Positions 1 to 64,000 of a stretch of DNA of 64,000 bases are shown here, piece by piece. The DNA lies in IMG/VR virus record IMGVR_UViG_3300031963_009887, positions 24,080-88,079 of that record, one strand, 5' to 3'. Within the stretch, counting starts at the first letter, position 1. Every line of letters starts with the position of its first letter. The notes beneath the pieces are model-generated. The model made no database searches and had not been told where the DNA came from. It worked only from the letters and a program-made list of their open reading frames with translations. The DNA comes from a virus. Taxonomy: Duplodnaviria > Caudoviricetes. Both the position numbers and the translations under genes were made by a program.

Positions 1-1095
1 GGAACAGGGGCGTCTAATAATAATTACGGATGGTTTGAATTGGCTGGTGCTGGAGGTTCAAATTGGGGATTATCACATGTTCCTAGAACTGGTGCTTTTT
101 ATTTTTATTGGGTATCATCGGCTAATGGTGGTGGATATTATGTGTTAAATAACGCTATCCAAGATAATGTTCCTTTACATATGGCTATTACCTTTAATGG
201 GGTTGGTGGAAATAACGCTACAACACTCTATAATAATACTAAAATTTATATCAATGGTGTTTTGCAAACTAATGTAGAAGGTGGTGGTGCCGGTGTAAGT
301 TCTAATAGTGTAATTAGTGTTGGTGGTCAACAATATCCTTTTAAAGGTAACATTTATACTTTTAATTATTATAATAGGGTGTTATCAAATACGGAAATTC
401 AAAATATATATAGTGCTGGAGTACCAATTTATCTCCCATCCCAATCTATAGTTAATCAAGGATTAACAGTTTATTACGATTTTTCAAATCCAAATTGTTA
501 TGGTGGTGAAGGAACAACAATTTATGATTTGAGTGGATATAACAATAACGGAACATTAATAAATGGGACTTCATATAGCACAACAAATGGAGGAGCATTA
601 GTATTTGATGGTGTGGATGATTACGTTCAATTTACTTCAACATATGCGGGTACCATTTGTTTTTGGGGTATAATGGATAACGATATTCCTGGATTGGCAG
701 CTTTAGTGGGTGTTAATGCTACAGGTGATGGTGCTTTAAGATGGTATGGTACTAATTTTAAATCTTTTAGAGGTGCTGTACCACCACCTTATATTGCGGG
801 AGCTGCAGATGCTAACGATTATCAAACTGGTTATCTTAACCAATTTATGATAAATGGTGTATCTAATTTACCATTAGATGGTAATGGGTTTTATATTATT
901 CCAAATAATAGAACATTAGACCAAAATTTCTATGTGGGTGCAATAGGTAATAGAAACGTAAGTACTCTTTCACATACCTTTATGGGTAGAACATATAAAG
1001 GAAAAATATTTAAAGTAATGATTTACAACAGACAATTAACAAATGCCGAATTATTACAAAATTATAATGCTACAAAAGCACAATATGGACTTTAA
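1..1095 (+). CDS. LamG/concanavalin-A-like jelly-roll domain protein, probable tail fibre or receptor-binding subunit (5'-partial; frame is open back to base 1)
   Basis: LamG-type motifs (HMAITFNG...TKIYING, FNYYNRVLSNTEI, DLSGYNNNGTL, FDGVDDY, IYNRQLTNAELLQNYNA); no stop in this frame between bases 1 and 40. Confidence 0.8.
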   Translation, partial: GTGASNNNYGWFELAGAGGSNWGLSHVPRTGAFYFYWVSSANGGGYYVLNNAIQDNVPLHMAITFNGVGGNNATTLYNNTKIYINGVLQTNVEGGGAGVSSNSVISVGGQQYPFKGNIYTFNYYNRVLSNTEIQNIYSAGVPIYLPSQSIVNQGLTVYYDFSNPNCYGGEGTTIYDLSGYNNNGTLINGTSYSTTNGGALVFDGVDDYVQFTSTYAGTICFWGIMDNDIPGLAALVGVNATGDGALRWYGTNFKSFRGAVPPPYIAGAADANDYQTGYLNQFMINGVSNLPLDGNGFYIIPNNRTLDQNFYVGAIGNRNVSTLSHTFMGRTYKGKIFKVMIYNRQLTNAELLQNYNATKAQYGL

Positions 1096-1106
1096 TAAAT
1101 AAAATT

Positions 1107-1364
1107 ATGATACAAATATACGATGAACGCAATTTTTTAATTTTTAACGTAAGTGAAATTAACAAAATTAATTTTGATGAGGTTTTAGAAACATCAGCAA
1201 CTACATTACGAAAGTCAGTTAATGAAACTAAGACATTAATTAAATGGGACGGTGAAGCGCCAGATTTTGTTGCAACAATGACAACAAAAGAAGGTCCTTA
1301 CACCTATGATGAAATATTAACAATTTTGGCAACACCAGAATGGACAGACCCAAACCCAATTTAA
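1107..1364 (+). CDS. Hypothetical 85-aa acidic protein between two LamG genes (possible fibre chaperone)
   Basis: Clean ORF tightly packed in the operon; function only inferred from position. Confidence 0.7.
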   Translation: MIQIYDERNFLIFNVSEINKINFDEVLETSATTLRKSVNETKTLIKWDGEAPDFVATMTTKEGPYTYDEILTILATPEWTDPNPI

Positions 1365-1397
1365 GGTTTGTAAATCTTTAAATTGGTATTTATCATT

Positions 1398-3527
1398 ATG
1401 TCCAAACCAATAGCATATAAGACAGGTTCAGTACAACCACCAAACACGGCAAAACAGTCCAACATCCTTGTAGGTGTTGGTCCCGCAAACTGGGGTGCAG
1501 GTGCGGCAAACGCTACTTTTTACAATAGTGTTGATTCGTCTTATCAATATGTTATTATAAAAAATTCTAACCCACCTTTAATGTGGGGAACGGGTGATTT
1601 TACCAATACAAGTTTATTAACAATAATTAACGGGTTACCAGATAGAGTAGGTTCAACACCATTTACAGGAACTACTACTGCAATAAATTGGTTGTTAGAT
1701 TCAGGAATCTATTCCATGTTAAAAAATGAATTACCTTACGGTGGGTCAATAACTAGTGGGTTAGTATTAGATTTTTGTCCTAAGGTAAACAATTATTTTG
1801 CTAATGGTGATTTTGCTTATGGAACCACAATTGGTTGGGTGGCATATGGTGGTACTATCAGTATTGCGGATATAACAAATGACCGTCCTTATGTTGGTTC
1901 TAAATCAACGAAGGCTTTACAAAATTTAGGAGGTGGGTTTACTTGGGGTAGATATACTAATCCAGTTTATGGTCCGGGCGGATTATTAGTTACAGGACAA
2001 ACTTATACTTTTTCTTTTTGGGGTAAAGTCTTATCGGGACCTAATTTTGATATTAATTGGAATAATCAAAACGGAAGTGGAGATGTAAGTAGTTGGAGCT
2101 ATGGGAATTTTCCAGTTACAACTACTTGGCAAAAATATACCCAAACTTTTACTTATAATATTTCTAAAAATTTTTTATATATTGCTGGAAGTTATGCTGC
2201 TAATACTCAATATGTACTCACAGAATTTCAACTAGAAGATGGAACCACTGCAAACCCATTTTCATCGTTTCCTGTAACTGCGGCTGGTTTAACAATCCCA
2301 AATAATGGTTTATTAAACACGTCAAGTTTTAGTTTGATTAATGGTCCTTATTTAAATGCGATTAACAATGGTAATATTAATCTTGATGGTGTTGATGATT
2401 ATATTCTTTTAACAGATTCAACATTAAAAAATTATACAACAATAACTGCCAATATTTGGATGTATGTTAATAGTACCAATACTTGGGAAACATATTTTTC
2501 ATATAATGCTGAAGAGGCTGGATTATTACAAGGATGGGGAGTAAGAAGACAAAGTAATCTTAATAATTACCAATACTGGGGAGGAACAGGAAATTCAGGA
2601 ATTAAATTATATAAAAATGGAACTCTTATTTCATCTGGTAATACTTCTAGTGTAGTATCAGATGGAACAAATACAACAGGTTCTTGGAATATGATTACTT
2701 TAGTAGCTAATGGTGTTTCGTCTTGGAATACACATAATAGACTAACTATGGGAACTAGAAGTGATAGTGTCAATTCTGCTACCAATATGAACGTTGGCTC
2801 TTTTAATTTATATAATAGAGAATTATCCGCAACCGATATTGTTAATTTATATAATTCACAACTTCCAATATATCAACCAACCGCATTTCCTGTAAATTCA
2901 GGGTTAGTTCTTTTTTTAGATGCTTCAGACCCAAATTCATATACATCAGGTTCAAGTACTTGGAATGATATAAGTGGATATGGAAGTAATATGACTTTAT
3001 TAAATTCACCAACATTTAATTCGGCTAATGGTGGTTTCATTAGTTTTGATAATGTTGATGATTTTGGTTTTATAAATGTAACAAGTGGTAATTTATTGGG
3101 AAATGTAAATATATCTATGGAATTATGGATAAAAAATCCTGTTGGAAATTTTGTAATGAATGGGATTTATGGTAGTTATTTTTCTAGTGGGTTTTATTCG
3201 GGTGGTTTATTAAAAAATAGTGGAGGTTCGGCAGGACCTTCTTGGTCATCAACAGCATCATGGCAACAATGGGTTGCGGTATGGGACCAAACATTAAATC
3301 AAACTAGATTATACGTAAATGGTGTACTAACAGGTACTTCATCCAACACTTCTTGGAGTCCAAGCTCAGGAGGTAAATTAGTATTTGGTGGTGGTGCTCA
3401 GGGTAACGGAACTTATAGTAAAGAAGGTTCTATGGATATTGCAATCTACAGATTTTATAATAAAATACTAACCCAATCTGAAATTATTCAAAATTACAAC
3501 GCAAACAAAACACAATTTGGGTTATAG
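1398..3527 (+). CDS. Multi-LamG domain protein with a carbohydrate-binding-like module, probable tail fibre
   Basis: Repeated LDGVDDY / YNRELSATDI / LDASDPNSY / YNKILTQSEIIQNYNA motifs; CBM-like segment TTWQKYTQTFT; ATG 1398 follows TATTTAT (1387-1393). Confidence 0.8.
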   Translation: MSKPIAYKTGSVQPPNTAKQSNILVGVGPANWGAGAANATFYNSVDSSYQYVIIKNSNPPLMWGTGDFTNTSLLTIINGLPDRVGSTPFTGTTTAINWLLDSGIYSMLKNELPYGGSITSGLVLDFCPKVNNYFANGDFAYGTTIGWVAYGGTISIADITNDRPYVGSKSTKALQNLGGGFTWGRYTNPVYGPGGLLVTGQTYTFSFWGKVLSGPNFDINWNNQNGSGDVSSWSYGNFPVTTTWQKYTQTFTYNISKNFLYIAGSYAANTQYVLTEFQLEDGTTANPFSSFPVTAAGLTIPNNGLLNTSSFSLINGPYLNAINNGNINLDGVDDYILLTDSTLKNYTTITANIWMYVNSTNTWETYFSYNAEEAGLLQGWGVRRQSNLNNYQYWGGTGNSGIKLYKNGTLISSGNTSSVVSDGTNTTGSWNMITLVANGVSSWNTHNRLTMGTRSDSVNSATNMNVGSFNLYNRELSATDIVNLYNSQLPIYQPTAFPVNSGLVLFLDASDPNSYTSGSSTWNDISGYGSNMTLLNSPTFNSANGGFISFDNVDDFGFINVTSGNLLGNVNISMELWIKNPVGNFVMNGIYGSYFSSGFYSGGLLKNSGGSAGPSWSSTASWQQWVAVWDQTLNQTRLYVNGVLTGTSSNTSWSPSSGGKLVFGGGAQGNGTYSKEGSMDIAIYRFYNKILTQSEIIQNYNANKTQFGL

Positions 3528-3529
3528 TA

Positions 3530-3697
3530 TTAATTCTTTTTGTTAATCTGATGAAAGGTTTTCATCAATTTTAAACTGTCCTTGTAGTTCTTTTCAAGAC
3601 GGTCCAATTCTTTTTCGTCAACAACAGACTCCAACGCTTTATTATAAGCGTCCTCAGATTCTCTTATTAATTTTTCTATTGTTTTAAGTAATTTCAT
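3530..3697 (-). CDS. Small 55-aa protein MKLLKTIEKLIRESEDAY... (not in the ORF track)
   Basis: Translated by hand; TATTTAT motif 5 nt upstream on the minus strand (ATAAATA at 3703-3709). Confidence 0.7.
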   Translation of the reverse strand: MKLLKTIEKLIRESEDAYNKALESVVDEKELDRLEKNYKDSLKLMKTFHQINKKN

Positions 3698-3797
3698 TTA
3701 CTATAAATATTTCCATATAAATATAAAGTACAAACAATTCTTTATATTCACTTCATTAGGTAAAAACTTATATTCTTTTATAAATGGAATTTTTATA

Positions 3798-5063
3798 ATG
3801 AAACCTAAGAAAAACTCAAAAATTTTTGTACAGATTGCGTCCTATCGTGACCCACAACTGATTCCAACAATTAAGAACATGTTGGAAAACGCTAAGAACC
3901 CCCAAAACATTACCATTGGTATTGCAAGACAATTTCATCCTGATGATAAATTTGATGATTTATCTGAATATGAAAATGACGATAGATTCAGAATCTTAAA
4001 TATTCCTTATCAAGAAGCTGAAGGTGTTTGTTGGGCGAGACACTTAGTTCAACAACTATATAAAGACGAAGCATATACACTTCAAATTGACTCACATATG
4101 AGGTTTGCACCTGATTGGGATGAAGAAATGATTAACATGGTTAAACAACTTCAAAAGAAAGGACATAAGAAACCATTACTTACAGGATATGTGTCATCAT
4201 TTGACCCTGACAATGACCCAGCGGGTAGGGTACAAGAGCCTTGGAGAATGGCGTTTGATAGATTTATTCCTGAAGGTGCGGTATTCTTCTTACCTGAGAC
4301 AATTCCAAATTGGAGAGAGATGACAGAACCAGTACCAGCAAGATTCTATTCCGCACACTACTGTTTTACCTTAGGACAATTCTCAAAAGAAGTTCAACAC
4401 AATCCGCACTACTATTTTCACGGTGAAGAAATTTCAATTTCAGCAAGAGCTTACACTTGTGGATATGACTTATTCCACCCACATAAAGTATTGATTTGGC
4501 ACGAATATACTCGTAAGGGTAGAACCAAACAATGGGATGATGATAAAGAATGGGTTAGAAGAAATAATCAAGCGCACTTATTGAATAGAAAACTATTTGG
4601 TATGGACGGAGAAGTTCAAGAAGGACATGATGGTCCTTATGGATTCGGAACTACAAGAACATTAAGAGATTACGAAAAATATGCGGGTCTTATTTTTCAA
4701 AAAAGAGCTGTACAACAATACACCTTAGATAAAAAGTATCCACCAAATCCGCAAGAATTTGAAAGTGAAGAAAAATGGTTAGAAAGTTTTGCTAGCATAT
4801 TTAAACATTGTATTGATGTTAATTATGGCTCGGTACCTGAAAAAGATTATGATTTTTGGGTTGTTGCGTTCCACAATGAACAGGATGAAACAATATATAG
4901 AAAAGACGCTGATAAATCTGAAATTAACCAAATGATGAATGACCCTGATGGATATTGTAAAGTATGGAGAGAGTTCCAAACGGCACATAAACCAAAGTAT
5001 TGGGTTGTTTGGCCTCACTCAGAATCTAAAGGATGGTGTGAAAGAATAACTGGCAATTTATAG
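3798..5063 (+). CDS. GlcNAc-transferase of the Skp1-type/GT60-like family (protein O-glycosylation initiator-like)
   Basis: IFVQIASYRD, GVCWAR, LQIDSHMRF..DWDE, FHGEEISISARAYTCGYDLFHP motifs. Confidence 0.8.
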   Translation: MKPKKNSKIFVQIASYRDPQLIPTIKNMLENAKNPQNITIGIARQFHPDDKFDDLSEYENDDRFRILNIPYQEAEGVCWARHLVQQLYKDEAYTLQIDSHMRFAPDWDEEMINMVKQLQKKGHKKPLLTGYVSSFDPDNDPAGRVQEPWRMAFDRFIPEGAVFFLPETIPNWREMTEPVPARFYSAHYCFTLGQFSKEVQHNPHYYFHGEEISISARAYTCGYDLFHPHKVLIWHEYTRKGRTKQWDDDKEWVRRNNQAHLLNRKLFGMDGEVQEGHDGPYGFGTTRTLRDYEKYAGLIFQKRAVQQYTLDKKYPPNPQEFESEEKWLESFASIFKHCIDVNYGSVPEKDYDFWVVAFHNEQDETIYRKDADKSEINQMMNDPDGYCKVWREFQTAHKPKYWVVWPHSESKGWCERITGNL

Positions 5064-5079
5064 TTTATACCCTATAATA

Positions 5080-5919
5080 ATGATAACATTTTATGATGAA
5101 TATGTTCAAGGATTGTCGGGTGGGCATTTTTCAACGTTCAGAAAAAATTTAGGTAATAAATTATTTATTTACGGTGTAAGTAGAGTTGCGTCAGATATAT
5201 TAGATTATGATTTAATTTTACCACCAAACCCATTAATAAGACGGGAGTTAACTAGTGTGGGTAATTATGTAAATGAAAAATTTCCCTTTGGAAGTTTGAC
5301 GGGTAGAAAAAGAGTTGAGTCTCCAACAAAAACTATGGACGACATTGACCTTTTTAATTTTAACGGATTGGAAGGTTTTATTAATCAATTTAATAATCAT
5401 CATATTGAAGTGGTAGGATACTTTACAAAATATGATTATATCAAACCATATAAAGAAAAAATTCGTTCTTATTATTCAAGTTTGGTTAGACCAAAACGTA
5501 ATAATAATGATATGGTCATCATGCTAAGAAACAGTAGAGACGATGCTAGATTTGTATTACCGGATGACTATTATATTAATATTTTAGAAAATGAGTCATT
5601 TGATAAGTTATATGTTGGTTACGACCATTTATATAAACATCAAAGTCTAATCAGTAAAATTGAAAAATATAATCCGATTTATTTGGAGTCAGGAATCTTG
5701 GATATTTTCTCAGAGATAACATCGTTCAATAAAATTGTTGCTTGTCAAGGAACATTTTCATTTTGGGCAAGTTTTTTATCAAACGCAGATAAAATATATT
5801 GGCCAACAACTAACGATGGTCCCAATTCAAACAATGAAGTTTTTGCACAATTTGTTAACTTAAAGGTTGATGACGAAGACCGATACACTTTTGTACCAAT
5901 TAATAACATATATACATGA
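5080..5919 (+). CDS. GT11-like (alpha-1,2-fucosyltransferase-like) glycosyltransferase
   Basis: GYFTKY..., DYYINIL, IVACQGTFSFWASFLS (GT11-type C-terminal motif). Confidence 0.6.
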   Translation: MITFYDEYVQGLSGGHFSTFRKNLGNKLFIYGVSRVASDILDYDLILPPNPLIRRELTSVGNYVNEKFPFGSLTGRKRVESPTKTMDDIDLFNFNGLEGFINQFNNHHIEVVGYFTKYDYIKPYKEKIRSYYSSLVRPKRNNNDMVIMLRNSRDDARFVLPDDYYINILENESFDKLYVGYDHLYKHQSLISKIEKYNPIYLESGILDIFSEITSFNKIVACQGTFSFWASFLSNADKIYWPTTNDGPNSNNEVFAQFVNLKVDDEDRYTFVPINNIYT

Positions 5920-6911
5920 AAAAAACTATAAAATTATCTAGAGCTAGTTTCCCTGGTGTTGGAAATTTTTCTTGGATGAATTACTTTGTAAACATCCTAA
6001 ATAAAAAATATAATGTTGTGATTGACGCAATCAATCCGGACATTGTAATCTATACTAATCAATTTTATCGTGAAAACGAATTAGATTATTACACAAATGA
6101 AACTGTAAGAGGTATTCATCAATATGATGATTCTATTAAAAAAGTTTTTATTAGTGGTGAAGCTAGACCCGATTTTAACGCACATTTAAATAAAGGTGAT
6201 AACTATTATGTTTTAGGTTATGAACATATTGATAATGAGAGATATCTTAGGTTCCCAACTTTAGTATTAGATGCTTTTGTTTTACATAATGAAGGAGGAA
6301 TGTTTGACACACCATTTGATTGGTTAACCAAAAAAAGGGACGGGTCGAAGATACTCGAAAGTAAAAAACATTTTTGTAGTATAGTCCAATCAAGCAACAA
6401 TCCCGACAGAGAAAAATTGTTTGATTTGATTCAAGAGAAACATTTCATTAAATCATCAGGACCTTGGCGTAGAACAGTTCCCGACGAAGAAACACTAAAC
6501 CCTTATCAATACCACAATTATTCAAACAAAGAATACATGGGTAGAATTGATGGACTAACATATAGGGATAAGATTAATTTTTTCTCTGACACAGTGTTTA
6601 ACATTGCCTACCAATTTACAAATACTGATAATTTAACTCAAGAAAAAATTATACACGCTTACGCAGCAAATACAATACCATTATTTTATGGTAATCAATA
6701 TATTGAGGAAGAAGGATTTAATCCTAAATCTTTTATTAACTGTCACAAATTTGAAAGTTTTGAAAGTTTAGTTGAATTTTTAGATGAGTTATATAAAGAT
6801 AATGATAGATTAAAATCATATTTTGAAGAACCAATTTTTGTTGATAATAAATTACCAATTTATTTTAATGAGGATTACATTTTGAATTTTTTTAGTAAAA
6901 TTATTGAGTAG
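5916..6911 (+). CDS. GT10-like (alpha-1,3-fucosyltransferase-like) glycosyltransferase
   Basis: KHFCSIVQSSNNPDRE, KINFFSDTVFNIAYQ, LTQEKIIHAYAANTIPLFYG, FNPKSFIN. Confidence 0.7.
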   Translation: MKKTIKLSRASFPGVGNFSWMNYFVNILNKKYNVVIDAINPDIVIYTNQFYRENELDYYTNETVRGIHQYDDSIKKVFISGEARPDFNAHLNKGDNYYVLGYEHIDNERYLRFPTLVLDAFVLHNEGGMFDTPFDWLTKKRDGSKILESKKHFCSIVQSSNNPDREKLFDLIQEKHFIKSSGPWRRTVPDEETLNPYQYHNYSNKEYMGRIDGLTYRDKINFFSDTVFNIAYQFTNTDNLTQEKIIHAYAANTIPLFYGNQYIEEEGFNPKSFINCHKFESFESLVEFLDELYKDNDRLKSYFEEPIFVDNKLPIYFNEDYILNFFSKIIE

Positions 6912-6912
6912 T

Positions 6913-7590
6913 ATGAAACATATATCATTTAGTCTTTTTGGTTATGACCCAAAATATTATGTTGGGGCTGAAAAAAATATAATAATTAATAAGGAATTGT
7001 TACCTGATTGGACAACAGTCATTTATTATCACCCCGAAAATATATTACAAGGTTATGTTGAAAAACTTACTGAAATGGGCGCAGTAATGATTGATGTTTC
7101 CAAAATTAAATTAGGTGAAAAAGAATCAATACATTTTCCATATTTTTGGAGATTTTTTTCTTTCTTACAAGATATTCCAACAATTGTGAGAGATTTAGAT
7201 AGTAGAATATCTGAAAGAGAAGTTCAATATATTAGAATATGGGAACAAAGTAATGAAGATTATTTTATTATCAGAGACCACCCGTGGCACGCACCCGTGC
7301 CAAGTGGTTTGTTTGGAATCAAAAGAAAAATAAATAAGTTTGAAGAACACTTTATACAATTCGTTAATACGTCTGACTTAAGGTGGGGAACAGACCAAGA
7401 AATTTTACATCAGTATATCAATAATATTGATAAATCCAATGTTTTATATTTTGGTTTTGATAAACAAGACACATACATACCAAGAGACAATCAAGATTTT
7501 TTTATTGGTATACAATTAGACGAAAACGATGAACCAACAAAACCGAGTGGTGTTAAGTGTTTGGAATTTTTAAAAGAATTAAATTTATAA
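6913..7590 (+). CDS. Putative glycosyltransferase (GT-A-like)
   Basis: ISFSLFG..PKY, FWRF, RDLDSRISERE, IIRDHPWH, WGTDQEIL; lies within the GT cluster. Confidence 0.55.
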   Translation: MKHISFSLFGYDPKYYVGAEKNIIINKELLPDWTTVIYYHPENILQGYVEKLTEMGAVMIDVSKIKLGEKESIHFPYFWRFFSFLQDIPTIVRDLDSRISEREVQYIRIWEQSNEDYFIIRDHPWHAPVPSGLFGIKRKINKFEEHFIQFVNTSDLRWGTDQEILHQYINNIDKSNVLYFGFDKQDTYIPRDNQDFFIGIQLDENDEPTKPSGVKCLEFLKELNL

Positions 7591-7593
7591 ATA

Positions 7594-8331
7594 ATGAAAT
7601 ACTGTTTTACAACTTTAGCGGTAAATGAACCGTACGAATCAATTACACCATCTTTCTATAAAGAACTAAGGGATAATACAACCGAATGTGAATTTTTTAT
7701 TACAACCACAAATCATGAACTTCAAAATCAGGGTAATAGAATACACACCAAAGTAATAAACCCACCATTATATGATTCTCGAGGTGGGTTCAATTTTAAT
7801 TTAAATTTAAAAGTATTGTCTTTAAAACATATTTTGGAACACCAAAAAATAACAGGAGATAAACCTGAGTATATTATTTTTACTGATGGTGATTGGAGAA
7901 TGCATAATGGATTTTCAGAAGAAAAAATATTGAACATGTTGTCTTACATGGAAAAAGATGGTTTAGATTTTTTATTCGAAAGACCCGCTCCAATCGGACC
8001 ACATAAAAAAGAACCCGAACAAAGTTTTTTCAAAGATAAACTGTACGATTATGATGTTTTTGAACACAACAAATGGGATGAAGCACACGTTGTTAATGAA
8101 CAATTCTTGGTATTCAAAAATAATTGGAAGTTTAAATTTTTTGTTCAAAGATGGGAACAATTTTTATGGTATAGTATAGCTAATGATATCAGAAATTATC
8201 CAGATGGTTTTGAAATAGGAATTTCAGCTTTAGAAGCTGAAATGAAATATGCATATCAAGGTTATTTTAATTTGATTCAAAATTGTTTTTCTTTTTATAC
8301 TAAACTCGGCGATTTTCACACAAGATTTTAA
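7594..8331 (+). CDS. Putative nucleotide-diphospho-sugar transferase
   Basis: DxD motif in IIFTDGDW; cluster context. Confidence 0.5.
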   Translation: MKYCFTTLAVNEPYESITPSFYKELRDNTTECEFFITTTNHELQNQGNRIHTKVINPPLYDSRGGFNFNLNLKVLSLKHILEHQKITGDKPEYIIFTDGDWRMHNGFSEEKILNMLSYMEKDGLDFLFERPAPIGPHKKEPEQSFFKDKLYDYDVFEHNKWDEAHVVNEQFLVFKNNWKFKFFVQRWEQFLWYSIANDIRNYPDGFEIGISALEAEMKYAYQGYFNLIQNCFSFYTKLGDFHTRF

Positions 8332-9257
8332 TGAAGTCAAAAATAGTTACAGGGTATTGGATGGATGTTGAGGGGTATCCATTTCAAGGAACAAGAGCAA
8401 GTAGAAAACCAAGATATTGGGGTTCGTTAATTAGTCATTGTCGCGGTATAAATTTACCAATAATTTGCTATACCCAAAAAAAAAATCAAGAAGAATTATT
8501 AAGTTTAAAAAACACACATAATTTAGACAATCTTGAAATTAAAATTCTTGAGCTTACTGATATGAAACTTCACAAAGAAATTAGCATTGTTAGAGATAAG
8601 AATTTTGAAAACAATGGTCTTGATGGTAGAGGTACTGAAATAATGTGGGGAAAGTTTCAAGTCTTGGAACAGGAACTTGATGGTTTTGACCGAGTATATT
8701 GGGTTGATATAGGCTTACAACATCCTGGTATCTTTCCTTGGCGTTATTGTGTTCCATTTGGTGATAAATCATACCACAGTGGTAATGGACCTTTAGCTTG
8801 GCAACACAATGAAATGTTACAATACGATTTTACTAAATTATTTAACACGAAAATATTTGAAAAATTGAATGATATTTGTGATAATAAAATTGTTACACTT
8901 GTTGGTTCTAACGCACAAACTAGCTATGAATTCAAACAACATGGGATTATAGATTATGATATTGTAAGAGATTTTCCAATAGGTGGATTAATTGGTGGTG
9001 ACACAATACAACTCAAAAAATATATTGAAGAATTTTGGAAATTATCTGTTGAAGTATTAAAACACAATTTTTTATGTACTGAAGAATCTATTATGAAAGT
9101 AGTTTATGATTTATTTGATAAAAATCACTTGTTAGATTTTTTATTTGACGTTCATCAAACAAATCAACACGACGAATTTCATTTTGAAATGTGGAATAAA
9201 AGTTGGAATAAACCCAAACCTTTATACATGGTTTGGCATGATATATTACAATATTAA
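8331..9257 (+). CDS. HtrL/YibB (WlaTC)-like glycosyltransferase
   Basis: KIVTGYW, YWVDIG, GGLIGG, TEESIM; paralogous to the N-half of the next gene. Confidence 0.6.
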   Translation: MKSKIVTGYWMDVEGYPFQGTRASRKPRYWGSLISHCRGINLPIICYTQKKNQEELLSLKNTHNLDNLEIKILELTDMKLHKEISIVRDKNFENNGLDGRGTEIMWGKFQVLEQELDGFDRVYWVDIGLQHPGIFPWRYCVPFGDKSYHSGNGPLAWQHNEMLQYDFTKLFNTKIFEKLNDICDNKIVTLVGSNAQTSYEFKQHGIIDYDIVRDFPIGGLIGGDTIQLKKYIEEFWKLSVEVLKHNFLCTEESIMKVVYDLFDKNHLLDFLFDVHQTNQHDEFHFEMWNKSWNKPKPLYMVWHDILQY

Positions 9258-9258
9258 T

Positions 9259-10935
9259 ATGAGTAACGTAACAGTTGTAACAGGACTTTGGAATATTAAA
9301 CGTGACGAACTTGGTGAAGGATGGTCAAGGACATTTCAACATTATTTGGATAAATTTGACCAATTATTACAAATTGAAAACAATATGATTATTTTTGGTG
9401 AACCCGAATTAGAATCATTTGTTTTTGAAAGAAGAGATAGGTCAAATACACAATTCATTACAAGAGATAAGGAATGGTTCAAACAAACTGTTCCTTATGA
9501 TAAAATACAAGAGATTAGAAATAATCCTGATTGGTTTGGACAAGCTGGTTGGTTACAAGATTCAACACAAGCAAAACTTGAGTGGTATAATCCTTTGGTA
9601 ATGTCCAAAATGTTCTTGATGAATGATGCAAGAATTATGGACCAATTTAACTCACAACATCTTTATTGGATTGATGCTGGTATTACAAACACAATTCATC
9701 CAGGATATTTTACGCACGATAAAATACAAAACAAATTACCTGAGGTTTTTGATAAGTTTGGTTTTGTTGCGTTTCCATATGATGCAAACAACGAAATTCA
9801 TGGATTCTCATATCCTAAAATAAATTCATATGCTGGTGATGAAGTTAAGTTAGTATGTAGAGGTGGATTATTTGGCGGACCAAAACACGTATTTTCAGAT
9901 ATTAACGGAATATATTACAACATATTATCCGAGACACTAAGAAGTGGATACATGGGTACCGAAGAATCAATCTTTAGTATTATGTTATATAAACATAGTG
10001 ATATGATTGATTATGTTGAAATTGAAGGTAACGGGTTAATTTCAAAGTTCTGTGAAGATTTAAAAAATGATACATACGAAGTTAAAAATATATCAGGTAA
10101 AAAATCATTAAACAAAGATTTAAACATTAATAATTCAGCTCTTTATGTTATAACATTTAATAGTCCAAAACAATTTGAGACATTGATTGAGTCTATGATT
10201 CAATACGACAGAAACTTTTTGGATAGACCAAAAAAATATCTATTGGATAATTCATCAGATTTAGAAACAACTGAAAGATATATTGAGTTATGTAATGAGT
10301 TTGGTTTTGAACACATTAAGAAAGATAATTTAGGTATCTGTGGTGGTAGACAATTTATTGCCGAACATGCCGATGAAAACAATTTTGATTTTTATTTCTT
10401 CTTTGAGGATGACATGTTCTTTTTTCCAAAGAAAGGTGAAGTTTGTAAAAACGGATTCAATAGAACTGTAAATAATTTGTATATTAATTCATTAGAGATT
10501 ACTAAGAAAGAAGACCTTGATTTCTTAAAAATGAATTACACCGAGTTTTATGGTGACAACGGAACTCAATGGTCATGGTATAATGTACCACAACATATTA
10601 GAGAAGAATTTTGGCCAAACAAACCAAATTTACCTGTGATGGGTTTAGACCCAAATGCACCAAAAACCAACTTTAATAAAATATTAACATATAAAGGTAT
10701 TCCATACGCTTTGGGTGATGTTTATTATTGTAATTGGCCACAAGTGGTTACAAAATATGGTAATCAAAAAATGTTTTTAGAAACAAAATGGGCCAGACCT
10801 TTTGAACAAACTTGGATGAGTTTCATATATCAGGAAACAAAAAAAGGTAATATAAACCCTGGATTGTTATTGTTAACACCAACCGAACATGACCGATTTG
10901 ATTTTTATGACGGTTCTTTAAGAAAAGAATCATAA
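9259..10935 (+). CDS. Bifunctional glycosyltransferase-like protein: HtrL/YibB-like N-domain plus GT2-like C-domain
   Basis: TVVTGLWNI, YWIDAG, GGLFGG, GTEESIFS; C-half LLDNSS, NLGICGGRQ, FFFEDD; ATG 9259 chosen over the overlapping upstream start. Confidence 0.65.
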   Translation: MSNVTVVTGLWNIKRDELGEGWSRTFQHYLDKFDQLLQIENNMIIFGEPELESFVFERRDRSNTQFITRDKEWFKQTVPYDKIQEIRNNPDWFGQAGWLQDSTQAKLEWYNPLVMSKMFLMNDARIMDQFNSQHLYWIDAGITNTIHPGYFTHDKIQNKLPEVFDKFGFVAFPYDANNEIHGFSYPKINSYAGDEVKLVCRGGLFGGPKHVFSDINGIYYNILSETLRSGYMGTEESIFSIMLYKHSDMIDYVEIEGNGLISKFCEDLKNDTYEVKNISGKKSLNKDLNINNSALYVITFNSPKQFETLIESMIQYDRNFLDRPKKYLLDNSSDLETTERYIELCNEFGFEHIKKDNLGICGGRQFIAEHADENNFDFYFFFEDDMFFFPKKGEVCKNGFNRTVNNLYINSLEITKKEDLDFLKMNYTEFYGDNGTQWSWYNVPQHIREEFWPNKPNLPVMGLDPNAPKTNFNKILTYKGIPYALGDVYYCNWPQVVTKYGNQKMFLETKWARPFEQTWMSFIYQETKKGNINPGLLLLTPTEHDRFDFYDGSLRKES

Positions 10936-10966
10936 AAAACAAACATTTGATTATTTATAATATAAT

Positions 10967-13732
10967 ATGGCACTAGTTAATAGGTATTTTTATCAATGTT
11001 GTAACCCTTTAGGGTCTGGTGCTCCAATTTATAGAACATTTGAAATTGACACTGCTGGTACGTGGACCGCAAATGTAAGCACCGTTATTTATACCGGTGA
11101 CGGTAGTTGTTATTACTACACAATTACTAATTCTTTAGACCCACCAGAACAATCATTTGCAACTGAACAATATAGTACTTGTCCGGCATGTGACGCTGCA
11201 AATCCAAATGGATGTTATTATACTTTTTCAGCTTGTTGTGATGGTAGTACCTTTAGTATTAGAAGGGGTGATTTCGCTTTTGAAAATACATATGGACCAT
11301 TAACCGTTGGTGAAATATGGAGATTTTCTATAACCACTGCCACAACGAGCCCTACAACATTTGCTTTTGTTGGGTGTGCATCTTATATTACAGGAGTCAC
11401 AGGTTCAACAATTTATGTTCAGACAGGTGAAACAACAATAAATGTTACAACACCTGGTACTTGGTCTGATTGTAATGATTGTTTAACAACATACCCTTGT
11501 TGTGTTTCAGGTACCGTTGATAATATACTTTGTTCGTATACTGATTGTTGTGGAACATTTGTGAGCGGTGGTAGTATTAATGATGTTGTATGTTTTAACC
11601 CTAATTTACCACACAGAGGTTTAGTAAGTTCGTATACCGATGCTTGTTCACAAGTTTGCCCAACACCTACACCTACGCCTACAAATACCGTAACACCAAC
11701 TAATACGGTTACACCAACGGTAACTCCTACAAAAACAGTCACACCAACAGTAACACCAACAGTAACACCAACCAATACGGTTACACCAACTAAAACCGTT
11801 ACACCAACCAATACGGTTACACCAACCAATACGGTTACACCAACTTTAACACCTTCTAATACTCCCACTCCTTCAGTAACAGCTGGTCCTACGGATTATC
11901 AATTTAGGGCATGTTGTTCACCAAACGAAATTTTTGTTGTCGATGATTATGTTGGAACCATAAATGTTGGTCAGGTGTATTATATAACAGGAACTGGTTT
12001 TACAGGCTGTGCTGAAGTAATACCAATGACTGGTTTTGGTGAAAGATATGTTATTAGTGGTCTGACAGGACCATACGATAATTGTTCGGTTTGTACTGAC
12101 GATTATAGTTGTTGTGGACCGGGAAGTAACTGTATTGAATATCAAATTAATAATACTCAGGAGTTCCCATCAACAGTAACATATGTAGATTGTAATGGTG
12201 ATAATCAAAATTTGATTGTACCTGAACTATCTGAATTAAATATTTGTGCATGTGAATATAGTGTGATTGTACCTGAGGGTGTATTTGTTACAGTAATTGG
12301 GGACTGTAATCAAACAACACCAACACCAACTGTTACACCAACCCAAACGCCGACACCATCTGTTACACCTGTTTACAGTCCTTGTAATACTGAATTTTGT
12401 TTATATACAAACTTTTCAGGTACATCAATGTATGATGGAAATTATACATCGGGTGGAACTTATAATGGAAGACCATATTGGACAGGTTCCACATCAGGTA
12501 CTGTTTTTTATGATGGAACAAAATGGTGTTTATCCGATACTTTAGGTGGTGATTGTATATTGGCGGGTAAAACCCCATGTTTTTCAAATTGTCCTGATTT
12601 GGATGAATTGATATGGTCAGAAGGACCGTGTCCAACACCAACCCCCACACCAACACCAAACGTCTGTATTACGGTTGATTTTCAAGCGTTGTTTGATTGT
12701 GACTATGTGCCCGAACCAACTGAGACTTGTCCGACACCAACACCGACAATTAGTTTAACACCGAGTCCAAATCCTTGTCTTTTGGTAGATGCCGATGTTA
12801 CAGTTGAAGATATAACTCCAACCCCCACACCAACTCCAACAGTCACTCCGACACCAAGTTTACAAAGAAATGTACCAGTATCAGGTTCAACAACTTATAT
12901 CATAAATGATACTGAATTCGAGTGTGTGTTTGTACGTAGAATTCAAGATTGTTCTGATGATGAAATTTATTATATCAATGAGTCTATGAGAACATCAGGT
13001 GGTACTATTGTAACAACAGGTCAAACCTTCAGTGCTGATGTATCAGGAACAACTAAGTGTTATACTTATTTGGATATTGTTTATGACCAAAGTCCAACTT
13101 TAACTATCAATACTATTATTGCATCATTCAGTGGATGTTCAAGTTGTGAGAACTCTTTAATACCAACACCTACTCCAACTAGTACTGTAACACCAACGGT
13201 AACTCCAACAACAACAGTAACACCAACTAATACAATTACACCAACATCAACACCAACTAGTTCTGTTACTCCGACAATAACACCAACTGTAACTAAGACT
13301 TCAACACCAACATATACACCTAATGCGTCACCGTCAAAGACACCTACACAAACTAAGACACCTACATTAACTCCTACGCCAACTGTTACAGTAACTCCAT
13401 CGGTTACTATGACTAAGACACCAACTAACACACCTACTAAGACACCAACTAACACACCTACCTTAACTAAAACTCCAACTCCTACACCAACTAAGACACC
13501 TACTCAAACTCCTACAAAAACAACTTTACCTGATAAATTTATCGTAGAAAGTTGTTCTGAACCAGTTAGAAGTATTGCGGTTAACAACTTTGGTTTATTG
13601 AATGTAAGTGTCGGCGATTTTGTGAGATTGAATGGAACTGGATACTCAGGATGTTGGGAAGTTGTCGGAACTACACTGGGTGGAACTGCGACATCAATAG
13701 TTTCGGTACATAATGATTGTACATGTTCATAA
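10967..13732 (+). CDS. Cys-rich multidomain protein with long Thr/Pro (mucin-like) stalks, probable virion surface protein
   Basis: Repeated CC and CxxC modules separated by ([17 protein letters not shown])n tracts; preceded by TATTTAT 10952-10958. Confidence 0.75.
11660..11885 (+). repeat. Imperfect 12/18-bp tandem repeats encoding TPT(N/V/K)TV
   Basis: Repeated accaa(c/t)taatacggttacacc-type units. Confidence 0.85.
13161..13530 (+). repeat. Imperfect tandem repeats encoding the C-terminal Thr/Pro stalk (TPTxT)
   Basis: Repeated acacc(a/t)ac(t/a)aa(c/g) units, e.g. gacaccaactaacacacctac twice. Confidence 0.8.
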
Positions 13733-13744
13733 TACTTAATTAAA

Positions 13745-13960
13745 ATGGGAAGACAGATTACAATAAACTCAATTACAGCAACACAAGGATATAATGTTTA
13801 TATCTGTGATACATCACTAATAACCTGTGTGTATTTGGCAACGATTAATGATGCTGATTTACCATTTAGTGTCAGTATACCAGCACCTTATGATACAATG
13901 GTTGATTTTAGTGTTAAAATTGTCGATGCCAATAATTGTGAAATAATTAAAAACTTCTGA
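13745..13960 (+). CDS. Small hypothetical beta-rich virion-associated protein
   Basis: 71-aa ORF translationally coupled to the next gene (tgatg). Confidence 0.6.
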   Translation: MGRQITINSITATQGYNVYICDTSLITCVYLATINDADLPFSVSIPAPYDTMVDFSVKIVDANNCEIIKNF

Positions 13961-15759
13961 TGTCAACTATACTATATAATGATTGCGGTGTTATAACAAT
14001 TCTACCTATGGGTGTAGAATGTTACTCAATTAATTCTTCAACACCTGACAGTAATGACGGTAGGATATATTTGACAATTACGGGAGGTTCAACACCATAT
14101 TCAATTACATGGAGTAATGGGTTAAAAGACCAAAACATCAAAAATTTAATACCTGGTGAATACGTTGCAACTGTGGTAGATTTCTATGGTGATTATAGTG
14201 CAACCACAACATGTTTAGTTGAATCGGATACTTTCTACATGGATTATTTTCAAAGTTGTAATAATTCTGATTATTTGTATTTAACAGGTTTAACATCATC
14301 AAACTTTGTTGAAGGTTTAATATATAAATTCACAACAGCTCAGGGATGTTGGACATACTCAGGACAAACTTTATCTAGTGGTCAAACAATTACAGGTGAC
14401 ACTTTAAGTTCAGGTCCATTTGACACTTGTGAAGAATGTGACCCACCGCCACCACCACTACCATTTTATCCAACTGACCTTTGTTTATATACGGATAGCA
14501 CACCATTCACAGCTTATCCATTTACATTCTATGATTTTGTGAATGAAAGACCGGCCTATACTGGCACATCGTCAGCAAGTTCTGCTTTTACTATATCATA
14601 TGTTTCTGCAACAACATTTAGTTATTGGACCGTATTAGGAAAAACAGGAAGTGTTTTGAAAAATTCATCGAACACCTTTAATCCTTTGGGCGGATGGGTT
14701 GAAGAAGGAACATTGAATACATGGACTGCGGTATCAGGTTCTTGTCCATCATCACCAGTTTTATCTTTTAACTTAACAACGACTAATGAATCTTGTGAAG
14801 GTTCTTGTAATGGTAGTGTAATAATAAAGGCTAAAGGAGGTACAGGTGGATATCAATATAAATTATTCAACGGTACCTACCAATCTTCACCACTTTTTAA
14901 TAATCTGTGTCCACAAAGTGATACTCAATTTTTTGTAAAGGACAGTTCAAATACAGAAGTTCAAGGTTCATTTACTATACTACCGGGAACTAAGAAAGTT
15001 ACATATACTTTGTCATTACAAACAAAGTCATCTACATCGAAAGAAGATTACGGAAACCAAGTAATTAAAAATTTGGATTACGAATTAAAAGTAAGTCCTC
15101 CGTTACCTGATGGTATTACAATTGATGTTCCATTATTTATATCTGTTAATAATACCACGGCTGAACCAGGTAGTGCCACTACGGCATATACACCTGTATT
15201 ATATTCAGGAACATCAACGGTATCACCAACATCAAACTCTTTGACTTCAACAAATATTATCGTTCCAAGTCCATACAGTTTTAGATATCCATATACAACA
15301 ACACAAAAAACTTTTAGTGTTTTATACCCAACAGTTACACTGAAAAAAGGGTTAACGGTATCAGGTACTGTTATTTCTACTGTTACAAAAATTAGCAGTG
15401 GAAGCTCAACACCTTGTTCACCATTTGAAATTGAAAATATTGGAAACACTGTTCAGTTTTACACATGGGTCAATTGTACAGGAGGAACGGAAAATGGATA
15501 TAACGTACAACCAGGTCAAAAAGTTAATATATGTGCTCGCGGAGTATCAACTCTTCCGCCAGGTGGTTTGAGTACTTTAGTAATAACCACAGGAACATTA
15601 CCTTGTTCATCAGCAATAGTCGATGCAAATCAAAATGTTACTGTTGGATTCAATGGTCCGTCAATCACTAATAATTGTACATTATTAAAAGTTTTAACAC
15701 CACAAACAAACCAATTAATAAACACATTGTATGAACAATACTACGGTCCAAGTCAATAA
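13960..15759 (+). CDS. SprB-repeat-containing Cys/Ser/Thr-rich protein, probable virion protein
   Basis: Two SprB-like units: NDGRIYLTITGGSTPYSITWSNG..NLIPGEYVATVVD and CNGSVIIKAKGGTGGYQYKL. Confidence 0.6.
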   Translation: MSTILYNDCGVITILPMGVECYSINSSTPDSNDGRIYLTITGGSTPYSITWSNGLKDQNIKNLIPGEYVATVVDFYGDYSATTTCLVESDTFYMDYFQSCNNSDYLYLTGLTSSNFVEGLIYKFTTAQGCWTYSGQTLSSGQTITGDTLSSGPFDTCEECDPPPPPLPFYPTDLCLYTDSTPFTAYPFTFYDFVNERPAYTGTSSASSAFTISYVSATTFSYWTVLGKTGSVLKNSSNTFNPLGGWVEEGTLNTWTAVSGSCPSSPVLSFNLTTTNESCEGSCNGSVIIKAKGGTGGYQYKLFNGTYQSSPLFNNLCPQSDTQFFVKDSSNTEVQGSFTILPGTKKVTYTLSLQTKSSTSKEDYGNQVIKNLDYELKVSPPLPDGITIDVPLFISVNNTTAEPGSATTAYTPVLYSGTSTVSPTSNSLTSTNIIVPSPYSFRYPYTTTQKTFSVLYPTVTLKKGLTVSGTVISTVTKISSGSSTPCSPFEIENIGNTVQFYTWVNCTGGTENGYNVQPGQKVNICARGVSTLPPGGLSTLVITTGTLPCSSAIVDANQNVTVGFNGPSITNNCTLLKVLTPQTNQLINTLYEQYYGPSQ

Positions 15760-15783
15760 ATCAACTAACTATATTTATATAAG

Positions 15784-17988
15784 ATGGCATTCATAATAAA
15801 AGATACAACAGCTCTAATAAACACCCAACTAACTGATGTTGGAAGAAGAAAAATTTCTCAAGGTAACTTTAATGTTGCTTATTTTCAGTTAGGAGATAGT
15901 GAGGTTTGTTATGATTGTATCAGCGGTGGTAATTTAACAACTTTACAAGTTTTAGTTCCTGAATTTAATTATCAGAATAACACAGGTGTACCACAAAGTA
16001 ATAAAATGGGTATTAAATATCCAATTTATTTGTCTAGTTCAACCGGTGAAACTAATACATTTGGTATACCTTTTCAAGATTCACAAGTAGTTCCAATTTT
16101 TAACACAGCTCAGCCAAGAGGATTTTTTACAGGTTCAACAGGAGCGTTTAGTGCTTTTACAAGTTCAGCACTTACCGTGACTGCAAATTATAAATTTAAT
16201 TTATCGGCATTAACAAGTGGGAATACATTTGATGTCACTGTCAACAACTGTGATGCTACTGTGACAGGAACACCTGAAGTTGGTCAGTTTGTTGTTTTAT
16301 ATTTAAATAATGATAATAACTGCGGTAATGATTTAACTTATCCATATCCTATTTTAACTTACAGAGTTGAAGATGTCGTTGGAAGTACAATAACTGTTGA
16401 TAGAATATTACCTGACTTTAGTTCATTTACAGGAACAGGAAGAGCGTTTTTCTACCCATCAGGTATGACACCATATTATGATAGTTATACACCAACACCA
16501 TACTATGATGGTGGTGTGTTTTCGTTTGAGTTGAATTGTGAAATTCAACAACAAGATGTCTTAGTTTGGAATATGAATCAGCCATGGACCGAATCACCAG
16601 CAGGTTTATCATATACTTTTTACAAAGATTTCAGTGAATTTGGTTCAACGGGTTATTCGTCGACAAAAGAATTCTTGGGATATCAAACCAAAGGTGGTCA
16701 AATTTTCGAAGACATAAATTATGTTTCAGGAACAACTGACACATTTTATTACAATTCATTTGATGAAAAAATATATGTTGAACCAGAGGAACAAAAAGTT
16801 ATTGGTTTGATACATTATACCAATCAGGGTATTGATAATTTTTATGGTGAGAAATTTGCAACAGAAGCATTTGACTTGGCAAATTCAGGTGCCACAGGAC
16901 AAGGAAGAAACTTTAAACTTGACTTACCAACTTTGATGTGGCATAAATCAAATACAGGTGTTATGGGTGAATCATTCTACGTTGACCCTGATGGTTTTGA
17001 TGGTTTAAATTTATTTCAACCACATTATATGTTATCAGAAGAAAATGATAATATGAATTATCCGGGTTTACGTTATTATCACTTATGGGATACTCACGCA
17101 AATGCTGATGGATATCCAAACAGAGTTGGTAAAGTATTTCCTGATTTGAAAATGATAGCAATTGATGATGAAGAATTATCAGCCGCCATGTCGTATAAAT
17201 CAAATAGAAACTATACATTACCCGCACCAAGATTAGGATTGGTGGTTCCAAACACGTTTAACCAAAACATCGCGGCAACAAGTGGTATATTAACAGGTGA
17301 TACTGAAACAATGTTTGTAACATACCGATTTGAAAACACTGGTTCTACAAATGGTTTACATTGTAACTATTACTCAAAAATTGCAGGTTCAACCGTAAGT
17401 GGTCAAACAGATGATGTAATTGTGAGATTTGGTAATGAATTCCCATTCTTAATTGAGGACATGGGTTTACAACCTTCAGGATTTACATGTACTAATGTTA
17501 AGTTAATTTGTCAAATTGTACCAACGGGTGAAAGACCTGATTCGATGCAGTGGAGAGAAATTGATGTTACATCTGCAATTACAGCAAACACTGGCTCTAT
17601 CAATATTGGACCACTCGAAATAAGCGGAACAACATTTCAAATAACAAAAGACGAATACGATAACGCGAGTTTTTATAGATTAGAAAATTACATTGAATTA
17701 CCATTGATTAACTATAATACTGGTATGACGTTTGGTGATGAATATTTCTTTTATGGAACAGTTCATTCTGATGTACAAGCAACAATATATGAAATGAGAT
17801 ATTTGGTTAACCTTGCTGATTCACAATATATTCGTTCATCAAATCCAAAATGGTCGTTAGGTAAAGATGTGTATTTCACTGAAGTAGGATTATATAACTC
17901 TGACCAAGATTTATTAATGATGTCAAAATTACAGAATCCCGAAAAAAGACAAGGGGTACAACAGATTACCGTAAAATACGATTTTTAA
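15784..17988 (+). CDS. Large virion structural protein (tail/baseplate-associated)
   Basis: N-term INTQLTDVGRRKISQG..YFQLGDSE; C-term FTEVGLYNSDQDLLMMSKL; TATTTAT 15772-15778 upstream. Confidence 0.6.
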   Translation: MAFIIKDTTALINTQLTDVGRRKISQGNFNVAYFQLGDSEVCYDCISGGNLTTLQVLVPEFNYQNNTGVPQSNKMGIKYPIYLSSSTGETNTFGIPFQDSQVVPIFNTAQPRGFFTGSTGAFSAFTSSALTVTANYKFNLSALTSGNTFDVTVNNCDATVTGTPEVGQFVVLYLNNDNNCGNDLTYPYPILTYRVEDVVGSTITVDRILPDFSSFTGTGRAFFYPSGMTPYYDSYTPTPYYDGGVFSFELNCEIQQQDVLVWNMNQPWTESPAGLSYTFYKDFSEFGSTGYSSTKEFLGYQTKGGQIFEDINYVSGTTDTFYYNSFDEKIYVEPEEQKVIGLIHYTNQGIDNFYGEKFATEAFDLANSGATGQGRNFKLDLPTLMWHKSNTGVMGESFYVDPDGFDGLNLFQPHYMLSEENDNMNYPGLRYYHLWDTHANADGYPNRVGKVFPDLKMIAIDDEELSAAMSYKSNRNYTLPAPRLGLVVPNTFNQNIAATSGILTGDTETMFVTYRFENTGSTNGLHCNYYSKIAGSTVSGQTDDVIVRFGNEFPFLIEDMGLQPSGFTCTNVKLICQIVPTGERPDSMQWREIDVTSAITANTGSINIGPLEISGTTFQITKDEYDNASFYRLENYIELPLINYNTGMTFGDEYFFYGTVHSDVQATIYEMRYLVNLADSQYIRSSNPKWSLGKDVYFTEVGLYNSDQDLLMMSKLQNPEKRQGVQQITVKYDF

Positions 17989-17996
17989 AAAAAAAG

Positions 17997-18027
17997 TTTG
18001 TATTTATCAAAATATTCACTATCTTTG
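17997..18027 (+). promoter_or_regulatory. Bacteroidota sigma-A-type promoter (TTTG-N19-TATCTTTG) with TATTTAT (18001-18007) in the spacer
   Basis: Matches the known Bacteroidota -33 TTTG / -7 TAnnTTTG consensus. Confidence 0.75.
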
Positions 18028-18031
18028 TATA

Positions 18032-18215
18032 GTGAAGTCTGAAGGTTCTGAAGACTTAAATCAAAAGAACCTGATTGGAAAGGTTGAAGGTAACCCTCCC
18101 AATGAACCCGAAACAAAACCTTCTGAGCAAGTCCACCGCTAACTAGAACATTGTGGACAAGAGGTGGAGCCAAGTCTCACGACTTCTAAAAGAGGACCCA
18201 AAAGGTCCTCTTTTT
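18032..18215 (+). ncRNA. Putative structured small RNA of about 185 nt, family unassigned
   Basis: Own promoter and terminator, no credible ORF, more GC-rich than flanks; stems GAAGTC/GACTTC (18034/18181), AGGTTCT/AGAACCT (18043/18066), GTCCAC/GTGGAC, ATTGG..GGTT/AACC..CCAAT. Confidence 0.65.
18188..18215 (+). terminator. Intrinsic terminator
   Basis: aaaagaggacc-caaaa-ggtcctctttt followed by a T run. Confidence 0.85.
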
Positions 18216-18237
18216 AATTTATGAGTATTTATAACTA

Positions 18238-18762
18238 ATGAAACTACTTGGGATTCTTAACATATTGGTTGAAGAACAAATTGATAATCCAATTGTTGAT
18301 GTTACCTTAAATGATTATAAAATAAGGTTTATATTAAGTACTCATGCTCAAGAAAGAATGACAAGAAAAGAAAATGATTCAGATATAACAATTGATGAAA
18401 TCAAGTCGGCAATTAAAGACGCAATCCCAAAGATTACAAACAAAGCGTTTATTGTACAAAAAAGGGCAATACAAGGTCCAGTAATCGACGGAACCTTATT
18501 AAAAAAAGATTTTAGCTCAGGTCAAACTAGAAAAGAAAATTCACAAGAATTTTTTATTGTAAAAACAGATTCAGGATTACAAATTAGCTGTAAGGTGTTA
18601 AACTTTAATAAAAACAGAGGTGAAATTGAAATTATAATTAAAACATTAATGAAGAGTAACACAAATAAGTTAAACATTGATAACCCCCGTAGAAACACTT
18701 TACACTTGAATATTATTGAAAATATGGATGAGTTTGACAACTACTTCACAATCACAGTTTAA
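18238..18762 (+). CDS. Hypothetical protein with an S-T-H-A-x-E-R-M motif (RelE/DUF4258-like fold possible)
   Basis: FILSTHAQERMTRK..DITIDEIKSAI; TATTTAT 5 nt upstream; leader MKLLGILNILVEE. Confidence 0.5.
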   Translation: MKLLGILNILVEEQIDNPIVDVTLNDYKIRFILSTHAQERMTRKENDSDITIDEIKSAIKDAIPKITNKAFIVQKRAIQGPVIDGTLLKKDFSSGQTRKENSQEFFIVKTDSGLQISCKVLNFNKNRGEIEIIIKTLMKSNTNKLNIDNPRRNTLHLNIIENMDEFDNYFTITV

Positions 18763-18808
18763 TATTTTCTTTACTTAAAGAAAAGTATCGGTAAATTACT
18801 GATAATAT

Positions 18809-19414
18809 ATGGCAAAAAAACAAGATTTAAAAAATTCACCTAAAGTTTTGGGTTTGGACATTAGTACCAAAACAATTGGTTGGGCTTTGTTTGATATTCA
18901 ATCTGAGAAGTTATTAGAATTAACTCACTTCTCACCTGTGATTAAACCACAACCTGAAGAAAAAATTGAGGAGTTAATTCTAAAGGTAAATTCTTTTATT
19001 AAAAAGATTGAGGATTATAAAAATCTTGGTATTACCAAAGTCGTTATTGAGGAACCATTATTAGGTTCAAATAACATTCACACAGTTGGAACATTAATGA
19101 GATATAATGCAATGATTACAAAAGCAATCTATGATGCATTAGGAATCGTGCCAAACTATATTTCAACTTACAACTCAAGAAAATTTGCTTGGCAAAATTT
19201 GATGGGTAAAAATGATAAAAATCGTGAAGTCTTGTTTGGTGGTTATCCAAAAGACGTAGACAAAAAACAAGTGATTTGGGATATGGTGGCAAAAGAAGAA
19301 CCACAGATTACTTGGTTATATACAAAGAACATGACTCTTAAAAAAGAGTGTTACGACCAAGCGGATGCATATACCTGTGTCAGAGGGTATATGAAAATGA
19401 ATAAGTTTTGGTAA
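18809..19414 (+). CDS. RuvC-like Holliday junction resolvase
   Basis: VLGLDISTKTIGW, VVIEE, YDQADA: RNase-H-fold catalytic residues. Confidence 0.8.
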   Translation: MAKKQDLKNSPKVLGLDISTKTIGWALFDIQSEKLLELTHFSPVIKPQPEEKIEELILKVNSFIKKIEDYKNLGITKVVIEEPLLGSNNIHTVGTLMRYNAMITKAIYDALGIVPNYISTYNSRKFAWQNLMGKNDKNREVLFGGYPKDVDKKQVIWDMVAKEEPQITWLYTKNMTLKKECYDQADAYTCVRGYMKMNKFW

Positions 19415-19449
19415 TTTGATTCTTACTAATTTTTTATTATCTTTCTAAT

Positions 19450-20373
19450 ATGGAAGATAATGCTCTATTAGTTGAGTTACTTGACGGTGTGTTTGGTAAA
19501 CACAAACTACACTACCCGTCTAAAGGACAGATAAGTTATGACTGTCCTATTTGTTCCTATGATTTAAAAGCATTAGACAAAGGTGATGGAAAGGGAAACC
19601 TTGAAATCAACTACGCTCAACACGTATTCAAATGTTGGGTGTGTGGTGAAACTCATAATACCAAAGGACACTTAGGTTATTTGATTGACCGATTTGGTAA
19701 GAAAAAAGATAAGGAAATGTATGACCTTATTCGTCCTGATGAGTTTAAACCAATTGATAAGAGATACGAAAAACTTAGACTACCAAAAGAATATCAACTT
19801 TGTACAGAAGGTAACCAATATCACATTCCTTTTAGGGAAATGAGGAACTACATTAAACGAAGGGGTATAACCGATGAGATGGTCTTAAAACACCGAATTG
19901 GGTATTGTACGGAAGGTGAATACGCTTACAGAATCATTGTACCATCATTTGACTTGGAAGGTGAGTTAAATTATTTTGTTGGTCGTTCATGGAACCCAAA
20001 CAGTAAGTCAAAATACAAGAATCCTGAAGCTGAAAAACAAATTATCATATTCAATGAAAATCTAATTGATTGGGATAAAGACATATACCTTTGTGAAGGT
20101 CCGTTTGATGCATTGTTCTTAGATAACTCAATTCCTTTGTTAGGTAAGAAAATGTCAGATTTATTATTTGAAACCTTATATGAAAAGGCAAAAGGTAAAA
20201 TTACTATTGTATTAGATGGTGACGCATGGGAAGACGCTAAAAGATTATATTTTAGATTGAGTGGTGGTAAGTTATATGGTAAAATAAAAGTGGTTAAACT
20301 CCCGATTGAAAGTGATATTGCTGACATGAGAGGTGTGATACCTGAAGATAGTTATATTGAATTAGAAAGATAA
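19450..20373 (+). CDS. DNA primase (zinc finger plus TOPRIM)
   Basis: CPIC...CWVCG zinc finger, RIIVP, YFVGR, KYKNP, CEGPFDA, LDGDA. Confidence 0.85.
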   Translation: MEDNALLVELLDGVFGKHKLHYPSKGQISYDCPICSYDLKALDKGDGKGNLEINYAQHVFKCWVCGETHNTKGHLGYLIDRFGKKKDKEMYDLIRPDEFKPIDKRYEKLRLPKEYQLCTEGNQYHIPFREMRNYIKRRGITDEMVLKHRIGYCTEGEYAYRIIVPSFDLEGELNYFVGRSWNPNSKSKYKNPEAEKQIIIFNENLIDWDKDIYLCEGPFDALFLDNSIPLLGKKMSDLLFETLYEKAKGKITIVLDGDAWEDAKRLYFRLSGGKLYGKIKVVKLPIESDIADMRGVIPEDSYIELER

Positions 20374-21158
20374 TGGATACAATTTTAGAATTAGCAAAAT
20401 TTAATGATGTAAAATATTTTGATGGTCCACACAAATATTATGTGGGTAATAAAGAATATGTTTCAGCAACAACTTTTATCAAGAAGTTTAAAAAAGAATT
20501 TGAAACCCAAAGGTTAGCTGAAACCTATGCCGCAAAAAGAGGATTAACTGTTGAGAGTGTATTAGGTGATTGGGATTTAAAGAGAGACATTTCAACAGTC
20601 AAAGGAACATTAGTTCACAACATGGCTGAAAACTGGTGGAACAACAAATCATTTCCGTATGACCCGTCAGATGCTGTTAAAACTTTTGGACATGATATTA
20701 TTGAAGAAAGATATAAAAAATGTGAAACAATGTTTCACCAATTTTATCAAGACGCAAAGAAAAACTTGATTCCTGTTAAAATGGAATTGGTAGTTTGTGA
20801 CCACGATTATGAAATTGCAGGAATGGTAGACTGTTTATTTTACAATATGAAATCACAAATGCTCGAAATATGGGATTACAAGACCAACAAAGAAATTAAA
20901 ATGAGTAATTCATATGGTAACAAATATCTAAAACCAATATCACATTTAGATGAATGTGAAATGAATACATACTCACTTCAATTAGGGTTATATAAACATA
21001 TTATTGAAAAGAATACCAATCTTAAGATAGGGGATAGCTATTTGATATGGATAAATGAAAACAGTGATAATTATAAGGTATACAAATGTAAGGACTTACA
21101 GGCGGAACTTAAACTTATGATTGAACACTATGAAAATACAAAGAACAAGAAAGGGTAA
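20373..21158 (+). CDS. PD-(D/E)xK family exonuclease
   Basis: KGTLVH, AGMVDCL, IWDYKT, YSLQLGLY. Confidence 0.8.
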   Translation: MDTILELAKFNDVKYFDGPHKYYVGNKEYVSATTFIKKFKKEFETQRLAETYAAKRGLTVESVLGDWDLKRDISTVKGTLVHNMAENWWNNKSFPYDPSDAVKTFGHDIIEERYKKCETMFHQFYQDAKKNLIPVKMELVVCDHDYEIAGMVDCLFYNMKSQMLEIWDYKTNKEIKMSNSYGNKYLKPISHLDECEMNTYSLQLGLYKHIIEKNTNLKIGDSYLIWINENSDNYKVYKCKDLQAELKLMIEHYENTKNKKG

Positions 21159-21240
21159 GTACAGACAAGAAAGAAAGTTTTGGGAAAAACTTTCAAAAAA
21201 GTTTAGTAACAACCCTCACGTAAAAATACCAAATGATTAA
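21130..21240 (+). CDS. Possible 36-aa basic peptide MKIQRTRKGKYRQERKFW...
   Basis: Hand-translated ORF filling an otherwise empty gap; overlaps the upstream stop. Confidence 0.3.
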   Translation: MKIQRTRKGKYRQERKFWEKLSKKFSNNPHVKIPND

Positions 21241-21277
21241 GTTGGTTTTTTAATTTTAATTTACTATATTTTCATTT

Positions 21278-21499
21278 ATGGATATGGATACACCAAAAAT
21301 GAATATTGACCTCAGAGAACAACCATCGGTTGTTTGTGAGGCTTGTGGACATGATATGTTCCGAGAAGTTACTTATATCAAAAAAGTTTCAAAACTATTA
21401 ACTGGTTCACACGAGGATACTATTGTACCATTTCCAACTTATTGTTGTGATAAGTGTTCACATGTGAATCAAGACTTTAAATTATTTGATAATGATTAA
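21278..21499 (+). CDS. Small zinc-ribbon protein
   Basis: CEACG ... CCDKCSH. Confidence 0.7.
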   Translation: MDMDTPKMNIDLREQPSVVCEACGHDMFREVTYIKKVSKLLTGSHEDTIVPFPTYCCDKCSHVNQDFKLFDND

Positions 21500-22274
21500 A
21501 AAACTCGTACACTTTTCAGATTTACACGTAAGGATGTTTAAAGACCATGATTTGTATCGTGGTATTTTAAATACAATGTTTGAACAATGGAGAGAAATTG
21601 CACCTGACCGTATTGTATTTACGGGAGATTTAGTCCATTCAAAGAATCAAATGACACCAGAACTAATTGAGTTTGTTGCTTGGACACTGACCGAATGTTC
21701 TAAGATTGCCAAAACAGTATTAATTATTGGAAACCATGATTTCCTTGAAAACAACTCATCAAGGTTGGATGCTCTATCACCAATTATTGATTCACTACAA
21801 AATGAACAAATAAATTATTATAAAAATAGAGGAGTTTATAAAGATGAAAATATTGATTGGGTGGTTTACTCACTTATGGACCACAACATTACACCCGACA
21901 TTGACCCGAATTCGCAAAATGTTAAGATTGGATTATTTCATGGACCGATTGTCGGTCTTACTACAGATGTTGGTTATAAATTTGAAGAAGGGTTCGATAC
22001 ACATCGTTTTATGGGTTGTAGCCTTGTGCTTTGTGGTGATATCCATAAGCGCCAAGTCTTTGATATTCCCGGCCAAAAGAAAGCTTATATGGTTGGGTCA
22101 ACGATTCAACAAAATTTTGGTGAAACAGTAAAGTCACATGGATACGGTATTTATGATGTTGAAAATGATAAATACGAATTTGTGGATTTAGAAAACCCAA
22201 AACCTTTCTTGGTATTCAAAATGGATGATTATTCTATTATTGAATCAGGGACTGAAAAACTTCACAACTATTAA
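21492..22274 (+). CDS. SbcD/Mre11-like metallophosphoesterase nuclease (T4 gp47-like)
   Basis: SDLH, GDLVH, GNHD, FHG, GDIH; upstream of an SbcC-like ATPase. Confidence 0.85.
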   Translation: MIKKLVHFSDLHVRMFKDHDLYRGILNTMFEQWREIAPDRIVFTGDLVHSKNQMTPELIEFVAWTLTECSKIAKTVLIIGNHDFLENNSSRLDALSPIIDSLQNEQINYYKNRGVYKDENIDWVVYSLMDHNITPDIDPNSQNVKIGLFHGPIVGLTTDVGYKFEEGFDTHRFMGCSLVLCGDIHKRQVFDIPGQKKAYMVGSTIQQNFGETVKSHGYGIYDVENDKYEFVDLENPKPFLVFKMDDYSIIESGTEKLHNY

Positions 22275-22275
22275 T

Positions 22276-22932
22276 ATGGAACACAAAATAACTCTATCTT
22301 ATTCTGAACAACAGGAGGTTGAGTTATTTTGCAAACTTAATAACATCACAATTGATGAGTTGATTAAGAAATCATTCAAGACCGGATATAACATTGAAAA
22401 GTACGGACTTGTGGGAAATATGGGTGGGATTCAAGAAAAATGGGTGGAAAAGGAGGTAATCCGTGAAAAACGGGTGGAAATTCCTGTTGAAGTGATTAAA
22501 GAGGTTGAAAAAATTGTTGAAGTTATTAAAGAAGTACCTGTTGACCGAGTGGTTATCAAAGAGGTTCCTGTAGAGACCGTTGTAACAAAAATAGAATATA
22601 TTAGTGACAAAACAAGTGAGAATGAACTGTTGTTAAAAATACAACAGTTAGAATCTGAAAAAAAAATATTTTCCACTAAAATAGAAGAATTAGAGTCAGA
22701 ACTAGTAGTATTTTCCACTAAGATGACAGAAATGGAAAATATTTTCCACGATAACAACAATTCACAACAATTGCAAAATACAATTCAATCTTTAATGAAG
22801 AACCTTAGAGATAAGAATATTGAGATTGATGAGTTGAACAAAAAATTAACAGAACAACAAAAAAATAATGAAATAAACGAGAGGGCAAAGTATTTACGTT
22901 CCTCAAATTTAGATGATACTTTATACAAATAA
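22276..22932 (+). CDS. Coiled-coil protein with V/E/K-rich (VEVIKEV-type) repeats
   Basis: EIPVEVIKEVEKIVEVIKEVPVDRVVIKEVPVE followed by heptad-rich sequence. Confidence 0.7.
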   Translation: MEHKITLSYSEQQEVELFCKLNNITIDELIKKSFKTGYNIEKYGLVGNMGGIQEKWVEKEVIREKRVEIPVEVIKEVEKIVEVIKEVPVDRVVIKEVPVETVVTKIEYISDKTSENELLLKIQQLESEKKIFSTKIEELESELVVFSTKMTEMENIFHDNNNSQQLQNTIQSLMKNLRDKNIEIDELNKKLTEQQKNNEINERAKYLRSSNLDDTLYK

Positions 22933-22940
22933 TTTAAAAT

Positions 22941-23273
22941 ATGTGGTTAACAATTTGGATTTTAATGGCTTATGGAATGAGTCAAATTTTAGTTTACGGT
23001 TCAATATTTGAATCCTTAAGAGCTGGTCTTTATAAATGGGGAGCAGATGAATATGCACCATTTCAATCATTAGGTGAATTTTTATCAGGATTACTGAAAT
23101 GTATGATGTGTACATCAACATGGGTTGGATTTTTTATGAGTTTGGTGTTGTTTTCACCGACCAAGTATTGTTTTGATACAAACATAATTGCAAGTACATT
23201 TTTTGATGGTATGTTAGCATCTGGTTCAGTTTGGGCGGTCAACGCAATCATTGAATGGTTCGAAAAAAAATAA
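22941..23273 (+). CDS. Membrane protein, DUF1360-like
   Basis: Hydrophobic segments and LLKCMMCTSTWVG (CxxC..W). Confidence 0.6.
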   Translation: MWLTIWILMAYGMSQILVYGSIFESLRAGLYKWGADEYAPFQSLGEFLSGLLKCMMCTSTWVGFFMSLVLFSPTKYCFDTNIIASTFFDGMLASGSVWAVNAIIEWFEKK

Positions 23274-23295
23274 CCTAATTTAAATCTAAAATACG

Positions 23296-23333
23296 GTCCT
23301 TGTAAGCGAAAGTTTACAGGGACTTCTTTTTTT
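23296..23333 (+). terminator. Intrinsic terminator with a GAAA loop
   Basis: gtccttgtaa-gc-gaaa-gt-ttacagggac followed by a T run. Confidence 0.75.
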
Positions 23334-23380
23334 AATCATTTATTTTTCTTATACTTAAACAACATTAATATTTTTCACAG

Positions 23381-23587
23381 ATGCCAAAATCAAGAAATAG
23401 AAAAGACCACAAAAAGAAAGTGCAACAACGAAACACTCAGATTGACCAATTGGGTAAGATGTATCAAAAAATGTATAATCAGAAAATGGTTGAACATTTG
23501 AAAGCATTACATGAGGAACACATAAAAAATTCAGGAACCACAGAAAATGATGGACCTATTCAACCCACCGATAGTACCGAACTTTAA
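23381..23587 (+). CDS. Small protein with a basic N-terminus (MPKSRNRKDHKKK)
   Basis: ORF track; operon position. Confidence 0.6.
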   Translation: MPKSRNRKDHKKKVQQRNTQIDQLGKMYQKMYNQKMVEHLKALHEEHIKNSGTTENDGPIQPTDSTEL

Positions 23588-25916
23588 ATTTATGACACAC
23601 AAATTAGATGTAAGTAAACTTGAAAATCCATATGTCCAAGTGGTGTGGGAGGATACTGCTGAAAATTTCACACAAGAAAGAATCAAAAGTGTTAGAACAT
23701 ACTTCTCAAAGAAATATAACTCAACAAACATAAACGTATTAACCAAAGTTAAAACATCTAGTGATGTAAAACAAACTGTGGACGTTTCGTTCAATATAAT
23801 GGACCGAAACTACCAGATTGAATTGATGAAAGAACTTCTTAAACAGAAGGGACAAGATAACATATTTGATGATGTTATTAAGTTGGATACTGCGGTTGAA
23901 AATAAAATGACATCACAAGAGGTTACCGCATTTAAAAAGTGGTACATTAAGAAAATTGAGTTTTCAAACTTCTTGTCTTATGGTGAAAATCAGGTGCTAG
24001 ATTTTGACCAATGTAATGGTATCACAGTTGTTGAGTCAGACCCACCAAACTTTGGTGGAAAGACGGTCTTAACTGTCGACTTGTTACTTTTCTTATTCTT
24101 TAACACCACAACCAAGACAACCAAAGCCGAAGAAATTTTCAACAGATTTTCTGATAAGAACAAAGTATCAGTTAGGGGTGACATTATGATTGATGGTGAA
24201 GAATACATTATTGTTCGTCAAATTGAAAGAAAAAAAGCCAAATCAGGTGAATGGAATGTAAAAACTGAATTGGACTTCTTTAAAAAACTTGCTGATGGAC
24301 AATTACAAAATTTCACAGGTGAACAAAGAAGGGAGACCGAAAGTTTCATCAAGAATTCAATTGGGGATATTGATGACTTCTTAATGACAATCTTGACCAC
24401 AGCGTCAAATTTGGAAGACTTATTGGAAGCCAAACCAACCGCTCGTGGTCAGGTCTTATCAAGATTTTTGGGTCTTGAATTCTTGAAGAAAAAAGAAGAG
24501 ACTGGTAAGGAACTCTACTCTGAATTTAACAAATCAATGATGTCGAATGTCTATAATACCGAGACATTAAAATCTGATATTATAGATTTAGAAGGTAAAA
24601 TTGTAAGCTATGAAAATGAAAACAAAGATTTAGATGTCAAGATTTTAGATGCAGATACAAGGTTAACAAAAGGTAGGGATTACAAAGAAGGGTTGATTTC
24701 ACAAAAATACAATGATATCGACCACGAATTGTTAGTTCTTAATTTGTCAACACTTGAATCCGAGATTACAACTCTCAAAGGAAAGATTAATACAACCAAA
24801 TTACAAATCAAAGAAGTTGATGTGGTTGAACCATCAAAGTACTTTAAAGAGGATGAGTATGATTTAATTAAAGAATCTTACAATGACAATTACAAACAAA
24901 AAACACTTGTTGATGTAAAGATTAACGAATTGGTCCAATTGTCCAAGACAGTGTCAGGTGGAATCAAATGTGAACACTGTGGAATTGATTTAATGAACGC
25001 AGCTTTAACACAAGCTAAACTTTCAGAAATAGACTCCCTGAAGGAACAAAGTGAAAACCTAAATTGTGTTTTAATAGAACTTAATACAAAAGAAAAAGAA
25101 TATGTACAAATTAAGAAAGAATTCGAACAATACGAGAAGAGCAAACTCATCAAAGAAAAGTATGAACTTACTCTTGAGGCAGACGGTCTCAAGCTCGCCA
25201 ATGCTGAGGGGAAACTTGAAAGATATCACCAAGTTCAAACAAAGATTGAAAAGAACAAGAGCATTGAAGAACAAATCATTAAAGCTAATCTTCGCATAGA
25301 AGAAATTGAACGTGAAAAAACATCTCACACATCTAAAATATCTTCCAACAAAACGATGATTCAGAATTGTGAACGTGATATCAAAAACAAACAAGGTATC
25401 ATAACACAAATTGCATCCGAGTTCGAAAAAGAAAAGATTTATAAAACCTACTTGGAAATCTTTGGTAAGAACGGTATTTCAAAAATGATTATGAAAACCA
25501 TGACACCATTGATTAACGATGAGTTACAAAGATTGTTACAAGATAGTGCGTTCTTTAAACTTGAAGTTAGAATTAATGACAAGAATGAAGTTGAATTTGT
25601 GATGGTTGACAATGGAACAGGTGTTGAAAAACTAATGGCAAGTGGTTCAGGTTTTGAAAGAACAATTGCATCATTGGCACTTAGAGCGGTATTGAGTAAA
25701 GTATGTTCATTACCTAAACCAAACATAGTTGTATTTGACGAGGTGTTTGGTAAGGTATCAAACGAAAACCTTGACATGGTAGGGGAATTTTTTACTAAGA
25801 TTAAGGATTACTTTGAAAAAGTGTTTGTAATTACCCACAACCCATTGGTATCAAATTGGTCGGACAACGTAGTTAAGATTAAAAAAGAAGATAATATTTC
25901 AAAGGTAATACAGTAA
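23547..25916 (+). CDS. SbcC/Rad50-like SMC-family ATPase (T4 gp46-like)
   Basis: IEFSNFLSYG, Walker A-like NFGGKT, central coiled coil with CEHC hook, Walker B VVFDEVFG, ITHN. Confidence 0.85.
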   Translation: MMDLFNPPIVPNFKFMTHKLDVSKLENPYVQVVWEDTAENFTQERIKSVRTYFSKKYNSTNINVLTKVKTSSDVKQTVDVSFNIMDRNYQIELMKELLKQKGQDNIFDDVIKLDTAVENKMTSQEVTAFKKWYIKKIEFSNFLSYGENQVLDFDQCNGITVVESDPPNFGGKTVLTVDLLLFLFFNTTTKTTKAEEIFNRFSDKNKVSVRGDIMIDGEEYIIVRQIERKKAKSGEWNVKTELDFFKKLADGQLQNFTGEQRRETESFIKNSIGDIDDFLMTILTTASNLEDLLEAKPTARGQVLSRFLGLEFLKKKEETGKELYSEFNKSMMSNVYNTETLKSDIIDLEGKIVSYENENKDLDVKILDADTRLTKGRDYKEGLISQKYNDIDHELLVLNLSTLESEITTLKGKINTTKLQIKEVDVVEPSKYFKEDEYDLIKESYNDNYKQKTLVDVKINELVQLSKTVSGGIKCEHCGIDLMNAALTQAKLSEIDSLKEQSENLNCVLIELNTKEKEYVQIKKEFEQYEKSKLIKEKYELTLEADGLKLANAEGKLERYHQVQTKIEKNKSIEEQIIKANLRIEEIEREKTSHTSKISSNKTMIQNCERDIKNKQGIITQIASEFEKEKIYKTYLEIFGKNGISKMIMKTMTPLINDELQRLLQDSAFFKLEVRINDKNEVEFVMVDNGTGVEKLMASGSGFERTIASLALRAVLSKVCSLPKPNIVVFDEVFGKVSNENLDMVGEFFTKIKDYFEKVFVITHNPLVSNWSDNVVKIKKEDNISKVIQ

Positions 25917-25920
25917 TTAG

Positions 25921-25952
25921 TTTGGTTAATTGCGTATTTAGTAGTATCTTTG
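25921..25952 (+). promoter_or_regulatory. Bacteroidota-type promoter TTTG-N20-TATCTTTG
   Basis: Consensus match upstream of the 43-aa ORF. Confidence 0.75.
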
Positions 25953-25959
25953 TATTGTT

Positions 25960-26091
25960 ATGGAAAAGAAAGATTGGAAACAGGGTTTATCAGACGGACA
26001 CATCGCACAAATTGTTCGTAGAAAAAATGTTGTGAGGGTTGTAAAATCCAAAAAAGTATATTCAAGAAAACAAAAAACCTCCTATGATTAA
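25960..26091 (+). CDS. 43-aa basic peptide (..VRRKNVVRVVKSKKVYSRKQK..), weakly ArfA-like
   Basis: Hand-translated; bracketed by its own promoter and terminator. Confidence 0.65.
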   Translation: MEKKDWKQGLSDGHIAQIVRRKNVVRVVKSKKVYSRKQKTSYD

Positions 26092-26105
26092 TAGGAGGTC
26101 TTTTT
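26077..26105. terminator. Intrinsic terminator between convergent genes
   Basis: acctcctat-gatta-ataggaggt with A and T runs on either side. Confidence 0.8.
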
Positions 26106-26142
26106 ATTTCTTGGTAATCGGAGGATTTAGTCCTCAATAATT

Positions 26143-26427
26143 TTAATCAATTTTATTCATCATAAAATCAAATACTTGGTCTATATTTGTTTTCGCTTCG
26201 GAAATGTGGTCATCAGCCCAATCATGTCCGTCTTGTATAATAGAGTCAACCATTTGTGGGTCTAATTCTAATAACAATCCTAATTGTCTATGCATCTGTT
26301 CAATGTTACCAAAAAACATATAGTTAGAAACATTCATATCGTTTCCTTCCTTAATATTTTTTTTGGTTTTATTAAGTTTTTTAGCTATATTTGCTAATTG
26401 ATTTTCAGTAATAATAATCTGTTTCAT
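26143..26427 (-). CDS. Hypothetical protein with leader MKQIIITENQL
   Basis: ATG 26427 with TATTTAT 5 nt upstream on the minus strand. Confidence 0.75.
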   Translation of the reverse strand: MKQIIITENQLANIAKKLNKTKKNIKEGNDMNVSNYMFFGNIEQMHRQLGLLLELDPQMVDSIIQDGHDWADDHISEAKTNIDQVFDFMMNKID

Positions 26428-26440
26428 AAAATATAAATAT

Positions 26441-26998
26441 ATGTCAAATAAAAAAAGAGAAGTTGTAGGTACAAAGTATTTCCTGTTGTTGTTCGGTGAT
26501 TTTAAAAACAATAACTTTCTATTAGAACAAATTTTAGGACAATTTGAACCTGTTTTATGTTCAAATTTTATGAAGTTTCATTTTACAGATGAATATGTGA
26601 TTTCACATTTCGAAACAGAAGAGACACCAAAGGATATCAAAGAGTTCTGTAAAATTGTGTTAGAAGATATAATTGACAATTATATTTTATTACCACACAA
26701 TAAAAATATATTAGTATCGTTACCTAAAGACATTGAAGATGACTTAATGGATTTAGATAATGAAAACACGCTAAAAACTGACAAATTGTCCGAAAATACT
26801 GACATAAAACACATATCTGAAGTCATGGAACATGTTTTGACCAACTTGTTTGGTTCCAAAAATGAACCTGATGATATATATGAACAGGCAAACGTGCCAA
26901 CATTAGACGAACTATTAGACAAAATAAAAACAGTCGGAATCGACAAACTAACAAACCAAGAAAAAGAACTACTTTATGACTACTCCAGAGCTATCTAA
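26441..26998 (+). CDS. Hypothetical protein
   Basis: 185-aa ORF overlapping the sigma gene start; C-terminal LDELLDKIKTVGIDKLT motif. Confidence 0.7.
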   Translation: MSNKKREVVGTKYFLLLFGDFKNNNFLLEQILGQFEPVLCSNFMKFHFTDEYVISHFETEETPKDIKEFCKIVLEDIIDNYILLPHNKNILVSLPKDIEDDLMDLDNENTLKTDKLSENTDIKHISEVMEHVLTNLFGSKNEPDDIYEQANVPTLDELLDKIKTVGIDKLTNQEKELLYDYSRAI

Positions 26999-27803
26999 AA
27001 ACCACCAAACAACTAAGAACACAGGTTCTATTAACCAAGAAGAAATTTCATCATACCTTAAGGACATTCGTAAACTAAAAGTAATGACACCTGACCGTGA
27101 ACGTCAACTGTCAGATTTGATTTTAGATATAAATTGTACTGAGCGTCAAAAACAACAGATTCACAAAGAATTACTCGAAGGTAATTTACGTTTTGTAATT
27201 ACAGTTGCTAAACAATACCAAAATCAAGGATTAGACCTTTCAGATTTGATTGCTGAAGGGAACTTAGGATTAATAAAAGCCATTCAAAACTTCGATTGGA
27301 CTAAAAAATTACGTTTTATTTCATACGCTGTTTGGTGGGTTAAACAATCAATCTTACAATCCCTTAATGAAAACGCACGAACAATTCGTCTTCCTGTAAA
27401 TGTGGTTCAAGAGCTACACAGGGCAAAGAAAGAAGTCGATAAAGGTATTTCGGAACTCGACAGTAGATTAGCCACACTCCCAACTACAATTAATTTGCAA
27501 CAAACAATTAATGAAGATGGTGATACACTTTTGGATATGATTATTAACCAAAACGCTTCAATGCCTGACGAAGGGTTGAATACTGAGGAAATGTTAAAAG
27601 AAAAACTACTTTCCATTTTGAGCATCTTGGATGAACGTGAAAGAATTATTGTTGAGGACTATTTTGGACTAACTGGAACTCCAAGAACACTTGAAGACAT
27701 CGGTAATGATTTTAAATTGACTAAGGAAAGAGTTCGTCAAATTAAAGAAAAAGCGTTACGTAAATTACGTAATGAGTGTTCAACATTATTTGACTATTTA
27801 TAA
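26976..27803 (+). CDS. RNA polymerase sigma70 factor, short RpoD-like type lacking region 1.1
   Basis: EGNLRFVITVAKQYQNQGL..DLIAEGNLGL, FISYAVWWVKQSILQ, RTIRLP, TLEDIG..LTKERVRQIKEKALRKLR. Confidence 0.92.
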   Translation: MTTPELSKNHQTTKNTGSINQEEISSYLKDIRKLKVMTPDRERQLSDLILDINCTERQKQQIHKELLEGNLRFVITVAKQYQNQGLDLSDLIAEGNLGLIKAIQNFDWTKKLRFISYAVWWVKQSILQSLNENARTIRLPVNVVQELHRAKKEVDKGISELDSRLATLPTTINLQQTINEDGDTLLDMIINQNASMPDEGLNTEEMLKEKLLSILSILDERERIIVEDYFGLTGTPRTLEDIGNDFKLTKERVRQIKEKALRKLRNECSTLFDYL

Positions 27804-27833
27804 AAATTTGGTATTTATTAATAAAAAAACATT

Positions 27834-28094
27834 ATGAAAAAGATTAAAGAAAATTTAGAGTGGATTCTTTTGGTCGTTTTAGTACTGGTATTATTCCGTA
27901 CTTGTGGAACAGGTTCTGAAGTTTCAAGATTAAAAAAACAAGTTGATTCTATTAACTCAAAAATTGTTACAGAACAAAAGATGAAAGAAATTATCAAGAC
28001 AACACCTAATTGGAAAACTCTTGAAATTGAAGAACTTAGTGACAAGGAACACGTTCCGATTAATCACTATAAAAACGAAGAAGATAAAAAATAA
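27834..28094 (+). CDS. Small membrane-anchored protein
   Basis: N-terminal TM (WILLVVLVLVLF) followed by Cys; TATTTAT upstream. Confidence 0.65.
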   Translation: MKKIKENLEWILLVVLVLVLFRTCGTGSEVSRLKKQVDSINSKIVTEQKMKEIIKTTPNWKTLEIEELSDKEHVPINHYKNEEDKK

Positions 28095-28906
28095 TGAAGA
28101 ACTTGAAGAATTGGGTTAGAGAAAATCTAAAAGGAATTATTGCTACGTCATTTACAATTCCTATTTTATTAGTTGCCTTTGTTTCCATTAGTCACGTAAC
28201 AACTTTTTATGGTTTAACTAACCCTTTTTCTTGGGCAATTTATTTGTCCGTAGCAATTGAAATTGCCGCTCTTGGAGCACTTGCTGGTATTTCAGCGAAC
28301 ATGGGTAGATTTGTCTATGTTCCATTTTTGATTGTAACTTTTATTCAGTTTGTTGGTAACGTATTTTTTGCTTATTCATTTATTAATCAGACAAGTGATT
28401 TATTTAAACAATGGGTCGAATTATCGGGTCCGTTACTCGAAACATTTGGAGTTGACATTACAGACATGTTAGCACAAAAAAGATGGTTAGCTTTAATTTC
28501 AGGTGGAATGTTACCATTAATATCCTTAACATTTGCACACATGTTGGTTAAGTATTCTGAACAAACAAAAATTGAAACTATACCAATGGTCGAAGTTACC
28601 GATGAAATTATTGATGAGATATCTAAAGAAGCTGGTAAAAAAGAAAAAGAAATTGTTGAAAAATATCAACCATACATACCAACTCAAGATGATTTGAATA
28701 AATTACAAGAGTTATTCGAAAAAAAATACAATCAAAAGACTGAAATTAATGAACCAGTAACTGATACTGTAAATGATACTGTAAATGATACTGTAAATGA
28801 AGTTATACCTCCTACACCTACACCATCAGAACAATTATACTTTGTAGATGACGAACCTGTTATTGAACCACAAATAAACAGATTAGTTTATACGAAGAAT
28901 GACTGA
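28094..28906 (+). CDS. Multi-pass membrane protein with an acidic tail (holin-like position)
   Basis: About 4 hydrophobic segments; gatactgtaaat x3 micro-repeat (DTVN)3; precedes the amidase-like gene. Confidence 0.6.
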   Translation: MKNLKNWVRENLKGIIATSFTIPILLVAFVSISHVTTFYGLTNPFSWAIYLSVAIEIAALGALAGISANMGRFVYVPFLIVTFIQFVGNVFFAYSFINQTSDLFKQWVELSGPLLETFGVDITDMLAQKRWLALISGGMLPLISLTFAHMLVKYSEQTKIETIPMVEVTDEIIDEISKEAGKKEKEIVEKYQPYIPTQDDLNKLQELFEKKYNQKTEINEPVTDTVNDTVNDTVNEVIPPTPTPSEQLYFVDDEPVIEPQINRLVYTKND

Positions 28907-29459
28907 ATCAAAAAAGAAAAAATTAATAATTTTAAGCCACACATCAAGGGTGGGAAAAGATTATTTAACGTCACTAGATTTTAGAAATAATGGGAAGTAT
29001 GACCGACTTCCCAATTATGTTATATTAAAGGATGGTTCAGTTGTTGAGACATTATCACCTGAAAAATCCTCAGAGTTTTTAGAAGATAAAAAACTTGGTG
29101 ATAAATCAATTGTTATTTGTTTAGAAAACTTAGGTTGGGTAAATAAAAATTTACTATCAACAACTTATTCAAATTGGTTGGGAAACAAAGTTACAGATGT
29201 TCATGAAAGAAAATGGAGAAACAAATATTTTTGGGACAAATACAGTGAAGAACAATTACAAAGTTTGGTTAAATTGTGTACTACATTATGTGAAGAATTC
29301 AAAATACCAAAAAAATTTATAGGTCATAATACCAAATTAAACGGGGTTGAAAAATTCAACGGAATAATTAATAGAAGTAATTTGTCAGAAGATTACACAG
29401 ATTTGTCGCCAGCTTTCAACTTCGTATATTTATTAGAAAACTTTAATGATGAACAATAA
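28899..29459 (+). CDS. N-acetylmuramoyl-L-alanine amidase (Amidase_2)-like protein, possibly degenerate
   Basis: IILSHT, NYVILKDGSVVE, SIVICLE, YSEEQLQSLVKLC..LC..FKIP, TDLSP. Confidence 0.6.
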   Translation: MTESKKKKLIILSHTSRVGKDYLTSLDFRNNGKYDRLPNYVILKDGSVVETLSPEKSSEFLEDKKLGDKSIVICLENLGWVNKNLLSTTYSNWLGNKVTDVHERKWRNKYFWDKYSEEQLQSLVKLCTTLCEEFKIPKKFIGHNTKLNGVEKFNGIINRSNLSEDYTDLSPAFNFVYLLENFNDEQ

Positions 29460-29976
29460 TCAATACGACGAAATTAAAGACCTTTTGAAAAGGTCAAGAT
29501 TACTAACAGAACAACCAATAGGTGCACCAAATATCGGTGCTGATATTGAAGAAAAAATTGACCAAGATGAACAAAAAACACCAAAAGACCAATACAAAAA
29601 GTATAGAGTTTCAGGTGGTATCTTAGTTATTCATGGTACAAACGCTACTGAAACATCAATCACTACTGATGATAAAACAACATTCCAAGAGACAATGGAC
29701 GAATTTGTTTCTGAAGTATCTGATTTGACAGATTTTGGTCCTTTAAACTTGTATAAAAATTCTGTAGAATGGAGTGGTAAAATTATTGACCACGATATTG
29801 AATTTTTTATGACAATTGGTGAACAAAATGGTGTATATATTAATGGTAACCAATTAAAACTCGACGAGAAGTTTATGGATACTATTAGTAAACTAACAGG
29901 ATATTATGAGAAGTTCAAATCTAAATGGGCTAAGGTAATTGCCGGAAGAAAGAAAACATCAGTAAAGGAAAATTAA
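29446..29976 (+). CDS. Hypothetical protein
   Basis: ORF track; N-terminal IKDLLKRSRLLTE motif. Confidence 0.7.
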   Translation: MMNNNQYDEIKDLLKRSRLLTEQPIGAPNIGADIEEKIDQDEQKTPKDQYKKYRVSGGILVIHGTNATETSITTDDKTTFQETMDEFVSEVSDLTDFGPLNLYKNSVEWSGKIIDHDIEFFMTIGEQNGVYINGNQLKLDEKFMDTISKLTGYYEKFKSKWAKVIAGRKKTSVKEN

Positions 29977-29977
29977 T

Positions 29978-30322
29978 ATGAAAAGAACAATTATTGAAAT
30001 TGTTGTGGTATTGTTATTCATTGGTTATATCATTATGACCCAACCTAAACCTGTTAATTTATCTAAAGTCAATGATTTGGAAAAACAATGTGATTCATTA
30101 AATCTTCTGATTGGAAAAAATAAATTAATGGTTGATAGTATTGCAGAAGAGACTAAAAAACTTCACGACAAAAATTTACAACTTAATAATAAACTTGGTG
30201 ATTTAAACCAAAAAACAAAAAAATTAAAAGAACAACATGAAAAAGATATTGCTCATCTTAACAGTCTTTCTGACAATGATGTCGCCGATTTATTCGCAAA
30301 AGAGTTCGCCGAACTTAAGTAA
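29978..30322 (+). CDS. N-terminally anchored coiled-coil protein (spanin-like topology)
   Basis: TM followed by heptads; overlaps the next gene by 86 nt in another frame. Confidence 0.5.
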   Translation: MKRTIIEIVVVLLFIGYIIMTQPKPVNLSKVNDLEKQCDSLNLLIGKNKLMVDSIAEETKKLHDKNLQLNNKLGDLNQKTKKLKEQHEKDIAHLNSLSDNDVADLFAKEFAELK

Positions 30323-30647
30323 AGATAGTTGTATAGTTCCTGTATCAACATTGAGAAATGCTTTATTGGTACTACAACAAAGAAATAATTGTTATGAAGA
30401 AATAAAAATTGTTAGAGATTCAGTTTCAATTATGAGTCAACAATTAGTATTGAAAGATTCAATCATTAGTAACAACAACGAAACAATAAACCTTTATATT
30501 GACAGTGAAAAAAAATATATTGAAACTGTTAAATTAAAAGAATCAATTGCTGAAGAATACAAACGAGCGTACATTAAACAAAGAAACCTTAAGTGGGGTG
30601 GAATTGCTATTGGTACAATAGGTGTTATTTTTGCAGTCATTAAATAA
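30237..30647 (+). CDS. Signal peptide, coiled coil and C-terminal TM protein (spanin-like partner?)
   Basis: MKKILLILTVFL... and a C-terminal WGGIAIGTIGVIFAV segment. Confidence 0.5.
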   Translation: MKKILLILTVFLTMMSPIYSQKSSPNLSKDSCIVPVSTLRNALLVLQQRNNCYEEIKIVRDSVSIMSQQLVLKDSIISNNNETINLYIDSEKKYIETVKLKESIAEEYKRAYIKQRNLKWGGIAIGTIGVIFAVIK

Positions 30648-30654
30648 GTTTAAT

Positions 30655-31335
30655 ATGAATATTGTAACAAAACAATTTCAAGATAGTTTACAAAAGGTAG
30701 GTGCACAATTAACATCACCTGAAGCTAAAAAACAAGTTAGGGACTTGTATAGTAAAATTGAGACTAAAGAGACTACAAGTACTGGTGGTGGGGGTTATGA
30801 AGGACCATTATCGGGACCTAAAATGTCTATGTGGGCTGATGAGGCACCAAAGAAAATTCAAGCAAAAGGTGGACCTGTTGAAGAAGAAAAAGAATTAGAC
30901 GAAAAATGGTCTGAAAAGTATAAAAAAAGTATTAATTGTAATAACCCAAAAGGATTCAGTCAAAAAGCTCATTGTCAAGGTAAAAAGAAACATATGAAAG
31001 AAGAAGACACCGAAATTGAAAAAGGTGAATTCAAAGAAGCAACTGGTTCGGCGTCATCAGGTTCATATGTTGGTGCTTCTTTTTTAGCTAAAAACAGTAA
31101 GAATTGGAGAGGTGGTGCAAAACCATTATACAAAGGTGGAAAATTTGTTAGGGTTAAAAAGAAATGTAAGAATTTCCCATATTGTAATCAGGGTGATATT
31201 AAAGCTTTGAAAATGTGGGAAGACAATAATTTAACGGAAGCAATTAAAAACGTTGCAAAAAATAAAAATATTCATGAAAATATTGTAAGAGCAATACTTT
31301 TACACGAGATTGAAGAAACTATTTTCAAGGATTAA
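30655..31335 (+). CDS. Hypothetical modular protein with EKWSEKYKKSINCNNPKGFSQKAHC motif
   Basis: Short modules separated by LDE/FKE/LTE sites. Confidence 0.7.
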   Translation: MNIVTKQFQDSLQKVGAQLTSPEAKKQVRDLYSKIETKETTSTGGGGYEGPLSGPKMSMWADEAPKKIQAKGGPVEEEKELDEKWSEKYKKSINCNNPKGFSQKAHCQGKKKHMKEEDTEIEKGEFKEATGSASSGSYVGASFLAKNSKNWRGGAKPLYKGGKFVRVKKKCKNFPYCNQGDIKALKMWEDNNLTEAIKNVAKNKNIHENIVRAILLHEIEETIFKD

Positions 31336-31360
31336 ACTATTTATATAGAAATAAATTAAC

Positions 31361-33157
31361 ATGGAAAACAAAATTTTAAATTTACTTAAGAAGATTATCA
31401 AGGAAGATGAAGATACTTTCATTGATATTACTGATATGGATGACGATTCTGCTGCTGAAACAGTTATATCTAAAAAAGATATATTTAAGAAATTAAGAGA
31501 TAAGATGTCAGATAAAGATAGAACACCAGCTGGGTTTGAATACGGTGAGATTGTTTCAGGTGAAATGGGTGAAGAAAACATATTCAAGAAAATGTTTGGT
31601 AAAAAAGAAGACCCTGAAGTTGCTCGTGAAAAAGACAGAAAAGAAAACCCATATTTAGGAAATTTAGGATATGACTATGACGATATTAGGGGTTGGCACT
31701 ATGTTGGACCTGGTCAGGGTAGATTTGACAACAGAGACTCAGAAGATATGGAAATTGAAGAAGGTATGTATGGTTCATTTGGTGACCCTAAAAGAAAAGA
31801 TTTTAAAGGTGATGAATACCGTGACGAAAAAGACAGACCAGTTAGAAGTGGAGATATCTATGGTATAGGTGGTGATGATTTTGATACTGAAGAATTTGAT
31901 ACTTTTAAACAATTATATGACAAATATGGTGATAAACAATCTTGGTTTAATAAAAGAGATGGTGAAACAATGTTTAACAAATATAGAGAAATGACAGGTA
32001 AACCATTTAAGGTAAAAACAAGAAAAAATGAAATTGGTGAAGCTATGTATGGTTCATTTGGTGACCCTAAAAGAAAAGATTTTAAAGGTGATGAATACCG
32101 TGACGAAAAAGACAGACCGGTTAGAAGTGGAGATATCTATGGTATAGGTGGTGATGATTTTGATACTGAAGAATTTGATACTTTTCAGCAATTATATGAC
32201 AAATATGGCGATAAACAATCTTGGTTTAATAAAAGAAATGGTGAAACAATGTTTAACAAATATAGAGAAATGACAGGTAAACCATTTAAGGTAAAAACAA
32301 GAAAAAATGAAATGGGTGAAAACGAAGTGGGGGAAGGTAACGCATTTTCAGGAGCTTTAGCAAATGCTAAAAAAGATGGTAAAAGTTCTTTTGAAGTTGA
32401 CGGAAAAACATATCAAGTAAAAGAAAGTAAAAATAAAAATACTAAAGAAAAAGTTGTTTTTACAGAATCTGAATTAATTAACTTTATTGAAAGATTAGTT
32501 GAAGCTGAAAAAGTTGTAGACAAAGGGTTTAAAACCGCAATGAATACAACTAAGAAAGAAAATACAGATGCTATGAAACAAGTAGCGGCTAAAATGAAGG
32601 ATTACATGAAAAACATGGGTACTGAATATGAAGAAAACCCACAGTCATTTCCTAAAGGTAATAAAATTATGTCAAGAGAAGATTTTGGTAAAGAAGTTTC
32701 TGATGACAAGAAAAATGCTTATGACGCATCGAACGCTGTAGATGAATATATAGATGCTTTCGCGTATCCTGGTCAAACAAATTTAGTATTTGATGAAATC
32801 AAACCTGATGATACTAAAATTGAAAAGTACTTAAAAGGTCACTCAACTACTGGTAACGCACAAGTTGATGAAGACGGTAACGCTTTAGGTAATGTAGTAC
32901 CAAGTGAAGTAGGTGAAAAATTCTACAAGAATTATAAAGAAAATTTATATGGTGCAGAACAAATGAACGCATCTTATAAGAGACAACCAGCACCTGTTGA
33001 CATTGCTGGTAGTGAAAAATCAAACGGTAATTTGAAATCGTTGAAAGCAACACAACAAATTTTTAACAAGCTTGAAGAGTCAGTTGAAAACAAAAAAGTA
33101 ATCAGTGATATGGAAAAAATGAAAAATCTTATTGATTACAACAGAAAAACTCAATAA
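31361..33157 (+). CDS. Large acidic/basic low-complexity protein with an internal 93-aa tandem duplication; probable internal head or scaffold-type protein
   Basis: Leader ..LLKKIIKE, internal VVFTESELINFIERLVE, TATTTAT upstream. Confidence 0.7.
   Translation: MENKILNLLKKIIKEDEDTFIDITDMDDDSAAETVISKKDIFKKLRDKMSDKDRTPAGFEYGEIVSGEMGEENIFKKMFGKKEDPEVAREKDRKENPYLGNLGYDYDDIRGWHYVGPGQGRFDNRDSEDMEIEEGMYGSFGDPKRKDFKGDEYRDEKDRPVRSGDIYGIGGDDFDTEEFDTFKQLYDKYGDKQSWFNKRDGETMFNKYREMTGKPFKVKTRKNEIGEAMYGSFGDPKRKDFKGDEYRDEKDRPVRSGDIYGIGGDDFDTEEFDTFQQLYDKYGDKQSWFNKRNGETMFNKYREMTGKPFKVKTRKNEMGENEVGEGNAFSGALANAKKDGKSSFEVDGKTYQVKESKNKNTKEKVVFTESELINFIERLVEAEKVVDKGFKTAMNTTKKENTDAMKQVAAKMKDYMKNMGTEYEENPQSFPKGNKIMSREDFGKEVSDDKKNAYDASNAVDEYIDAFAYPGQTNLVFDEIKPDDTKIEKYLKGHSTTGNAQVDEDGNALGNVVPSEVGEKFYKNYKENLYGAEQMNASYKRQPAPVDIAGSEKSNGNLKSLKATQQIFNKLEESVENKKVISDMEKMKNLIDYNRKTQ
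31765..32320 (+). repeat. 279-bp near-perfect tandem duplication (2 copies)
   Basis: Copies start at 31765 and 32044; only a handful of substitutions (cca/ccg, aaa/cag, ggt/ggc, gat/aat). Confidence 0.95.
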
Positions 33158-33204
33158 AAAATTTAATCTTTTCTTTATTTGGTCCATAGGTATATTTCTT
33201 TATA

Positions 33205-33690
33205 ATGAAGAAGTATAATATGGACCAATTTTTTAATTGGCTAGCTAAACCGATGAACTACGAAGAAATTGATGCTTGGTATAAAGCAAACAATATTATT
33301 CCTGAATTAAGTGATTTATTCAGAGATTTTTGTTTCTCATTACTTAACTTGGTTCAAGACACTTATTTAGGTGATACATCCAATGACAATAAAGAAACCA
33401 ATATTGGATTAACTTTAGAAGATAAAGAATCACATTTCATTTGGTGTTGGAATAAAACAGTTGAAAACTTTTCAAAAGAAAACATATTCTTTGTTAAAAC
33501 TGACGAGAGTTATGAATACTTCAAAAGTTTTTTTATGGATGTATTTTATAACCAAGACCAAGAAGTTGTCAAAAATTCTTTAAATGATTTTTTTACATCA
33601 ATATTCTCGAGAAAAAATCAACATTCAAAATCTGATATTGAGATGTTTACTGAGTTGTACAAACTATTAGAAAAAAGTTTAGAAGTTTAA
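33205..33690 (+). CDS. Hypothetical protein
   Basis: 161-aa ORF. Confidence 0.7.
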   Translation: MKKYNMDQFFNWLAKPMNYEEIDAWYKANNIIPELSDLFRDFCFSLLNLVQDTYLGDTSNDNKETNIGLTLEDKESHFIWCWNKTVENFSKENIFFVKTDESYEYFKSFFMDVFYNQDQEVVKNSLNDFFTSIFSRKNQHSKSDIEMFTELYKLLEKSLEV

Positions 33691-33772
33691 TTTTTCTTTA
33701 TTCTCTTTACTACCAGCATAATAAAATTAAAATTATCTAAAATAAAAAATAAATTAAAAAACAATTATAAAG

Positions 33773-33949
33773 ATGGAAACATTAGAAAAAATCAAAGTTC
33801 TTGTTGAAACATTGTCAGTTGATACTAACAAATTTTACGCAGGAAACAAATCAGCGGGAACAAGAGCAAGAAAAACTTGTCAAGAGTTGAAAGCATTAGC
33901 ACAAGCACTAAGAGCTGAAATTTTGGATTCAAAGAAAGATGGTGAATAA
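33773..33949 (+). CDS. Histone H1-like nucleoid protein of the Hc1 family (58 aa; not in the ORF track)
   Basis: KFYAGNKSAGTRARKTCQELKALAQALR carries the GNK(S/A)AGTRARK Hc1 signature. Confidence 0.8.
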   Translation: METLEKIKVLVETLSVDTNKFYAGNKSAGTRARKTCQELKALAQALRAEILDSKKDGE

Positions 33950-34130
33950 TATTTTATATTATATTGCAACATTTGTATTTGTATTCTCAATTCTGAGTTT
34001 ACTCAGATTATCTATTAGATTTGTAAGTTCTCTCATCTCATTCACTAAAATGGAGATGAGTTTGGGGGAACTTACATACTATGGTTTGACATTGTCGTAT
34101 TTAATTACTTATATTGTTTTTGGACTATGA
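33939..34130 (+). CDS. Small two-TM membrane protein
   Basis: Two hydrophobic segments; coupled to neighbours. Confidence 0.6.
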   Translation: MVNNILYYIATFVFVFSILSLLRLSIRFVSSLISFTKMEMSLGELTYYGLTLSYLITYIVFGL

Positions 34131-34528
34131 GTTTATACAAAGAAATTGAAAACATTGTTGATTATTGTGCATCGATAAGAAAACTTAAAACTTATTTAAG
34201 TTTTGATATGGTATTTCCTGCGAGTTGGGCGGTATTAAAAAGTCAGGTTGATGAAACCAAAACAGTATTCAATAAATCTGACGATAAAAGTAAAAACATT
34301 TCGTTTGTTTCTGAAATAAACGAAGAATCAATATCTGAAACAATCAATAATATTGAAACAGTTATTAATTACAATAAGGAGAAAGAGGAAAAAGAAAGAC
34401 TTTTCAAAGAAAAGGTTAATGAATTAAAAACTTTATTTGAAAAAGGTGGATTGGAAGATTTGAAAAATTTAAAATTTGACGTAGATGACATCCCAAAACT
34501 CGAATCAGAACAAGAATCCATATCTTGA
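34127..34528 (+). CDS. Hypothetical protein
   Basis: ORF track. Confidence 0.65.
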   Translation: MSLYKEIENIVDYCASIRKLKTYLSFDMVFPASWAVLKSQVDETKTVFNKSDDKSKNISFVSEINEESISETINNIETVINYNKEKEEKERLFKEKVNELKTLFEKGGLEDLKNLKFDVDDIPKLESEQESIS

Positions 34529-34712
34529 TAAATTATTGGATTGGTATGACAAGTCAAAACTTCAGGACCAAAATGAAATCCAATTACAAAAAGAAAATTT
34601 TGTTAAAAGCTTAAAAACTATTAATAAAGAAGATATTAAAAATACAATTGATATTGAACCAACAGACATTTCGTTATGGAAGAGAATAAAGAAAACTCTA
34701 GGGATTGGTTAA
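34485..34712 (+). CDS. Hypothetical protein
   Basis: ORF track; overlapping operon arrangement. Confidence 0.5.
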   Translation: MTSQNSNQNKNPYLDKLLDWYDKSKLQDQNEIQLQKENFVKSLKTINKEDIKNTIDIEPTDISLWKRIKKTLGIG

Positions 34713-34900
34713 CACAGTTGGCTGAACTAACAGAATCAATTGAAAATACATTTATTTCAGGACACAGCAAGATTATAGTGGAATTACCTGAAGAAAAATT
34801 TAGAAAATTACAAACTAATTTTAGGGAAATTGACAAAGGAAATAATGAAATTGTTATTTCGATTTCAGACGTTGATTTTACTTTCGTTCTGAAAAAGTAG
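34676..34900 (+). CDS. Hypothetical protein
   Basis: ORF track. Confidence 0.55.
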   Translation: MEENKENSRDWLTQLAELTESIENTFISGHSKIIVELPEEKFRKLQTNFREIDKGNNEIVISISDVDFTFVLKK

Positions 34901-35519
34901 TAGATTGTCTATACAATCTTTTTTTATCTATACCCAATTTTTCCAAATGTTCATACAGATACTTTCTTTGTATAGTATCCATGTCTTTAACAAATATTGC
35001 GTCTGCCCTTTTTAACCTAATAAATTCATCCTGTAATAACATTAATAACCTTTGTGACTCATCAACATTTTTCAATGAATATATTGATGTATCATCGTCT
35101 TTTTGAATGACAATTTTATTATTAACGGTAAAAACATTCTTTAAATCTTTGTTGGTAAAATGTTTTTTAAAGAATTCATCATATGTAATTCTTTTATTTG
35201 TTGACCAATCCTGTAATTTTTCAGGTATTCTATATTTGTGAATTTTAATTATCTGTAAATCAGAATCATCAAGGTTTACCCTAACATTTCTACCAATATC
35301 ATCTTGAGAGAATAATTGAAATTGGGTATCAATAGTTTTAGATAATAAACCAACTTCATACGTTACATCCAATGAGTTTTCAACCTCAACATTAAACTTT
35401 ACTTGGTCAGATTGCTCACAAATTTTCTTAAAATACAATTCCGCAACATTTTTTCTAACAAAAGATTTGATGATTTTTTTTCTTTTCTTATTCTTAAACA
35501 ATACAACAATGTAATTCAT
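34878..35519 (-). CDS. Hypothetical protein
   Basis: 213-aa ORF; its start codon overlaps the dnaJ ATG. Confidence 0.7.
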   Translation of the reverse strand: MNYIVVLFKNKKRKKIIKSFVRKNVAELYFKKICEQSDQVKFNVEVENSLDVTYEVGLLSKTIDTQFQLFSQDDIGRNVRVNLDDSDLQIIKIHKYRIPEKLQDWSTNKRITYDEFFKKHFTNKDLKNVFTVNNKIVIQKDDDTSIYSLKNVDESQRLLMLLQDEFIRLKRADAIFVKDMDTIQRKYLYEHLEKLGIDKKRLYRQSTTFSERK

Positions 35520-36525
35520 GAAAGATTTCTACTCAATATTAGGTGTTAATGAAAAAGCTTCCCAAGAGGAAATAAAGAAAGCCTATAGGAAATTAAGTAA
35601 GCAATTCCACCCAGATGTAAACCCTGAAGGTGCTGATAGGTTTAAGGAAATAGCTGAAGCGTATGACACAATTGGTACTGAATCAAAAAGACAAGAATAT
35701 GATAATAAAAAAAACAACCCATTTGGCGGTATGTTTAATGGTTCAGGTGGTGGAGGTATGGATGACTTGTTTTCAATGTTTAACGGTGGATTTAATCCAT
35801 TTCAACAAAGGAGAAGACAAAGAGCTCCTGACAAAGTATTGAACGTACATGTAACACCCTCTGAATCAATGTTGGGGTCAAACAAAAAGATTAATTACCA
35901 CAAAAAAGAACAATGTAGCGTTTGTAGTGGTAATGGTGGAAAACGTGAACAATGTATGACTTGTCAAGGAAGGGGTGTTGTTCAACAACAGTTTAATTTT
36001 GGTGGTCAGATACACGTTCAGACCCACGATTGTCCATCTTGTAAGGGTCAGGGTTCAGTATTGATTGAAACGTGTTTTACGTGCAATGGCAATGGTCACA
36101 AACCAACATTTGCATCCATAGATATTAATATACCACGTTCATTAGACAATGGTGATTTCTTGAGGGTTCCAAATGCCGGTGATTATCAAAATAGTGTTGG
36201 GGTTGGTGATTTGGTAATTCAAATCAGATTAAACCCTGATGAAAATTTTGAGAAAATTGGCGCTGACTTATATGCTAACATAAGAGTATCACCAGAAGAT
36301 TTTATAACTGAAAATAGTTTTAAAATACCACACCCTGAAGGTGAGTTAATGATTAAGGTACCTGTTGATACTTTAACAACTGAAAAACCATTGAGAATTA
36401 AAGGTAAAGGATATTATATCAATGAAGGAAGGGGTGATTTGATAGTCAAAATACATGTGAATCGTTCATTGAGTAAAATTACTGAAGAACAAAAAGAAAA
36501 AATCTTGAGTATATTAAAAAAGTGA
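35518..36525 (+). CDS. dnaJ: Chaperone DnaJ (J domain, G/F region, four CxxCxGxG, C-domain)
   Basis: KKAYRKLSKQFHPD, four zinc-finger repeats, GDL..., LRIKGKG. Confidence 0.92.
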   Translation: MKDFYSILGVNEKASQEEIKKAYRKLSKQFHPDVNPEGADRFKEIAEAYDTIGTESKRQEYDNKKNNPFGGMFNGSGGGGMDDLFSMFNGGFNPFQQRRRQRAPDKVLNVHVTPSESMLGSNKKINYHKKEQCSVCSGNGGKREQCMTCQGRGVVQQQFNFGGQIHVQTHDCPSCKGQGSVLIETCFTCNGNGHKPTFASIDINIPRSLDNGDFLRVPNAGDYQNSVGVGDLVIQIRLNPDENFEKIGADLYANIRVSPEDFITENSFKIPHPEGELMIKVPVDTLTTEKPLRIKGKGYYINEGRGDLIVKIHVNRSLSKITEEQKEKILSILKK

Positions 36526-36651
36526 TAAGATGAACTTATATAGTTCAATTGTACCTAACACAGATGTTATTAGTAGATAAACTGAAATAACCGTTACAAA
36601 AGTATTATAACGAGTTAACGGTTTCTTTTTACATTGCTTACATTCTGACAT
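36514..36651 (-). CDS. Small CxxC plus TM peptide (MSECKQCKKK...)
   Basis: Hand-translated 45-aa ORF filling the gap. Confidence 0.45.
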   Translation of the reverse strand: MSECKQCKKKPLTRYNTFVTVISVYLLITSVLGTIELYKFILSLF

Positions 36652-36730
36652 AATCATAAGTATATTAAAATAAAAATATCAGTAAATATTATTTACATTT
36701 TAACGCACTTTTCTGATATTTATATTATAC

Positions 36731-36895
36731 ATGACAACAAAAAGAAAACCTTATAAAGACGAAAAAGATAAAAAAGTAAAATACGGAATTAGTATTGACC
36801 GACATCTGTTTGATAAGATGAAAAACGAAGAAATTAGTGTTTCTAAGTTTATTCAAAATTTAGTTAAAAAACATTATGAAAAAGAAAATATATAA
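36731..36895 (+). CDS. Small ribbon-helix-helix-like DNA-binding protein (54 aa)
   Basis: KVKYGISIDRHLFDKMKNEEISVSKFIQNLV: beta-alpha-alpha pattern; TATTTAT upstream; overlaps the endonuclease start. Confidence 0.55.
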   Translation: MTTKRKPYKDEKDKKVKYGISIDRHLFDKMKNEEISVSKFIQNLVKKHYEKENI

Positions 36896-37559
36896 TGAAA
36901 ATTATTTTGAAACAATAGACAGTGAAGAAAAAGCTTACTTTTTGGGATTTATATTTGCGGATGGGTGCGTAACCAACGACCCAAGAAAACACCGATATCA
37001 ATTAACTTTAAAATTACATAGTAAAGATGTTGGTATCTTAGAGAAATTTATTAAATCCATTGACGGTGAAATGAATGTTTGGAAAAACAAAAAAAGAGAA
37101 ACTTGTGAAGTTTTTATGTCTGGAAAAAAAATAATTAATGATTTAGAAAAATTGGGTGTATTACAAAATAAAACATTTTCTGTAAAATATCCTCAAATTA
37201 ATGAAAAATTTGAAAGACATTTTTTAAGGGGTTATTTTGATGGTGATGGATGCATAAGAATTAATACCGACAAAAGAGATGGTTCACAAAGAGGTGATTT
37301 AAAAATTGTTGGAGGGTCTTTGGATATGTTAAACAACATTAATGAAAGAATGAATTTATTGTTTGGTACAAACATTAACAAATTATACGGACCAAAAAAT
37401 AAAGAATATAAATTTATTGGATGGTCAGGAATGAAAGACATTGAAAATATATATTACGGATTTTATTTTGACTCAAACTTTTTTCTTCAAAGAAAAAGAC
37501 TTATATTTGACGAAGTAATTGAAACAATAAAAAATAAACAAAAATATAGAAAAAAATAA
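36876..37559 (+). mobile_element. Free-standing LAGLIDADG homing endonuclease
   Basis: AYFLGFIFADG and RHFLRGYFDGDG motifs. Confidence 0.85.
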
Positions 37560-37562
37560 GTT

Positions 37563-38405
37563 ATGGCATTAAGTTATATTGGTGGTAAAAGTAGAATAGG
37601 AAAATGGATAAATGAATTTTATCCAAAAGACATGGAAACATACGTAGAAACATTTGGTGGAATGTTTTGGTGTTTTTTTAATATGGATTTAAAAAAATTT
37701 CCAAATTTAAAAGAAGTTGTTTATAACGACTTTAATCCTCTAAATTACAATCTATTTAGATGTATTCAGAACCCTTCAGAACTATTAAAAGCTGTAAACA
37801 ACATACCATGTCAACAACGTGGTGAAAGCGTAACGCCATTAATTTACAAAGAACAATTTGATACATTCCAAAAAGAATTGTACGCATCTGGATTTACAGT
37901 AAATTATCCTGATTATGAAGTTGCCGCAAAATACGCATACATTCTTACATCAATCTTTAGCGGTTCAAAACCTGAATCATCTGGGTTTATTGACTTGAAA
38001 GGTAATTACAAATCAAAGTTTTTGACATTTAGGGACAAGTTAAGTAAACCTGATTGGGTTGAACACTTCAACAAAATAACAAAAGTTGAAAATATGGACT
38101 TTGCTGATGTTATTAAAAAGTATGACTCTGAATCTACTTACATTTATTTGGACCCACCGTATTGGAAAACTGAAAACTATTATTCTAATCATGACTTTGA
38201 CCGTGAAGACCACGAAAGGTTGGCAAAAGTATTACATGATGTTAAAGGTAAGTTTTCGTTGTCATATTATGACTTTGAATTGTTACACACATGGTTTCCT
38301 GAATCAGAATACACTTGGAAAATGAAAGAGTTTGCTAAGGCGGCTTCTGCAAAAAAAGGTGTAACACAAAATATGGGACAAGAATTATTGATTATGAACT
38401 ATTAA
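37563..38405 (+). CDS. dam: Dam-like (D12 class) N6-adenine DNA methyltransferase
   Basis: LSYIGGKSR, YVETFGG, YNDFN, IYLDPPY. Confidence 0.85.
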   Translation: MALSYIGGKSRIGKWINEFYPKDMETYVETFGGMFWCFFNMDLKKFPNLKEVVYNDFNPLNYNLFRCIQNPSELLKAVNNIPCQQRGESVTPLIYKEQFDTFQKELYASGFTVNYPDYEVAAKYAYILTSIFSGSKPESSGFIDLKGNYKSKFLTFRDKLSKPDWVEHFNKITKVENMDFADVIKKYDSESTYIYLDPPYWKTENYYSNHDFDREDHERLAKVLHDVKGKFSLSYYDFELLHTWFPESEYTWKMKEFAKAASAKKGVTQNMGQELLIMNY

Positions 38406-38449
38406 TTTTCTACTTATTAAGATATTTATTTTAAAAGATATTCTAAATT

Positions 38450-39733
38450 ATGAAATTCACAGAAATGTTAAAAACTATCATCAATGAAGATGTTCGTTCA
38501 GAACTCTTCTTGAAGAAGTTTACTGAGCCAACAGTTGATAAAAAAACAGGTAAAAAAATTAGACCTGTTTTGACACCTAATGAGTTATTGATATTAATTG
38601 CCAATGACCCAACATCAAGAGTTGAGGAAAATCCTGAAAATTTTAACCAAGTTAAAAAGACTGGTGGATATGTTCAATGGATGATTAATCAAATTAAAAG
38701 ATTACGTCCTGAAGGTGTTGGTAAAAATATTACAGGAGAATCACAAGGAAGAATTGATTTATTTTTTGAGGATTTATATAAGGTTAAAGATGATTTAATT
38801 AAATTTGAAAGATTCAAGAATCAATTACCTGTTGACAAAAGAGATATTAATAAATTGACCTCAGACGAACTTTATGATTTGGTTAAAGATTTTTCATTAG
38901 AAAAAGCGACAACAACTAAAGCAGAAAGAAAAGATGCTAAATATTCACATCCTGGTGGTTCATTTGAAGTTGAAACACCAAACTATGTAATTACAAAAAT
39001 TACAAGAACAGATGAATTGGGTAAAGAAGCGGCTTGTTTCTACGGTGGTCAAAATAAAGAAACAAGATGGTGCACATCAGCACCAGGTTTGTCTTATTTT
39101 GAAAGATATATCAAAGACGGTCCATTGTACCAGATTTACGACAAAAACTCTGAACCATCTAAAGATACTGGATTACCAACAAATAGATGGCAATTCCATT
39201 TCCAAAGTTCTCAATTCATGGACAAGGATGACCGTTCAATCAACTTAGTTGAGTTTTTAAATCAAACTGACAAAGAAGTAAAAGAATACTTCAAACCTCA
39301 GTTTATGGAAAATATGACCAAGAGTTCAGGTAAAGGAGGAACATCGGTTGATGTTGAATTCCCAAGAAGCCCAGCAGCACAATTCATTGCGTTATATGGA
39401 TTTGATGAGTTCTTTGAATCATTGCCTGATACTATTACAAAAATGGATTTCTCAGGTGGAAATTCAGGTTCACAAGGTTTCCCATTACCAAAAACAATCG
39501 GTAGATTAACAAACCTTGAAGGACTTCACATTGATGGATTGATTAGTGAATTACCATCTGAAATATGTGACTGTAAGAAATTAAGATACTTGTCACTTCC
39601 AAACAACAAGAATCTTAAATCAATTCCTGAATGTTTGAAAGATTTACCAAATCTTAAATTGGTGAACTTCAAAGGATGTGATAGCTTAAAACTTCCTGAG
39701 GATTTGAAAGTGAAATTGAGAATTTGGGGTTAA
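38450..39733 (+). CDS. WCT-motif domain protein with C-terminal leucine-rich repeats
   Basis: ACFYGG..TRWCTSA..YFERYIKDGPLYQI; LRRs LPKTIGRLTNLEGLHI, LPSEICDCKKLRYLSL, IPECLKDLPNLKLVNF. Confidence 0.75.
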   Translation: MKFTEMLKTIINEDVRSELFLKKFTEPTVDKKTGKKIRPVLTPNELLILIANDPTSRVEENPENFNQVKKTGGYVQWMINQIKRLRPEGVGKNITGESQGRIDLFFEDLYKVKDDLIKFERFKNQLPVDKRDINKLTSDELYDLVKDFSLEKATTTKAERKDAKYSHPGGSFEVETPNYVITKITRTDELGKEAACFYGGQNKETRWCTSAPGLSYFERYIKDGPLYQIYDKNSEPSKDTGLPTNRWQFHFQSSQFMDKDDRSINLVEFLNQTDKEVKEYFKPQFMENMTKSSGKGGTSVDVEFPRSPAAQFIALYGFDEFFESLPDTITKMDFSGGNSGSQGFPLPKTIGRLTNLEGLHIDGLISELPSEICDCKKLRYLSLPNNKNLKSIPECLKDLPNLKLVNFKGCDSLKLPEDLKVKLRIWG

Positions 39734-39767
39734 TCTTTTGATTAACCCTTTTTTTTGTTTACCTTTG
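39727..39767 (+). promoter_or_regulatory. Terminator hairpin (39727-39756) overlapping a Bacteroidota-type promoter (TTTG 39737-39740; TACCTTTG 39760-39767)
   Basis: gggttaatc-tttt-gattaaccc plus T run; the -33 element lies in the hairpin loop. Confidence 0.7.
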
Positions 39768-39771
39768 TAGT

Positions 39772-40047
39772 ATGAATGTTGATGTTCAAATATATTTGTC
39801 CAACTTTAAATCATTTTTTAATAACAACCCAAATGACCTAATTAATTTAATTGGTGATGGTGATAAGGATATGTTTTTTGAATTGGTTGAGGGTACGGTT
39901 ATAGAAAACTATGACAAAGGTGAGGATTTAGAGTTGACCAAAAAACAATTAATTGATATTATGTTAATCCTTACCAAAGACAGGGTTGAAGAAAAAGTTG
40001 AAAATTTTATCTTAAAAGGACCTTACGGTGATATATTCTTAAACTAA
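39772..40047 (+). CDS. Hypothetical protein
   Basis: ORF starts 4 nt after the -7 element. Confidence 0.7.
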   Translation: MNVDVQIYLSNFKSFFNNNPNDLINLIGDGDKDMFFELVEGTVIENYDKGEDLELTKKQLIDIMLILTKDRVEEKVENFILKGPYGDIFLN

Positions 40048-41714
40048 TGGAAAAAAAAGAAATTTTTAAACAGGAATTTAAAAGTTATGAAACTCATCTT
40101 TATCAGGACCATCTTGTTTTTGAAAACTATAGGGGTTATGATAAATCAAAAATACGAAAAGGTATTTTTGAACTTTCAGGGGAATCACATCACGATGAAG
40201 AAAGTTTTTTAGAAAACTATTCAAATTTAATGTGTGCCGTCACCCAAAGAAATAAAATGATTGTTTTAGAGGAAAGTGGTGATAAACTATCTTTGAAATT
40301 ATTTATTTCAGTTTACCATAGAAGAGTTGGTATTAGGTTTTTTGGTAAAATAAAAAATTGTTATTTTTTAACAGTTAATAGAAGGACTGGCGATTTTTAT
40401 GTTGGTCACATTTTAAATTATCAAAACAAAAGAAAGTTTACAAAGGTAATAAGAAAGAATCCATGTAATTATCTTGGGATGATTTCAGAACAACTCTCAA
40501 TGATTACATCACCATATAAAAACAATCTTCATGATGGTACAATAAAAAGAAATTTATTATCAGAATTTTCATACGCATTGGGATTTCATAATTTTCCTGA
40601 AATAAACTATGATATGAATAATATTGAATTAGCTAAAAGTTTAGTTAGGTATTCCTTACTTAAAAAAGGTGTCAAATTACCTAATAATTTTAATGCGTTT
40701 ATTGATGTACAATACTTAGAACATTTACCAAAATTCAACGTTTTAAAAAAACATAACTTAAAATTTATTGATGCCTTCATGTCACATCACGGTATTAGTG
40801 GTAATGAAATTAAGAAAAATTTGCATGTGTGTAATCATACAAATATCCACTCTCTTAGGTATACGATAAAATATTTTGGTTATGATAAAGTTTATCAAAA
40901 TAAAATTATATTAGATTTATTAAATCAACCAAGTAACAACTGTATGTATAATTTTCCTGATGACTTCACCAAAAGTGAAAAAGAAAAAATATTTACATAC
41001 TTCAAATGGCAATTAAATGGTGATATTAATCAAAATACATTGAACGACCATATAATGTATTACAACCAATTAAAAACATACGGTGAACAAGTTTCACTAA
41101 ACGCTAAAACAATTGATGATTTTGTAACCGAACATGCTAATTGGTCCGTTTTAATATCAACATATAAACAAGGGTACCATGTAAGAAATTATAATGATGG
41201 GTTTGTGGACAACGTAGAACAATCAATATATGATTTCAGTGGTATTGAATACCAACCAGTGTTATTACGTTCTTCTGATGAATATAATGAGGAAAGCGCA
41301 TATCAAAATAACTGTGTAAGAACATATATTGATAAATGTCCAAGTGTTATAGTTTCTTTAAGAAATGCAAATGGGGTGGAAAGAGGAACAATTGAATATA
41401 TGTTAAACTATGACCCATCAAAGAAAAAGTTGAATATAACAAGAGTTCAATATTTGGGTAAATTTAATAAATCACTTCCTGAATCTTGGAATCATATTAT
41501 GGAAATTTTGGACGGACAAGTTAATAAAGCCTTGAACTCTGAAACATTTGAAATGTTTATGAAAACACAATATATTAACAATAAGACAGTTAAAAGAAAA
41601 ATGATACTTAAAGAACCAAATGACTCACAATTAGGTCAATATTATATTGGATTGGTACAATGGGACAAAACAGTTGAATCATCAAACAATTTTAATTTTG
41701 ATTTGGATTTTTAA
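40047..41714 (+). CDS. PcfJ-like domain protein
   Basis: EYNEESAYQNNCVRTY..IVSLR..RGTIEY..RVQYLGKFN. Confidence 0.7.
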   Translation: MEKKEIFKQEFKSYETHLYQDHLVFENYRGYDKSKIRKGIFELSGESHHDEESFLENYSNLMCAVTQRNKMIVLEESGDKLSLKLFISVYHRRVGIRFFGKIKNCYFLTVNRRTGDFYVGHILNYQNKRKFTKVIRKNPCNYLGMISEQLSMITSPYKNNLHDGTIKRNLLSEFSYALGFHNFPEINYDMNNIELAKSLVRYSLLKKGVKLPNNFNAFIDVQYLEHLPKFNVLKKHNLKFIDAFMSHHGISGNEIKKNLHVCNHTNIHSLRYTIKYFGYDKVYQNKIILDLLNQPSNNCMYNFPDDFTKSEKEKIFTYFKWQLNGDINQNTLNDHIMYYNQLKTYGEQVSLNAKTIDDFVTEHANWSVLISTYKQGYHVRNYNDGFVDNVEQSIYDFSGIEYQPVLLRSSDEYNEESAYQNNCVRTYIDKCPSVIVSLRNANGVERGTIEYMLNYDPSKKKLNITRVQYLGKFNKSLPESWNHIMEILDGQVNKALNSETFEMFMKTQYINNKTVKRKMILKEPNDSQLGQYYIGLVQWDKTVESSNNFNFDLDF

Positions 41715-41733
41715 TTTTTAAGTATTAACTTTG
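41702..41733 (+). promoter_or_regulatory. Bacteroidota-type promoter TTTG-N20-TAACTTTG
   Basis: Consensus match. Confidence 0.7.
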
Positions 41734-41765
41734 TGAAACAAAACAATAGATAATTATATAAGACA

Positions 41766-41918
41766 ATGGCAAAGAAACCCGTAAAATCAAGCTCAAACTT
41801 TTCTGCTAAGTACAAAGAAAAAGCAAAAATCTCTCGTCCTGGCGTTCACGCTAAAACAAAAACTTCTAACCATAAAAAATCAGTGAATTATGTGAAGAAA
41901 TCACGTGGACAAGGATAA
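41766..41918 (+). CDS. 50-aa highly basic peptide ending in RGQG (not in the ORF track)
   Basis: MAKKPVKSSSNFSAKYKEKAKISRPGVHAKTKTSNHKKSVNYVKKSRGQG; promoter upstream. Confidence 0.75.
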   Translation: MAKKPVKSSSNFSAKYKEKAKISRPGVHAKTKTSNHKKSVNYVKKSRGQG

Positions 41919-42231
41919 TAACATAGGGGTCCCTTTACACATATTGGATTTGTATAAACATTTACATACAAATCCTATTGCATCAATATGGGATTATGGA
42001 TTTGTATCCGTTGATTTGGTAAAAGAATCTAAAGCCAAACCTGTATTTGAAAGAGTTACTAGTGAAGGGACTCAATTTGAGTTGTATTACAACACAACTG
42101 ACTATGACATTTTTTTGAATAGAAGTGTTGATAGTTTTGAGTTATATTTTTTATATGATGCAACCAGAAAAGATTCGGTTACGTTAGCGGCAAATACAAT
42201 GAGAAAGTATAAAATTAAATTTGAAGAATAA
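41905..42231 (+). CDS. Hypothetical protein (start uncertain)
   Basis: ORF track. Confidence 0.55.
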   Translation: MDKDNNIGVPLHILDLYKHLHTNPIASIWDYGFVSVDLVKESKAKPVFERVTSEGTQFELYYNTTDYDIFLNRSVDSFELYFLYDATRKDSVTLAANTMRKYKIKFEE

Positions 42232-42241
42232 TAATTAAGTA

Positions 42242-42556
42242 ATGGAATTAACAACAGAACAACTAAAAGAAAAATTACAATCCAATGAAAAATTCATCTT
42301 GGATTTGTATGCATCATGGTGTGGACCATGTAAGGTATTATCACCGATTCTTGAAAAAGTTTCAAGTAAACTAAAAGAATCAAACTCAGACGTTAGTGTC
42401 TATAAATTCAACATTGAGAGCGATTCAGAACTTGTAAGTTCACTTGGTGTAAGAGCGGTTCCAACCCTTAAATTTTATTCAGGTGGACAAAACACAAGAA
42501 CACAAACAGGTATGATGAGTGAACAAGCTCTTATTGAAGCGGCACAAGTATTATGA
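42242..42556 (+). CDS. trxA: Thioredoxin
   Basis: LDLYASWCGPCK, VRAVPT. Confidence 0.9.
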   Translation: MELTTEQLKEKLQSNEKFILDLYASWCGPCKVLSPILEKVSSKLKESNSDVSVYKFNIESDSELVSSLGVRAVPTLKFYSGGQNTRTQTGMMSEQALIEAAQVL

Positions 42557-42840
42557 TAACTAAATTATATCTTTTTACTATGGAGGGATGTCCTCATTGT
42601 CAAGACATGAAAAAACTTCTTGATGAGAGTGGCATTGATTATGAAGTAAGAGATATTGACGAGTACGAAGAAGAGTACGAAGAATTTCAAAAGATTGTTG
42701 AAAATGATTATGTACCAGCACTTTTAGGTGTGAAACTTAAAGATGGTAAATTGGTTGAACATTCAGCAATGGCACCCGATAGAGATTTCCAAGAGTTGGA
42801 AGAAGCGTTAGAAAAAGTCAAGAACTTTATTAACGGGTAA
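42553..42840 (+). CDS. Glutaredoxin/NrdH-like redoxin
   Basis: FTMEGCPHC, YVP. Confidence 0.85.
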   Translation: MITKLYLFTMEGCPHCQDMKKLLDESGIDYEVRDIDEYEEEYEEFQKIVENDYVPALLGVKLKDGKLVEHSAMAPDRDFQELEEALEKVKNFING

Positions 42841-42857
42841 GGTAACTGAATTATATG

Positions 42858-42913
42858 AACCCCAAGAAAAATCTTGGGGTTTTTTGTTTGTTTAAATATT
42901 TTAACTATATTTG
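42858..42913 (+). promoter_or_regulatory. Terminator (aaccccaaga/tcttggggtt) followed by promoter TTTG-N19-TATATTTG
   Basis: Hairpin with T run; -7 element 4 nt before ATG 42918. Confidence 0.75.
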
Positions 42914-42917
42914 TATT

Positions 42918-43343
42918 ATGAAAATTTCTGAAATCCAAAAACGCAAATTTTATGAAATGGGTAATGAATTACCTAAATGTGTGAATGTTGGTTGTAAAAA
43001 TAAAGTTGCTGTAAGAAGTTGGTCTAATTGGTCTTTTAAAACAGAATGTTCTAAATGTCAAGACGATAGAAAAAAAGGTATAATTAGAGAAGGGATTACA
43101 ATTCATAAGAAGAAATATTGTGAAAATATTGATGGTCATTTAGGTTTTAAATGTCCTGTACCCAATAAAGAAAGTTGGGATGGATTTGAAATTGGGTGCT
43201 TAGACTTAGACCATATAGATGGCAATCACTATAATAACGATATTTACAATGTAAGGACTTATTGTAAACTTTGTCATAATCGTAAGAGTATTGAAAATGG
43301 AGATTGTTCCAACACTAAACCAACTAGTAGAAAATTTAATTAA
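42918..43343 (+). CDS. HNH endonuclease with Cys-rich N-terminus
   Basis: LDLDHIDGNHYNNDIYNVRTYCKLCH. Confidence 0.85.
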   Translation: MKISEIQKRKFYEMGNELPKCVNVGCKNKVAVRSWSNWSFKTECSKCQDDRKKGIIREGITIHKKKYCENIDGHLGFKCPVPNKESWDGFEIGCLDLDHIDGNHYNNDIYNVRTYCKLCHNRKSIENGDCSNTKPTSRKFN

Positions 43344-44140
43344 TGAAACATGAAATAATTTTAGGTGATTGTGAATTAAAATTAAAGGAATTACTTGATT
43401 CATCTATTCATTTAACATGGACATCACCACCATATTATAACGCTAAATCATATTCACAATGGCCTACATATGATGATTATTTAGTTTTTTTAGAAAAAGT
43501 TTTTTTGGAAGTTTTCAGAATAACTAAAGAGGGACGCATGTGCGTTGTTAATTTATCACCAGTAATAGTCCAAAGAATTAATAGAAATTCCGAAAGCAAA
43601 AGACTACCAATACCGTTTCATTTTTTTTCAATAATGGAAAAAATTGGATGGAAATATCTTGAAGATATTTTATGGGTTAAACCAGAAGGTTCTGCTATAA
43701 ATAGAAATGGTGGGTTTTTTCAACACAGAAAACCGGTTGCTTATAAACCTAATTTAGTTTCAGAAACAATATTTGTATTTCAAAAACCTGCAAATTTTTT
43801 GATAGATAAAATAGTCCGTTCATATTCTGGAGATATCTTAAAAGAATCATTAGTAACTGATGATTATGAAAGAAGTAATGTTTGGTATATAAATCCTGAA
43901 ACACACTCAAAACATTTAGCGCCATACCCTGAAGAACTTTCTGATAAAATTGTAAAATATTATTCTTTTGTTGGGGACAAGATATTAGACCCTTTTTTGG
44001 GTTCAGGTACCACATTGTTATCAGCGAAAAAATTAAATAGAGATTGTGTAGGAATTGAAATACATCAAGAATATATTGATATGTCTTTAAAACGACTTGA
44101 AGATTATGATAAGAAAAATAGTCAAATTAAAATATTTTAA
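43343..44140 (+). CDS. Beta-class N4-cytosine/N6-adenine DNA methyltransferase
   Basis: TSPPY, HLAPYPEEL, ILDPFLGSGTT. Confidence 0.9.
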   Translation: MKHEIILGDCELKLKELLDSSIHLTWTSPPYYNAKSYSQWPTYDDYLVFLEKVFLEVFRITKEGRMCVVNLSPVIVQRINRNSESKRLPIPFHFFSIMEKIGWKYLEDILWVKPEGSAINRNGGFFQHRKPVAYKPNLVSETIFVFQKPANFLIDKIVRSYSGDILKESLVTDDYERSNVWYINPETHSKHLAPYPEELSDKIVKYYSFVGDKILDPFLGSGTTLLSAKKLNRDCVGIEIHQEYIDMSLKRLEDYDKKNSQIKIF

Positions 44141-44145
44141 TCAAT

Positions 44146-44670
44146 ATGGACTTGTCATATAAAGAAAAAGGAAAAGACGTAAGACATAATCCTTTAAAGT
44201 ATTATGTTACTGGTGATGGAACGGCAATTGGAATCTATCAGGGATTTCGTGGTGAAAACCCTGATTTAGATTTCATTGTGAAATACAAATCAAAAGGTCA
44301 AAGGTTACGTACACCAAGTCACACACATTGGATTGTTGACCTATTAGTTAAGTGTGAATACAGTAAAAAAATTGTTGGGGAATATGTTCAGACAATGTTG
44401 GATTATTACGAAAGAACCGAACCATTTAATAGTGTGGATGAAAGGAATAACTACGAGTTATTGTTTTACCCAACTTTTGATTATGATAGTTTAAATCAAC
44501 ACGGATATTACTCTATTGAAACATTGACAGCCTTTATTGAATTATTCACCAAGTGTGAAAAACAAACCACAGGGGCATTTATGTTTAAAACATTACTCCA
44601 ATTGGTTAAGGATTACTGTGATGGTAAAAAAGATTTCTACCAAATTGTTGGTTACTCCAAACGAGTTTAA
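44146..44670 (+). CDS. Hypothetical protein immediately downstream of the methyltransferase
   Basis: 174-aa ORF with RTPSHTHW motif; no family recognised. Confidence 0.7.
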   Translation: MDLSYKEKGKDVRHNPLKYYVTGDGTAIGIYQGFRGENPDLDFIVKYKSKGQRLRTPSHTHWIVDLLVKCEYSKKIVGEYVQTMLDYYERTEPFNSVDERNNYELLFYPTFDYDSLNQHGYYSIETLTAFIELFTKCEKQTTGAFMFKTLLQLVKDYCDGKKDFYQIVGYSKRV

Positions 44671-45533
44671 ACCAGTACAATATCATTTAACTTATCATTT
44701 CTAAGCCAAGGGTAATTTTCATTCTCGTGAAGAATTTCATTGGCAAAGTCATAAACTTCTAAGTTTAAATCTTCAATAACTTTATTAACCTCAAAGTTAA
44801 AAATATCCAAAACTAAACTTTCAGTCCACTTCTTTGAAGTTAAGAAATATTCACTATCAATTTCAAAGTTAACATTATCCCAATACAATTGGTCCACAGG
44901 ATTATTTGTATTAACAGATAGTTTTACAACATTACACAACCCAGCTTCAAACAAGGTATGTGCGATGTATCTGAACAACATGTAAATGTATTTTTCACTG
45001 TTTAAGTCTTTACCAAAAATTGGTAACGAGGTAAAGACTTTGGTGTTGGGTTTCCAATCTATATAACCCTTAGGTAATTTTACTTCATTTACGTTTGAAA
45101 TCGTTTCAATATAAACATCCGTATTAAAACATTTGATATTGGTGTAACATTCTTTTTTATTTAGTTTGAGTATTTCAGAATACTTTGTAAAATTTTCAGA
45201 TAATGTTTTTTTGTATTTTGAAAAATGTTCTGTGTATAAAATTGTACTTGAAACTCTTTTGGTATTATATGATATTAAGTCAAATACTTTAACAATCATT
45301 TTTAAGGGTTCAGGGACGTTCTCCATGACACTATTGAATATTTCGGTAATGTCTAATGGTTCTGTGTATTCTGTTTCACCACAGGTCATAAAAAAACTAT
45401 TTACGTTGGTAACAGATATGTTGACGTATAATTTTGGGTCAACGGATTTAATTTTTTCAACTATTGAATTTGCTAGTAGATTACATAAATTGTCCCCATA
45501 ATATGGGTTGTAGATTACATTTTCATTTGACAT
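44667..45533 (-). CDS. Degenerate S-adenosylmethionine synthetase (MetK)-like protein
   Basis: N-term GDNLCNLLANSIVEKIKSVDPKLYV..MTCGET parallels MetK HPDKICDQISDAILD..QDP..VAGEI; C-term GKD..EK..RYIAHTLFEAGLC parallels GKDPSKVDRS..RYIAKN.VAAGL; GHPD, GAGDQG and GGGAF motifs absent. Confidence 0.6.
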   Translation of the reverse strand: MSNENVIYNPYYGDNLCNLLANSIVEKIKSVDPKLYVNISVTNVNSFFMTCGETEYTEPLDITEIFNSVMENVPEPLKMIVKVFDLISYNTKRVSSTILYTEHFSKYKKTLSENFTKYSEILKLNKKECYTNIKCFNTDVYIETISNVNEVKLPKGYIDWKPNTKVFTSLPIFGKDLNSEKYIYMLFRYIAHTLFEAGLCNVVKLSVNTNNPVDQLYWDNVNFEIDSEYFLTSKKWTESLVLDIFNFEVNKVIEDLNLEVYDFANEILHENENYPWLRNDKLNDIVLV

Positions 45534-45563
45534 GAAACAATGGTAGATGATAAATTTAAAATG

Positions 45564-46607
45564 TTAAATATTGTCTCGGAAATATTCATTAAATAATGTA
45601 TCTATATCTCCGTAGTCAGGACTAACTCTATCTAAATTAAGTCTAATTTCATCTGCATAATATTCTTTTAATATCCACTCAAAACTACCTAAATTATCAA
45701 AAGCGTTATACTCATCAAAATCAGACATGTTGTTGTCAACAGTATCTATAATCATTTGTTTTATAACCTTTGTAATATTAACAAAATAAATGTCTTTTAT
45801 TCTTGGAATTCTTTTACCTTCTTTATCATAGGTAAAACCCTCTTTTGTTCCCCAATATCCTAAATCTTGTGTTTCAAAGAAATCTTTTAACTCATCCATT
45901 GTTTTGTTATAGTATGCGTCTCTTTCGGCAGTTGAATACGCATCCCCATAAGCGTTTGTTAATAAAAATCCTAACTCATGAAATTCAGGCGAGTCAGTTA
46001 ATAAACTGGCTATAGAATCATCATCACCCATTATTTCCTCTAACCTTTCTTGTGTTAATTTAAACATATCACCAGATTCATCAGACTCAACATAGGATGA
46101 TATTGTATCATCATCACCATTATATTCAACAAACTGGCCCACATGTTTACTTAAATAATTGGACATTTCAATTTTGCTTTTTGTGTCTAAATCACCAATT
46201 AAATTAGAAAGTTCCATTCCAAAATCAGAAAAACTATAATGATATGGGTCGTAATCATTTGACAAAATTGATTCAACAAAATTTTTGGCATCAGAACGGA
46301 ATAAGAATTTTAAATCTGACAAATCAGATAATTCCATATAATACTTTCCGTCTTCTTTTTTTACATCAATTAAATGTCTGTCAATTATATAATCAATTGT
46401 TTTTTCAGGGTTTTTGACCATCCAATACTTAATAATATTTTTTGGGTATAAATCATATATTGAATCATCAATATCATCTGACATTTCAATATAACCTTCG
46501 TCTATAACATATTTAAAAAACAATTCGTAGTCGTTATTAAAATAACGTTTTATAACTGTTTGTAATTCTTCGGTATCACCGTCCTTAATTAATTGTTCAA
46601 TGTCCAT
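45564..46607 (-). CDS. Acidic hypothetical protein
   Basis: 347-aa ORF; TATTTAT 5 nt upstream. Confidence 0.75.
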   Translation of the reverse strand: MDIEQLIKDGDTEELQTVIKRYFNNDYELFFKYVIDEGYIEMSDDIDDSIYDLYPKNIIKYWMVKNPEKTIDYIIDRHLIDVKKEDGKYYMELSDLSDLKFLFRSDAKNFVESILSNDYDPYHYSFSDFGMELSNLIGDLDTKSKIEMSNYLSKHVGQFVEYNGDDDTISSYVESDESGDMFKLTQERLEEIMGDDDSIASLLTDSPEFHELGFLLTNAYGDAYSTAERDAYYNKTMDELKDFFETQDLGYWGTKEGFTYDKEGKRIPRIKDIYFVNITKVIKQMIIDTVDNNMSDFDEYNAFDNLGSFEWILKEYYADEIRLNLDRVSPDYGDIDTLFNEYFRDNI

Positions 46608-46620
46608 TGATTATAAATAT

Positions 46621-46649
46621 AAAAAAAGGGAAGATTTTCATCCTCCCTT
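46621..46649 (-). terminator. Intrinsic terminator (minus strand)
   Basis: Reverse complement aagggaggat-gaaa-atcttccctt plus T run. Confidence 0.7.
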
Positions 46650-46670
46650 AAAAAGTTCTTTTAACACTAC

Positions 46671-46799
46671 TTACTTTTTAACTTGTTGATAGTATTTTTC
46701 AACAGTTTTTTTAACCACATTTGCAACTGCTTCGTTTGTAGTCTGAGGCTGTTGAACAGGTGGTTGAGCTGGTTGATTACCTTTGCATCCGCATCCCAT
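46671..46799 (-). CDS. 42-aa peptide MGCGCKGNQPAQPPVQQP... (not in the ORF track)
   Basis: Hand-translated; TATTTAT motif upstream (46829-46835) and terminator downstream. Confidence 0.65.
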   Translation of the reverse strand: MGCGCKGNQPAQPPVQQPQTTNEAVANVVKKTVEKYYQQVKK

Positions 46800-46885
46800 A
46801 GTTGTATTATTTAATTGAGTTTATTACTATAAATATTATCCTTATTTTTTATATTAGTAAAAACTGAATATTTATCAATAAAAAA

Positions 46886-48700
46886 ATGTCATTAGTTCAA
46901 ATTATATTGGAGGGTAGAAAAGAAGATTTTGCAAAGAAGTTTTCAAATAAATTTACTGAAGAACAATTACGTGCCATTATTGATAAGTCAGACGTATTAC
47001 CGGGTCAACACAAATACCTTAACTTTTTGGGTAAAGTGGTAAACCCAAAAAACTTTAATACTGATTTAAACATTGTGGTAAAACTGTTAGAAAAGTTTTC
47101 AACTGTTAGCCAAAATTTAAGTTTAAAAGATATTAACCAATATGATAAGATTAGCACACTTAAAAAAGTGTTGGATGATTATGACAACCGTATAAGACGT
47201 GAAATTAAAACAGTTGATGATGCTGATGTGGTTTATGAAGATGATGAAATGACTGTTGTTTCACCTAAAACACATAAATCATCTTGTTATTTTGGTTCAG
47301 GTACAAAATGGTGTACTGCTGCTAGTGACTCAGGACACTACGATAGATATAACCAAGACGGTAAATTATTTTACTTTGTAAGTAAAACCAAACCAACATC
47401 GGACCCAACATATAAAGTTGCATTACTGAAAAAATTTGATGGTACTGAAACTTATTATAACGCTCCTGATGATTCATTTAGAACAGGTTGGATTTTTGGA
47501 ACCGAAAAATTAGAAAAGATATTATCAAGGATTAATTCATACATTAGTACAACATTTGCCGACCAACTTAAAATATGGAATGACAAAGAATTAGCGGAAA
47601 AAGAAAGACAAAGATTAAACAGAGAGGCTAATGAAAGAATACAAAGACAAAAATTGGAACTAGCCGAACAAAGAAGACAAACTAATGAGTGGGATATTGA
47701 AGACACTGATGACATTGGTTTAAGAGCAAATGCATTGTTTAAATACTTAGTTTCAATAGGTGAGTTAGAAGAATTGACACCTGAACTTAAGGCACAATTT
47801 GACCGTGCTAAAAGACAATTGGCTGAATACCAAAGACAATATGATTCGCAAGAAAATGCATATGAAGATACTGACTTAATTGCGGATATGGCGGCGGTAG
47901 AAGAAGAATTAGATGAATTTGAACAATTATCGGATGTTTACGTTTTATTACCTGTCCAATACGGGCATTATGGTTTAACTCAATTTGAAAATATGGTTGA
48001 TGGAACTGAATGGGCGGTTGGTGATGAAGGTGAAATGGAAGAAGCATCACGTGAGGCGGTTGAAAGCATGTTGGACGATATTGGTATTGCAGGGTTTAAC
48101 CGTTCTTTTGTTGAAAACCATATAGACGAAGATGGTGTTGAGTCATATATTAGAGATTTCTTTGACCATGATGTTAATGAAAATCCTGAAGTTTATTTAG
48201 ATGACGATAGTAAAAACTTAAGTAGTTCACAAGAAGAAGAAATTGCGAAATTAAAACAAGAGGAAATTGAATTAGAATCCAAAAGAAACGAACTTGAAAC
48301 TCAAAAAGAAGCGTATGATACTGGAAATGAAGATTGGGAAGAACAATACGATGCGTTTAATGATATGATTTTTGAAATAGAAGACAGACTTTTAGAAATA
48401 CCAGACGAAATTGAGGAAATAAATGATAACCCTGATGGTGACTATGACCAAAATGATATTGACAAAATAATTGATGACCAAGTATATCAATATACAAGTA
48501 ACATAGAAAGTTTTGTAAGTAATTTTATGGGTATGGATTATTTTCAATGGATTCTTGACCATGATTTTATTAATAAGGAAGAACTTATTGAAAGTGTTGT
48601 TGATTCAGACGGTTATGGTTTTAGTTTAAATTCTTATGACGGTGATGTTAATGAAGAAGTTATAGATGGTACAACATATTATATAGTTAGAGTAAATTAA
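46886..48700 (+). CDS. WCT-motif domain protein with a large acidic C-terminal region
   Basis: SCYFGSGTKWCTAA..YDRYNQDGKLFYF; leader MSLVQIILE; TATTTAT upstream. Confidence 0.75.
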   Translation: MSLVQIILEGRKEDFAKKFSNKFTEEQLRAIIDKSDVLPGQHKYLNFLGKVVNPKNFNTDLNIVVKLLEKFSTVSQNLSLKDINQYDKISTLKKVLDDYDNRIRREIKTVDDADVVYEDDEMTVVSPKTHKSSCYFGSGTKWCTAASDSGHYDRYNQDGKLFYFVSKTKPTSDPTYKVALLKKFDGTETYYNAPDDSFRTGWIFGTEKLEKILSRINSYISTTFADQLKIWNDKELAEKERQRLNREANERIQRQKLELAEQRRQTNEWDIEDTDDIGLRANALFKYLVSIGELEELTPELKAQFDRAKRQLAEYQRQYDSQENAYEDTDLIADMAAVEEELDEFEQLSDVYVLLPVQYGHYGLTQFENMVDGTEWAVGDEGEMEEASREAVESMLDDIGIAGFNRSFVENHIDEDGVESYIRDFFDHDVNENPEVYLDDDSKNLSSSQEEEIAKLKQEEIELESKRNELETQKEAYDTGNEDWEEQYDAFNDMIFEIEDRLLEIPDEIEEINDNPDGDYDQNDIDKIIDDQVYQYTSNIESFVSNFMGMDYFQWILDHDFINKEELIESVVDSDGYGFSLNSYDGDVNEEVIDGTTYYIVRVN

Positions 48701-48736
48701 TATACATAAATTTTTAAATTGAATTAAATTATTGAT

Positions 48737-49468
48737 ATGAAAACAGATTGGATGATAGATGAACCAATTGACTTTGAATATCACAAATACAAAATGTTGG
48801 GGTATTTTCAAAAAATGGCTCAAGAACTTGATGACTTTAAGTTATACCCACATTTTCAACAAATCTCATTACATTTTGCCAACTTTTCAAATTTAAAAGG
48901 AAAGGACCAATATATTAACTTGGTGAATGAGTTAGAAGAAATTGATGATGAAATATTATTAAGTGATTTGGAATATAAAAATGTTCCCGAAATGTCACCA
49001 CAAGATTATGCTGAATACAGAATGATTGTTGATTTTGGCGAAGAAAAATTCAAAGAATATTTTTTGGTTGCAAAAACAATTTGGCAAACACTTTATGAAA
49101 CGATATGGTTGTCATTATTAGAAAACGACGAGGAGTTAAAAAGAGGTCGTGGATATGTTTTTTTTGATTATGGGGGTAGAAAATACCTTTATAGATACGA
49201 ACTTAAAAAATTCAAAAGAAATAAAAATGAAAAGAAAATTGTTGTTACAAAATTGGTTGACACAACAGAATCTTTTGATATTGGAAAAGAAATTACCAAT
49301 GACAAATATGAAGCAAAGAAACCAGGACATCCTGTATTCGTGCTTAAAATAAAAGACAATACAGATTCAATTGTGTCATTGGAACAAACCATATTACCAA
49401 TGATTAAAAGAAAGATTAATTCATTTCTTGCCCAAACGGTTAAAGGAAAAAAAGAAAAACAACTATGA
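48737..49468 (+). CDS. Hypothetical protein (IDFEYHKYKMLGY motif)
   Basis: 243-aa ORF. Confidence 0.7.
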   Translation: MKTDWMIDEPIDFEYHKYKMLGYFQKMAQELDDFKLYPHFQQISLHFANFSNLKGKDQYINLVNELEEIDDEILLSDLEYKNVPEMSPQDYAEYRMIVDFGEEKFKEYFLVAKTIWQTLYETIWLSLLENDEELKRGRGYVFFDYGGRKYLYRYELKKFKRNKNEKKIVVTKLVDTTESFDIGKEITNDKYEAKKPGHPVFVLKIKDNTDSIVSLEQTILPMIKRKINSFLAQTVKGKKEKQL

Positions 49469-49602
49469 CTACAGAACAAATATTGGAAGAGATTTTTAGA
49501 TTAGAAAAAGAAAACCCAAACAATTATGCGTTGGGTGAAGAAGTAAGAAAATTAATTTGGGTAATACAAAAAGGTGAAGAGGTTGTTAATTTAAAAAAAT
49601 AA
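49465..49602 (+). CDS. 45-aa peptide MTTEQILEEIFRLEKENPNNYALGEEVRK...
   Basis: Hand-translated; coupled to the upstream stop. Confidence 0.5.
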   Translation: MTTEQILEEIFRLEKENPNNYALGEEVRKLIWVIQKGEEVVNLKK

Positions 49603-49617
49603 TCTTACCTTTGTATT

Positions 49618-50181
49618 ATGAAAGTTATATTTTTGGACCACGATGGTGTTATCTGTCTGTACGATAACTGGGGTACCCGTTTAAAAAAACAAAAAGAATG
49701 GGGTGGTCGTAAACTGTCAATGGGATTATTAGAAATACCACTTGAATATCGTTTTGATAATTTTGACCAAAAGGCTGTAAAGGTTCTTAACGAAATCTTA
49801 AAAGCAACAGGTGCTGAGATTGTTGTATCATCAGATTGGAAACGTTGGGCAACCGTTGAAGAAATGGGACAATACTACGAATCACAAGGTATTATCAAAA
49901 AACCAATTGCTTTTACCGATTCTATCTTGTATGATGATTATGAAAATTTCCCATGGCATAGAAGCTTGGATAAAGAGCAAACTCGTAGTTTAGAAATTTC
50001 ACAGTATCTTGGACAAAATTCGCATATAACTCATTGGGTTTCAATTGATGATTTGGATATGTCACTAAAAGGTGAAGGTGAAAAAATGTGGGGACTTAAA
50101 AACTTTGTTTTAACTCCAATGCAACTTGAGGGTATTAAACAATCAGGTATTAAAGAAAAAATATTAAAATTTTTAGAATAA
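49618..50181 (+). CDS. HAD-domain phosphatase of the Swiss-Army-Knife RNA-repair type (HAD_SAK_2-like)
   Basis: VIFLDHDGV, IVVSSDW, WVSIDD; TACCTTTG 4 nt before ATG. Confidence 0.8.
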   Translation: MKVIFLDHDGVICLYDNWGTRLKKQKEWGGRKLSMGLLEIPLEYRFDNFDQKAVKVLNEILKATGAEIVVSSDWKRWATVEEMGQYYESQGIIKKPIAFTDSILYDDYENFPWHRSLDKEQTRSLEISQYLGQNSHITHWVSIDDLDMSLKGEGEKMWGLKNFVLTPMQLEGIKQSGIKEKILKFLE

Positions 50182-50381
50182 TGAAAAATAAAATAACATT
50201 CCACAAAAGTCATCATTCAAATGACTACATCACACAAATTACATTTATTCCAACCATTTCATATCTAAGTAGTTATGAATTTATTGAAACAGGTGTTGAA
50301 ACACCTTACCATATCCTTTGTTTTAGTTTTTGGAAATGGGACTTTTTTATCAAATACGGAGTTGATTTAAAGAAATTTTAA
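50181..50381 (+). CDS. Small hypothetical protein
   Basis: ORF track. Confidence 0.5.
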   Translation: MKNKITFHKSHHSNDYITQITFIPTISYLSSYEFIETGVETPYHILCFSFWKWDFFIKYGVDLKKF

Positions 50382-50397
50382 AATTATATTTAACACA

Positions 50398-50598
50398 ATG
50401 AAAACACTCAGAAACACTAAGACAGGTGAACTCAAACGAGTACACGACAAAGAAGCACAGAAACTATTTTTACAAACTTATTTGGGTTGGCAGTATTGTC
50501 CTAAGAATGTTTGGAAAACTGAAATGGGAACAGCAAAATCAACTGAAACCAAGAAAGAAAAAAATGAAACCAAATCAAGAAAAAACGTTTCTAAATAA
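50398..50598 (+). CDS. Small basic hypothetical protein
   Basis: ORF track. Confidence 0.55.
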   Translation: MKTLRNTKTGELKRVHDKEAQKLFLQTYLGWQYCPKNVWKTEMGTAKSTETKKEKNETKSRKNVSK

Positions 50599-50752
50599 AC
50601 TGAGGCAACCAATCCATATCAGTTACATTTCAAAATACATTTTGAAAACTGATATGGATGAAACCAAAGAAATTTTACAGAAATATATTGATGAAGGTAT
50701 CATAGAGGAGAGTAATATTTCGGATGGTTATTATGGTGTTAAAACTAAGTAA
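50564..50752 (+). CDS. Small winged-helix-like protein
   Basis: PIHISYISKYILKT..ETKEILQKYIDEGIIEE..GYY; ATG 50564. Confidence 0.5.
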   Translation: MKPNQEKTFLNKLRQPIHISYISKYILKTDMDETKEILQKYIDEGIIEESNISDGYYGVKTK

Positions 50753-50770
50753 AAATTATTTTAGTATAAT

Positions 50771-51976
50771 ATGAAAACAAAATTAGAATATATTTGGTTA
50801 GATGGTTATACACCTGAACCAAATTTAAGAAGTAAAATTAAAATTGTTGACCTACCAATGGATTTTGATATAGAGCATCTACCATTGTGGTCTTTTGATG
50901 GTTCATCTACTAAACAAGCTGAAGGTAATTTCTCAGATTGTATTCTTAGACCTGTTAGAATGTATCCTTCATTTGACATTACTCAATACCCAACAACTTA
51001 TGTTTTGTGTGAGGTAATGGACCCAAACACAGGAAATGAACATAAATCTAATTTAAGGGCCAATATAGGTTTAGAAGATGATTCTGTTTGGTTCGGATTT
51101 GAACAAGAGTATGTATTAAAGACTAAAGATGGTAACATTGTTGGTTTCCCTGAAAAAGGATTCCCTAAACCTCAAGGAGAATATTATTGTGGTGTAGGTA
51201 CAAAAAATGTTGCACAAAGAGAATTTGTTGATATGCACTTACAACTGTGTCTAAATGCCGGGTTGGACATTACAGGTATAAATGCTGAAGTGTTGTTAGG
51301 ACAATGGGAGTATCAATTATTTTCTAAAGGAGCTATTAAAGCATCTGATGACTTGTGGATGTCTCGTTATTTGTTGTACAAAACTGCTGAGTATTATGAC
51401 TTGATTATTGATTTGAATCCAAAACCAATAAGACATGGTGATTGGAATGGTTCAGGAATGCATTGTAACTTTTCTAATGAAAAAATGAGAACTGAAGGTG
51501 GCGAGAATTATTTCAAATCTATTTTCAACGCATTTGAATCAAGACATGATGTCCATATTCAAAATTATGGTTCAGGAAATGAGTTTAGATTAACAGGTAA
51601 ACACGAGACACAATCAATTGATAAATTCTCTTGGGGTATTGCTGACCGTGGCGCGTCAATTAGAGTTCCTTTGTCTACCGCAACCAATTGGACTGGTTAT
51701 TTGGAAGATAGAAGACCAGGTTCAAACGCTGACCCATACAGAATTGTTAAAGTAATTTTGGATAGTTTGGAGTTTGCTGAAAAACTTATGAATATGAAAA
51801 ATTATATGAGTGATGTTAATACTGATAATTTAAGTGAAAAGTTTGGTACACTATCAAATAAAGAATTACTCAATGAATATCAAAATGATGAAGAATATGA
51901 GTTAACATCTGAAATCATGGAATCTAGTGCAAACATCCCAACAAAAGAAATCCAATTTAATTTAAATGGAAAATAA
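50771..51976 (+). CDS. glnII: Glutamine synthetase type II with an acidic C-terminal extension
   Basis: WSFDGSST.QA, GFEQEY, GINAEVLLGQWEYQ, DWNGSGMHCNFS, LTGKHET, FSWGIADRGASIRVP, GYLEDRRP. Confidence 0.92.
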   Translation: MKTKLEYIWLDGYTPEPNLRSKIKIVDLPMDFDIEHLPLWSFDGSSTKQAEGNFSDCILRPVRMYPSFDITQYPTTYVLCEVMDPNTGNEHKSNLRANIGLEDDSVWFGFEQEYVLKTKDGNIVGFPEKGFPKPQGEYYCGVGTKNVAQREFVDMHLQLCLNAGLDITGINAEVLLGQWEYQLFSKGAIKASDDLWMSRYLLYKTAEYYDLIIDLNPKPIRHGDWNGSGMHCNFSNEKMRTEGGENYFKSIFNAFESRHDVHIQNYGSGNEFRLTGKHETQSIDKFSWGIADRGASIRVPLSTATNWTGYLEDRRPGSNADPYRIVKVILDSLEFAEKLMNMKNYMSDVNTDNLSEKFGTLSNKELLNEYQNDEEYELTSEIMESSANIPTKEIQFNLNGK

Positions 51977-52157
51977 TAATACAACACCATATGAAAAATG
52001 TGTGAGTTGTAAACGTGAAGTTGGATACACGATTAATACACACATTGACGTTCGTAAAAACTATGTTGAAGGTGTGGGACAACTTTGTTCACAATGTTTT
52101 ATAGAGGTTTATAAAAAAGTACATAAGAAAGATGTTGACATTAATAAGGAGTCATAA
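51966..52157 (+). CDS. Small zinc-finger protein
   Basis: CVSC ... YVEGVGQLCSQC. Confidence 0.65.
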   Translation: MENNNTTPYEKCVSCKREVGYTINTHIDVRKNYVEGVGQLCSQCFIEVYKKVHKKDVDINKES

Positions 52158-52629
52158 AAGAATTATTCTTGTAGGTAAAGCGGCATCAGGTAAAGACCAC
52201 TTGAGAAAGAAGTTTGAATCACGTGGATTTAAATATGCAGTTACTTATACCACAAGACCGCCAAGAGAAGGTGAAATTGAAGGTAAAGATTATTTATTTA
52301 TTACAGATGAAGAGGCAACCAAAATGGTCGAATCAAATATGTTTTATGAACATGTTTACTTCAACGGATGGTTATACGGAACATCAGTAGAACAGTTTTA
52401 TAATAATGATTTATTCATTATGACACCAGCAGGTATTTCATATATCAAACCTGAGGATAGAACAAGTTCATTTATTATCTATACGGATATTAATATGAGT
52501 GTAAGAGAATTTAGACTATCAAAAAGAGATATGCCAGGTGATACATTAACAAGAAGAATTGAAGCAGATGAGTTGGACTTTACGAACTTCAATGATTATG
52601 ATTTAAGAATAACAAACGAAGATTTTTAA
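52132..52629 (+). CDS. gmk: Guanylate kinase-like protein
   Basis: GKAASGKD, TTRPPREGEIEGKDYLF, WLYGT. Confidence 0.85.
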   Translation: MLTLIRSHKRIILVGKAASGKDHLRKKFESRGFKYAVTYTTRPPREGEIEGKDYLFITDEEATKMVESNMFYEHVYFNGWLYGTSVEQFYNNDLFIMTPAGISYIKPEDRTSSFIIYTDINMSVREFRLSKRDMPGDTLTRRIEADELDFTNFNDYDLRITNEDF

Positions 52630-52630
52630 A

Positions 52631-53494
52631 ATGAACAACTTAGATAACTATTTAAACAAGATTACCACAGGTGATTGTCGTGAAGTAATGAGAGAAATGC
52701 CGGCAAACTCAATTGACCTTATGGTTACATCGCCACCATACGGAGTTGGAATTGCATACGATTCATTTGATGATGACATGAATTTTGAAGCGTATAAGGA
52801 ATTTTCAAGGGAATGGTTGTCAGAAGCATTTAGAGTTTTAAAACCCGATGGAAGATTAGCATTAAACATTCCGTATGAAATTAACCGTCAAGAAAAAGGT
52901 GGAAGAATCTTTATGATTGCAGAACTTTGGAACATCTTGGCGAGTATCGGTTATAAGTTTTACGGTGTTGTTGATTTGGAAGAATCATCGCCACATAGAA
53001 GTAAAACAACTGCGTGGGGTAGTTGGATGAGTCCATCATCACCATACATTTATAATCCAAAAGAGTGTGTGTTGTTGTGTTACAAACAGTTGTCAAAAAA
53101 ACAAACCAAAGGTACACCGCAATGGAAGTCATGGGTTGAAGAAGTTGAAGGTAAAAATAAAACCATGTATGAAAAATCAGATAAAGATGATTTTATCAGT
53201 TTGGTCTATGGACAATGGAATTATTTTGCTGACACAAAACAACAAACCAAGGCAACTTTTTCAATGGACATTCCTGTAAGAGCAATGAAGATTTTGTCTT
53301 ACAAAGAAGACATTGTTATGGACCCTTTCATGGGTTCAGGAACATCAGCAGTTGCTGCTGAGTTTGTTGGAAGAAATTGGGTAGGAATTGAATTGAGTCC
53401 AAATTACACAGAGGTTGCAAACAAACGACTTTTAGAGTACCGAGCCAAGTTACTACAAATGAAACTTGAATTGGAAGAGGTTAGTAAATTCTAA
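52631..53494 (+). CDS. Beta-class N4/N6 DNA methyltransferase
   Basis: TSPPY, KATFSMDIP, VMDPFMGSGTS. Confidence 0.9.
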   Translation: MNNLDNYLNKITTGDCREVMREMPANSIDLMVTSPPYGVGIAYDSFDDDMNFEAYKEFSREWLSEAFRVLKPDGRLALNIPYEINRQEKGGRIFMIAELWNILASIGYKFYGVVDLEESSPHRSKTTAWGSWMSPSSPYIYNPKECVLLCYKQLSKKQTKGTPQWKSWVEEVEGKNKTMYEKSDKDDFISLVYGQWNYFADTKQQTKATFSMDIPVRAMKILSYKEDIVMDPFMGSGTSAVAAEFVGRNWVGIELSPNYTEVANKRLLEYRAKLLQMKLELEEVSKF

Positions 53495-53507
53495 CCTCTT
53501 TTTTTTG
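53475..53507 (+). terminator. Intrinsic terminator
   Basis: aagaggttag-taaatt-ctaacctctt plus T run. Confidence 0.8.
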
Positions 53508-53535
53508 TTTCCGTATATTTATATTAAAAGTTAAT

Positions 53536-54270
53536 ATGGAAAATACGTCAGAAATAGTAGCAGGTCTACAAGAATTACAAAATCAAGTTAAATATTTTCA
53601 CTGGCAAACTAAATCATATGCTCAACACCAAGCTTTGGCTAAAGTATTTGATTCAATTACTGAGTTAATAGATACGTTTGTTGAAACGTTAATGGGTAAA
53701 TATGGTAGACCATCTACCAAAGGTCAGAAATTTGAAATGTTTGATTTGGAAGATGTTAATATTGAAGAATGGACTGGTGGTGTTTGTGATTTATTAATTT
53801 CATTTAGTGATGTATTAGATGATGTACAAGATACTGACCTTTTGAATCTCAGAGATGAAATGTTACAGAATTTTAACCAATTAAAGTATTTATTAACATT
53901 AAAAGAAAATATGAATAAGAAAAAAGTTATTAAATTAAGTGAAAACGATTTATATAGAATTGTTAAGCGAGTTATCAATGAACAAGCGTCAGATTCAAAT
54001 AGAAAAAAATCAATTCAATGTTTTTTAAGTAAAAAAGGTTTATACAAAGGTGAAATAGATGGTTTGATGGGTGAAAAAACTGAAACGGCAATAGAACAAT
54101 ACCAAGTTAACGTTAAAGTGTATCCATCTGATGGAGTTTGGGGACCTGAAACTGAAAAGAAGATGAATGATGCTGATAAAAAAATATTTAAAGCGTGTCA
54201 GGACCAATATGGTGACATGATGGATAAAATTGTTGGTGGAGTATCTAAATTTTTTGGATTGGAGGACTAA
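53536..54270 (+). CDS. Ferritin/Dps-like four-helix domain fused via a VIKLSENDL..VINE linker to a peptidoglycan-binding-like domain
   Basis: FHWQTKSYAQHQAL..IDTFVE..LRDEM; IDGLMGEKTETAIEQYQ..SDGVWGPET. Confidence 0.7.
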   Translation: MENTSEIVAGLQELQNQVKYFHWQTKSYAQHQALAKVFDSITELIDTFVETLMGKYGRPSTKGQKFEMFDLEDVNIEEWTGGVCDLLISFSDVLDDVQDTDLLNLRDEMLQNFNQLKYLLTLKENMNKKKVIKLSENDLYRIVKRVINEQASDSNRKKSIQCFLSKKGLYKGEIDGLMGEKTETAIEQYQVNVKVYPSDGVWGPETEKKMNDADKKIFKACQDQYGDMMDKIVGGVSKFFGLED

Positions 54271-55682
54271 TGGCTAAAACTATCATCAGAGAATCTGGTA
54301 TCCGTGATATCAATGCACTTGCTAAAAGATATCCAAAAGCGGAGATTTACTTCCACCAAGATTTGGATGGAGTAACAACCGCATTGGCAATGAAAAAATA
54401 TCTTGAGGACAATGGTATTAATGTCGTAGATGCTCACATAATTCAATATGGTGACAAGGAGTTCGCTGTTAAAAAGAATGACGCCACAGGTGATGTAATG
54501 CCTGTTCTTGTTGATTTTGCACATGGTAAACCTATGTTCAAGATTCATACTGACCACCACGACAAACAAGTGGGAACTGGATATACAAGTTCAACGTCAT
54601 TTAGAGAGTCACCGTCAAATGTTGCAACAATATCTCAAGTTGTTTCACCAAGAGAAATATTCTCAGATAGTGATATCAGAATTATATCAACGGTTGATGC
54701 TGCTAAGTTTACACAAGCAGGTTTAAAACCAAAAGATGTTATGAATTTCTTATTCAGAATGGACACTGAAAAAGAGTTAAGTAAAAATAAATTTGCGATG
54801 GGATTGGTTTGTAATAAGTTATTATTGGCTTATAAAAACAAACCAGGTTTCTTAGAAGAATTGGTAATGAATGCACAACCATCATTGACAAGTATTCTAA
54901 CCAACATTAAAAGAATTGCAAAAGAAAAGAATTTTGCCACACCAGAAATGATGGCAAAAAACCAAGAAGATTATATTAAGGCTCAAAAGAACAGTCCTAA
55001 TGTAAAATTTGAAGATGGGATTATTATTCAATACGGAGGAGGTAGTATGTTCAAACCAGGTTCATACGATAGATACACGCCATTTGAAAATTATCCTGAA
55101 GCCGACTTTATTGTTATCGCATGGCCAATGGGATTGGTACAAGCGTCTTGTAACCCATATAAAGAAGATAGAGCACTTAAAGGTGTAAACTTAGGTGAGA
55201 TGAAAGATGTTATTGTAAACGGTCTTAAATCTTGGGGTAGTGATAAAATTATCCCTTTGTCAACAATCAAATGGGTTAGTGAATCGTCGAGAGATTTTGG
55301 TTCAGAATCTGTTGGATTTACAAGTACTGACCTAAAAGCATTTTACGGAGATAAATTTAAAGCAGTTGATGGTGGTGAAAAATATTTAGATATGTTAATG
55401 ACATTGATGGATATACCATATGATGAATTAACTGAAGAACAATTAAAAGTATTAGATAAATTTGGTGTTCCAATTGGTGAATTGATTGATGAAAATTCAG
55501 GTGGACACAAATGTATTACAAATATATCAGGTTTGAATTACTACGGAAGAAGTAAAAGAAAACCAAGAAGTAAGGGAGGTTACGATAGAGATGAGGATGA
55601 CGCACCATACGTTGCGTTAACCAAGAACATTCAGAAAAAATTTGTTGATTTGTTAAAGAAAGAAATTAATATGAAATCTTAA
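54270..55682 (+). CDS. DHH-family phosphoesterase-like protein
   Basis: YFHQDLDG, VDFAH, HTDHHD, SGGH. Confidence 0.75.
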   Translation: MAKTIIRESGIRDINALAKRYPKAEIYFHQDLDGVTTALAMKKYLEDNGINVVDAHIIQYGDKEFAVKKNDATGDVMPVLVDFAHGKPMFKIHTDHHDKQVGTGYTSSTSFRESPSNVATISQVVSPREIFSDSDIRIISTVDAAKFTQAGLKPKDVMNFLFRMDTEKELSKNKFAMGLVCNKLLLAYKNKPGFLEELVMNAQPSLTSILTNIKRIAKEKNFATPEMMAKNQEDYIKAQKNSPNVKFEDGIIIQYGGGSMFKPGSYDRYTPFENYPEADFIVIAWPMGLVQASCNPYKEDRALKGVNLGEMKDVIVNGLKSWGSDKIIPLSTIKWVSESSRDFGSESVGFTSTDLKAFYGDKFKAVDGGEKYLDMLMTLMDIPYDELTEEQLKVLDKFGVPIGELIDENSGGHKCITNISGLNYYGRSKRKPRSKGGYDRDEDDAPYVALTKNIQKKFVDLLKKEINMKS

Positions 55683-56019
55683 TCTTTTGACCTTTTTCTA
55701 TACCACACTCATCACAAGTACCACCCGCTAATTCCAAAACATATTTACCATGACCTAAGTAATGTTCACAATCATTTGATGAACACGGTGGACAATTTTT
55801 TTGAATACTTTGTATTGTCATGTCATCATTGATAAAAACAATATCCAACGGGATTATACAATTTTTCATCCAAAAACTTTGTTCTTCATTGTTACCCATC
55901 ATAAATAACATACCATTGAAATCTGAATTAAATCTTTGCCCCATCATTCCTTTTTGAATTGTTTCAGGAGTGACACAAACTCTGATTTTAAACATGTTAT
56001 CATTTACAAATACATTCAT
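55666..56019 (-). CDS. DUF192 (UPF0127) family protein
   Basis: KGMM..GMLF..FWMKNCIIPLDIVFI..YVLEL. Confidence 0.85.
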   Translation of the reverse strand: MNVFVNDNMFKIRVCVTPETIQKGMMGQRFNSDFNGMLFMMGNNEEQSFWMKNCIIPLDIVFINDDMTIQSIQKNCPPCSSNDCEHYLGHGKYVLELAGGTCDECGIEKGQKIKISY

Positions 56020-56040
56020 ACTTATTATAAATATGTTACT

Positions 56041-56442
56041 ATGAAAGAATATGCTGGTATTGTAGTTAGAGTAGATAATAAGTGTTTAATGTGTAAAAGG
56101 GCTTCATTCCATAACTTTTTACCTAACGTATGGTCAATACCATCAGGACACTTAGAAGAAGGGGAAACACCAAGAGATGGTGCAATACGTGAATTTATTG
56201 AGGAAACAAATATGGAAGTAAATAACATTAAATATGTTTCTGCAATTATTAATAGTGATAGAAAAGGTAATCCTGAAAGTAAGATGTATGTTTTTGTAAT
56301 GAACTTATCAGATGAAGTATTACCTAACTTAAAAATAGCTAAAGACGGACATGAACACACAGAGTGTAAATACTTTTCAAAGGACGAATTACCACAAACA
56401 ACTGACAAACTAAAAAAAGTTTTAGAAATTTTGTTGATGTAA
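56041..56442 (+). CDS. NUDIX hydrolase
   Basis: Nudix box SGHLEEGETPRDGAIREFIEET. Confidence 0.9.
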   Translation: MKEYAGIVVRVDNKCLMCKRASFHNFLPNVWSIPSGHLEEGETPRDGAIREFIEETNMEVNNIKYVSAIINSDRKGNPESKMYVFVMNLSDEVLPNLKIAKDGHEHTECKYFSKDELPQTTDKLKKVLEILLM

Positions 56443-56466
56443 TTTGACTTTTCAAAAATAAAGGCA

Positions 56467-56551
56467 TATTTATTTATCACAATCCCAAAAAGATTTATTT
56501 AAAAAGTTTTTTAAAGGTACTTGATTAACTCAAAAACTTTACTTAACTTTG
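56467..56551 (+). promoter_or_regulatory. Dual promoter region: TATTTAT twice (56467-56477) and Bacteroidota-type CTTG-N20-TAACTTTG (56520-56551)
   Basis: Motif matches directly upstream of the ORF-free kilobase. Confidence 0.7.
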
Positions 56552-57500
56552 TAGTCCCATTAGGGAAACGTTCTTTAAATTATGAGTATGTCCAATTCAG
56601 GACAAAAAAAATGGACCCCTCCATTCTAAAGTTCTGAATTGATAACAGACATAATTCGGCGGTTTAGCGTCGATACAAGATAACCCCAGTAATGGGACTA
56701 TAGGGGAGAAAGTACTCAACGGTACAAATATCTCGGTGTCACGAAAGTGGCTCACAACTAAACAAATTACCTACGAATAATTTCTTATGGGCAACAGCTG
56801 AGAGAAGTTATTTATCCTGACCACGTGAGGTGTCAGGGTTGAGATGGAGACATCAACAGGAAAAGGTAAAGGGAATGGTTCGACTCCGCCGCCAAGTGGA
56901 TGTAGGGCTAGGTCACCAATTTATCACAGGTATCCAAGTGGTAACACAACGATATCAAGATAAGTCGTAGTCTTGGCGGATTACAGAAAGGTGAGTGGTA
57001 TTTCCTTCTTCAAAAGAGAAGCTATCCACCTCAGAGCTCATCTTTCATTACACTCACTATGTTGATTTTATGAAAAAATAAAACTACAGAAAAGGAAAAG
57101 CCTCTGAGCGGTTAAACTGAAAGTCACCTAATTCCTTGAACGAAAGTTAACAAGGAAATTGACAGGACCCCAAGTCCTTCAGTTTTGACTAAGAAAGTCC
57201 TAGTACCTGGGCACGGGTTTAGGGAGTCCGCAAGATTCCATAGAGACAAGTAATAGTTGAGTAAGTTTAACCGAAACGATTGATTGACGTAAACAATCGG
57301 TGATGACTTGATACTGATGGCAACATTAGTGGATACGAGAGGAAACCTTAGTCGGGTATAATCTCTACAAAAGACAGGTCAACTAAACGAGTAATCTCAT
57401 CGTTTTAGCCAGAACCCCTTCAAGGATAGCATCCTTGAACCGACTTTGATTAAAGTTTCAAACCCAACCCCACGATAAACCAATTTCGTGGGGTTTTTTA
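56552..57500 (+). ncRNA. Large (about 950 nt) highly structured RNA, GOLLD-like or a new ornate class
   Basis: No ORF in the track, GC-richer than flanks, promoter and terminator; many hairpins with GNRA loops and long-range complementarities (see findings). Confidence 0.8.
57466..57500 (+). terminator. Intrinsic terminator closing the large RNA
   Basis: aaccccacga-N10-tcgtggggtt-tttt. Confidence 0.85.
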
Positions 57501-57532
57501 TTTGGTATTATCAAAAGTTTTTATTATCTTTG
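57501..57532 (+). promoter_or_regulatory. Bacteroidota-type promoter TTTG-N20-TATCTTTG
   Basis: ATG 57537 lies 4 nt after the -7 element. Confidence 0.75.
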
Positions 57533-57536
57533 TTGT

Positions 57537-57806
57537 ATGAATTACCAATTAAGAATGTTCCACCCACAGTATGGCGAGTTAACCACACCAACATTCACTG
57601 ACACAGTTCAGTTCAGAATCTTTTGTAAGATGGTTCAGGGTTGTTTGGCGTTGAAACAAGACCTAACCACATATGATGCTCAGGATTTGTTCATTCACAT
57701 TCCATTTAAGGTTTTGACTGAGTGTGTGATTGTATCAGGGGTTAAGGAACCGATGATGACTTTGGCAGAATACGCTAAGGAAAAATCAAAAGCTGTTAGT
57801 CAATAA
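57537..57806 (+). CDS. Hypothetical protein
   Basis: ORF with its own promoter. Confidence 0.7.
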   Translation: MNYQLRMFHPQYGELTTPTFTDTVQFRIFCKMVQGCLALKQDLTTYDAQDLFIHIPFKVLTECVIVSGVKEPMMTLAEYAKEKSKAVSQ

Positions 57807-58512
57807 CAAACGGACTACTATCCTCTATTTTGATTTCGGGATTAATCATCCCAAGAAATTCACTATCACCATAGTCGGTATCGTAAGTTTCATGGGGATA
57901 ATTCCAAAAATCTTCTTTTAAATGAATTGAGATTTTTTCAGCGTCTTCATCGTTCATGGCATAAAATTCAATATAATATGTGTTATATTCAGTTTGTCTT
58001 CTTTCTTCAGTCCATTCAAATTTATATTCTTTCAATCTTTTAATTGGTGTTGATGATGTAATGGTTTTTCCAATGTTTTCATAAGCACAAAGAATATATT
58101 GAAAAAATGATGATTCACTATAACCACCTGGTAAATTCAAGTAACGTAAAAGACTGCTGAAATGTGCGATTTTAATGTCCATATGTTCACCATTATCATA
58201 ACTGTTTTTTAACTCTTGTAATTCATCAGGGGTATAATTGTCCATAATGTAATCAACAATAAACACTTCTTTTTCAGTTAAAGTTGATGGACCATTTTTT
58301 GACTCAATTAACTTTAATAATGATAACGGCTTAACTTTTGTATCCCTGTTAACCAATTTAAATTGGTCGGTATTATTTAACTCAAAGTTTTGATTTGTAA
58401 AAATATCTCTACCTACCCAAGAACCTTCAACTTTTTCAACCAATTTCAAAACTCTTGAACCTTTTGATTCACAGAATAACACATCGTTCTTTTTTAAATT
58501 TTCGTATCTCAT
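57796..58512 (-). CDS. Hypothetical protein, paralogue of 58517-59254
   Basis: Shared NLKKNDVxFxESKGSRV, KPxSLL, TLTEKEVF and DYGDSxFxGM motifs. Confidence 0.8.
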   Translation of the reverse strand: MRYENLKKNDVLFCESKGSRVLKLVEKVEGSWVGRDIFTNQNFELNNTDQFKLVNRDTKVKPLSLLKLIESKNGPSTLTEKEVFIVDYIMDNYTPDELQELKNSYDNGEHMDIKIAHFSSLLRYLNLPGGYSESSFFQYILCAYENIGKTITSSTPIKRLKEYKFEWTEERRQTEYNTYYIEFYAMNDEDAEKISIHLKEDFWNYPHETYDTDYGDSEFLGMINPEIKIEDSSPFVID

Positions 58513-58516
58513 AATA

Positions 58517-59254
58517 TTATTCTATCACTAATGGTTTACGGTATTGACTAACACCAATTTCTTCAATTTCAATATCTTCCATTCCGATGAAGTCACTATC
58601 ACCATAATCTGCCCAACCAGCGTCGGGGTCATAGTTCCAAAGATTATCAATAATTCCTGATTGCATTTTGGTCATCATATCTAAATCTAATGCTGGAACA
58701 TTTAAAGTCCAATTTTGATATTTTCTTTCATCACTTATTTCAGTGGCTTTTAATTCAAAAAGTTTGAATCTATTAATTTTTGTTGAAGACGATACCTCAG
58801 TATCATAATTTTCAATTGCACAATAAACATATTGTATTAACGCAAAACTGTCGTATTGTGATTTTAACTGTGAGTTTAAAATTTTTAAATAACCTTTTAA
58901 TATATCATCACCACTATTTAAATTACCATTTTCATAAGATTCAATTATTTCGTGTAACGAATTTTCTTCATAAGAACCTTTAAGTTCCTCAACTAAAAAA
59001 ACTTCTTTTTCTGTTAAAGTTGGTGTAATACTTACCCCATTACTTTCAACCAAATTTAACAATGATATTGGTTTTGGTTTGTTTTCAGTTTTAACAACTC
59101 TGAATGTGTCTGATTCAGTGATTGTATCATATTTTTTTGTAAACATATCACCCACAACCCAATGATTATCTTTCTTGGAAATTAACTTAAACACACGAGA
59201 ACCCTTTGACTCTGAAAAGACAACATCATTCTTTTTAAGATTGCTAAAACTCAT
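58517..59254 (-). CDS. Hypothetical protein, paralogue of 57796-58512
   Basis: Same shared motifs; ATG 59254 with TATTTAT 5 nt upstream. Confidence 0.8.
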   Translation of the reverse strand: MSFSNLKKNDVVFSESKGSRVFKLISKKDNHWVVGDMFTKKYDTITESDTFRVVKTENKPKPISLLNLVESNGVSITPTLTEKEVFLVEELKGSYEENSLHEIIESYENGNLNSGDDILKGYLKILNSQLKSQYDSFALIQYVYCAIENYDTEVSSSTKINRFKLFELKATEISDERKYQNWTLNVPALDLDMMTKMQSGIIDNLWNYDPDAGWADYGDSDFIGMEDIEIEEIGVSQYRKPLVIE

Positions 59255-59266
59255 ATTCAATAAATA

Positions 59267-59298
59267 TTTGATTATGTAAAAAGTTTGTTATATCTTTG
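59267..59298 (+). promoter_or_regulatory. Bacteroidota-type promoter TTTG-N20-TATCTTTG, back-to-back with a minus-strand TATTTAT
   Basis: ATG 59303 lies 4 nt downstream. Confidence 0.75.
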
Positions 59299-59302
59299 TA
59301 TT

Positions 59303-59575
59303 ATGAGAGATTATACTATTGATGATATTATGAAATTGAAGATTGAACATCCTTTAGGTGGATATCAATCAAGACTTAATCTTGGTGAGTATGAGGTATC
59401 TGTTGTTGGTGGTAGAGAAAGAGCTTATGGTGATTTTGTTAATACCTTTGAACTTGCTATTTTTGATAAAGATAATAATTTTGTTACCAAAAAATTGGTA
59501 GCATCTGCAGAACATGACGTAGTTGGTTGGTTAGATAAAGAGGAATTGATGGATATCATCAATCAAATTCCTTAA
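59303..59575 (+). CDS. Hypothetical protein
   Basis: 90-aa ORF from ATG 59303. Confidence 0.7.
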   Translation: MRDYTIDDIMKLKIEHPLGGYQSRLNLGEYEVSVVGGRERAYGDFVNTFELAIFDKDNNFVTKKLVASAEHDVVGWLDKEELMDIINQIP

Positions 59576-59675
59576 AGTTTCTTATTTCTTTAAAAAGTAA
59601 GTGGTGGAGTGATTGGCTGATATTCGGTCAGTCCCAAAAAGAAAGGTGGACAATGTCTACCTTTTTTTTATTATT

Positions 59676-60095
59676 ATGAATATGAGTAATATTGATATTG
59701 TTTTGGATTATATAAAAACATTTTATCAGGTAACAGTTATTAAAGGGGAACCAAACATGATTATGTTTCATGATTGCATTGAAATTAAAAATACAGCTCA
59801 GGTTCATTTTGTTGGAAAGGCGTTTGGTTTTGAAATATACTTGGTGTGGGATAAAGCTCAGATATATACTAATATTGACATTTATAAAAAAGAAAGTGCT
59901 GAGGTAGTTGCGGAGTTTGCTCGTAAGATTAAAAATGTTCAAACGCACTCATTTTTAAAATATTTATCAGAAAGTTTAAATAAGTTTGATAAGAAAGTTC
60001 AATTACTTTTAAGAGATGTCCCTGAAGAATTTCCTGGTCTATATGATGACTATGAAATTATGGATGCTCCAATTTATTCAGAATCAATGTCATAG
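59676..60095 (+). CDS. Hypothetical protein
   Basis: ORF track, ATG start chosen. Confidence 0.6.
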   Translation: MNMSNIDIVLDYIKTFYQVTVIKGEPNMIMFHDCIEIKNTAQVHFVGKAFGFEIYLVWDKAQIYTNIDIYKKESAEVVAEFARKIKNVQTHSFLKYLSESLNKFDKKVQLLLRDVPEEFPGLYDDYEIMDAPIYSESMS

Positions 60096-60691
60096 TAGAA
60101 ACTGTCAGTATCTTCAGTAATCCATTTATCGGCAACATTTTCACTTGATAATAGTACACTGTCAACTTTAAATTGTTTTAAATTTTCAGGTAAACTTTTA
60201 GTAACCCAATTTGAATCTTTCCAAAATATTCTGTTATTTGGCATACAAACTAAATAACCATCATCAGATTTTAATACATGACCACACTTATAATCCGTTG
60301 GTTCATTACTATATGGGTTGTCAAACCAATCAACAGTAAACATGTATTCACACCAAATTTTTTTACCATCTCGGAGTACCACTTGACATCTGTGGTATTT
60401 TAAAAAATCATAAGTAATTATTGTTACATTTTCAGAAAAACAATCCCATAATTGTTTATAATAATACGGTATGTCATTAATAACTTCCTCAAAATATATT
60501 TCAGATATTGGTACACGACTTCTTAACATTCCGTGGTCAGTCATTATATGAAATGTTAATATTTTACCTGTAATTGATTGAATACCAAAACAATACACAT
60601 CATAAAATTCGGTATCATCTAAATTTTTAGTAAAATATGATTTTTTAACTTTGGCTTTAAAACTTGGTATATTTTCATTTAATTTATTCAT
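60074..60691 (-). CDS. Conserved-looking phage hypothetical protein (LNENIP..GIQSITGK..FH..QLWDCFS..PNNRI)
   Basis: 205-aa ORF; motif pattern typical of a widespread phage family of unknown function. Confidence 0.7.
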   Translation of the reverse strand: MNKLNENIPSFKAKVKKSYFTKNLDDTEFYDVYCFGIQSITGKILTFHIMTDHGMLRSRVPISEIYFEEVINDIPYYYKQLWDCFSENVTIITYDFLKYHRCQVVLRDGKKIWCEYMFTVDWFDNPYSNEPTDYKCGHVLKSDDGYLVCMPNNRIFWKDSNWVTKSLPENLKQFKVDSVLLSSENVADKWITEDTDSFYYDIDSE

Positions 60692-60701
60692 GATAAAATA
60701 A

Positions 60702-61259
60702 TTATAATAATTCTTTAATTTTTCTATCAACAATTTCCTTTATCATAAAAAGTTTTTTTAATCTTTCTTCTTTTGATTCTTTAACATTTTCATTAATTGA
60801 TGAATCCTCAATTTCCCACTCGTGCATTTCATAGTTACCCTCGGCTTCATCAACTAATTTACCATCATTAGGATAAAAACTACCATTTTCGTATTTCCAA
60901 TATATTGATTTAAGTGAATATATATTTTCATTGTATTCGTAATATTCAAAACCTGATTTACTGTACATACATTTGGTGGTAATATCATAATTTTTCTTAA
61001 CAGGAATTACCATATTTTCGGCAGTTAAGTTATCCTTTAATATTAAATCATAATTGTTACTATAAACGTGGAATAAAAAATCAATATCATATTCATCCAA
61101 ATTAAAAATTTTTTTAGTTGTTTTAATTCGGTTGGAAAATTCATAAATTCCCCAATAATTTGATTCATTAATATATTTGGCAAATACACCAGTATCACAA
61201 TCATCTTCATTTACAATAAAGTCAATAATTTGTAAAATTTGCTCTTTAGATAAATCCAT
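60702..61259 (-). CDS. Acidic hypothetical protein
   Basis: TATTTAT 4 nt upstream. Confidence 0.75.
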   Translation of the reverse strand: MDLSKEQILQIIDFIVNEDDCDTGVFAKYINESNYWGIYEFSNRIKTTKKIFNLDEYDIDFLFHVYSNNYDLILKDNLTAENMVIPVKKNYDITTKCMYSKSGFEYYEYNENIYSLKSIYWKYENGSFYPNDGKLVDEAEGNYEMHEWEIEDSSINENVKESKEERLKKLFMIKEIVDRKIKELL

Positions 61260-61280
61260 ATTGATAAATACTTATAATAT

Positions 61281-62090
61281 ATGAAATTTCCTGTAATTGA
61301 TTTTATTGATATAATAGTAGATGATTTAAAAAATAACAATACAAAAATTGAAACATTATCTCATGTGGTTGGTATATTAAATCATCAAAGATTTTTTAAA
61401 TCTTCAATTTTACCTGAAATATCCGTTGAAGAATATGCACAAATTATTTTTGGTGTATTTTTTAAAGTTAAACACGGGTATTCAAATGAAAAATTAGAAA
61501 AAATGTTTAAAAGTATAACATTGTTTATTTATTGTTCTACAAATTATACGGACAACAAAGTAGATACATGTGATGAATGTCACGGTAGTGGTTCACAAAC
61601 TTGTGAGGTTTGTGATAGAAGTGGTGTCGTTGAATGTTCAGAATGTAACGGAACAGGTTCTGTCACTGATGATGAAGGTGATACTGAAGATTGTTATGAT
61701 TGTAATGGTAACGGTAATAATCCTTGTTATAATTGTGAAGGAGAAGGTGAGGTTTATTGTAATAATTGTGATGGTGATGGTGAAGTTCAGGGTGATGAGT
61801 TTTTTGATTACAGTCTTTACTTGGCGGCAGGATTAATGGATAAAAGTGAATATAAAACTTTATACACATATAAATCATACGATGACTCTGATATTCTTGA
61901 AATTATTAACGATTTAAGGTACAGTATTGATTTATATGAATATTCAGGAACTTTAGAAGAGGGTGACTCATTATTTAATACTAACGAAGTAGTGTCCTCA
62001 AGTAATTATTTTTTTGGTTTATTAGATAATAATAAAAAAAATGACAAATATTCTAATTTTAGAATAGGTACTATTGAAGAGTACGTGTAA
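61281..62090 (+). CDS. Protein with a DnaJ-type zinc-finger repeat (CxxCxGxG x6) and no J domain
   Basis: CDECHGSG, CEVCDRSG, CSECNGTG, CYDCNGNG, CYNCEGEG, CNNCDGDG. Confidence 0.8.
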   Translation: MKFPVIDFIDIIVDDLKNNNTKIETLSHVVGILNHQRFFKSSILPEISVEEYAQIIFGVFFKVKHGYSNEKLEKMFKSITLFIYCSTNYTDNKVDTCDECHGSGSQTCEVCDRSGVVECSECNGTGSVTDDEGDTEDCYDCNGNGNNPCYNCEGEGEVYCNNCDGDGEVQGDEFFDYSLYLAAGLMDKSEYKTLYTYKSYDDSDILEIINDLRYSIDLYEYSGTLEEGDSLFNTNEVVSSSNYFFGLLDNNKKNDKYSNFRIGTIEEYV

Positions 62091-62111
62091 TTTTAGTATT
62101 TTTAATATTAC

Positions 62112-62468
62112 ATGGAGGAAAACAAACACGCTCTATTACCTTATGGTGATAATATTGGAGCGCCAGCAATCAAACTTGAGGACATTCAAGGTTGGAAAAC
62201 ACACACAGTAGTTAAGGCAAATCATGAGTTTGACGCTAAGTACGAGGAAATCAAACGTGAGTATTTAAAATTACTTGACGAATATGAATGGACCCACAAA
62301 GTTTATAAAGCGGCATTCAATTTTGAACCAATAATTGGTGAAACTTATCATTTATATCAAAGGGAAGATGGTACTGATTTTTTATCTTTGATTGAACCAA
62401 ATAGTTGGAAACAGGTTCATATGGGTAGTTTCAGATTTGAAACTTCAAGGAAATGGATTAAACTTTAA
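62112..62468 (+). CDS. DUF2452-like protein
   Basis: FNFEPIIGETYHLYQR..FLSLIEP.SW. Confidence 0.65.
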   Translation: MEENKHALLPYGDNIGAPAIKLEDIQGWKTHTVVKANHEFDAKYEEIKREYLKLLDEYEWTHKVYKAAFNFEPIIGETYHLYQREDGTDFLSLIEPNSWKQVHMGSFRFETSRKWIKL

Positions 62469-62854
62469 TCATAGTAATCTTCGTCACCCCAAGCCATAAC
62501 AACACCCATAACAGTACTAGGTAATCCAAAAAATTCAAAAACATTTTCTTGTATATCATATAGTGTTTTAGTGAAATTAATATCTTTATATTCACTATCC
62601 ATAAAAGTTCTAATATCAGGTAGACGAATATATGTATTAGCACGTGATATTATAAATCCTGAAAGTCTTTCCCAACTTTCAGCGTCTTCATCAAGTCTAT
62701 CCCAATAATTATTAAACTCAATTTTTTCAACTTTTAAAAAAGAAAATTGATTTTCCATTTCTTCTTTAACCGTTTCAAATAGCAATCTTTCAATTTCTAA
62801 TTTGTCAGAATTGGTTAACTTTAAATAATCTTGAACAGGTATAATTTTACTCAT
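62465..62854 (-). CDS. Hypothetical protein
   Basis: TATTTAT 5 nt upstream. Confidence 0.7.
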   Translation of the reverse strand: MSKIIPVQDYLKLTNSDKLEIERLLFETVKEEMENQFSFLKVEKIEFNNYWDRLDEDAESWERLSGFIISRANTYIRLPDIRTFMDSEYKDINFTKTLYDIQENVFEFFGLPSTVMGVVMAWGDEDYYD

Positions 62855-62987
62855 TATTGATAAATATATTAATTTTGTTTATTATTGTCTAAGATATGAT
62901 GGATATAATTTTTATTATAGGTTTAACAAGTTTTATGTTTTACTTCTTTGATAAGGAAATGAAAAGGAAGAGTTGATATTTATAAGT

Positions 62988-63278
62988 ATGATTAGTGAAT
63001 CGGACAAAAATGAAATTCTATTAAAATATAGTGGAAACACTAGTGACGAGGTATTCAATTATTTGAGAAGACATTACCCAAAAAAAGTTACAAATTCGGT
63101 ACACTTAAATGTTGAATATATAATAATTGATGATAGGATAGTTCGTTTAGGTTCAAAAAAAGAATTGGTTAGTAGATTGTTTAACGAACTTGAATCACTT
63201 GACAAATTTCAAAACATTGATACTTCGGTTATTAGAAGAACAATCAAAATGTATTTGGATTTTTTGATGTTAAAATAA
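62988..63278 (+). CDS. Hypothetical protein (MISESDK...)
   Basis: TATTTAT 62977-62983, 4 nt before ATG. Confidence 0.7.
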   Translation: MISESDKNEILLKYSGNTSDEVFNYLRRHYPKKVTNSVHLNVEYIIIDDRIVRLGSKKELVSRLFNELESLDKFQNIDTSVIRRTIKMYLDFLMLK

Positions 63279-63314
63279 TTTGATTTCTGTTTTTTAAATG
63301 CGTATCTTTGCTTC

Positions 63315-63620
63315 ATGGTACGTAAAATCAAAAATTTAAGAGAGACCCTTGCTATTATATTCTTAATACTTTGGGCAATCATGATGGTCTTTGTGGTAAT
63401 AAATTTATCAGGATGTAGTAACCCACAAACAAAATTTGAAAAACATGTCACAACAACAACTGTTGATTCGGTATGGTTTAAAAAATCAGGTGAAATCAAC
63501 ACACTCCAATTTGACCCTGTCTATTATGCCAAAACAAAAGACAGTGGTGTAATTTCAGGTAGAACAGAATTTCATGTTGGCGACACAATCAAAAGAATTA
63601 GATATAAACACATAAAATAA
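63315..63620 (+). CDS. Putative lipoprotein
   Basis: Hydrophobic signal followed by lipobox LSGC; promoter TTTG-N20-TATCTTTG (63279-63310) 4 nt before ATG. Confidence 0.6.
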   Translation: MVRKIKNLRETLAIIFLILWAIMMVFVVINLSGCSNPQTKFEKHVTTTTVDSVWFKKSGEINTLQFDPVYYAKTKDSGVISGRTEFHVGDTIKRIRYKHIK

Positions 63621-63621
63621 T

Positions 63622-64000
63622 ATGGAAAGAAAGTTAGCAACAATTAGACAGATTACAAACATTCGTCCTATAGATGGGGCAGATATGATTGAACTTGCAA
63701 CCGTAGGTGGTTGGAATGTTGTTGTAGGAAAAGATGTTGGTCACAAGGTGGGTGACATGGTAGTTTATTGTGAGATTGATTCATTCTTACCAATTAAAGA
63801 TGAGTTTGAATTTTTACGTAAATCTTCATTTAAGAAAATGGGTGACCAAGAAGGGTTCCGTCTTAAAACAATCAAACTTCGTGGACAAGTATCTCAAGGA
63901 CTTATCCTACCTATTGGTGTTGTCCCAATTACACAATTTGCAACTGCAAACACTTTACCTGAAGGTATGGATGTTACTGAAATGCTTGGAATTGTAAAAT
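63622..64000 (+). CDS. RNA ligase of the DRB0094 family (3'-partial; not in the ORF track)
   Basis: MERKLATIRQITNIRPIDGADMIELATVGGWNVVV..VVYCEIDSFLP..RLKTIKLRGQVSQGLILP. Confidence 0.85.
   Translation, partial: MERKLATIRQITNIRPIDGADMIELATVGGWNVVVGKDVGHKVGDMVVYCEIDSFLPIKDEFEFLRKSSFKKMGDQEGFRLKTIKLRGQVSQGLILPIGVVPITQFATANTLPEGMDVTEMLGIVK

What the first reader, a model, noticed from the sequence alone, without database searches (positions are those of the whole stretch)
3798..13732. Phage-encoded protein O-glycosylation pathway placed directly upstream of a mucin-like substrate
Seven consecutive GT-like genes are followed at once by a 921-aa protein with hundreds of Thr/Pro residues in stalks. 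The GT set comprises a GT60/Skp1-type GlcNAc transferase (a family that initiates glycans on protein hydroxyl groups), GT11-like and GT10-like fucosyltransferases, two HtrL/YibB-like enzymes and other DxD enzymes. Initiator plus alpha-1,2 and alpha-1,3 fucosyltransferases is the enzyme logic of eukaryotic H/Lewis-type mucin glycans. Inference: the virion wears a self-made mucin-like glycocalyx for stiffening, protease/grazer protection or adhesion. No sugar-nucleotide synthesis genes are in this window, so host GDP-fucose and UDP-GlcNAc would be needed.
Basis: partly seen in the sequence, partly recalled or inferred. Interest (0 to 1): 0.8.

Follow-up and report, generated by a model that had tools for sequence, protein, structure and literature searches.

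The report
Phage sugar-coating genes beside Pro-Thr protein
An uncultured freshwater giant phage carries a tight block of sugar-adding enzymes, led by a close structural look-alike of the enzymes that start mucin sugar chains, followed at once by a protein with long Pro-Thr stalks; it probably sugar-coats its own particle proteins, but no sugar has been measured.

Summary
Seven tightly packed plus-strand genes (3798-10935) are followed after 31 nt by a 921-aa protein with 198 Thr, 98 Pro and 51 Cys.

- **Enzymes.** Five genes are supported glycosyltransferases: GT60, a weak GT11-like, GT10, and two HtrL-like. Two (GT4, GT5) are only leads.
- **GT1.** It is a true PF11397/GT60 member. Its model sits closest to polypeptide GalNAc-transferases, Z 19.5-22.4, above all other GT-A enzymes.
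- **GT7.** It is a tandem double GT-A enzyme.
- **Relatives.** GT1 and GT7 are conserved bookends around a hypervariable cassette: 64 gene families in 76 loci, swapped even between 96% identical relatives.
- **No membrane steps.** The enzymes lack membrane segments.
- **Pro-Thr neighbours.** Unrelated proteins with Pro-Thr tracts flank the cassette in 31 of 52 phage relatives. They are also enriched next to GT60 genes in bacteria.
- **Cultured relative.** XacN1 has stain-positive virion glycoproteins.

Best reading (about 0.55): cytoplasmic O-glycosylation of the phage's own Pro-Thr stalks, with strain-specific glycans. The "H/Lewis fucose" logic and the single-substrate idea are weak. Some relatives have the enzymes but no Pro-Thr tracts.

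This scan made the same reading in at least 8 other genomes. I rate it a new variant of known phage virion glycosylation.

The parts
1383..3527 (+). Upstream neighbour, 714 aa: CBM_4_9 plus ConA-like/LamG domains. Likely virion appendage protein, without Pro-Thr runs.
   Evidence: Pfam PF02018 E 1.6e-11 and PF13385 E 1.5e-12. phrog_8510 'virion structural protein' E 1.9e-17. T+P 14%.
3798..5063 (+). GT1: GT60-family (PF11397) GT-A enzyme, the proposed initiating polypeptide HexNAc-transferase. Catalytic domain is about residues 4-333, followed by a roughly 90-residue C-terminal beta domain of unknown role.
   Evidence: PF11397 E 1.1e-70, 239 bits. phrog_24687 E 3e-169. D98-S-H100 and H235 are invariant. 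AF2 pLDDT 94.6. The top 29 PDB entries are ppGalNAc-Ts, Z 19.5-22.4. Conserved in all 80 phage loci.
5080..5919 (+). GT2: variable-cassette gene, a GT11-like (alpha-1,2-fucosyltransferase-like) candidate with weak support.
   Evidence: PF01531 E 4e-3, 16.8 bits, below the 23.9 cut-off. The same C-terminal motif is hit in two orthologues. phrog_2644 glycosyltransferase E 2e-4. Found in only 3 loci.
5916..6911 (+). GT3: variable-cassette gene with a GT10 (fucosyltransferase) C-terminal domain.
   Evidence: PF00852 E 2.6e-9, 37.4 bits, above the cut-off; profile positions 55-137 of 182. Family present in 4 loci.
6913..7590 (+). GT4: variable-cassette gene, possibly a small GT-A enzyme (lead only). 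Start probably ATG 6913 rather than TTG 6904.
   Evidence: No Pfam, PHROG, NCBIfam or PDB match. Atlas neighbours are named putative glycosyltransferase or GT8-like. D94-L-D96 is invariant in 4 orthologues.
7594..8331 (+). GT5: variable-cassette gene, possibly a small GT-A enzyme (lead only).
   Evidence: No family or PDB match. Atlas neighbours are unnamed viral clusters, one of them 20% GT8. D98 and D100 are invariant in 9 relatives. Family present in 12 loci.
8331..9257 (+). GT6: HtrL/YibB-like single-domain paralogue of the GT7 N-domain. It is the commonest cassette member and usually sits next to GT7.
   Evidence: hhalign against the GT7 alignment gives probability 98%, E 1.9e-13, with shared W-x-D-x-G-L and GG-x-x-GG motifs. 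Present in 42 of 76 loci. 29% identical to XacN1 ORF332.
9259..10935 (+). GT7: conserved 558-aa tandem double GT-A enzyme, with an HtrL/YibB-like N-domain and a GT2-like C-domain carrying DNSTD...EDD. Proposed to add two sugars or to polymerise.
   Evidence: PF09612 E 2e-15. AF2 pLDDT 89.9. Foldseek top hits are LH3, mimivirus R699, LARGE1, PmHS2, K4CP and COLGALT1. D139 and E383/D385 are invariant. 49-94% identical in nearly all phage loci and 40-42% in XacN1, Xoo-sp13, CM1 and RAS14.
10967..13732 (+). PT921: 921-aa protein of small Cys-rich modules joined by nine Pro-Thr/Ser linkers. No signal peptide or membrane segment. Proposed glycan acceptor.
   Evidence: Translation. 198 T, 98 P, 51 C, with 225 residues in PT runs. 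Tandem DNA repeats. Linker length varies by indels between orthologues while the Cys positions are conserved. No Pfam family. Orthologues occur only in close relatives.
11651..11875 (+). First and longest N-terminal Pro-Thr stalk of PT921: (TPTxTV)n, residues about 229-303.
   Evidence: Indel-variable in L002 and L003.
13154..13516 (+). C-terminal Pro-Thr/Lys stalk of PT921, residues about 730-850.
13960..15759 (+). Downstream neighbour, 599 aa, with SprB (adhesin-type) repeats and short Cys-containing motifs like those of PT921. Likely appendage or adhesin protein.
   Evidence: PF13573 E 4e-11. Only short motif-level similarity to PT921, not significant by BLASTP. 75% identical homologue in L003 and L004.

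Best explanation
The block 3798-13732 is one late, co-transcribed unit of a freshwater jumbo phage. It builds O-linked glycans on the phage's own proteins in the host cytoplasm. Each step below is marked as shown or inferred.

(1) Shown: GT1 is a GT60-family GT-A enzyme with a DxH metal site, and its fold is closest to mucin-type ppGalNAc-transferases. Inferred: it transfers a HexNAc from a host UDP-sugar onto Thr/Ser hydroxyls of extended Pro-Thr tracts. UDP-GlcNAc is suggested by family precedent only.

(2) Shown: GT6 and GT7 are HtrL-like, and GT7 is a tandem double GT-A like LH3, LARGE1 and K4CP. These genes and GT1 are the conserved core. A fusion of an HtrL domain with a GT60 domain exists elsewhere. 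Inferred: they extend the primer, GT7 adding two sugars or a repeating disaccharide.

(3) Shown: the genes between GT1 and GT7 are a hypervariable cassette. Here they are a GT11-like gene, a GT10 gene and two unassigned small proteins. In relatives they include methyl-, acetyl-, carbamoyl- and sulfo-transferases, aminotransferases, a UDP-Galf mutase and other GTs. Inferred: they make the glycan strain-specific, as in a serotype locus.

(4) Shown: none of the enzymes has a membrane segment, and PT921 has no signal peptide. Inferred: modification is cytoplasmic and sequential, and the products leave at lysis.

(5) Inferred: the acceptors are the Pro-Thr linkers of PT921 and of other stalked, adhesin-like proteins of the particle, not PT921 alone.

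The likely benefit is a variable, protease-resistant, hydrated coat on fibres or decoration proteins, but that is speculation. My odds: glycosylation of phage-encoded proteins about 0.65; Pro-Thr tracts of PT921 among the acceptors about 0.5.
For: - **GT1 identity and fold.** PF11397 E 1e-70. Invariant D98, H100 and H235. AF2 pLDDT 94.6. The top 29 PDB entries are all ppGalNAc-Ts, Z 19.5-22.4, rmsd 3.3-4.0 A over 255-286 residues, against Z 17.9 or less for other GT-A enzymes.
- **Family precedent.** From my own knowledge of CAZy, the GT60 members with assigned activities act on polypeptide hydroxyls (Skp1 Hyp; Ser/Thr of mucin-like proteins in Dictyostelium and T. cruzi).
- **GT7 and GT6.** GT7 is a double GT-A. 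GT6 is a paralogue of its N-domain. P0154 fuses HtrL with GT60.
- **Gene packing.** Genes are tightly packed, with gaps only outside the block and no internal terminator above background.
- **Soluble pathway.** No 19-residue hydrophobic segment occurs in GT1-7, nor in 282 of 283 cassette ORFs of 76 relatives.
- **Conserved bookends, variable middle.** Cassettes span 0.6-9.3 kb and hold 64 families of glycan-modifying enzymes.
- **Pro-Thr neighbours in phages.** Among 60 dereplicated loci, a Pro-Thr-run ORF is the immediate upstream neighbour of GT1 in 28 of 55 and the immediate downstream neighbour of GT7 in 12 of 57. One or the other holds in 31 of 52, against 34 of 217 other flank ORFs. These neighbours are mutually unrelated proteins carrying LamG, DUF285 or beta-propeller domains.
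- **Pro-Thr neighbours in bacteria.** Across 56 bacterial loci from many phyla, Pro-Thr-run ORFs number 12 in 280 kb within 2.5 kb of the GT module and 7 in 767 kb further away (binomial p 9e-4).
- **Cultured relative.** XacN1 has GT1 at 47%, GT7 at 41% and a GT6-like gene at 29% identity, next to its baseplate genes. Its virions show at least two periodic acid-Schiff-positive bands (PMC5852040 text and Fig. S4 legend).
- **Against a DNA target.** G001 (98% complete) has GT1 but no thymidylate-synthase-family gene. The window carries DNA methyltransferases.
Against: - No glycan has been measured on any protein of this phage, and the XacN1 stained bands were not identified.
- PT921 has no match to any known virion protein, so its place in the particle is inferred from position only.
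- The association is incomplete. About 40% of phage relatives have no Pro-Thr neighbour next to the cassette. L026, L050, L057, L065 and L069 have no Ser/Thr-rich tract in the fetched flanks. G003 (88% complete) has GT1 and GT7 but almost no Pro-Thr-coding DNA. Only 12 of 56 bacterial loci have a Pro-Thr neighbour.
- Pro-Thr linkers occur at about six sites in G001, so adjacency partly reflects the cassette lying in an appendage-gene region.
- The loci are not phylogenetically independent.
- Pro-Thr linkers are common unglycosylated spacers in many secreted proteins.
- Fold similarity to ppGalNAc-Ts does not prove a peptide acceptor.
- GT7's nearest structures include capsule polymerases (K4CP, PmHS2), which act on free glycans.
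Confidence: 0.55

Rival explanations
1. The enzymes glycosylate phage particle proteins, but not (or not mainly) the Pro-Thr tracts. The acceptors would be capsid, tail or fibre surfaces, as in mycobacteriophages (C-termini of capsid and tail-tube subunits) or chloroviruses (major capsid protein). Pro-Thr proteins are then neighbours only because the cassette sits in the appendage-gene region.
For: G003 and several loci have GT1+GT7 without Pro-Thr tracts. Pro-Thr proteins occur at several other sites in G001. PT921 is not conserved while the enzymes are. The XacN1 glycoprotein bands are unidentified. Precedent is cited in PMC12619734.
Against: The frequency of Pro-Thr ORFs decays with gene distance from the cassette: upstream 28/55, 12/44, 8/29, 3/18. 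Enrichment recurs in unrelated bacterial loci, where no virion module exists. GT1's closest structures are enzymes specialised for extended Ser/Thr/Pro peptides. In some PT-less relatives, poly-Thr or (GSS/GTS)n ORFs take the neighbouring place.
Confidence: 0.17
2. The cluster makes or remodels a non-protein glycan. That could be a change to the infected host's surface polysaccharide or LPS (superinfection exclusion, as proposed for glycosyltransferase clusters of jumbo cyanophages), or a free polysaccharide made by the double GT-A enzyme.
For: Iyer et al. (PMC7824862) read polymorphic GT clusters in jumbo phages as modifiers of outer polysaccharides. HtrL/YibB was named from the E. coli LPS-core region (my own knowledge). 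GT7 resembles the capsule polymerases K4CP and PmHS2. Cassette variability resembles O-antigen loci.
Against: There is no flippase, polymerase, ABC exporter, phosphoglycosyl-transferase or any membrane segment in the window's enzymes, nor in 282 of 283 cassette ORFs. GT1 is nearest to peptide-acting enzymes. The cassette lies among appendage-type genes, not early or host-takeover genes. XacN1 virions carry glycoprotein.
Confidence: 0.12
3. The enzymes hypermodify phage DNA bases with glycans to evade restriction, as in T-even phages and the systems of Pyle et al. 2024.
For: Phage GTs are classically DNA-modifying. Multi-sugar DNA glycans are reported (citation in PMC12619734). GT7's C-domain gives a weak hit to phrog_842, beta-glucosyl-HMC alpha-glucosyltransferase, E 4.5e-4. 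A thymidylate-synthase-family gene is present in G002-G005.
Against: G001 (98% complete) has GT1 but no thymidylate-synthase-family gene. The window carries N6/N4 and Dam-type DNA methyltransferases, a different protection strategy. No hydroxymethylase lies in the window. GT60 homologues sit in ordinary bacterial chromosomes next to small Pro-Thr proteins. The location is in the appendage region. Sulfo-, carbamoyl- and methyl-decoration of a DNA glycan is unprecedented.
Confidence: 0.05

Closest known systems
Protist CAZy GT60 polypeptide alpha-GlcNAc-transferases (Dictyostelium Gnt1 acting on Skp1-hydroxyproline, Dictyostelium Golgi pp-alpha-GlcNAcT, T. cruzi mucin O-GlcNAc-transferases)
   Same: Same Pfam family (PF11397, E 1e-70), GT-A fold and DxH metal motif. 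Like Gnt1, GT1 is soluble and therefore cytoplasmic. It is paired with Thr/Pro-rich repeat proteins, as in the mucin-type pathways.
   Different: The context is a phage or prokaryote. No prolyl hydroxylase is nearby. GT1 has an extra beta domain of about 90 residues at its C-terminus. Donor, anomer and acceptor are untested. The extending enzymes (HtrL-like, double GT-A) are unrelated to the protist ones.
Animal polypeptide GalNAc-transferases (CAZy GT27), initiators of mucin-type O-glycosylation
   Same: They are the nearest solved structures to GT1's catalytic domain (Z 19.5-22.4, 255-286 residues, rmsd 3.3-4.0 A). They share the DxH plus downstream His arrangement and act on extended Ser/Thr/Pro peptides.
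   Different: Sequence identity is only 12-15%. GT1 has no ricin-type lectin domain, no membrane anchor and no secretory pathway. It is not a GT27 member by sequence: phmmer against PDB chains found nothing at E <= 0.01.
Xanthomonas jumbo phage XacN1 cluster ORF334-ORF330 (also Xoo-sp13, Stenotrophomonas CM1 and RAS14)
   Same: These are orthologues: GT1 at 47%, GT7 at 41% and a GT6-like gene at 29% identity, in the same order and next to baseplate genes and a 3313-aa protein. XacN1 virions carry at least two Schiff-positive glycoprotein bands (PMC5852040).
   Different: The XacN1 cassette holds a carbamoyltransferase instead of the GT10 and GT11-like genes. The authors annotated only ORF334 and a GT9 as glycosyltransferases, and identified neither the glycoproteins nor the sites.
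Mycobacteriophage virion glycosylation (Freeman et al. 2023, known to me only through its citation in PMC12619734 and PMC12801897)
   Same: Phage-encoded soluble glycosyltransferases placed by structural genes decorate the phage's own particle proteins with O-linked glycans.
   Different: The hosts and enzyme sets differ. The acceptors there are C-termini of capsid and tail-tube subunits, not Pro-Thr stalks. Here there is a conserved GT60 plus double GT-A core with a hypervariable cassette, and nothing has been demonstrated.
Dual GT-A enzymes: LH3/COLGALT1, mimivirus R699, LARGE1, K4CP, PmHS2
   Same: GT7 has the same architecture of two tandem GT-A domains and these are its best Foldseek matches (E 7e-11 to 1e-7). 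Several act on protein-linked glycans (collagen hydroxylysine, dystroglycan matriglycan) or polymerise disaccharide repeats.
   Different: No sequence-level relation was found. The N-domain belongs to the uncharacterised HtrL/YibB family, with W-x-D-x-G in place of a classical DxD.

Membership tests
CAZy GT60 / Pfam PF11397 (GT1) | Significant match to the family profile above the curated cut-off | tested here: met
   239.3 bits against a cut-off of 21, E 1.1e-70, two stretches reaching profile position 350 of 352. phrog_24687 E 3e-169.
CAZy GT60 / Pfam PF11397 (GT1) | GT-A fold with a DxH metal-binding motif and a downstream His | tested here: met
   D98-S-H100 and H235 are invariant in 44 diverse homologues. 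The AF2 model has pLDDT 94.6 and a GT-A catalytic domain at residues 4-333.
CAZy GT60 / Pfam PF11397 (GT1) | Transfers alpha-GlcNAc from UDP-GlcNAc to a polypeptide hydroxyl | not testable with these tools
   Needs an enzyme assay. The only indirect support is the fold's proximity to ppGalNAc-Ts and the Pro-Thr neighbours.
CAZy GT10 fucosyltransferases (GT3) | Match to the GT10 catalytic C-terminal domain above the cut-off | tested here: met
   PF00852 37.4 bits against 23.9, E 2.6e-9, covering profile positions 55-137 of 182 only.
CAZy GT10 fucosyltransferases (GT3) | GDP-fucose donor and alpha-1,3/4 linkage | not testable with these tools
   The sequence keeps an E-K pair in a FucT-like motif. 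My alignment of it to known FucTs is from memory only.
CAZy GT11 alpha-1,2-fucosyltransferases (GT2) | Match to the family profile above the curated cut-off | tested here: not met
   PF01531 16.8 bits against a 23.9 cut-off, E 4e-3. Only profile positions 242-277 match. The same weak hit appears in two orthologues. GT11-like remains a lead, not a membership.
HtrL/YibB family, PF09612 (GT7 N-domain, GT6) | Match to the family profile, and homology between the two window proteins | tested here: met
   GT7 scores 57.4 bits against 24.1. GT6 aligns to the GT7 N-domain by hhalign at probability 98%, E 1.9e-13. Neither is an equivalog of E. coli YibB: TIGR02192 gives 63 bits against a cut-off of 264.9.
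Mucin-type O-glycosylation system (functional class) | An initiating polypeptide HexNAc-transferase encoded together with Ser/Thr/Pro tandem-repeat acceptors | tested here: met
   GT1 plus PT921 lie in one gene block. Adjacency recurs in 31 of 52 phage relatives and is enriched in bacteria. It is not universal.
Mucin-type O-glycosylation system (functional class) | Dense O-glycans actually present on the repeats | not testable with these tools
   The only related experimental datum is Schiff staining of unidentified XacN1 virion bands.
Phage DNA glycosylation systems (T-even alpha/beta-GT and related) | Co-occurrence with a pyrimidine hydroxymethylase of the thymidylate-synthase family | tested here: not met
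   PF00303 is absent from G001 (98% complete), which carries GT1. It is present in G002-G005, with scores typical of ordinary ThyA. None was found in the window.
Wzx/Wzy- or ABC-dependent surface polysaccharide pathways | Membrane components: initiating phosphoglycosyl-transferase, flippase, polymerase or exporter | tested here: not met
   No hydrophobic 19-mer reaches 1.6 (Kyte-Doolittle) in GT1-7 or PT921's neighbours, nor in 282 of 283 cassette ORFs. No such family appears among those listed by the Pfam census, which showed 25 of 44.

The most novel reading that the evidence does not exclude
GT60 plus an HtrL-type double GT-A enzyme would form the core of an undescribed, very widespread prokaryotic and phage 'mucin-type' O-glycosylation system that works in the cytoplasm. 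The GT1 family has more than 4,600 clusters at 50% identity. In jumbo phages a hot-swappable cassette between the two core genes would give each strain its own glycan on Pro-Thr stalks of particle appendages, that is, a serotype-like virion glycocalyx. In bacteria the same pair would modify small Pro-Thr proteins that carry twin-arginine signals and are exported already glycosylated.
Probability: 0.35. Interest if true: 0.85.

Novelty: new variant of a known kind. Interest (0 to 1): 0.6.

Why it matters
Phage-encoded glycosylation of the phage's own particle is experimentally established in only a few cases: mycobacteriophages, and hinted at in XacN1. It is usually ignored in annotation.

If this reading is right, a mucin-type system led by a relative of the eukaryotic initiating enzymes is among the commoner accessory modules of environmental jumbo phages. 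Its glycans would be strain-specific. That would bear on several questions:
- phage host range and adsorption;
- resistance of virions to proteases and grazing;
- how phages stick to mucus or organic particles;
- the evolutionary origin of GT27/GT60-type protein O-glycosylation.

It would also supply a set of soluble, cytoplasmic O-glycosylating enzymes with defined peptide tags, which is useful for glyco-engineering in bacteria.

The claim is directly testable, because XacN1 and three other cultured phages carry the conserved core.

Tried and rejected
- **Near-identical DNA in cultured phages:** none found.
- **Whole genome of the window:** not held, so the upstream glycan genes described in earlier notes could not be checked.
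- **PDB sequence searches** for GT1, GT7, GT6, GT5 and GT4, as single sequences or profiles: no meaningful hit.
- **GT4 and GT5:** no Pfam, PHROG or NCBIfam match in the window proteins or their orthologues. There is no profile-profile link to GT7 or to each other. I therefore do not count them as verified glycosyltransferases.
- **PT921 N-terminal domain against cultured phages:** no match.
- **PT921 against SprB599:** only short, non-significant motif similarities.
- **Promoter and terminator scans:** at background level, so the single-transcript reading rests on gene spacing only.
- **GT9 (heptosyltransferase) link:** present only in G001 and far from the cassette, so it is not part of the conserved module.
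- **The look-up of encoding contigs:** I examined the bacterial context through genome contigs instead.
- **Minus-strand ORFs inside PT921** (11419-11868, 12363-12659, 13081-13455): rejected as genes, because they are antisense readings of the repeat.
- **Hydroxyproline as acceptor:** rejected as the preferred reading. No 2-oxoglutarate dioxygenase turned up in the window or among the listed census families.

Full report
**What is there.** The window is a dense, mostly one-strand, 30% G+C phage contig. It encodes an SbcC-like nuclease, DnaJ, a sigma-70 factor, an amidase endolysin with a peptidoglycan-binding domain, DNA methyltransferases and homing endonucleases. No whole genome is held for it.

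From 3798 to 13732 eight plus-strand genes lie head to tail, with spacings of -4 to +31 nt. Two listed starts need correcting. GT7 almost certainly begins at ATG 9259, one base after the GT6 stop. GT4 probably begins at ATG 6913.

The last gene encodes a 921-aa protein with 198 Thr, 98 Pro, 73 Ser and 51 Cys. Nine Pro-Thr/Ser runs total 225 residues and separate small Cys-rich modules. The runs are built from 12- to 54-nt tandem repeats. They differ by insertions and deletions between orthologues while the Cys positions stay fixed. No other ORF in the 64 kb has such runs.

**The enzymes.**
- **GT1 (3798-5063)** matches Pfam PF11397 (CAZy GT60) at E 1e-70 and has a D98-S-H100 motif. I built an alignment of 44 homologues down to 34% identity. 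D98, H100 and H235 are invariant in it, and the model has pLDDT 94.6.
  - The 29 best PDB entries are all polypeptide GalNAc-transferases, the initiators of animal mucin-type O-glycosylation. They score Z 19.5-22.4, with rmsd 3.3-4.0 A over 255-286 residues. Generic GT-A enzymes follow at Z 17.9 or less.
  - A C-terminal beta domain (about residues 334-421) is left unexplained.
- **GT3** carries a GT10 C-terminal domain above Pfam's cut-off.
- **GT2** has only a sub-threshold GT11 motif hit, repeated in two orthologues, plus a weak phage GT family match.
- **GT7 (558 aa)** matches HtrL/YibB in its N-half. Its model (pLDDT 89.9) is two tandem GT-A domains. The best matches are LH3, mimivirus R699, LARGE1, heparosan synthase 2, chondroitin polymerase K4CP and COLGALT1. 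Invariant residues include W137/D139/G141 in the first domain and E383/D385 in the second.
- **GT6** is a single-domain paralogue of the GT7 N-domain (hhalign probability 98%).
- **GT4 and GT5** have no family, PDB or profile-profile match. Language-model neighbours named glycosyltransferase or GT8-like, together with invariant DxD motifs, make them leads only.

In sum, 'seven GT-like genes' means five supported genes (six GT domains) and two candidates.

**Comparative anatomy.** IMG/VR holds 286 relatives of GT1, and I examined the best 80.
- GT1 (73-97% identical) and GT7 (49-94%) are present in nearly all of them, in the same order.
- What lies between them ranges from 0.6 to 9.3 kb, or 1-13 genes, and falls into 64 families.
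- The GT6 family is the commonest, in 42 of 76 loci.
- The rest include FkbM and other methyltransferases, DegT aminotransferases, GNAT acetyltransferases, a carbamoyltransferase, a sulfotransferase, UDP-galactopyranose mutase, a nucleotidyltransferase, and GT10, GT11, GT25 and GT34 enzymes.
- The closest relatives (L002-L004) have GT1 at 95-96%, GT7 at 79-94% and PT921 at 78-88% identity. They share none of the window's GT2-GT6.

The locus is thus a conserved two-gene frame around a swappable glycan-tailoring cassette, like a serotype locus.

The same GT1+GT7 pair occurs in exactly four cultured jumbo phages: XacN1, Xoo-sp13, CM1 and RAS14. In XacN1 it lies beside the baseplate wedge genes and a 3313-aa protein. 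The GT1 family is very large, with 4,635 clusters at 50% identity. It includes fusions with further GT60 copies, GT2 domains, a radical-SAM/SPASM domain and an HtrL domain. The HtrL fusion links the two core families functionally.

**What is the acceptor?** Four lines point to protein.
1. All GT60 members with assigned activities modify polypeptide hydroxyls (my own knowledge of CAZy), and GT1's fold is nearest to peptide-acting ppGalNAc-Ts.
2. The pathway is entirely soluble. No hydrophobic segment occurs in GT1-GT7, nor in 282 of 283 cassette ORFs. There is no flippase, polymerase or exporter. This fits sequential transfer onto a soluble acceptor, not lipid-linked assembly.
3. Pro-Thr proteins cluster at the cassette.
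   - In 60 dereplicated phage loci, the gene immediately upstream of GT1 has a run of at least 25 residues in 28 of 55 cases. The gene immediately downstream of GT7 has one in 12 of 57. One or the other holds in 31 of 52. The rate for other flank ORFs is 34 of 217, and the frequency decays with distance.
   - These neighbours are not homologues of PT921 or of each other. They carry LamG, DUF285 or beta-propeller domains, so the pairing has arisen or been kept repeatedly.
   - In 56 bacterial loci from Gemmatimonadota, Acidobacteriota, Verrucomicrobiota, Proteobacteria and others, Pro-Thr-run ORFs are about five times denser within 2.5 kb of the GT module than further out: 12 in 280 kb against 7 in 767 kb, p 9e-4.
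4. XacN1 virions show at least two periodic acid-Schiff-positive bands. Its authors attributed these to the phage's glycosyltransferases, one of which is the GT1 orthologue.

**Limits.**
- No glycan has been shown here.
- PT921 matches no known virion protein. Its module at residues 470-556 occurs in only 25 clusters, nearly all orthologues.
- About 40% of phage relatives lack a Pro-Thr neighbour. Some have a poly-Thr ORF right after GT7, or (GSS/GTS)n collagen-like ORFs, in its place. Five loci have nothing comparable in the fetched flanks.
- G003 (88% complete) has GT1 and GT7 but almost no Pro-Thr-coding DNA.
- G001 has Pro-Thr runs at about six sites.
- The loci are related to each other, so the counts are not independent events.

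**Rivals.**
- **DNA glycosylation** is made unlikely by three things. G001 (98% complete) lacks a thymidylate-synthase-family gene yet has GT1. The window uses DNA methyltransferases. GT60 homologues sit in bacterial chromosomes.
- **Host-surface remodelling**, proposed for GT clusters of jumbo cyanophages (PMC7824862), lacks any membrane machinery here.
- **Glycosylation of other particle proteins** remains the strongest rival.

**The fucose claim.** The 'H/Lewis' logic rests on one partial GT10 hit and one sub-threshold GT11 hit in cassette genes that even near-identical relatives lack. It should be read as 'this strain's glycan may contain deoxyhexose branches', no more. The absence of sugar-nucleotide genes from the window is confirmed. 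Relatives do carry such genes in their cassettes. Earlier notes, which I could not check, place more of them upstream of this window.

**Novelty.** Phage-encoded particle glycosylation is known in mycobacteriophages (cited in PMC12619734) and was suggested for XacN1. A GT60-led, mucin-like variant with a hypervariable cassette has not, to my knowledge, been described in print. This scan has reached the same reading in at least 8 other genomes, so it is not new to the scan.

New in this report:
- the bookend-and-cassette structure;
- the double GT-A nature of GT7, and the GT-A fold of the HtrL/YibB family;
- the GT60-HtrL fusion;
- the quantitative neighbour tests in phages and bacteria;
- the Tat-like signals on bacterial Pro-Thr neighbours.

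I rate it a new variant of a known kind, with interest 0.6.

Noticed in passing
L110:6555-7469, L115:4488-5012, L129:11491-12252, L130:11506-12141, L137:8433-10007, L144:6754-7479, L151:6798-7460: In bacterial genomes, the small Pro-Thr-rich proteins next to GT60 (and often GT7-like) genes begin with twin-arginine-like signals (RRRLLQALG..., SRRQFVKYL..., RRKLLQALGV...). This suggests substrates that are modified in the cytoplasm and then exported folded through Tat.
   Followed up: partly
L094:8438-9232, L097:9227-9967 (Gemmatimonadota): Here the Pro-Thr neighbour directly upstream of GT60 has a different N-terminus, with no Tat motif: a conserved MxPxARTDRLxKQxVDQxxLVYDxADDxACCLN domain before the Pro-Thr tail. 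Its identity is unknown.
   Followed up: no
L032:14389-14952, L053:10315-10890: In two phage relatives without Pro-Thr runs, a roughly 190-aa ORF made largely of poly-Thr interrupted by Cys/Pro (TTTTTTECCPCTS...) sits directly after GT7. It could be an alternative acceptor.
   Followed up: no
L019:3-1004, L048:1-831, L081:1-840: (GSS/GTS)n collagen-like repeat ORFs lie upstream of GT1 in some relatives. Note that GT7's best structural matches include the collagen glycosyltransferases LH3 and R699.
   Followed up: no
L082, L083, L084 (Saprospiraceae MAG contigs; L084 lies in a 230-kb contig at 34% G+C): The closest GT1 (69-70%) and GT7 (60-64%) homologues in 'bacterial' assemblies lie on low-GC contigs binned with Saprospiraceae. 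These are probably phage contigs, and a hint that the host is a Bacteroidota of that family. The SprB repeats in 13960-15759 point the same way.
   Followed up: no
P0143 (626 aa), P0125 (2461 aa): The GT60 domain is found fused to a radical-SAM/SPASM domain, and as up to four tandem copies in giant proteins.
   Followed up: no
window 3528-3797 and 13733-13959: Two unusually long non-coding gaps (270 and 227 nt) bracket the otherwise gap-free GT1-PT921 block. Simple promoter and terminator scans were at background.
   Followed up: partly
window 10967-13732 and 13960-15759: Short Cys-framed modules recur within PT921 and in the next protein, but BLASTP finds no significant similarity. Examples are Y-x-TG...GC-W/A...D-C-x-x-C and CLYT...RP-Y/A-x-TG. 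They may be a new small disulfide-bonded domain.
   Followed up: partly
window 50771-51976, 35518-36525 and 23547-25916: A glutamine-synthetase-like gene, a full DnaJ (J, Zn-finger and C-terminal domains) and an SbcC-like gene are phage-encoded in the same window.
   Followed up: no

Follow-up and report, generated by a model that had tools for sequence, protein, structure and literature searches.

The stretch of DNA analysed here, referred to below as the window, comprises 64,000 nucleotides of a Caudoviricetes virus record in IMG/VR (IMGVR_UViG_3300031963_009887). Within it, a 250-nt gap separates a gene for a 734-aa fibre-like protein (15784-17988) from a 174-aa open reading frame (18238-18762) and holds the elements of a small transcription unit that we call RNA-A. 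A Bacteroidota-type promoter is present on the + strand at 17997-18027, with a −33 TTTG (17997-18000), a 19-nt spacer and a −7 box TATCTTTG (18020-18027), and transcription should start at about 18032-18035. The body of RNA-A (18033-18186) is ∼155 nt long, and the unit measures ∼185 nt when the intrinsic terminator is included. The latter (18188-18215, + strand) is made up of a hairpin at 18188-18214, with an 11-bp stem and a 5-nt loop, and a following TTTTT. The 174-aa open reading frame starts 22 nt after this T-run, and no promoter-like site lies between it and the terminator.

Sites of the form TTTG-N17-21-TAnnTTTG, which we take to be the Bacteroidota housekeeping promoter type, occur 14 times in the window against 5.7 expected, and none of 100 shuffled sequences had 14 or more. 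Nearly all of these sites are on the + strand. RNA-A would be made from a host-type, and presumably early, promoter. The original prediction had described TTTG-N19-TATCTTTG with TATTTAT inside the spacer, followed by a strong terminator, and all of these elements are found, the terminator being the hairpin and T-run given above. It had also taken the TATTTAT (18001-18007) as the mark of a second promoter. This motif is not enriched, however, with 42 occurrences in the window vs 46 expected, and the "dual promoter" is therefore unsupported. TATTTAT can be seen 10-25 nt upstream of many start codons in the window, albeit without overall enrichment.

The composition of the unit sets it apart from its surroundings, with a GC content of 43-48% vs ∼30% in the flanks, and the + strand of the RNA-A stretch folds better than shuffled sequences (z = −3.68). 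At the same place in related phages the terminator stems differ in sequence but are compensated, and that of lineage L005 includes a G:U pair that is compatible with the + strand only.

Scanning the whole window at Rfam gathering thresholds returned a single family, GOLLD (RF02032; 311.7 bits, E 2.4e-88), as a full-length RNA at 56986-57403 on the + strand, and none at RNA-A. The promoter after GOLLD (57501-57532) was considered as the start of another RNA and set aside, as it precedes a small open reading frame instead. For the contigs behind relatives L004, L005 and L002, CheckV equates 66 kb with 22%, 190 kb with 63% and 44 kb with 15% completeness, and the genomes are therefore ∼300 kb in size, those of giant phages. 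SprB-repeat and Bacteroidota promoter signals point to a probable Bacteroidota host.

A cmscan search of 17900-18320 against Rfam reported no family for RNA-A even at E≤10, neither 6S RNA (including the Flavobacteria 6S model) nor the abiF motif, which agrees with the description of the RNA as unassigned in the original prediction. No tRNA or tmRNA genes were found, and the GenBank phage collection holds no DNA match to RNA-A. Copies were gathered by protein-anchored and pattern searches of public collections, and further ones from contigs on which homologues of the adjacent genes are found. Eleven distinct copies were recovered, representing ∼7 lineages within one clade of freshwater phages. 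Scans of viral, metagenome and genome collections with patterns of the conserved blocks gave chance matches only beyond these close relatives; those in Pedobacter and Mucilaginibacter fall in transposase coding sequence and were discarded as chance. A covariance model (R1) detected no distant members in 61 primase-anchored loci of related phages or in the whole records of five relatives. We conclude that RNA-A is a new, previously undescribed RNA family.

The structure of RNA-A was judged on a MAFFT alignment (A5) of the copies and consists of a 5' H-type pseudoknot and three hairpins, P3, P4 and P5. Its 35 pairs are formed in 98.9% of alignment cells, compared with 30-51% in slid controls. 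Seven pairs have changes on both sides, a number reached in none of 500 shuffles, albeit one that stands for few independent compensatory events since the ∼7 lineages are mutually related. RNAalifold predicts P2 to P5 unaided. The search for homologues has yielded 11 copies with covarying pairs, and the claim of the original prediction, a real structured RNA with pseudoknotted pairings bounded by a promoter and a terminator, is borne out by GC content, z-score, copies and covariation alike.

The pseudoknot extends over 18036-18071 of the + strand and is built of two interleaving helices, P1 (18036-18040 with 18052-18056) and P2 (18044-18049 with 18066-18071), both with compensatory changes. 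One pair of P1 switches between U:A and C:G (five vs six sequences). P2 is 100% paired, with one pair changing from G:C to A:U and another occurring as C:G, A:U and U:A. Hairpin P3 (18074-18103, + strand) has an outer stem ATTGG/CCAAT, an inner stem GGTT/AACC and the loop GAAGGT; the outer stem is invariant, so that covariation neither supports nor contradicts it. The conserved single strand GAACCCGAAA comes after P3 and is followed by P4 (18131-18158, + strand), in which GTCCAC pairs with GTGGAC around a conserved loop motif AACTAG; P4 is 100% paired and shows compensatory changes in three of its six pairs. The 3' hairpin P5 (18161-18186, + strand), formed by GAGGTGGAG and CTCACGACTTC with two bulges, contains the invariant GTGGAGCC. 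It is likewise 100% paired, with one pair changing from G:C to A:U and one from G:U to A:U or G:C, and it is missing entirely from the RNA-A of the L005 lineage.

Several alternative or pseudoknotted pairings had been put forward in the original prediction. All of the segments listed are present, and the pairings of AAGTCT (18035) with AGACTT, of GGTTCT with AGAACC and of GTCCAC with GTGGAC are supported by covariation. The pairing of GAAGGTT with AACCTTC, in contrast, is broken in the L335/L332 lineage, and that of TCCACC with GGTGGA never covaries, though it can mostly still form. A further stem, GAAGTC/GACTTC, was to close the molecule by joining its ends. No covariation is seen in it, the L004 lineage has a mismatch and the L005 lineage is without its 3' strand, and that strand fits the local hairpin P5 better.

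The size and the closed ends had suggested a 6S-like RNA, that is, a decoy shaped like an open promoter that ties up the RNA polymerase of the host. The length of ∼185 nt is similar to that of 6S RNA, the ends are pairable in the window's own sequence, and RNA-A is predicted to be abundant and to be expressed early. In the cmscan search described above, however, no 6S model scored; the fold that is backed by covariation is a pseudoknot with three hairpins and not a rod with a central bubble; and the closing stem is not conserved and is the least supported helix of all. We find a 6S-like role scarcely credible.

An element that acts as DNA and not as RNA, for example a replication origin or a recombination site, would suit the location directly upstream of RuvC-like, primase and exonuclease genes, and inverted repeats could form in DNA as well. 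Against this, the G:U pairs are compatible with the + strand alone (P4 and P2 of lineage L004 have U:G and G:U, and P1 of L286 has U:G), a promoter and a terminator are present, and covariation within a pseudoknot is hard to explain in DNA. A function of the DNA itself is very improbable.

Indels of 1, 2, 4 and 5 nt separate the RNA-A relatives, and RNA-A is therefore not coding. A Shine-Dalgarno-like reading of GAGGTG was dropped because relatives have GAAGTG. Three of the copies are 98.7, 91.8 and 87.4% identical in nucleotide sequence to that of the window, where the neighbouring genes reach 85-89, 75-87 and 69-82%, and RNA-A is conserved above its flanking genes in three of four comparisons. 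As judged from its sequence, RNA-A is a real folded small RNA bounded by a promoter and a terminator.

The gene behind the terminator (18238-18762, + strand) encodes a protein for which a RelE/RegB-like (BECR) RNase fold is predicted. No Pfam, PHROG, NCBIfam-type or PADLOC family matches the 174-aa protein above threshold, and its own family is very narrow, with nine representatives only among 1.84 billion clusters; it is a new protein family. DUF4258 (PF14076) gives 13.7 bits at E 0.078, which is below its family cutoff of 25, and is the top sub-threshold match in 8 of 15 family members, with a best E of 0.037. The match covers a conserved H-A-x-E-R helix. DUF4258 belongs to the RelE/ParE (BECR) superfamily and is a toxin family yet to be characterised, in which the antidote gene normally lies upstream (PMC11980606), and it has been placed in the colicin-like BECR branch (2026 preprint). 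No ToxN-type Pfam or PADLOC family was found for the protein, even at permissive E-values. Searching the PDB by sequence profile gave one marginal match, to ribosomal protein L23 (E 0.029), and the ESM Atlas returned unnamed viral clusters only.

An AlphaFold (AF2) model of the 174-aa protein, computed from 19 sequences, has a pLDDT of 60.6 (core 65-88); an earlier model from a 15-sequence alignment was too poor (pLDDT 43). Foldseek places RelE, RelE1/2, HigB2 and ParE on top with this model, at a best E of 0.16. In a second fold search of the PDB, RelE is the best match over 92 of 95 residues with a Z of 5.7, a value too low to exclude a common arrangement. The top 30 rows of that search are almost all BECR toxins, with CdiA-CT RNases, ParE, YoeB, YafQ, HigB, BrnT, colicin D and T4 RegB (PDB 2hx6; Z 4.0 over 108 residues) among the other top rows; ToxN/AbiQ is missing from this list, which does not by itself exclude that family. 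BFVD matches are to uncharacterised proteins of large phages and to one T4-type (RegB-type) "site-specific RNA endonuclease". These scores are individually modest and they agree, and we therefore regard a BECR RNase fold as likely for the protein.

Among the relatives, what lies between the genes for the fibre and the RuvC-like protein is highly variable, and three versions of this slot carry an RNA. In the first, the single pseudoknotted unit RNA-A is found with subtype A of the protein behind the terminator (the 174-aa open reading frame, whose homologues have 56-100% identity). The second has an unrelated RNA of ∼100 nt, RNA-B, with the same promoter box and a protein of subtype B (166-185 aa), which is 17-21% identical to A and aligns with it end to end. 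The third has RNA-C, in which a 72-nt unit is present 1.9 times in tandem, and a protein of subtype C (P0187) that is 27% identical to A. The promoter box CACTATCTTTGTAT also heads the alternative RNAs in L003 (RNA-B) and L336 (RNA-C). Counting the loci for which upstream DNA is included, seven lineages combine subtype A with RNA-A, three combine B with RNA-B and one combines C with RNA-C, so that RNA type and protein subtype are matched in 11 of 11 cases and with zero exceptions. The subtype-A types preceded by RNA-A are those of the window, L330, L331, L332, L335, L004 and L005. Relative L327 is without both the RNA and the partner gene. A distant homologue, P0189 (L337), has no RNA within its 56 nt of upstream sequence and fits this pattern less well.

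The RNA had initially been described as a stand-alone unit. This does not hold, as each change of RNA type is accompanied by a change in the subtype of the protein encoded after the terminator, and RNA-A is therefore one half of an RNA-protein module. We propose that RNA-A is the cognate RNA partner, and a probable antidote or regulator, of the RelE/RegB-like 174-aa protein; with known RNA-antidote loci as the analogy, we would give this a probability of roughly 0.55.

Some further features of the relatives were observed. RNA-B is located at 5243-5380 in L003, 3322-3459 in L276 and 3311-3450 in L291, with the subtype-B protein always next; it is structured, and its three variants have some compensatory changes. 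RNA-C lies between the promoter box and a terminator at 509-647 of L336, and its two copies are 97% identical and differ by a compensatory change from GGGG/CCCC to GAGG/CCUC. Rfam has no match for RNA-B in L003 or RNA-C in L336. A 43-aa basic open reading frame of the window (25960-26091, + strand) has its own Bacteroidota-type promoter and terminator, and homologues of it (5242-5370 in L004, 3156-3287 in L291 and 346-477 in L336) are situated directly upstream of RNA-A, RNA-B or RNA-C, placing these RNAs in its 3' UTR. An ArfA-like reading of this small protein was rejected, since there is no ArfA match and only a weak one to DUF3173 (small HTH-like; E 0.026-0.079).

In two lineages the RNA and the partner gene are arranged differently, which speaks against a simple pairing of the two. 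The L004 lineage has an insertion of one or two genes that separates RNA-A from its partner; in L004 itself the insert (5582-6124) codes for a 180-aa protein of leucine-rich-type repeats (LGNL.SVGG.L.L), and L286 has two genes instead. In the L005 lineage the partner domain is fused behind a long repeat-rich N-terminal region. There RNA-A lies between two paralogues that contain internal sequence arrays (5756-6955 in L005 and 3949-5022 in L325), the second of which is a fusion of a repeat-rich N-terminal half and a C-terminal domain with 56% identity to the 174-aa protein.

Could RNA-A be a small RNA that acts in trans on its own account, whether by base pairing or as a protein sponge for host factors, and is next to the protein gene only because both occupy a variable "moron" slot? 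It has a host-type promoter and a terminator of its own, the RNA may lie in the 3' UTR of the small basic open reading frame in relatives, and the slot between the fibre and RuvC-like genes is indeed highly variable. But each RNA type is matched to its own protein subtype in all of the lineage-level cases, and complementarity of RNA-A to possible targets in the rest of the window is not above chance. We consider an independent small RNA decidedly unlikely.

A purely cis-acting leader, either an attenuator or a riboswitch, would sense a ligand or the downstream protein and gate read-through of the terminator at 18188-18215, with no role for free RNA. A promoter, a structured RNA, a terminator and a gene 22 nt further on are also the layout of a termination-type leader, and a change of RNA type along with protein subtype would suit autoregulatory leaders. 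The purine-rich AAGAGG (18158-18163) can furthermore pair with the 3' arm of the terminator, with a weaker equivalent in relatives. This candidate antiterminator is, however, a purine-pyrimidine complementarity of 4-6 bp, and no conserved or covarying antiterminator helix was found. In the L004 lineage other genes keep RNA-A apart from the gene that it would control, and the RNA of subtype C consists of tandem repeats, a form characteristic of RNA antitoxins that are processed rather than of leaders. The distinction is also not a strict one: cis and trans roles coexist in RCd22 (bioRxiv 10.1101/2025.04.15.648962), so that a leader function overlaps with the antidote or regulator proposed here. 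A leader alone is unlikely.

The reading of RNA-A as the partner of the 174-aa protein draws on its likeness to several known systems. In the type III toxin-antitoxin loci ToxIN, CptIN and TenpIN, a terminator keeps the RNA far more abundant than the toxin mRNA, and a pseudoknot of the RNA binds the nuclease. The locus described here has the same succession of promoter, non-coding RNA, Rho-independent terminator and ∼170-aa protein gene on one strand, and its RNA has a pseudoknot. It also shares with them an RNA that diverges faster than the protein and is partner-specific, and relative L336 has a classical tandem-repeat RNA. Unlike the type III antitoxins, RNA-A consists of one ∼155-nt unit where they have arrays of 34-45-nt repeats (18025-18220 contains no tandem repeat), the 174-aa protein is without a ToxN/AbiQ match and models as a RelE/BECR fold, and the host of the module is a lytic-looking giant phage rather than a plasmid or chromosome.

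The closest functional analogy to the RNA-A module is AbiF/RCd22. In the phi027 prophage of Clostridioides difficile, a non-repeat structured RNA neutralises a phage-borne toxin (bioRxiv 10.1101/2025.04.15.648962). The AbiF protein, however, has an Abi_2/HEPN-like fold, its RNA is different, and the Rfam abiF motif is without a match at our locus. The RelE/ParE type II modules represented by DUF4258 provide the best, though weak, sequence match and the best fold matches (RelE-like), and the antidote gene upstream of their toxin gene (PMC11980606) takes the position that RNA-A has here. They differ in that the upstream partner in our case is an RNA and not a protein, all of the scores are below family thresholds, and the 174-aa protein is ∼2 times as large as RelE, being extended at both its N and its C terminus. 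RegB of phage T4, which is among the fold matches, is an early phage gene product with a RelE-like fold that cuts mRNA at specific sites, but it has no known partner RNA and the likeness is one of fold only, at low scores.

By analogy with these systems, the architecture may represent a version of the type III or AbiF-like systems, which have RNA antidotes, that uses a different toxin fold. The papers searched contain no report of a BECR toxin fold in such systems. To our knowledge, known type III systems all have ToxN-like toxins and repeat RNAs, and RelE-type toxins are known with protein antidotes only.

A possible mode of action for RNA-A and its partner is as follows. Most transcripts would end at the terminator and leave RNA-A in large excess, as in type III toxin-antitoxin loci and AbiF/RCd22, and occasional read-through would yield a little of the 174-aa protein. 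The folded RNA-A may bind, restrain or regulate this nuclease, which would become active when the host-type promoter falls silent and RNA-A decays. Possible purposes are a RegB-like timed decay of mRNA or the exclusion of competitors. Binding of the two partners, toxicity of the protein and a benefit to a lytic giant phage are inferences; what such a phage would gain from a toxin-antidote pair is not obvious, and this speaks against RNA-A as an antidote.

A wider proposal takes in all three versions of the slot. The unrelated RNAs A (with a pseudoknot), B (with a three-way junction) and C (with tandem repeats) may each be the specific antidote of one subtype of a RelE/RegB-fold endoribonuclease and form swappable cassettes of giant Bacteroidota phages, in a type III-style arrangement on a BECR toxin that times the destruction of host or phage mRNA or excludes competing phages. 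We put this forward tentatively, as a possibility with the odds somewhat against it. The natural A, B and C cassettes would lend themselves to a comparison of specificity, with three RNAs set against three proteins.

Should the protein prove harmless, RNA-A would remain a new phage RNA that is well supported and whose pseudoknot covaries. If the partnership is real, a RelE/RegB-fold nuclease restrained by a pseudoknotted RNA of its own would bring the two classes of toxin-antidote system together, and a new structured RNA family would be added. It would also place modules of this kind in giant lytic phages, within a variable slot that is expressed early, and would bear on the timing of mRNA decay or on competition between phages.

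Follow-up and report, generated by a model that had tools for sequence, protein, structure and literature searches.

A selected, independent two-domain gene for a GOLLD RNA occupies the 1,095 nt that separate a NUDIX gene (stop at 56442) from the next gene (start at 57537) in the stretch of viral DNA analysed here, a window of 64 kb. The reading that is favoured, to which a probability of roughly 0.95 is assigned, is that of a stand-alone full-length GOLLD gene in a large uncultured phage, whose host would most likely be a member of the Bacteroidota. That the interval encodes an RNA of the GOLLD family is practically beyond doubt, and, judging from the sequence, this RNA is very probably transcribed and folded as described below. 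It is a member of a known family and not a new RNA class. Protein-free cages that exceed the ribosome in size are known for few natural RNAs, GOLLD being one of them, and this locus adds an uncomplicated case without tRNA from a phage lineage of Bacteroidota, in which promoter elements, terminator, linker and a loop-loop contact have been mapped (Table 1).

Table 1. Features mapped in and around the GOLLD gene (positions in the window)
Feature	Position	Strand	Remarks
DHH-family protein gene, 470 aa	54270-55682	+	below Pfam DHH cut-off; DLDG, DHH and GGH motifs by eye
Conserved upstream element TTGACT-N17-TATTTA, candidate phage-type promoter (upstream of two)	56446-56474	+	contains ATATTTAT at 56466-56473
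Bacteroidota-type promoter: -33 CTTG, N20, -7 TAACTTTG	56520-56551	+	read from sequence; predicted start ~56557
Predicted GOLLD transcript, ~940 nt	56557-57499	+	ends inferred from promoter and terminator; ~1,020 nt if counted from the upstream element
GOLLD 5' domain	56571-56988	+	RNAalifold, 18 relatives: 91 pairs, ~13 helices; closing helix 56571-74 with 56985-88
Variable 5'-domain hairpin	56587-56653	+	in MFE fold; contains ATGGA-CCCC-TCCAT, and AATTCAG 56594 with CTGAATT 56634
Hairpin loop CGCCA	56890-56894	+	5' partner of covarying loop-loop (kissing) pairing
Hairpin loop UGGCG	56974-56978	+	3' partner; loop-loop pairing with 56890-56894
Conserved GOLLD 3' domain (RF02032)	56986-57403	+	311.7 bits (gathering 150), E 2.4e-88, model 1-416 of 416, untruncated
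CUCAGAG, bulge of first 3'-domain hairpin	57030-57036	+	pairs with 57102-57108, closes linker
A-rich variable linker, 56 nt	57046-57101	+	aligned to unstructured stretch of Rfam model; length varies in relatives
CUCUGAG	57102-57108	+	partner of 57030-57036
CGGUUAAACU, family pseudoknot 5' strand	57109-57118	+	at the columns of RF02032 marked [[[; 10/10 complementary to 57264-57273
Hairpin ACCU-GGGCAC-GGGU, self-complementary GC mid-loop	57205-57218	+	candidate symmetric kissing loop; Rfam alignment
AGUUUAACCG, family pseudoknot 3' strand	57264-57273	+	partner of 57109-57118
Extra 9-bp hairpin past Rfam model end	57419-57439	+	sub-lineage-specific; present in L001
Intrinsic terminator CCCCACGA, 10-nt loop, UCGUGGGG, U6	57468-57499	+	stem 57468-75 with 57486-93
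89-aa gene	57537-57806	+	always at downstream edge of GOLLD slot

Identity of the RNA and its 3' domain

The interval contains no open reading frame of 80 aa or more and is the sole ORF-free stretch of about 1 kb within the window, as the first-pass annotation, made by a model from the letters alone, had noticed. In five more contigs of this phage, gene calls made independently likewise place nothing in this gap. When the 64-kb window was scanned with Rfam 15, a single family, GOLLD (RF02032), scored above its gathering threshold, and the cmscan alignment keeps essentially all of the helices of the model, with marks for non-standard pair sides at 8 positions only. The models for ROOL, OLE and group I and group II introns gave no match at gathering score in the 64 kb and none at E ≤ 1 between 56000 and 58000. 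A giant, ornate phage RNA, either of GOLLD type or of a new class, had been proposed for this place; the match, which is full-length and high-scoring, confirms the RNA and removes the second option. Other features expected of a GOLLD RNA are also found, namely a length of ~940 nt (~800 nt or more in the family), a non-coding nature and a phage-encoded location. The window contains PHROG matches and the GOLLD relatives are all IMG/VR contigs, and blastn found no match to the RNA among 50,697 phage records of GenBank.

Within the 3' domain, the pairing that closes the linker (57030-36 with 57102-08), already listed as a perfect complement in the first-pass annotation, is supported by covariation. 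It is formed by 7/7 pairs in 25/25 sequences, with compensatory changes at three positions, the variants being CCCGAAG/CTTCGGG, CCTGAAG/CTTCAGG, CTCGAAG/CTTCGAG and CTCAGAG/CTCTGAG. The local hairpins that had been pointed out at 57132, 57313 and 57385/57400 correspond to stems of the Rfam family. The loop at 57209-14 (GGGCAC) reads CGGCCA, CCGCAA, UAGCAA or UGGCCG in relatives and conserves a central GC in all of them. For loop L21a of GOLLD, a GC/CG dinucleotide that bridges chains has been reported (PMC12286853), and by analogy the loop at 57209-14 would be its equivalent.

The RF02032 model represents the universally conserved 3' region only, and the 5' half of the RNA, ~420 nt in length, lies outside it. 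A cage architecture with separate 5' and 3' domains has been described for GOLLD (PMC12286853, PMC12990946), the less conserved 5' region of GOLLD being a separate domain in the cage (PMC12286853). In the portion available of the published GOLLD alignment, which spans the 3' end only, the metagenomic sequence URS00006DBC20 (RNAcentral) closely resembles the 3'-domain consensus of the clade studied here; this resemblance suggests that the clade is already inside the described GOLLD family.

The 5' domain, its covariation and its conservation

Relatives were collected in two steps, first with a degenerate 3'-end pattern run over IMG/VR and then with nhmmer, the query being the whole 1,068-nt interval; this led to ~25 distinct loci. 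These align to the query from position ~4 to ~998, and the 5' half is thus covered. The locus L001, reached through the NUDIX protein, carries the same RNA with 98% identity across all 1,068 nt. The invariant blocks of the 5' domain include CGGCGGTTTAGCGTCG (56657-72) and GGTTCGAC (56877-84), the latter being placed by the consensus fold in a helix strand made up of invariant G-U-rich pairs. This fold speaks neither for nor against the T-loop that the first-pass annotation had suggested at 56877. The motif formed by CGGCGGTTTAGCGTCG followed by AGATAA occurs in at least 96 IMG/VR contigs, some of them up to 297 kb long, and is absent from 185,579 GTDB genomes.

In a tally made separately from RNAalifold, 41 of the 91 pairs of the 5' domain carry compensatory changes, and 98.0% of the cells are paired, as against 33-43% when the pairing is slid; none of 500 shuffles reached the observed values. 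The folding of this half is far more stable than that of shuffled sequences on the plus strand (z -5.4), the minus strand giving z -1.75. The pairing of the first-pass annotation that falls at 56816/56833 is a helix of the consensus fold.

Perfect complementary 7-mers within the RNA number 55, as against 40 ± 8 in shuffles, 7-mers and 8-mers together being barely above chance. A list of complements is therefore no evidence on its own, and covariation alone separates real pairings from accidental ones. By this standard, of the eight long-range complements put forward in the first-pass annotation, whose quoted strings are all present where it had placed them, three are retained (56594/56634, 56889/56972 and the linker-closing pairing mentioned above), the other five being not conserved or in conflict with other structure. 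The stem at 56594/56634, which lies in a hairpin region (56587-56653) of variable length across the clade, shows compensatory changes in L137 and L284. The complement CCGCCAAG at 56889/56972 is a covarying contact and not a nested helix: its core (56890-94 with 56974-78) joins the loops of two hairpins, each of them supported by covariation. In this core, four of the five pairs are compensatory, and 96.7% of the cells are paired, as against 19-63% when slid. The contact may be established within one chain or between chains, both options fitting the sequence. Regarding the discarded complements, the 3' partner of 56552/56690 sits in a conserved, covarying local GNRA hairpin and its 5' partner is absent even from a relative as near as L137; 57114/57178 and 56991/57051 are each incompatible with helices of the Rfam model; and 57023/57329, as well as the pairing of 57256 with either 56713 or 57379, would join an invariant family motif to a segment that is not conserved.

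The RNA is clearly better conserved than its flanks in two of three close relatives. Thus, it is 97-98.5% identical between L001 and the window, with flanking genes at 81-94%, and 85-92% identical in L137, with flanking genes at 65-74%; in L136 it is no better conserved than the flanking genes. The contigs L001, L081 and L135, which represent the nearest relative, 91% identical along 5.8 kb, bear in IMG/VR the name of a giant-virus MAG, GVMAG-S-1017400-15; taking into account that their gene content and promoters are of Bacteroidota-phage type, this filing is probably the result of misbinning.

L284 (ENA ERZ27247994 k141_317877), which aligns to 56427-59804, presents a junction near the boundary between the two domains. 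From 56966 onward its identity to the window is 95-100% per 100-nt bin over 2.8 kb, a part that comprises the 3' domain and 2.4 kb of genes and shows one difference inside the RNA, and across the promoters and the 5' domain identity is 82-89%. Of the 19 pairs that are changed in this contig, 16 keep their pairing. Either recombination at the domain boundary or a chimera produced in metagenome assembly would account for L284. Eight other loci (L172, L175, L176, L200, L201, L203, L205 and L211) have weak nhmmer matches to the 3' domain (23-88 bits) and no match to the 5' domain, and lie 5' of an 89-aa gene; in these loci the slot may hold divergent GOLLDs whose 5' domain is of another kind.

Two explanations other than a GOLLD gene have to be weighed against these data. 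It could be argued that the interval encodes a new giant RNA class with a merely superficial likeness to GOLLD, taking into account that the Rfam model does not reach the 5' half and that none of the invariant 5' blocks of the clade that were searched for occurs in the 5' domain of the marine env-38 GOLLD (sequence from the supplementary files of PMC12286853). However, the 3' half fits the GOLLD model from end to end, at twice the gathering score and with the pseudoknot included, a variable 5' region is an already described property of these RNAs (PMC12286853), and the clade consensus is closely matched by URS00006DBC20 within the accessible part of the published alignment, all of which leaves a new class with hardly any probability. 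It is even harder to believe that the interval is a decayed coding region or a spacer with accidental hairpins. The near-chance number of perfect 7-mer and 8-mer complements would be in keeping with such an origin, whereas the 41 pairs with compensatory substitutions, the Rfam match and a conservation of the RNA equal to or greater than that of the neighbouring genes speak against it.

Comparison with known RNA cages and proposed assembly

The GOLLD gene of the window can be compared with the RNAs of this family for which cages have been described. The env-38 GOLLD (marine, D7 14-mer cage, PDB 9MEE; Kretsch et al. 2025, PMC12286853) shares with it a complete 3' domain with the pseudoknot, a helix-enclosed variable linker, a separate structured 5' domain of ~420 nt, a length above 800 nt and its phage origin; the window hairpin loop with a central self-complementary GC is a candidate counterpart of the L21a reported there. 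In contrast to env-38, the window copy carries an additional hairpin between the 3' domain and the terminator. The 5' 'cap' domains of env-38 and of the clade are assumed, by analogy, to be equivalent.

The GOLLD of S. agalactiae (full-length 12-mer, PDB 9L0R; 10-mer of the 3' domain, 9LMF; PMC12990946) follows the same two-domain plan, and the loop-loop pair that covaries in the window clade has a precedent in the intermolecular kissing loop between L10 and L12' of its 5' domain (PMC12990946). Unlike the window RNA, it is 700 nt long, lacks P9, P11a-c and P21b, and comes from a Gram-positive host (PMC12990946). The GOLLDs of Mycobacterium and mycobacteriophages (Morgado et al. 2020, cited in PMC12990946) belong to the same Rfam family, but they are located in tRNA arrays and can hold a tRNA-Phe inside J13/15, whereas the linker of the window RNA is 56 nt long, A-rich and free of tRNA. 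ROOL, which forms an octameric cage, resembles GOLLD as a large phage-borne RNA that builds protein-free cages; it is unrelated to the window RNA in sequence and fold, and its model has no match in the window.

The association with tRNAs, either as adjacent genes or as a tRNA in the linker, is a frequent, non-defining trait of GOLLD RNAs that is not found here. ARAGORN and Rfam detected 0 tRNAs in the 64-kb window, linker included, and the tRNA models gave no match at E ≤ 1 between 56000 and 58000. Unlike env-38, which sits downstream of a tRNA-Met, 26 related GOLLD loci also have 0 tRNAs in their fetched flanks, which cover a few kb where the contig reaches that far. As tRNAs are absent from the RNA and its surroundings, both in the window and in the clade, the role of the RNA here cannot rely on a tRNA, whether embedded or adjacent. 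Thus, tRNA storage cannot be the general role of GOLLD, and this narrows the functional hypotheses.

On the basis of the cryo-EM structures of the env-38 14-mer and the S. agalactiae 12-mer, it can be proposed that the ~0.95-kb transcript would fold as two domains, a 'cap' from its 5' part and a 'ring' from its 3' part. Through kissing loops and A-minor contacts, ~12-14 such chains would then self-assemble into a closed homo-oligomer of dihedral symmetry, the linker of each chain pointing inwards. By this analogy, the RNA probably forms a closed homo-oligomer; both the central GC loop (57209-14) and the loop-loop pair that covaries in the 5' domain would fit the bridging contacts reported in the env-38 and S. 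agalactiae GOLLDs. No biological role of GOLLD has been established in the literature up to 2026. It could be speculated that the cage or scaffold would sequester a host or phage macromolecule during infection, a role that is considered unlikely. For studies on how cage size is set by variation in the 5' domain, the clade also offers a group of sequences ready for comparison.

Transcription signals and genomic setting

Two candidate elements precede the RNA, one of ATATTTAT type and the other of Bacteroidota type, in agreement with the 'dual promoter' of the first-pass annotation; both are conserved and, from their sequence, would act as promoters. The copy of ATATTTAT at 56466-73, which stands by itself before GOLLD and ~80 nt further upstream than CTTG-N20-TAACTTTG, is nearly invariant in the relatives that reach this position and is kept in L137. 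In the window as a whole, 11 of the 17 copies of ATATTTAT are found 4-20 nt 5' of an ATG on the same strand, 0.46 being expected, and it is likely that this element represents a phage-specific promoter with very short leaders. Copies preceding an ATG are found, for instance, at 15771, 29426, 38422, 46868, 53515 and 62976 on the plus strand, and at 26433, 46613, 56027, 59260 and 62860 on the minus strand. A sigma-70 scanner made no call at TTGACT-N17-TATTTA (56446-56474), and the folding of 56443-56570 is not significant (z -0.36).

At the position aligned with the second element, just 5' of the RNA body, the relatives carry TTTG-N20-TAnnTTTG, which is the Bacteroidota promoter consensus. The strict form, TTTG-N18-20-TAnnTTTG, occurs 13 times in the window, as against 3.6 expected, mostly before genes, and this enrichment points to a Bacteroidota host. 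Sites of this form include 57501-57532, 59267-59298, 63279-63310, 39737-39767 and 25921-25952.

At the other end of the gene, the 'strong terminator' of the first-pass annotation was located as a stem followed by U6 (57468-57499; z -5.1). It was missed by a consensus scanner because its loop is 10 nt long. At the position aligned with it, relatives also have a terminator hairpin and a U-run. In most of them the RNA passes directly into this terminator, without the hairpin at 57419-57439.

The genes in the neighbourhood encode a glutamine-synthetase-like protein, a guanylate kinase, a DNA methyltransferase, a DUF5856 and PG-binding protein, the DHH-family protein, a DUF192 protein (minus strand) and the NUDIX protein. 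In 29 related GOLLD loci, an 89-aa gene is found 3' of the RNA in 23 and a DHH gene 5' of it in 21. The 89-aa family itself is larger, with at least 454 IMG/VR loci. Of 79 sampled 89-aa loci, 37 have a GOLLD directly upstream and 42 do not, and an Rfam check of non-hit loci found the slot without GOLLD in 20/20. The 89-aa gene as an obligate partner of GOLLD was consequently rejected, about half of the sampled loci having no GOLLD upstream. In the loci without GOLLD the 89-aa gene comes right after NUDIX, and the one GOLLD detected in the Rfam check, that of L202, is outside the slot, at ~3.2 kb 5' of the 89-aa gene.

The adjacency of both genes also raises the alternative that the RNA serves the 89-aa gene located 3' of it, as a long structured leader or as a regulator in cis. 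The same-strand arrangement is indeed kept in those 23 of 29 loci even though distant 89-aa proteins are only 34-43% identical to that of the window. However, the strong terminator and a separate Bacteroidota-type promoter (57501-57532) stand in between, the 89-aa gene does without an upstream GOLLD in about half of the 79 loci, and in a relative that is 97% complete the GOLLD is found elsewhere. A leader function is therefore judged very improbable, and a GOLLD gene independent of its neighbours is preferred.

This relative, G001 (290.7 kb), has an empty slot and carries its GOLLD at 283103-283513, ~112 kb away. The block formed by the methyltransferase, DHH, DUF192 (minus strand) and NUDIX genes, followed by GOLLD or nothing and then by the 89-aa gene and c3 (52631-57806 in the window; L135-L213), is shared by dozens of uncultured phages, with the same order with and without the RNA. 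Taking into account that the same block exists in both states and that G001 holds its GOLLD elsewhere, the neighbours reflect lineage synteny and are not obligate partners. Thus, the suggestion of the first-pass annotation that NUDIX, DUF192 and DHH might point to partners is not upheld, and these genes should not be taken as such. GOLLD behaves as a self-contained cassette.

A wider proposal is offered tentatively, being doubtful when taken as a whole. According to it, the clade would be a tRNA-independent lineage of Bacteroidota jumbo-phage GOLLDs (at least 96 IMG/VR contigs), a relocatable cassette with two promoters and a terminator that would be present or absent in the NUDIX/89-aa slot, or lie elsewhere, and whose 5' 'cap' would be a module swapped at the boundary between the domains, of which a chimera of the L284 type would be an example, possibly re-tuning stoichiometry. 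If this were true, the function of the cage would be independent of tRNAs and of any fixed neighbour gene.

Some additional observations concern the genes of the block. The 89-aa protein has no Pfam or PHROG family and no GenBank phage match, and falls only in unnamed Atlas clusters. Its AlphaFold model is confident (pLDDT 83) and of alpha/beta type; a Foldseek search of this model against the PDB gave nothing at E ≤ 0.001, the best row being Rv3208A with an E of 0.39. An ORF of cluster c2 (69-100 aa), lacking in the window and in L001, separates NUDIX from GOLLD in 16 of those 29 GOLLD loci (e.g., L018:4526-4732 and L027:1646-1858). The only GenBank phage relatives of the DHH protein are found in uncultured megaphages of 634-642 kb (LR745206 and LR756502; 39-45% identity). 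A second, shorter DHH-like copy (162-203 aa) is present ~1-2 kb 3' of GOLLD in L102, L123, L039 and L030.
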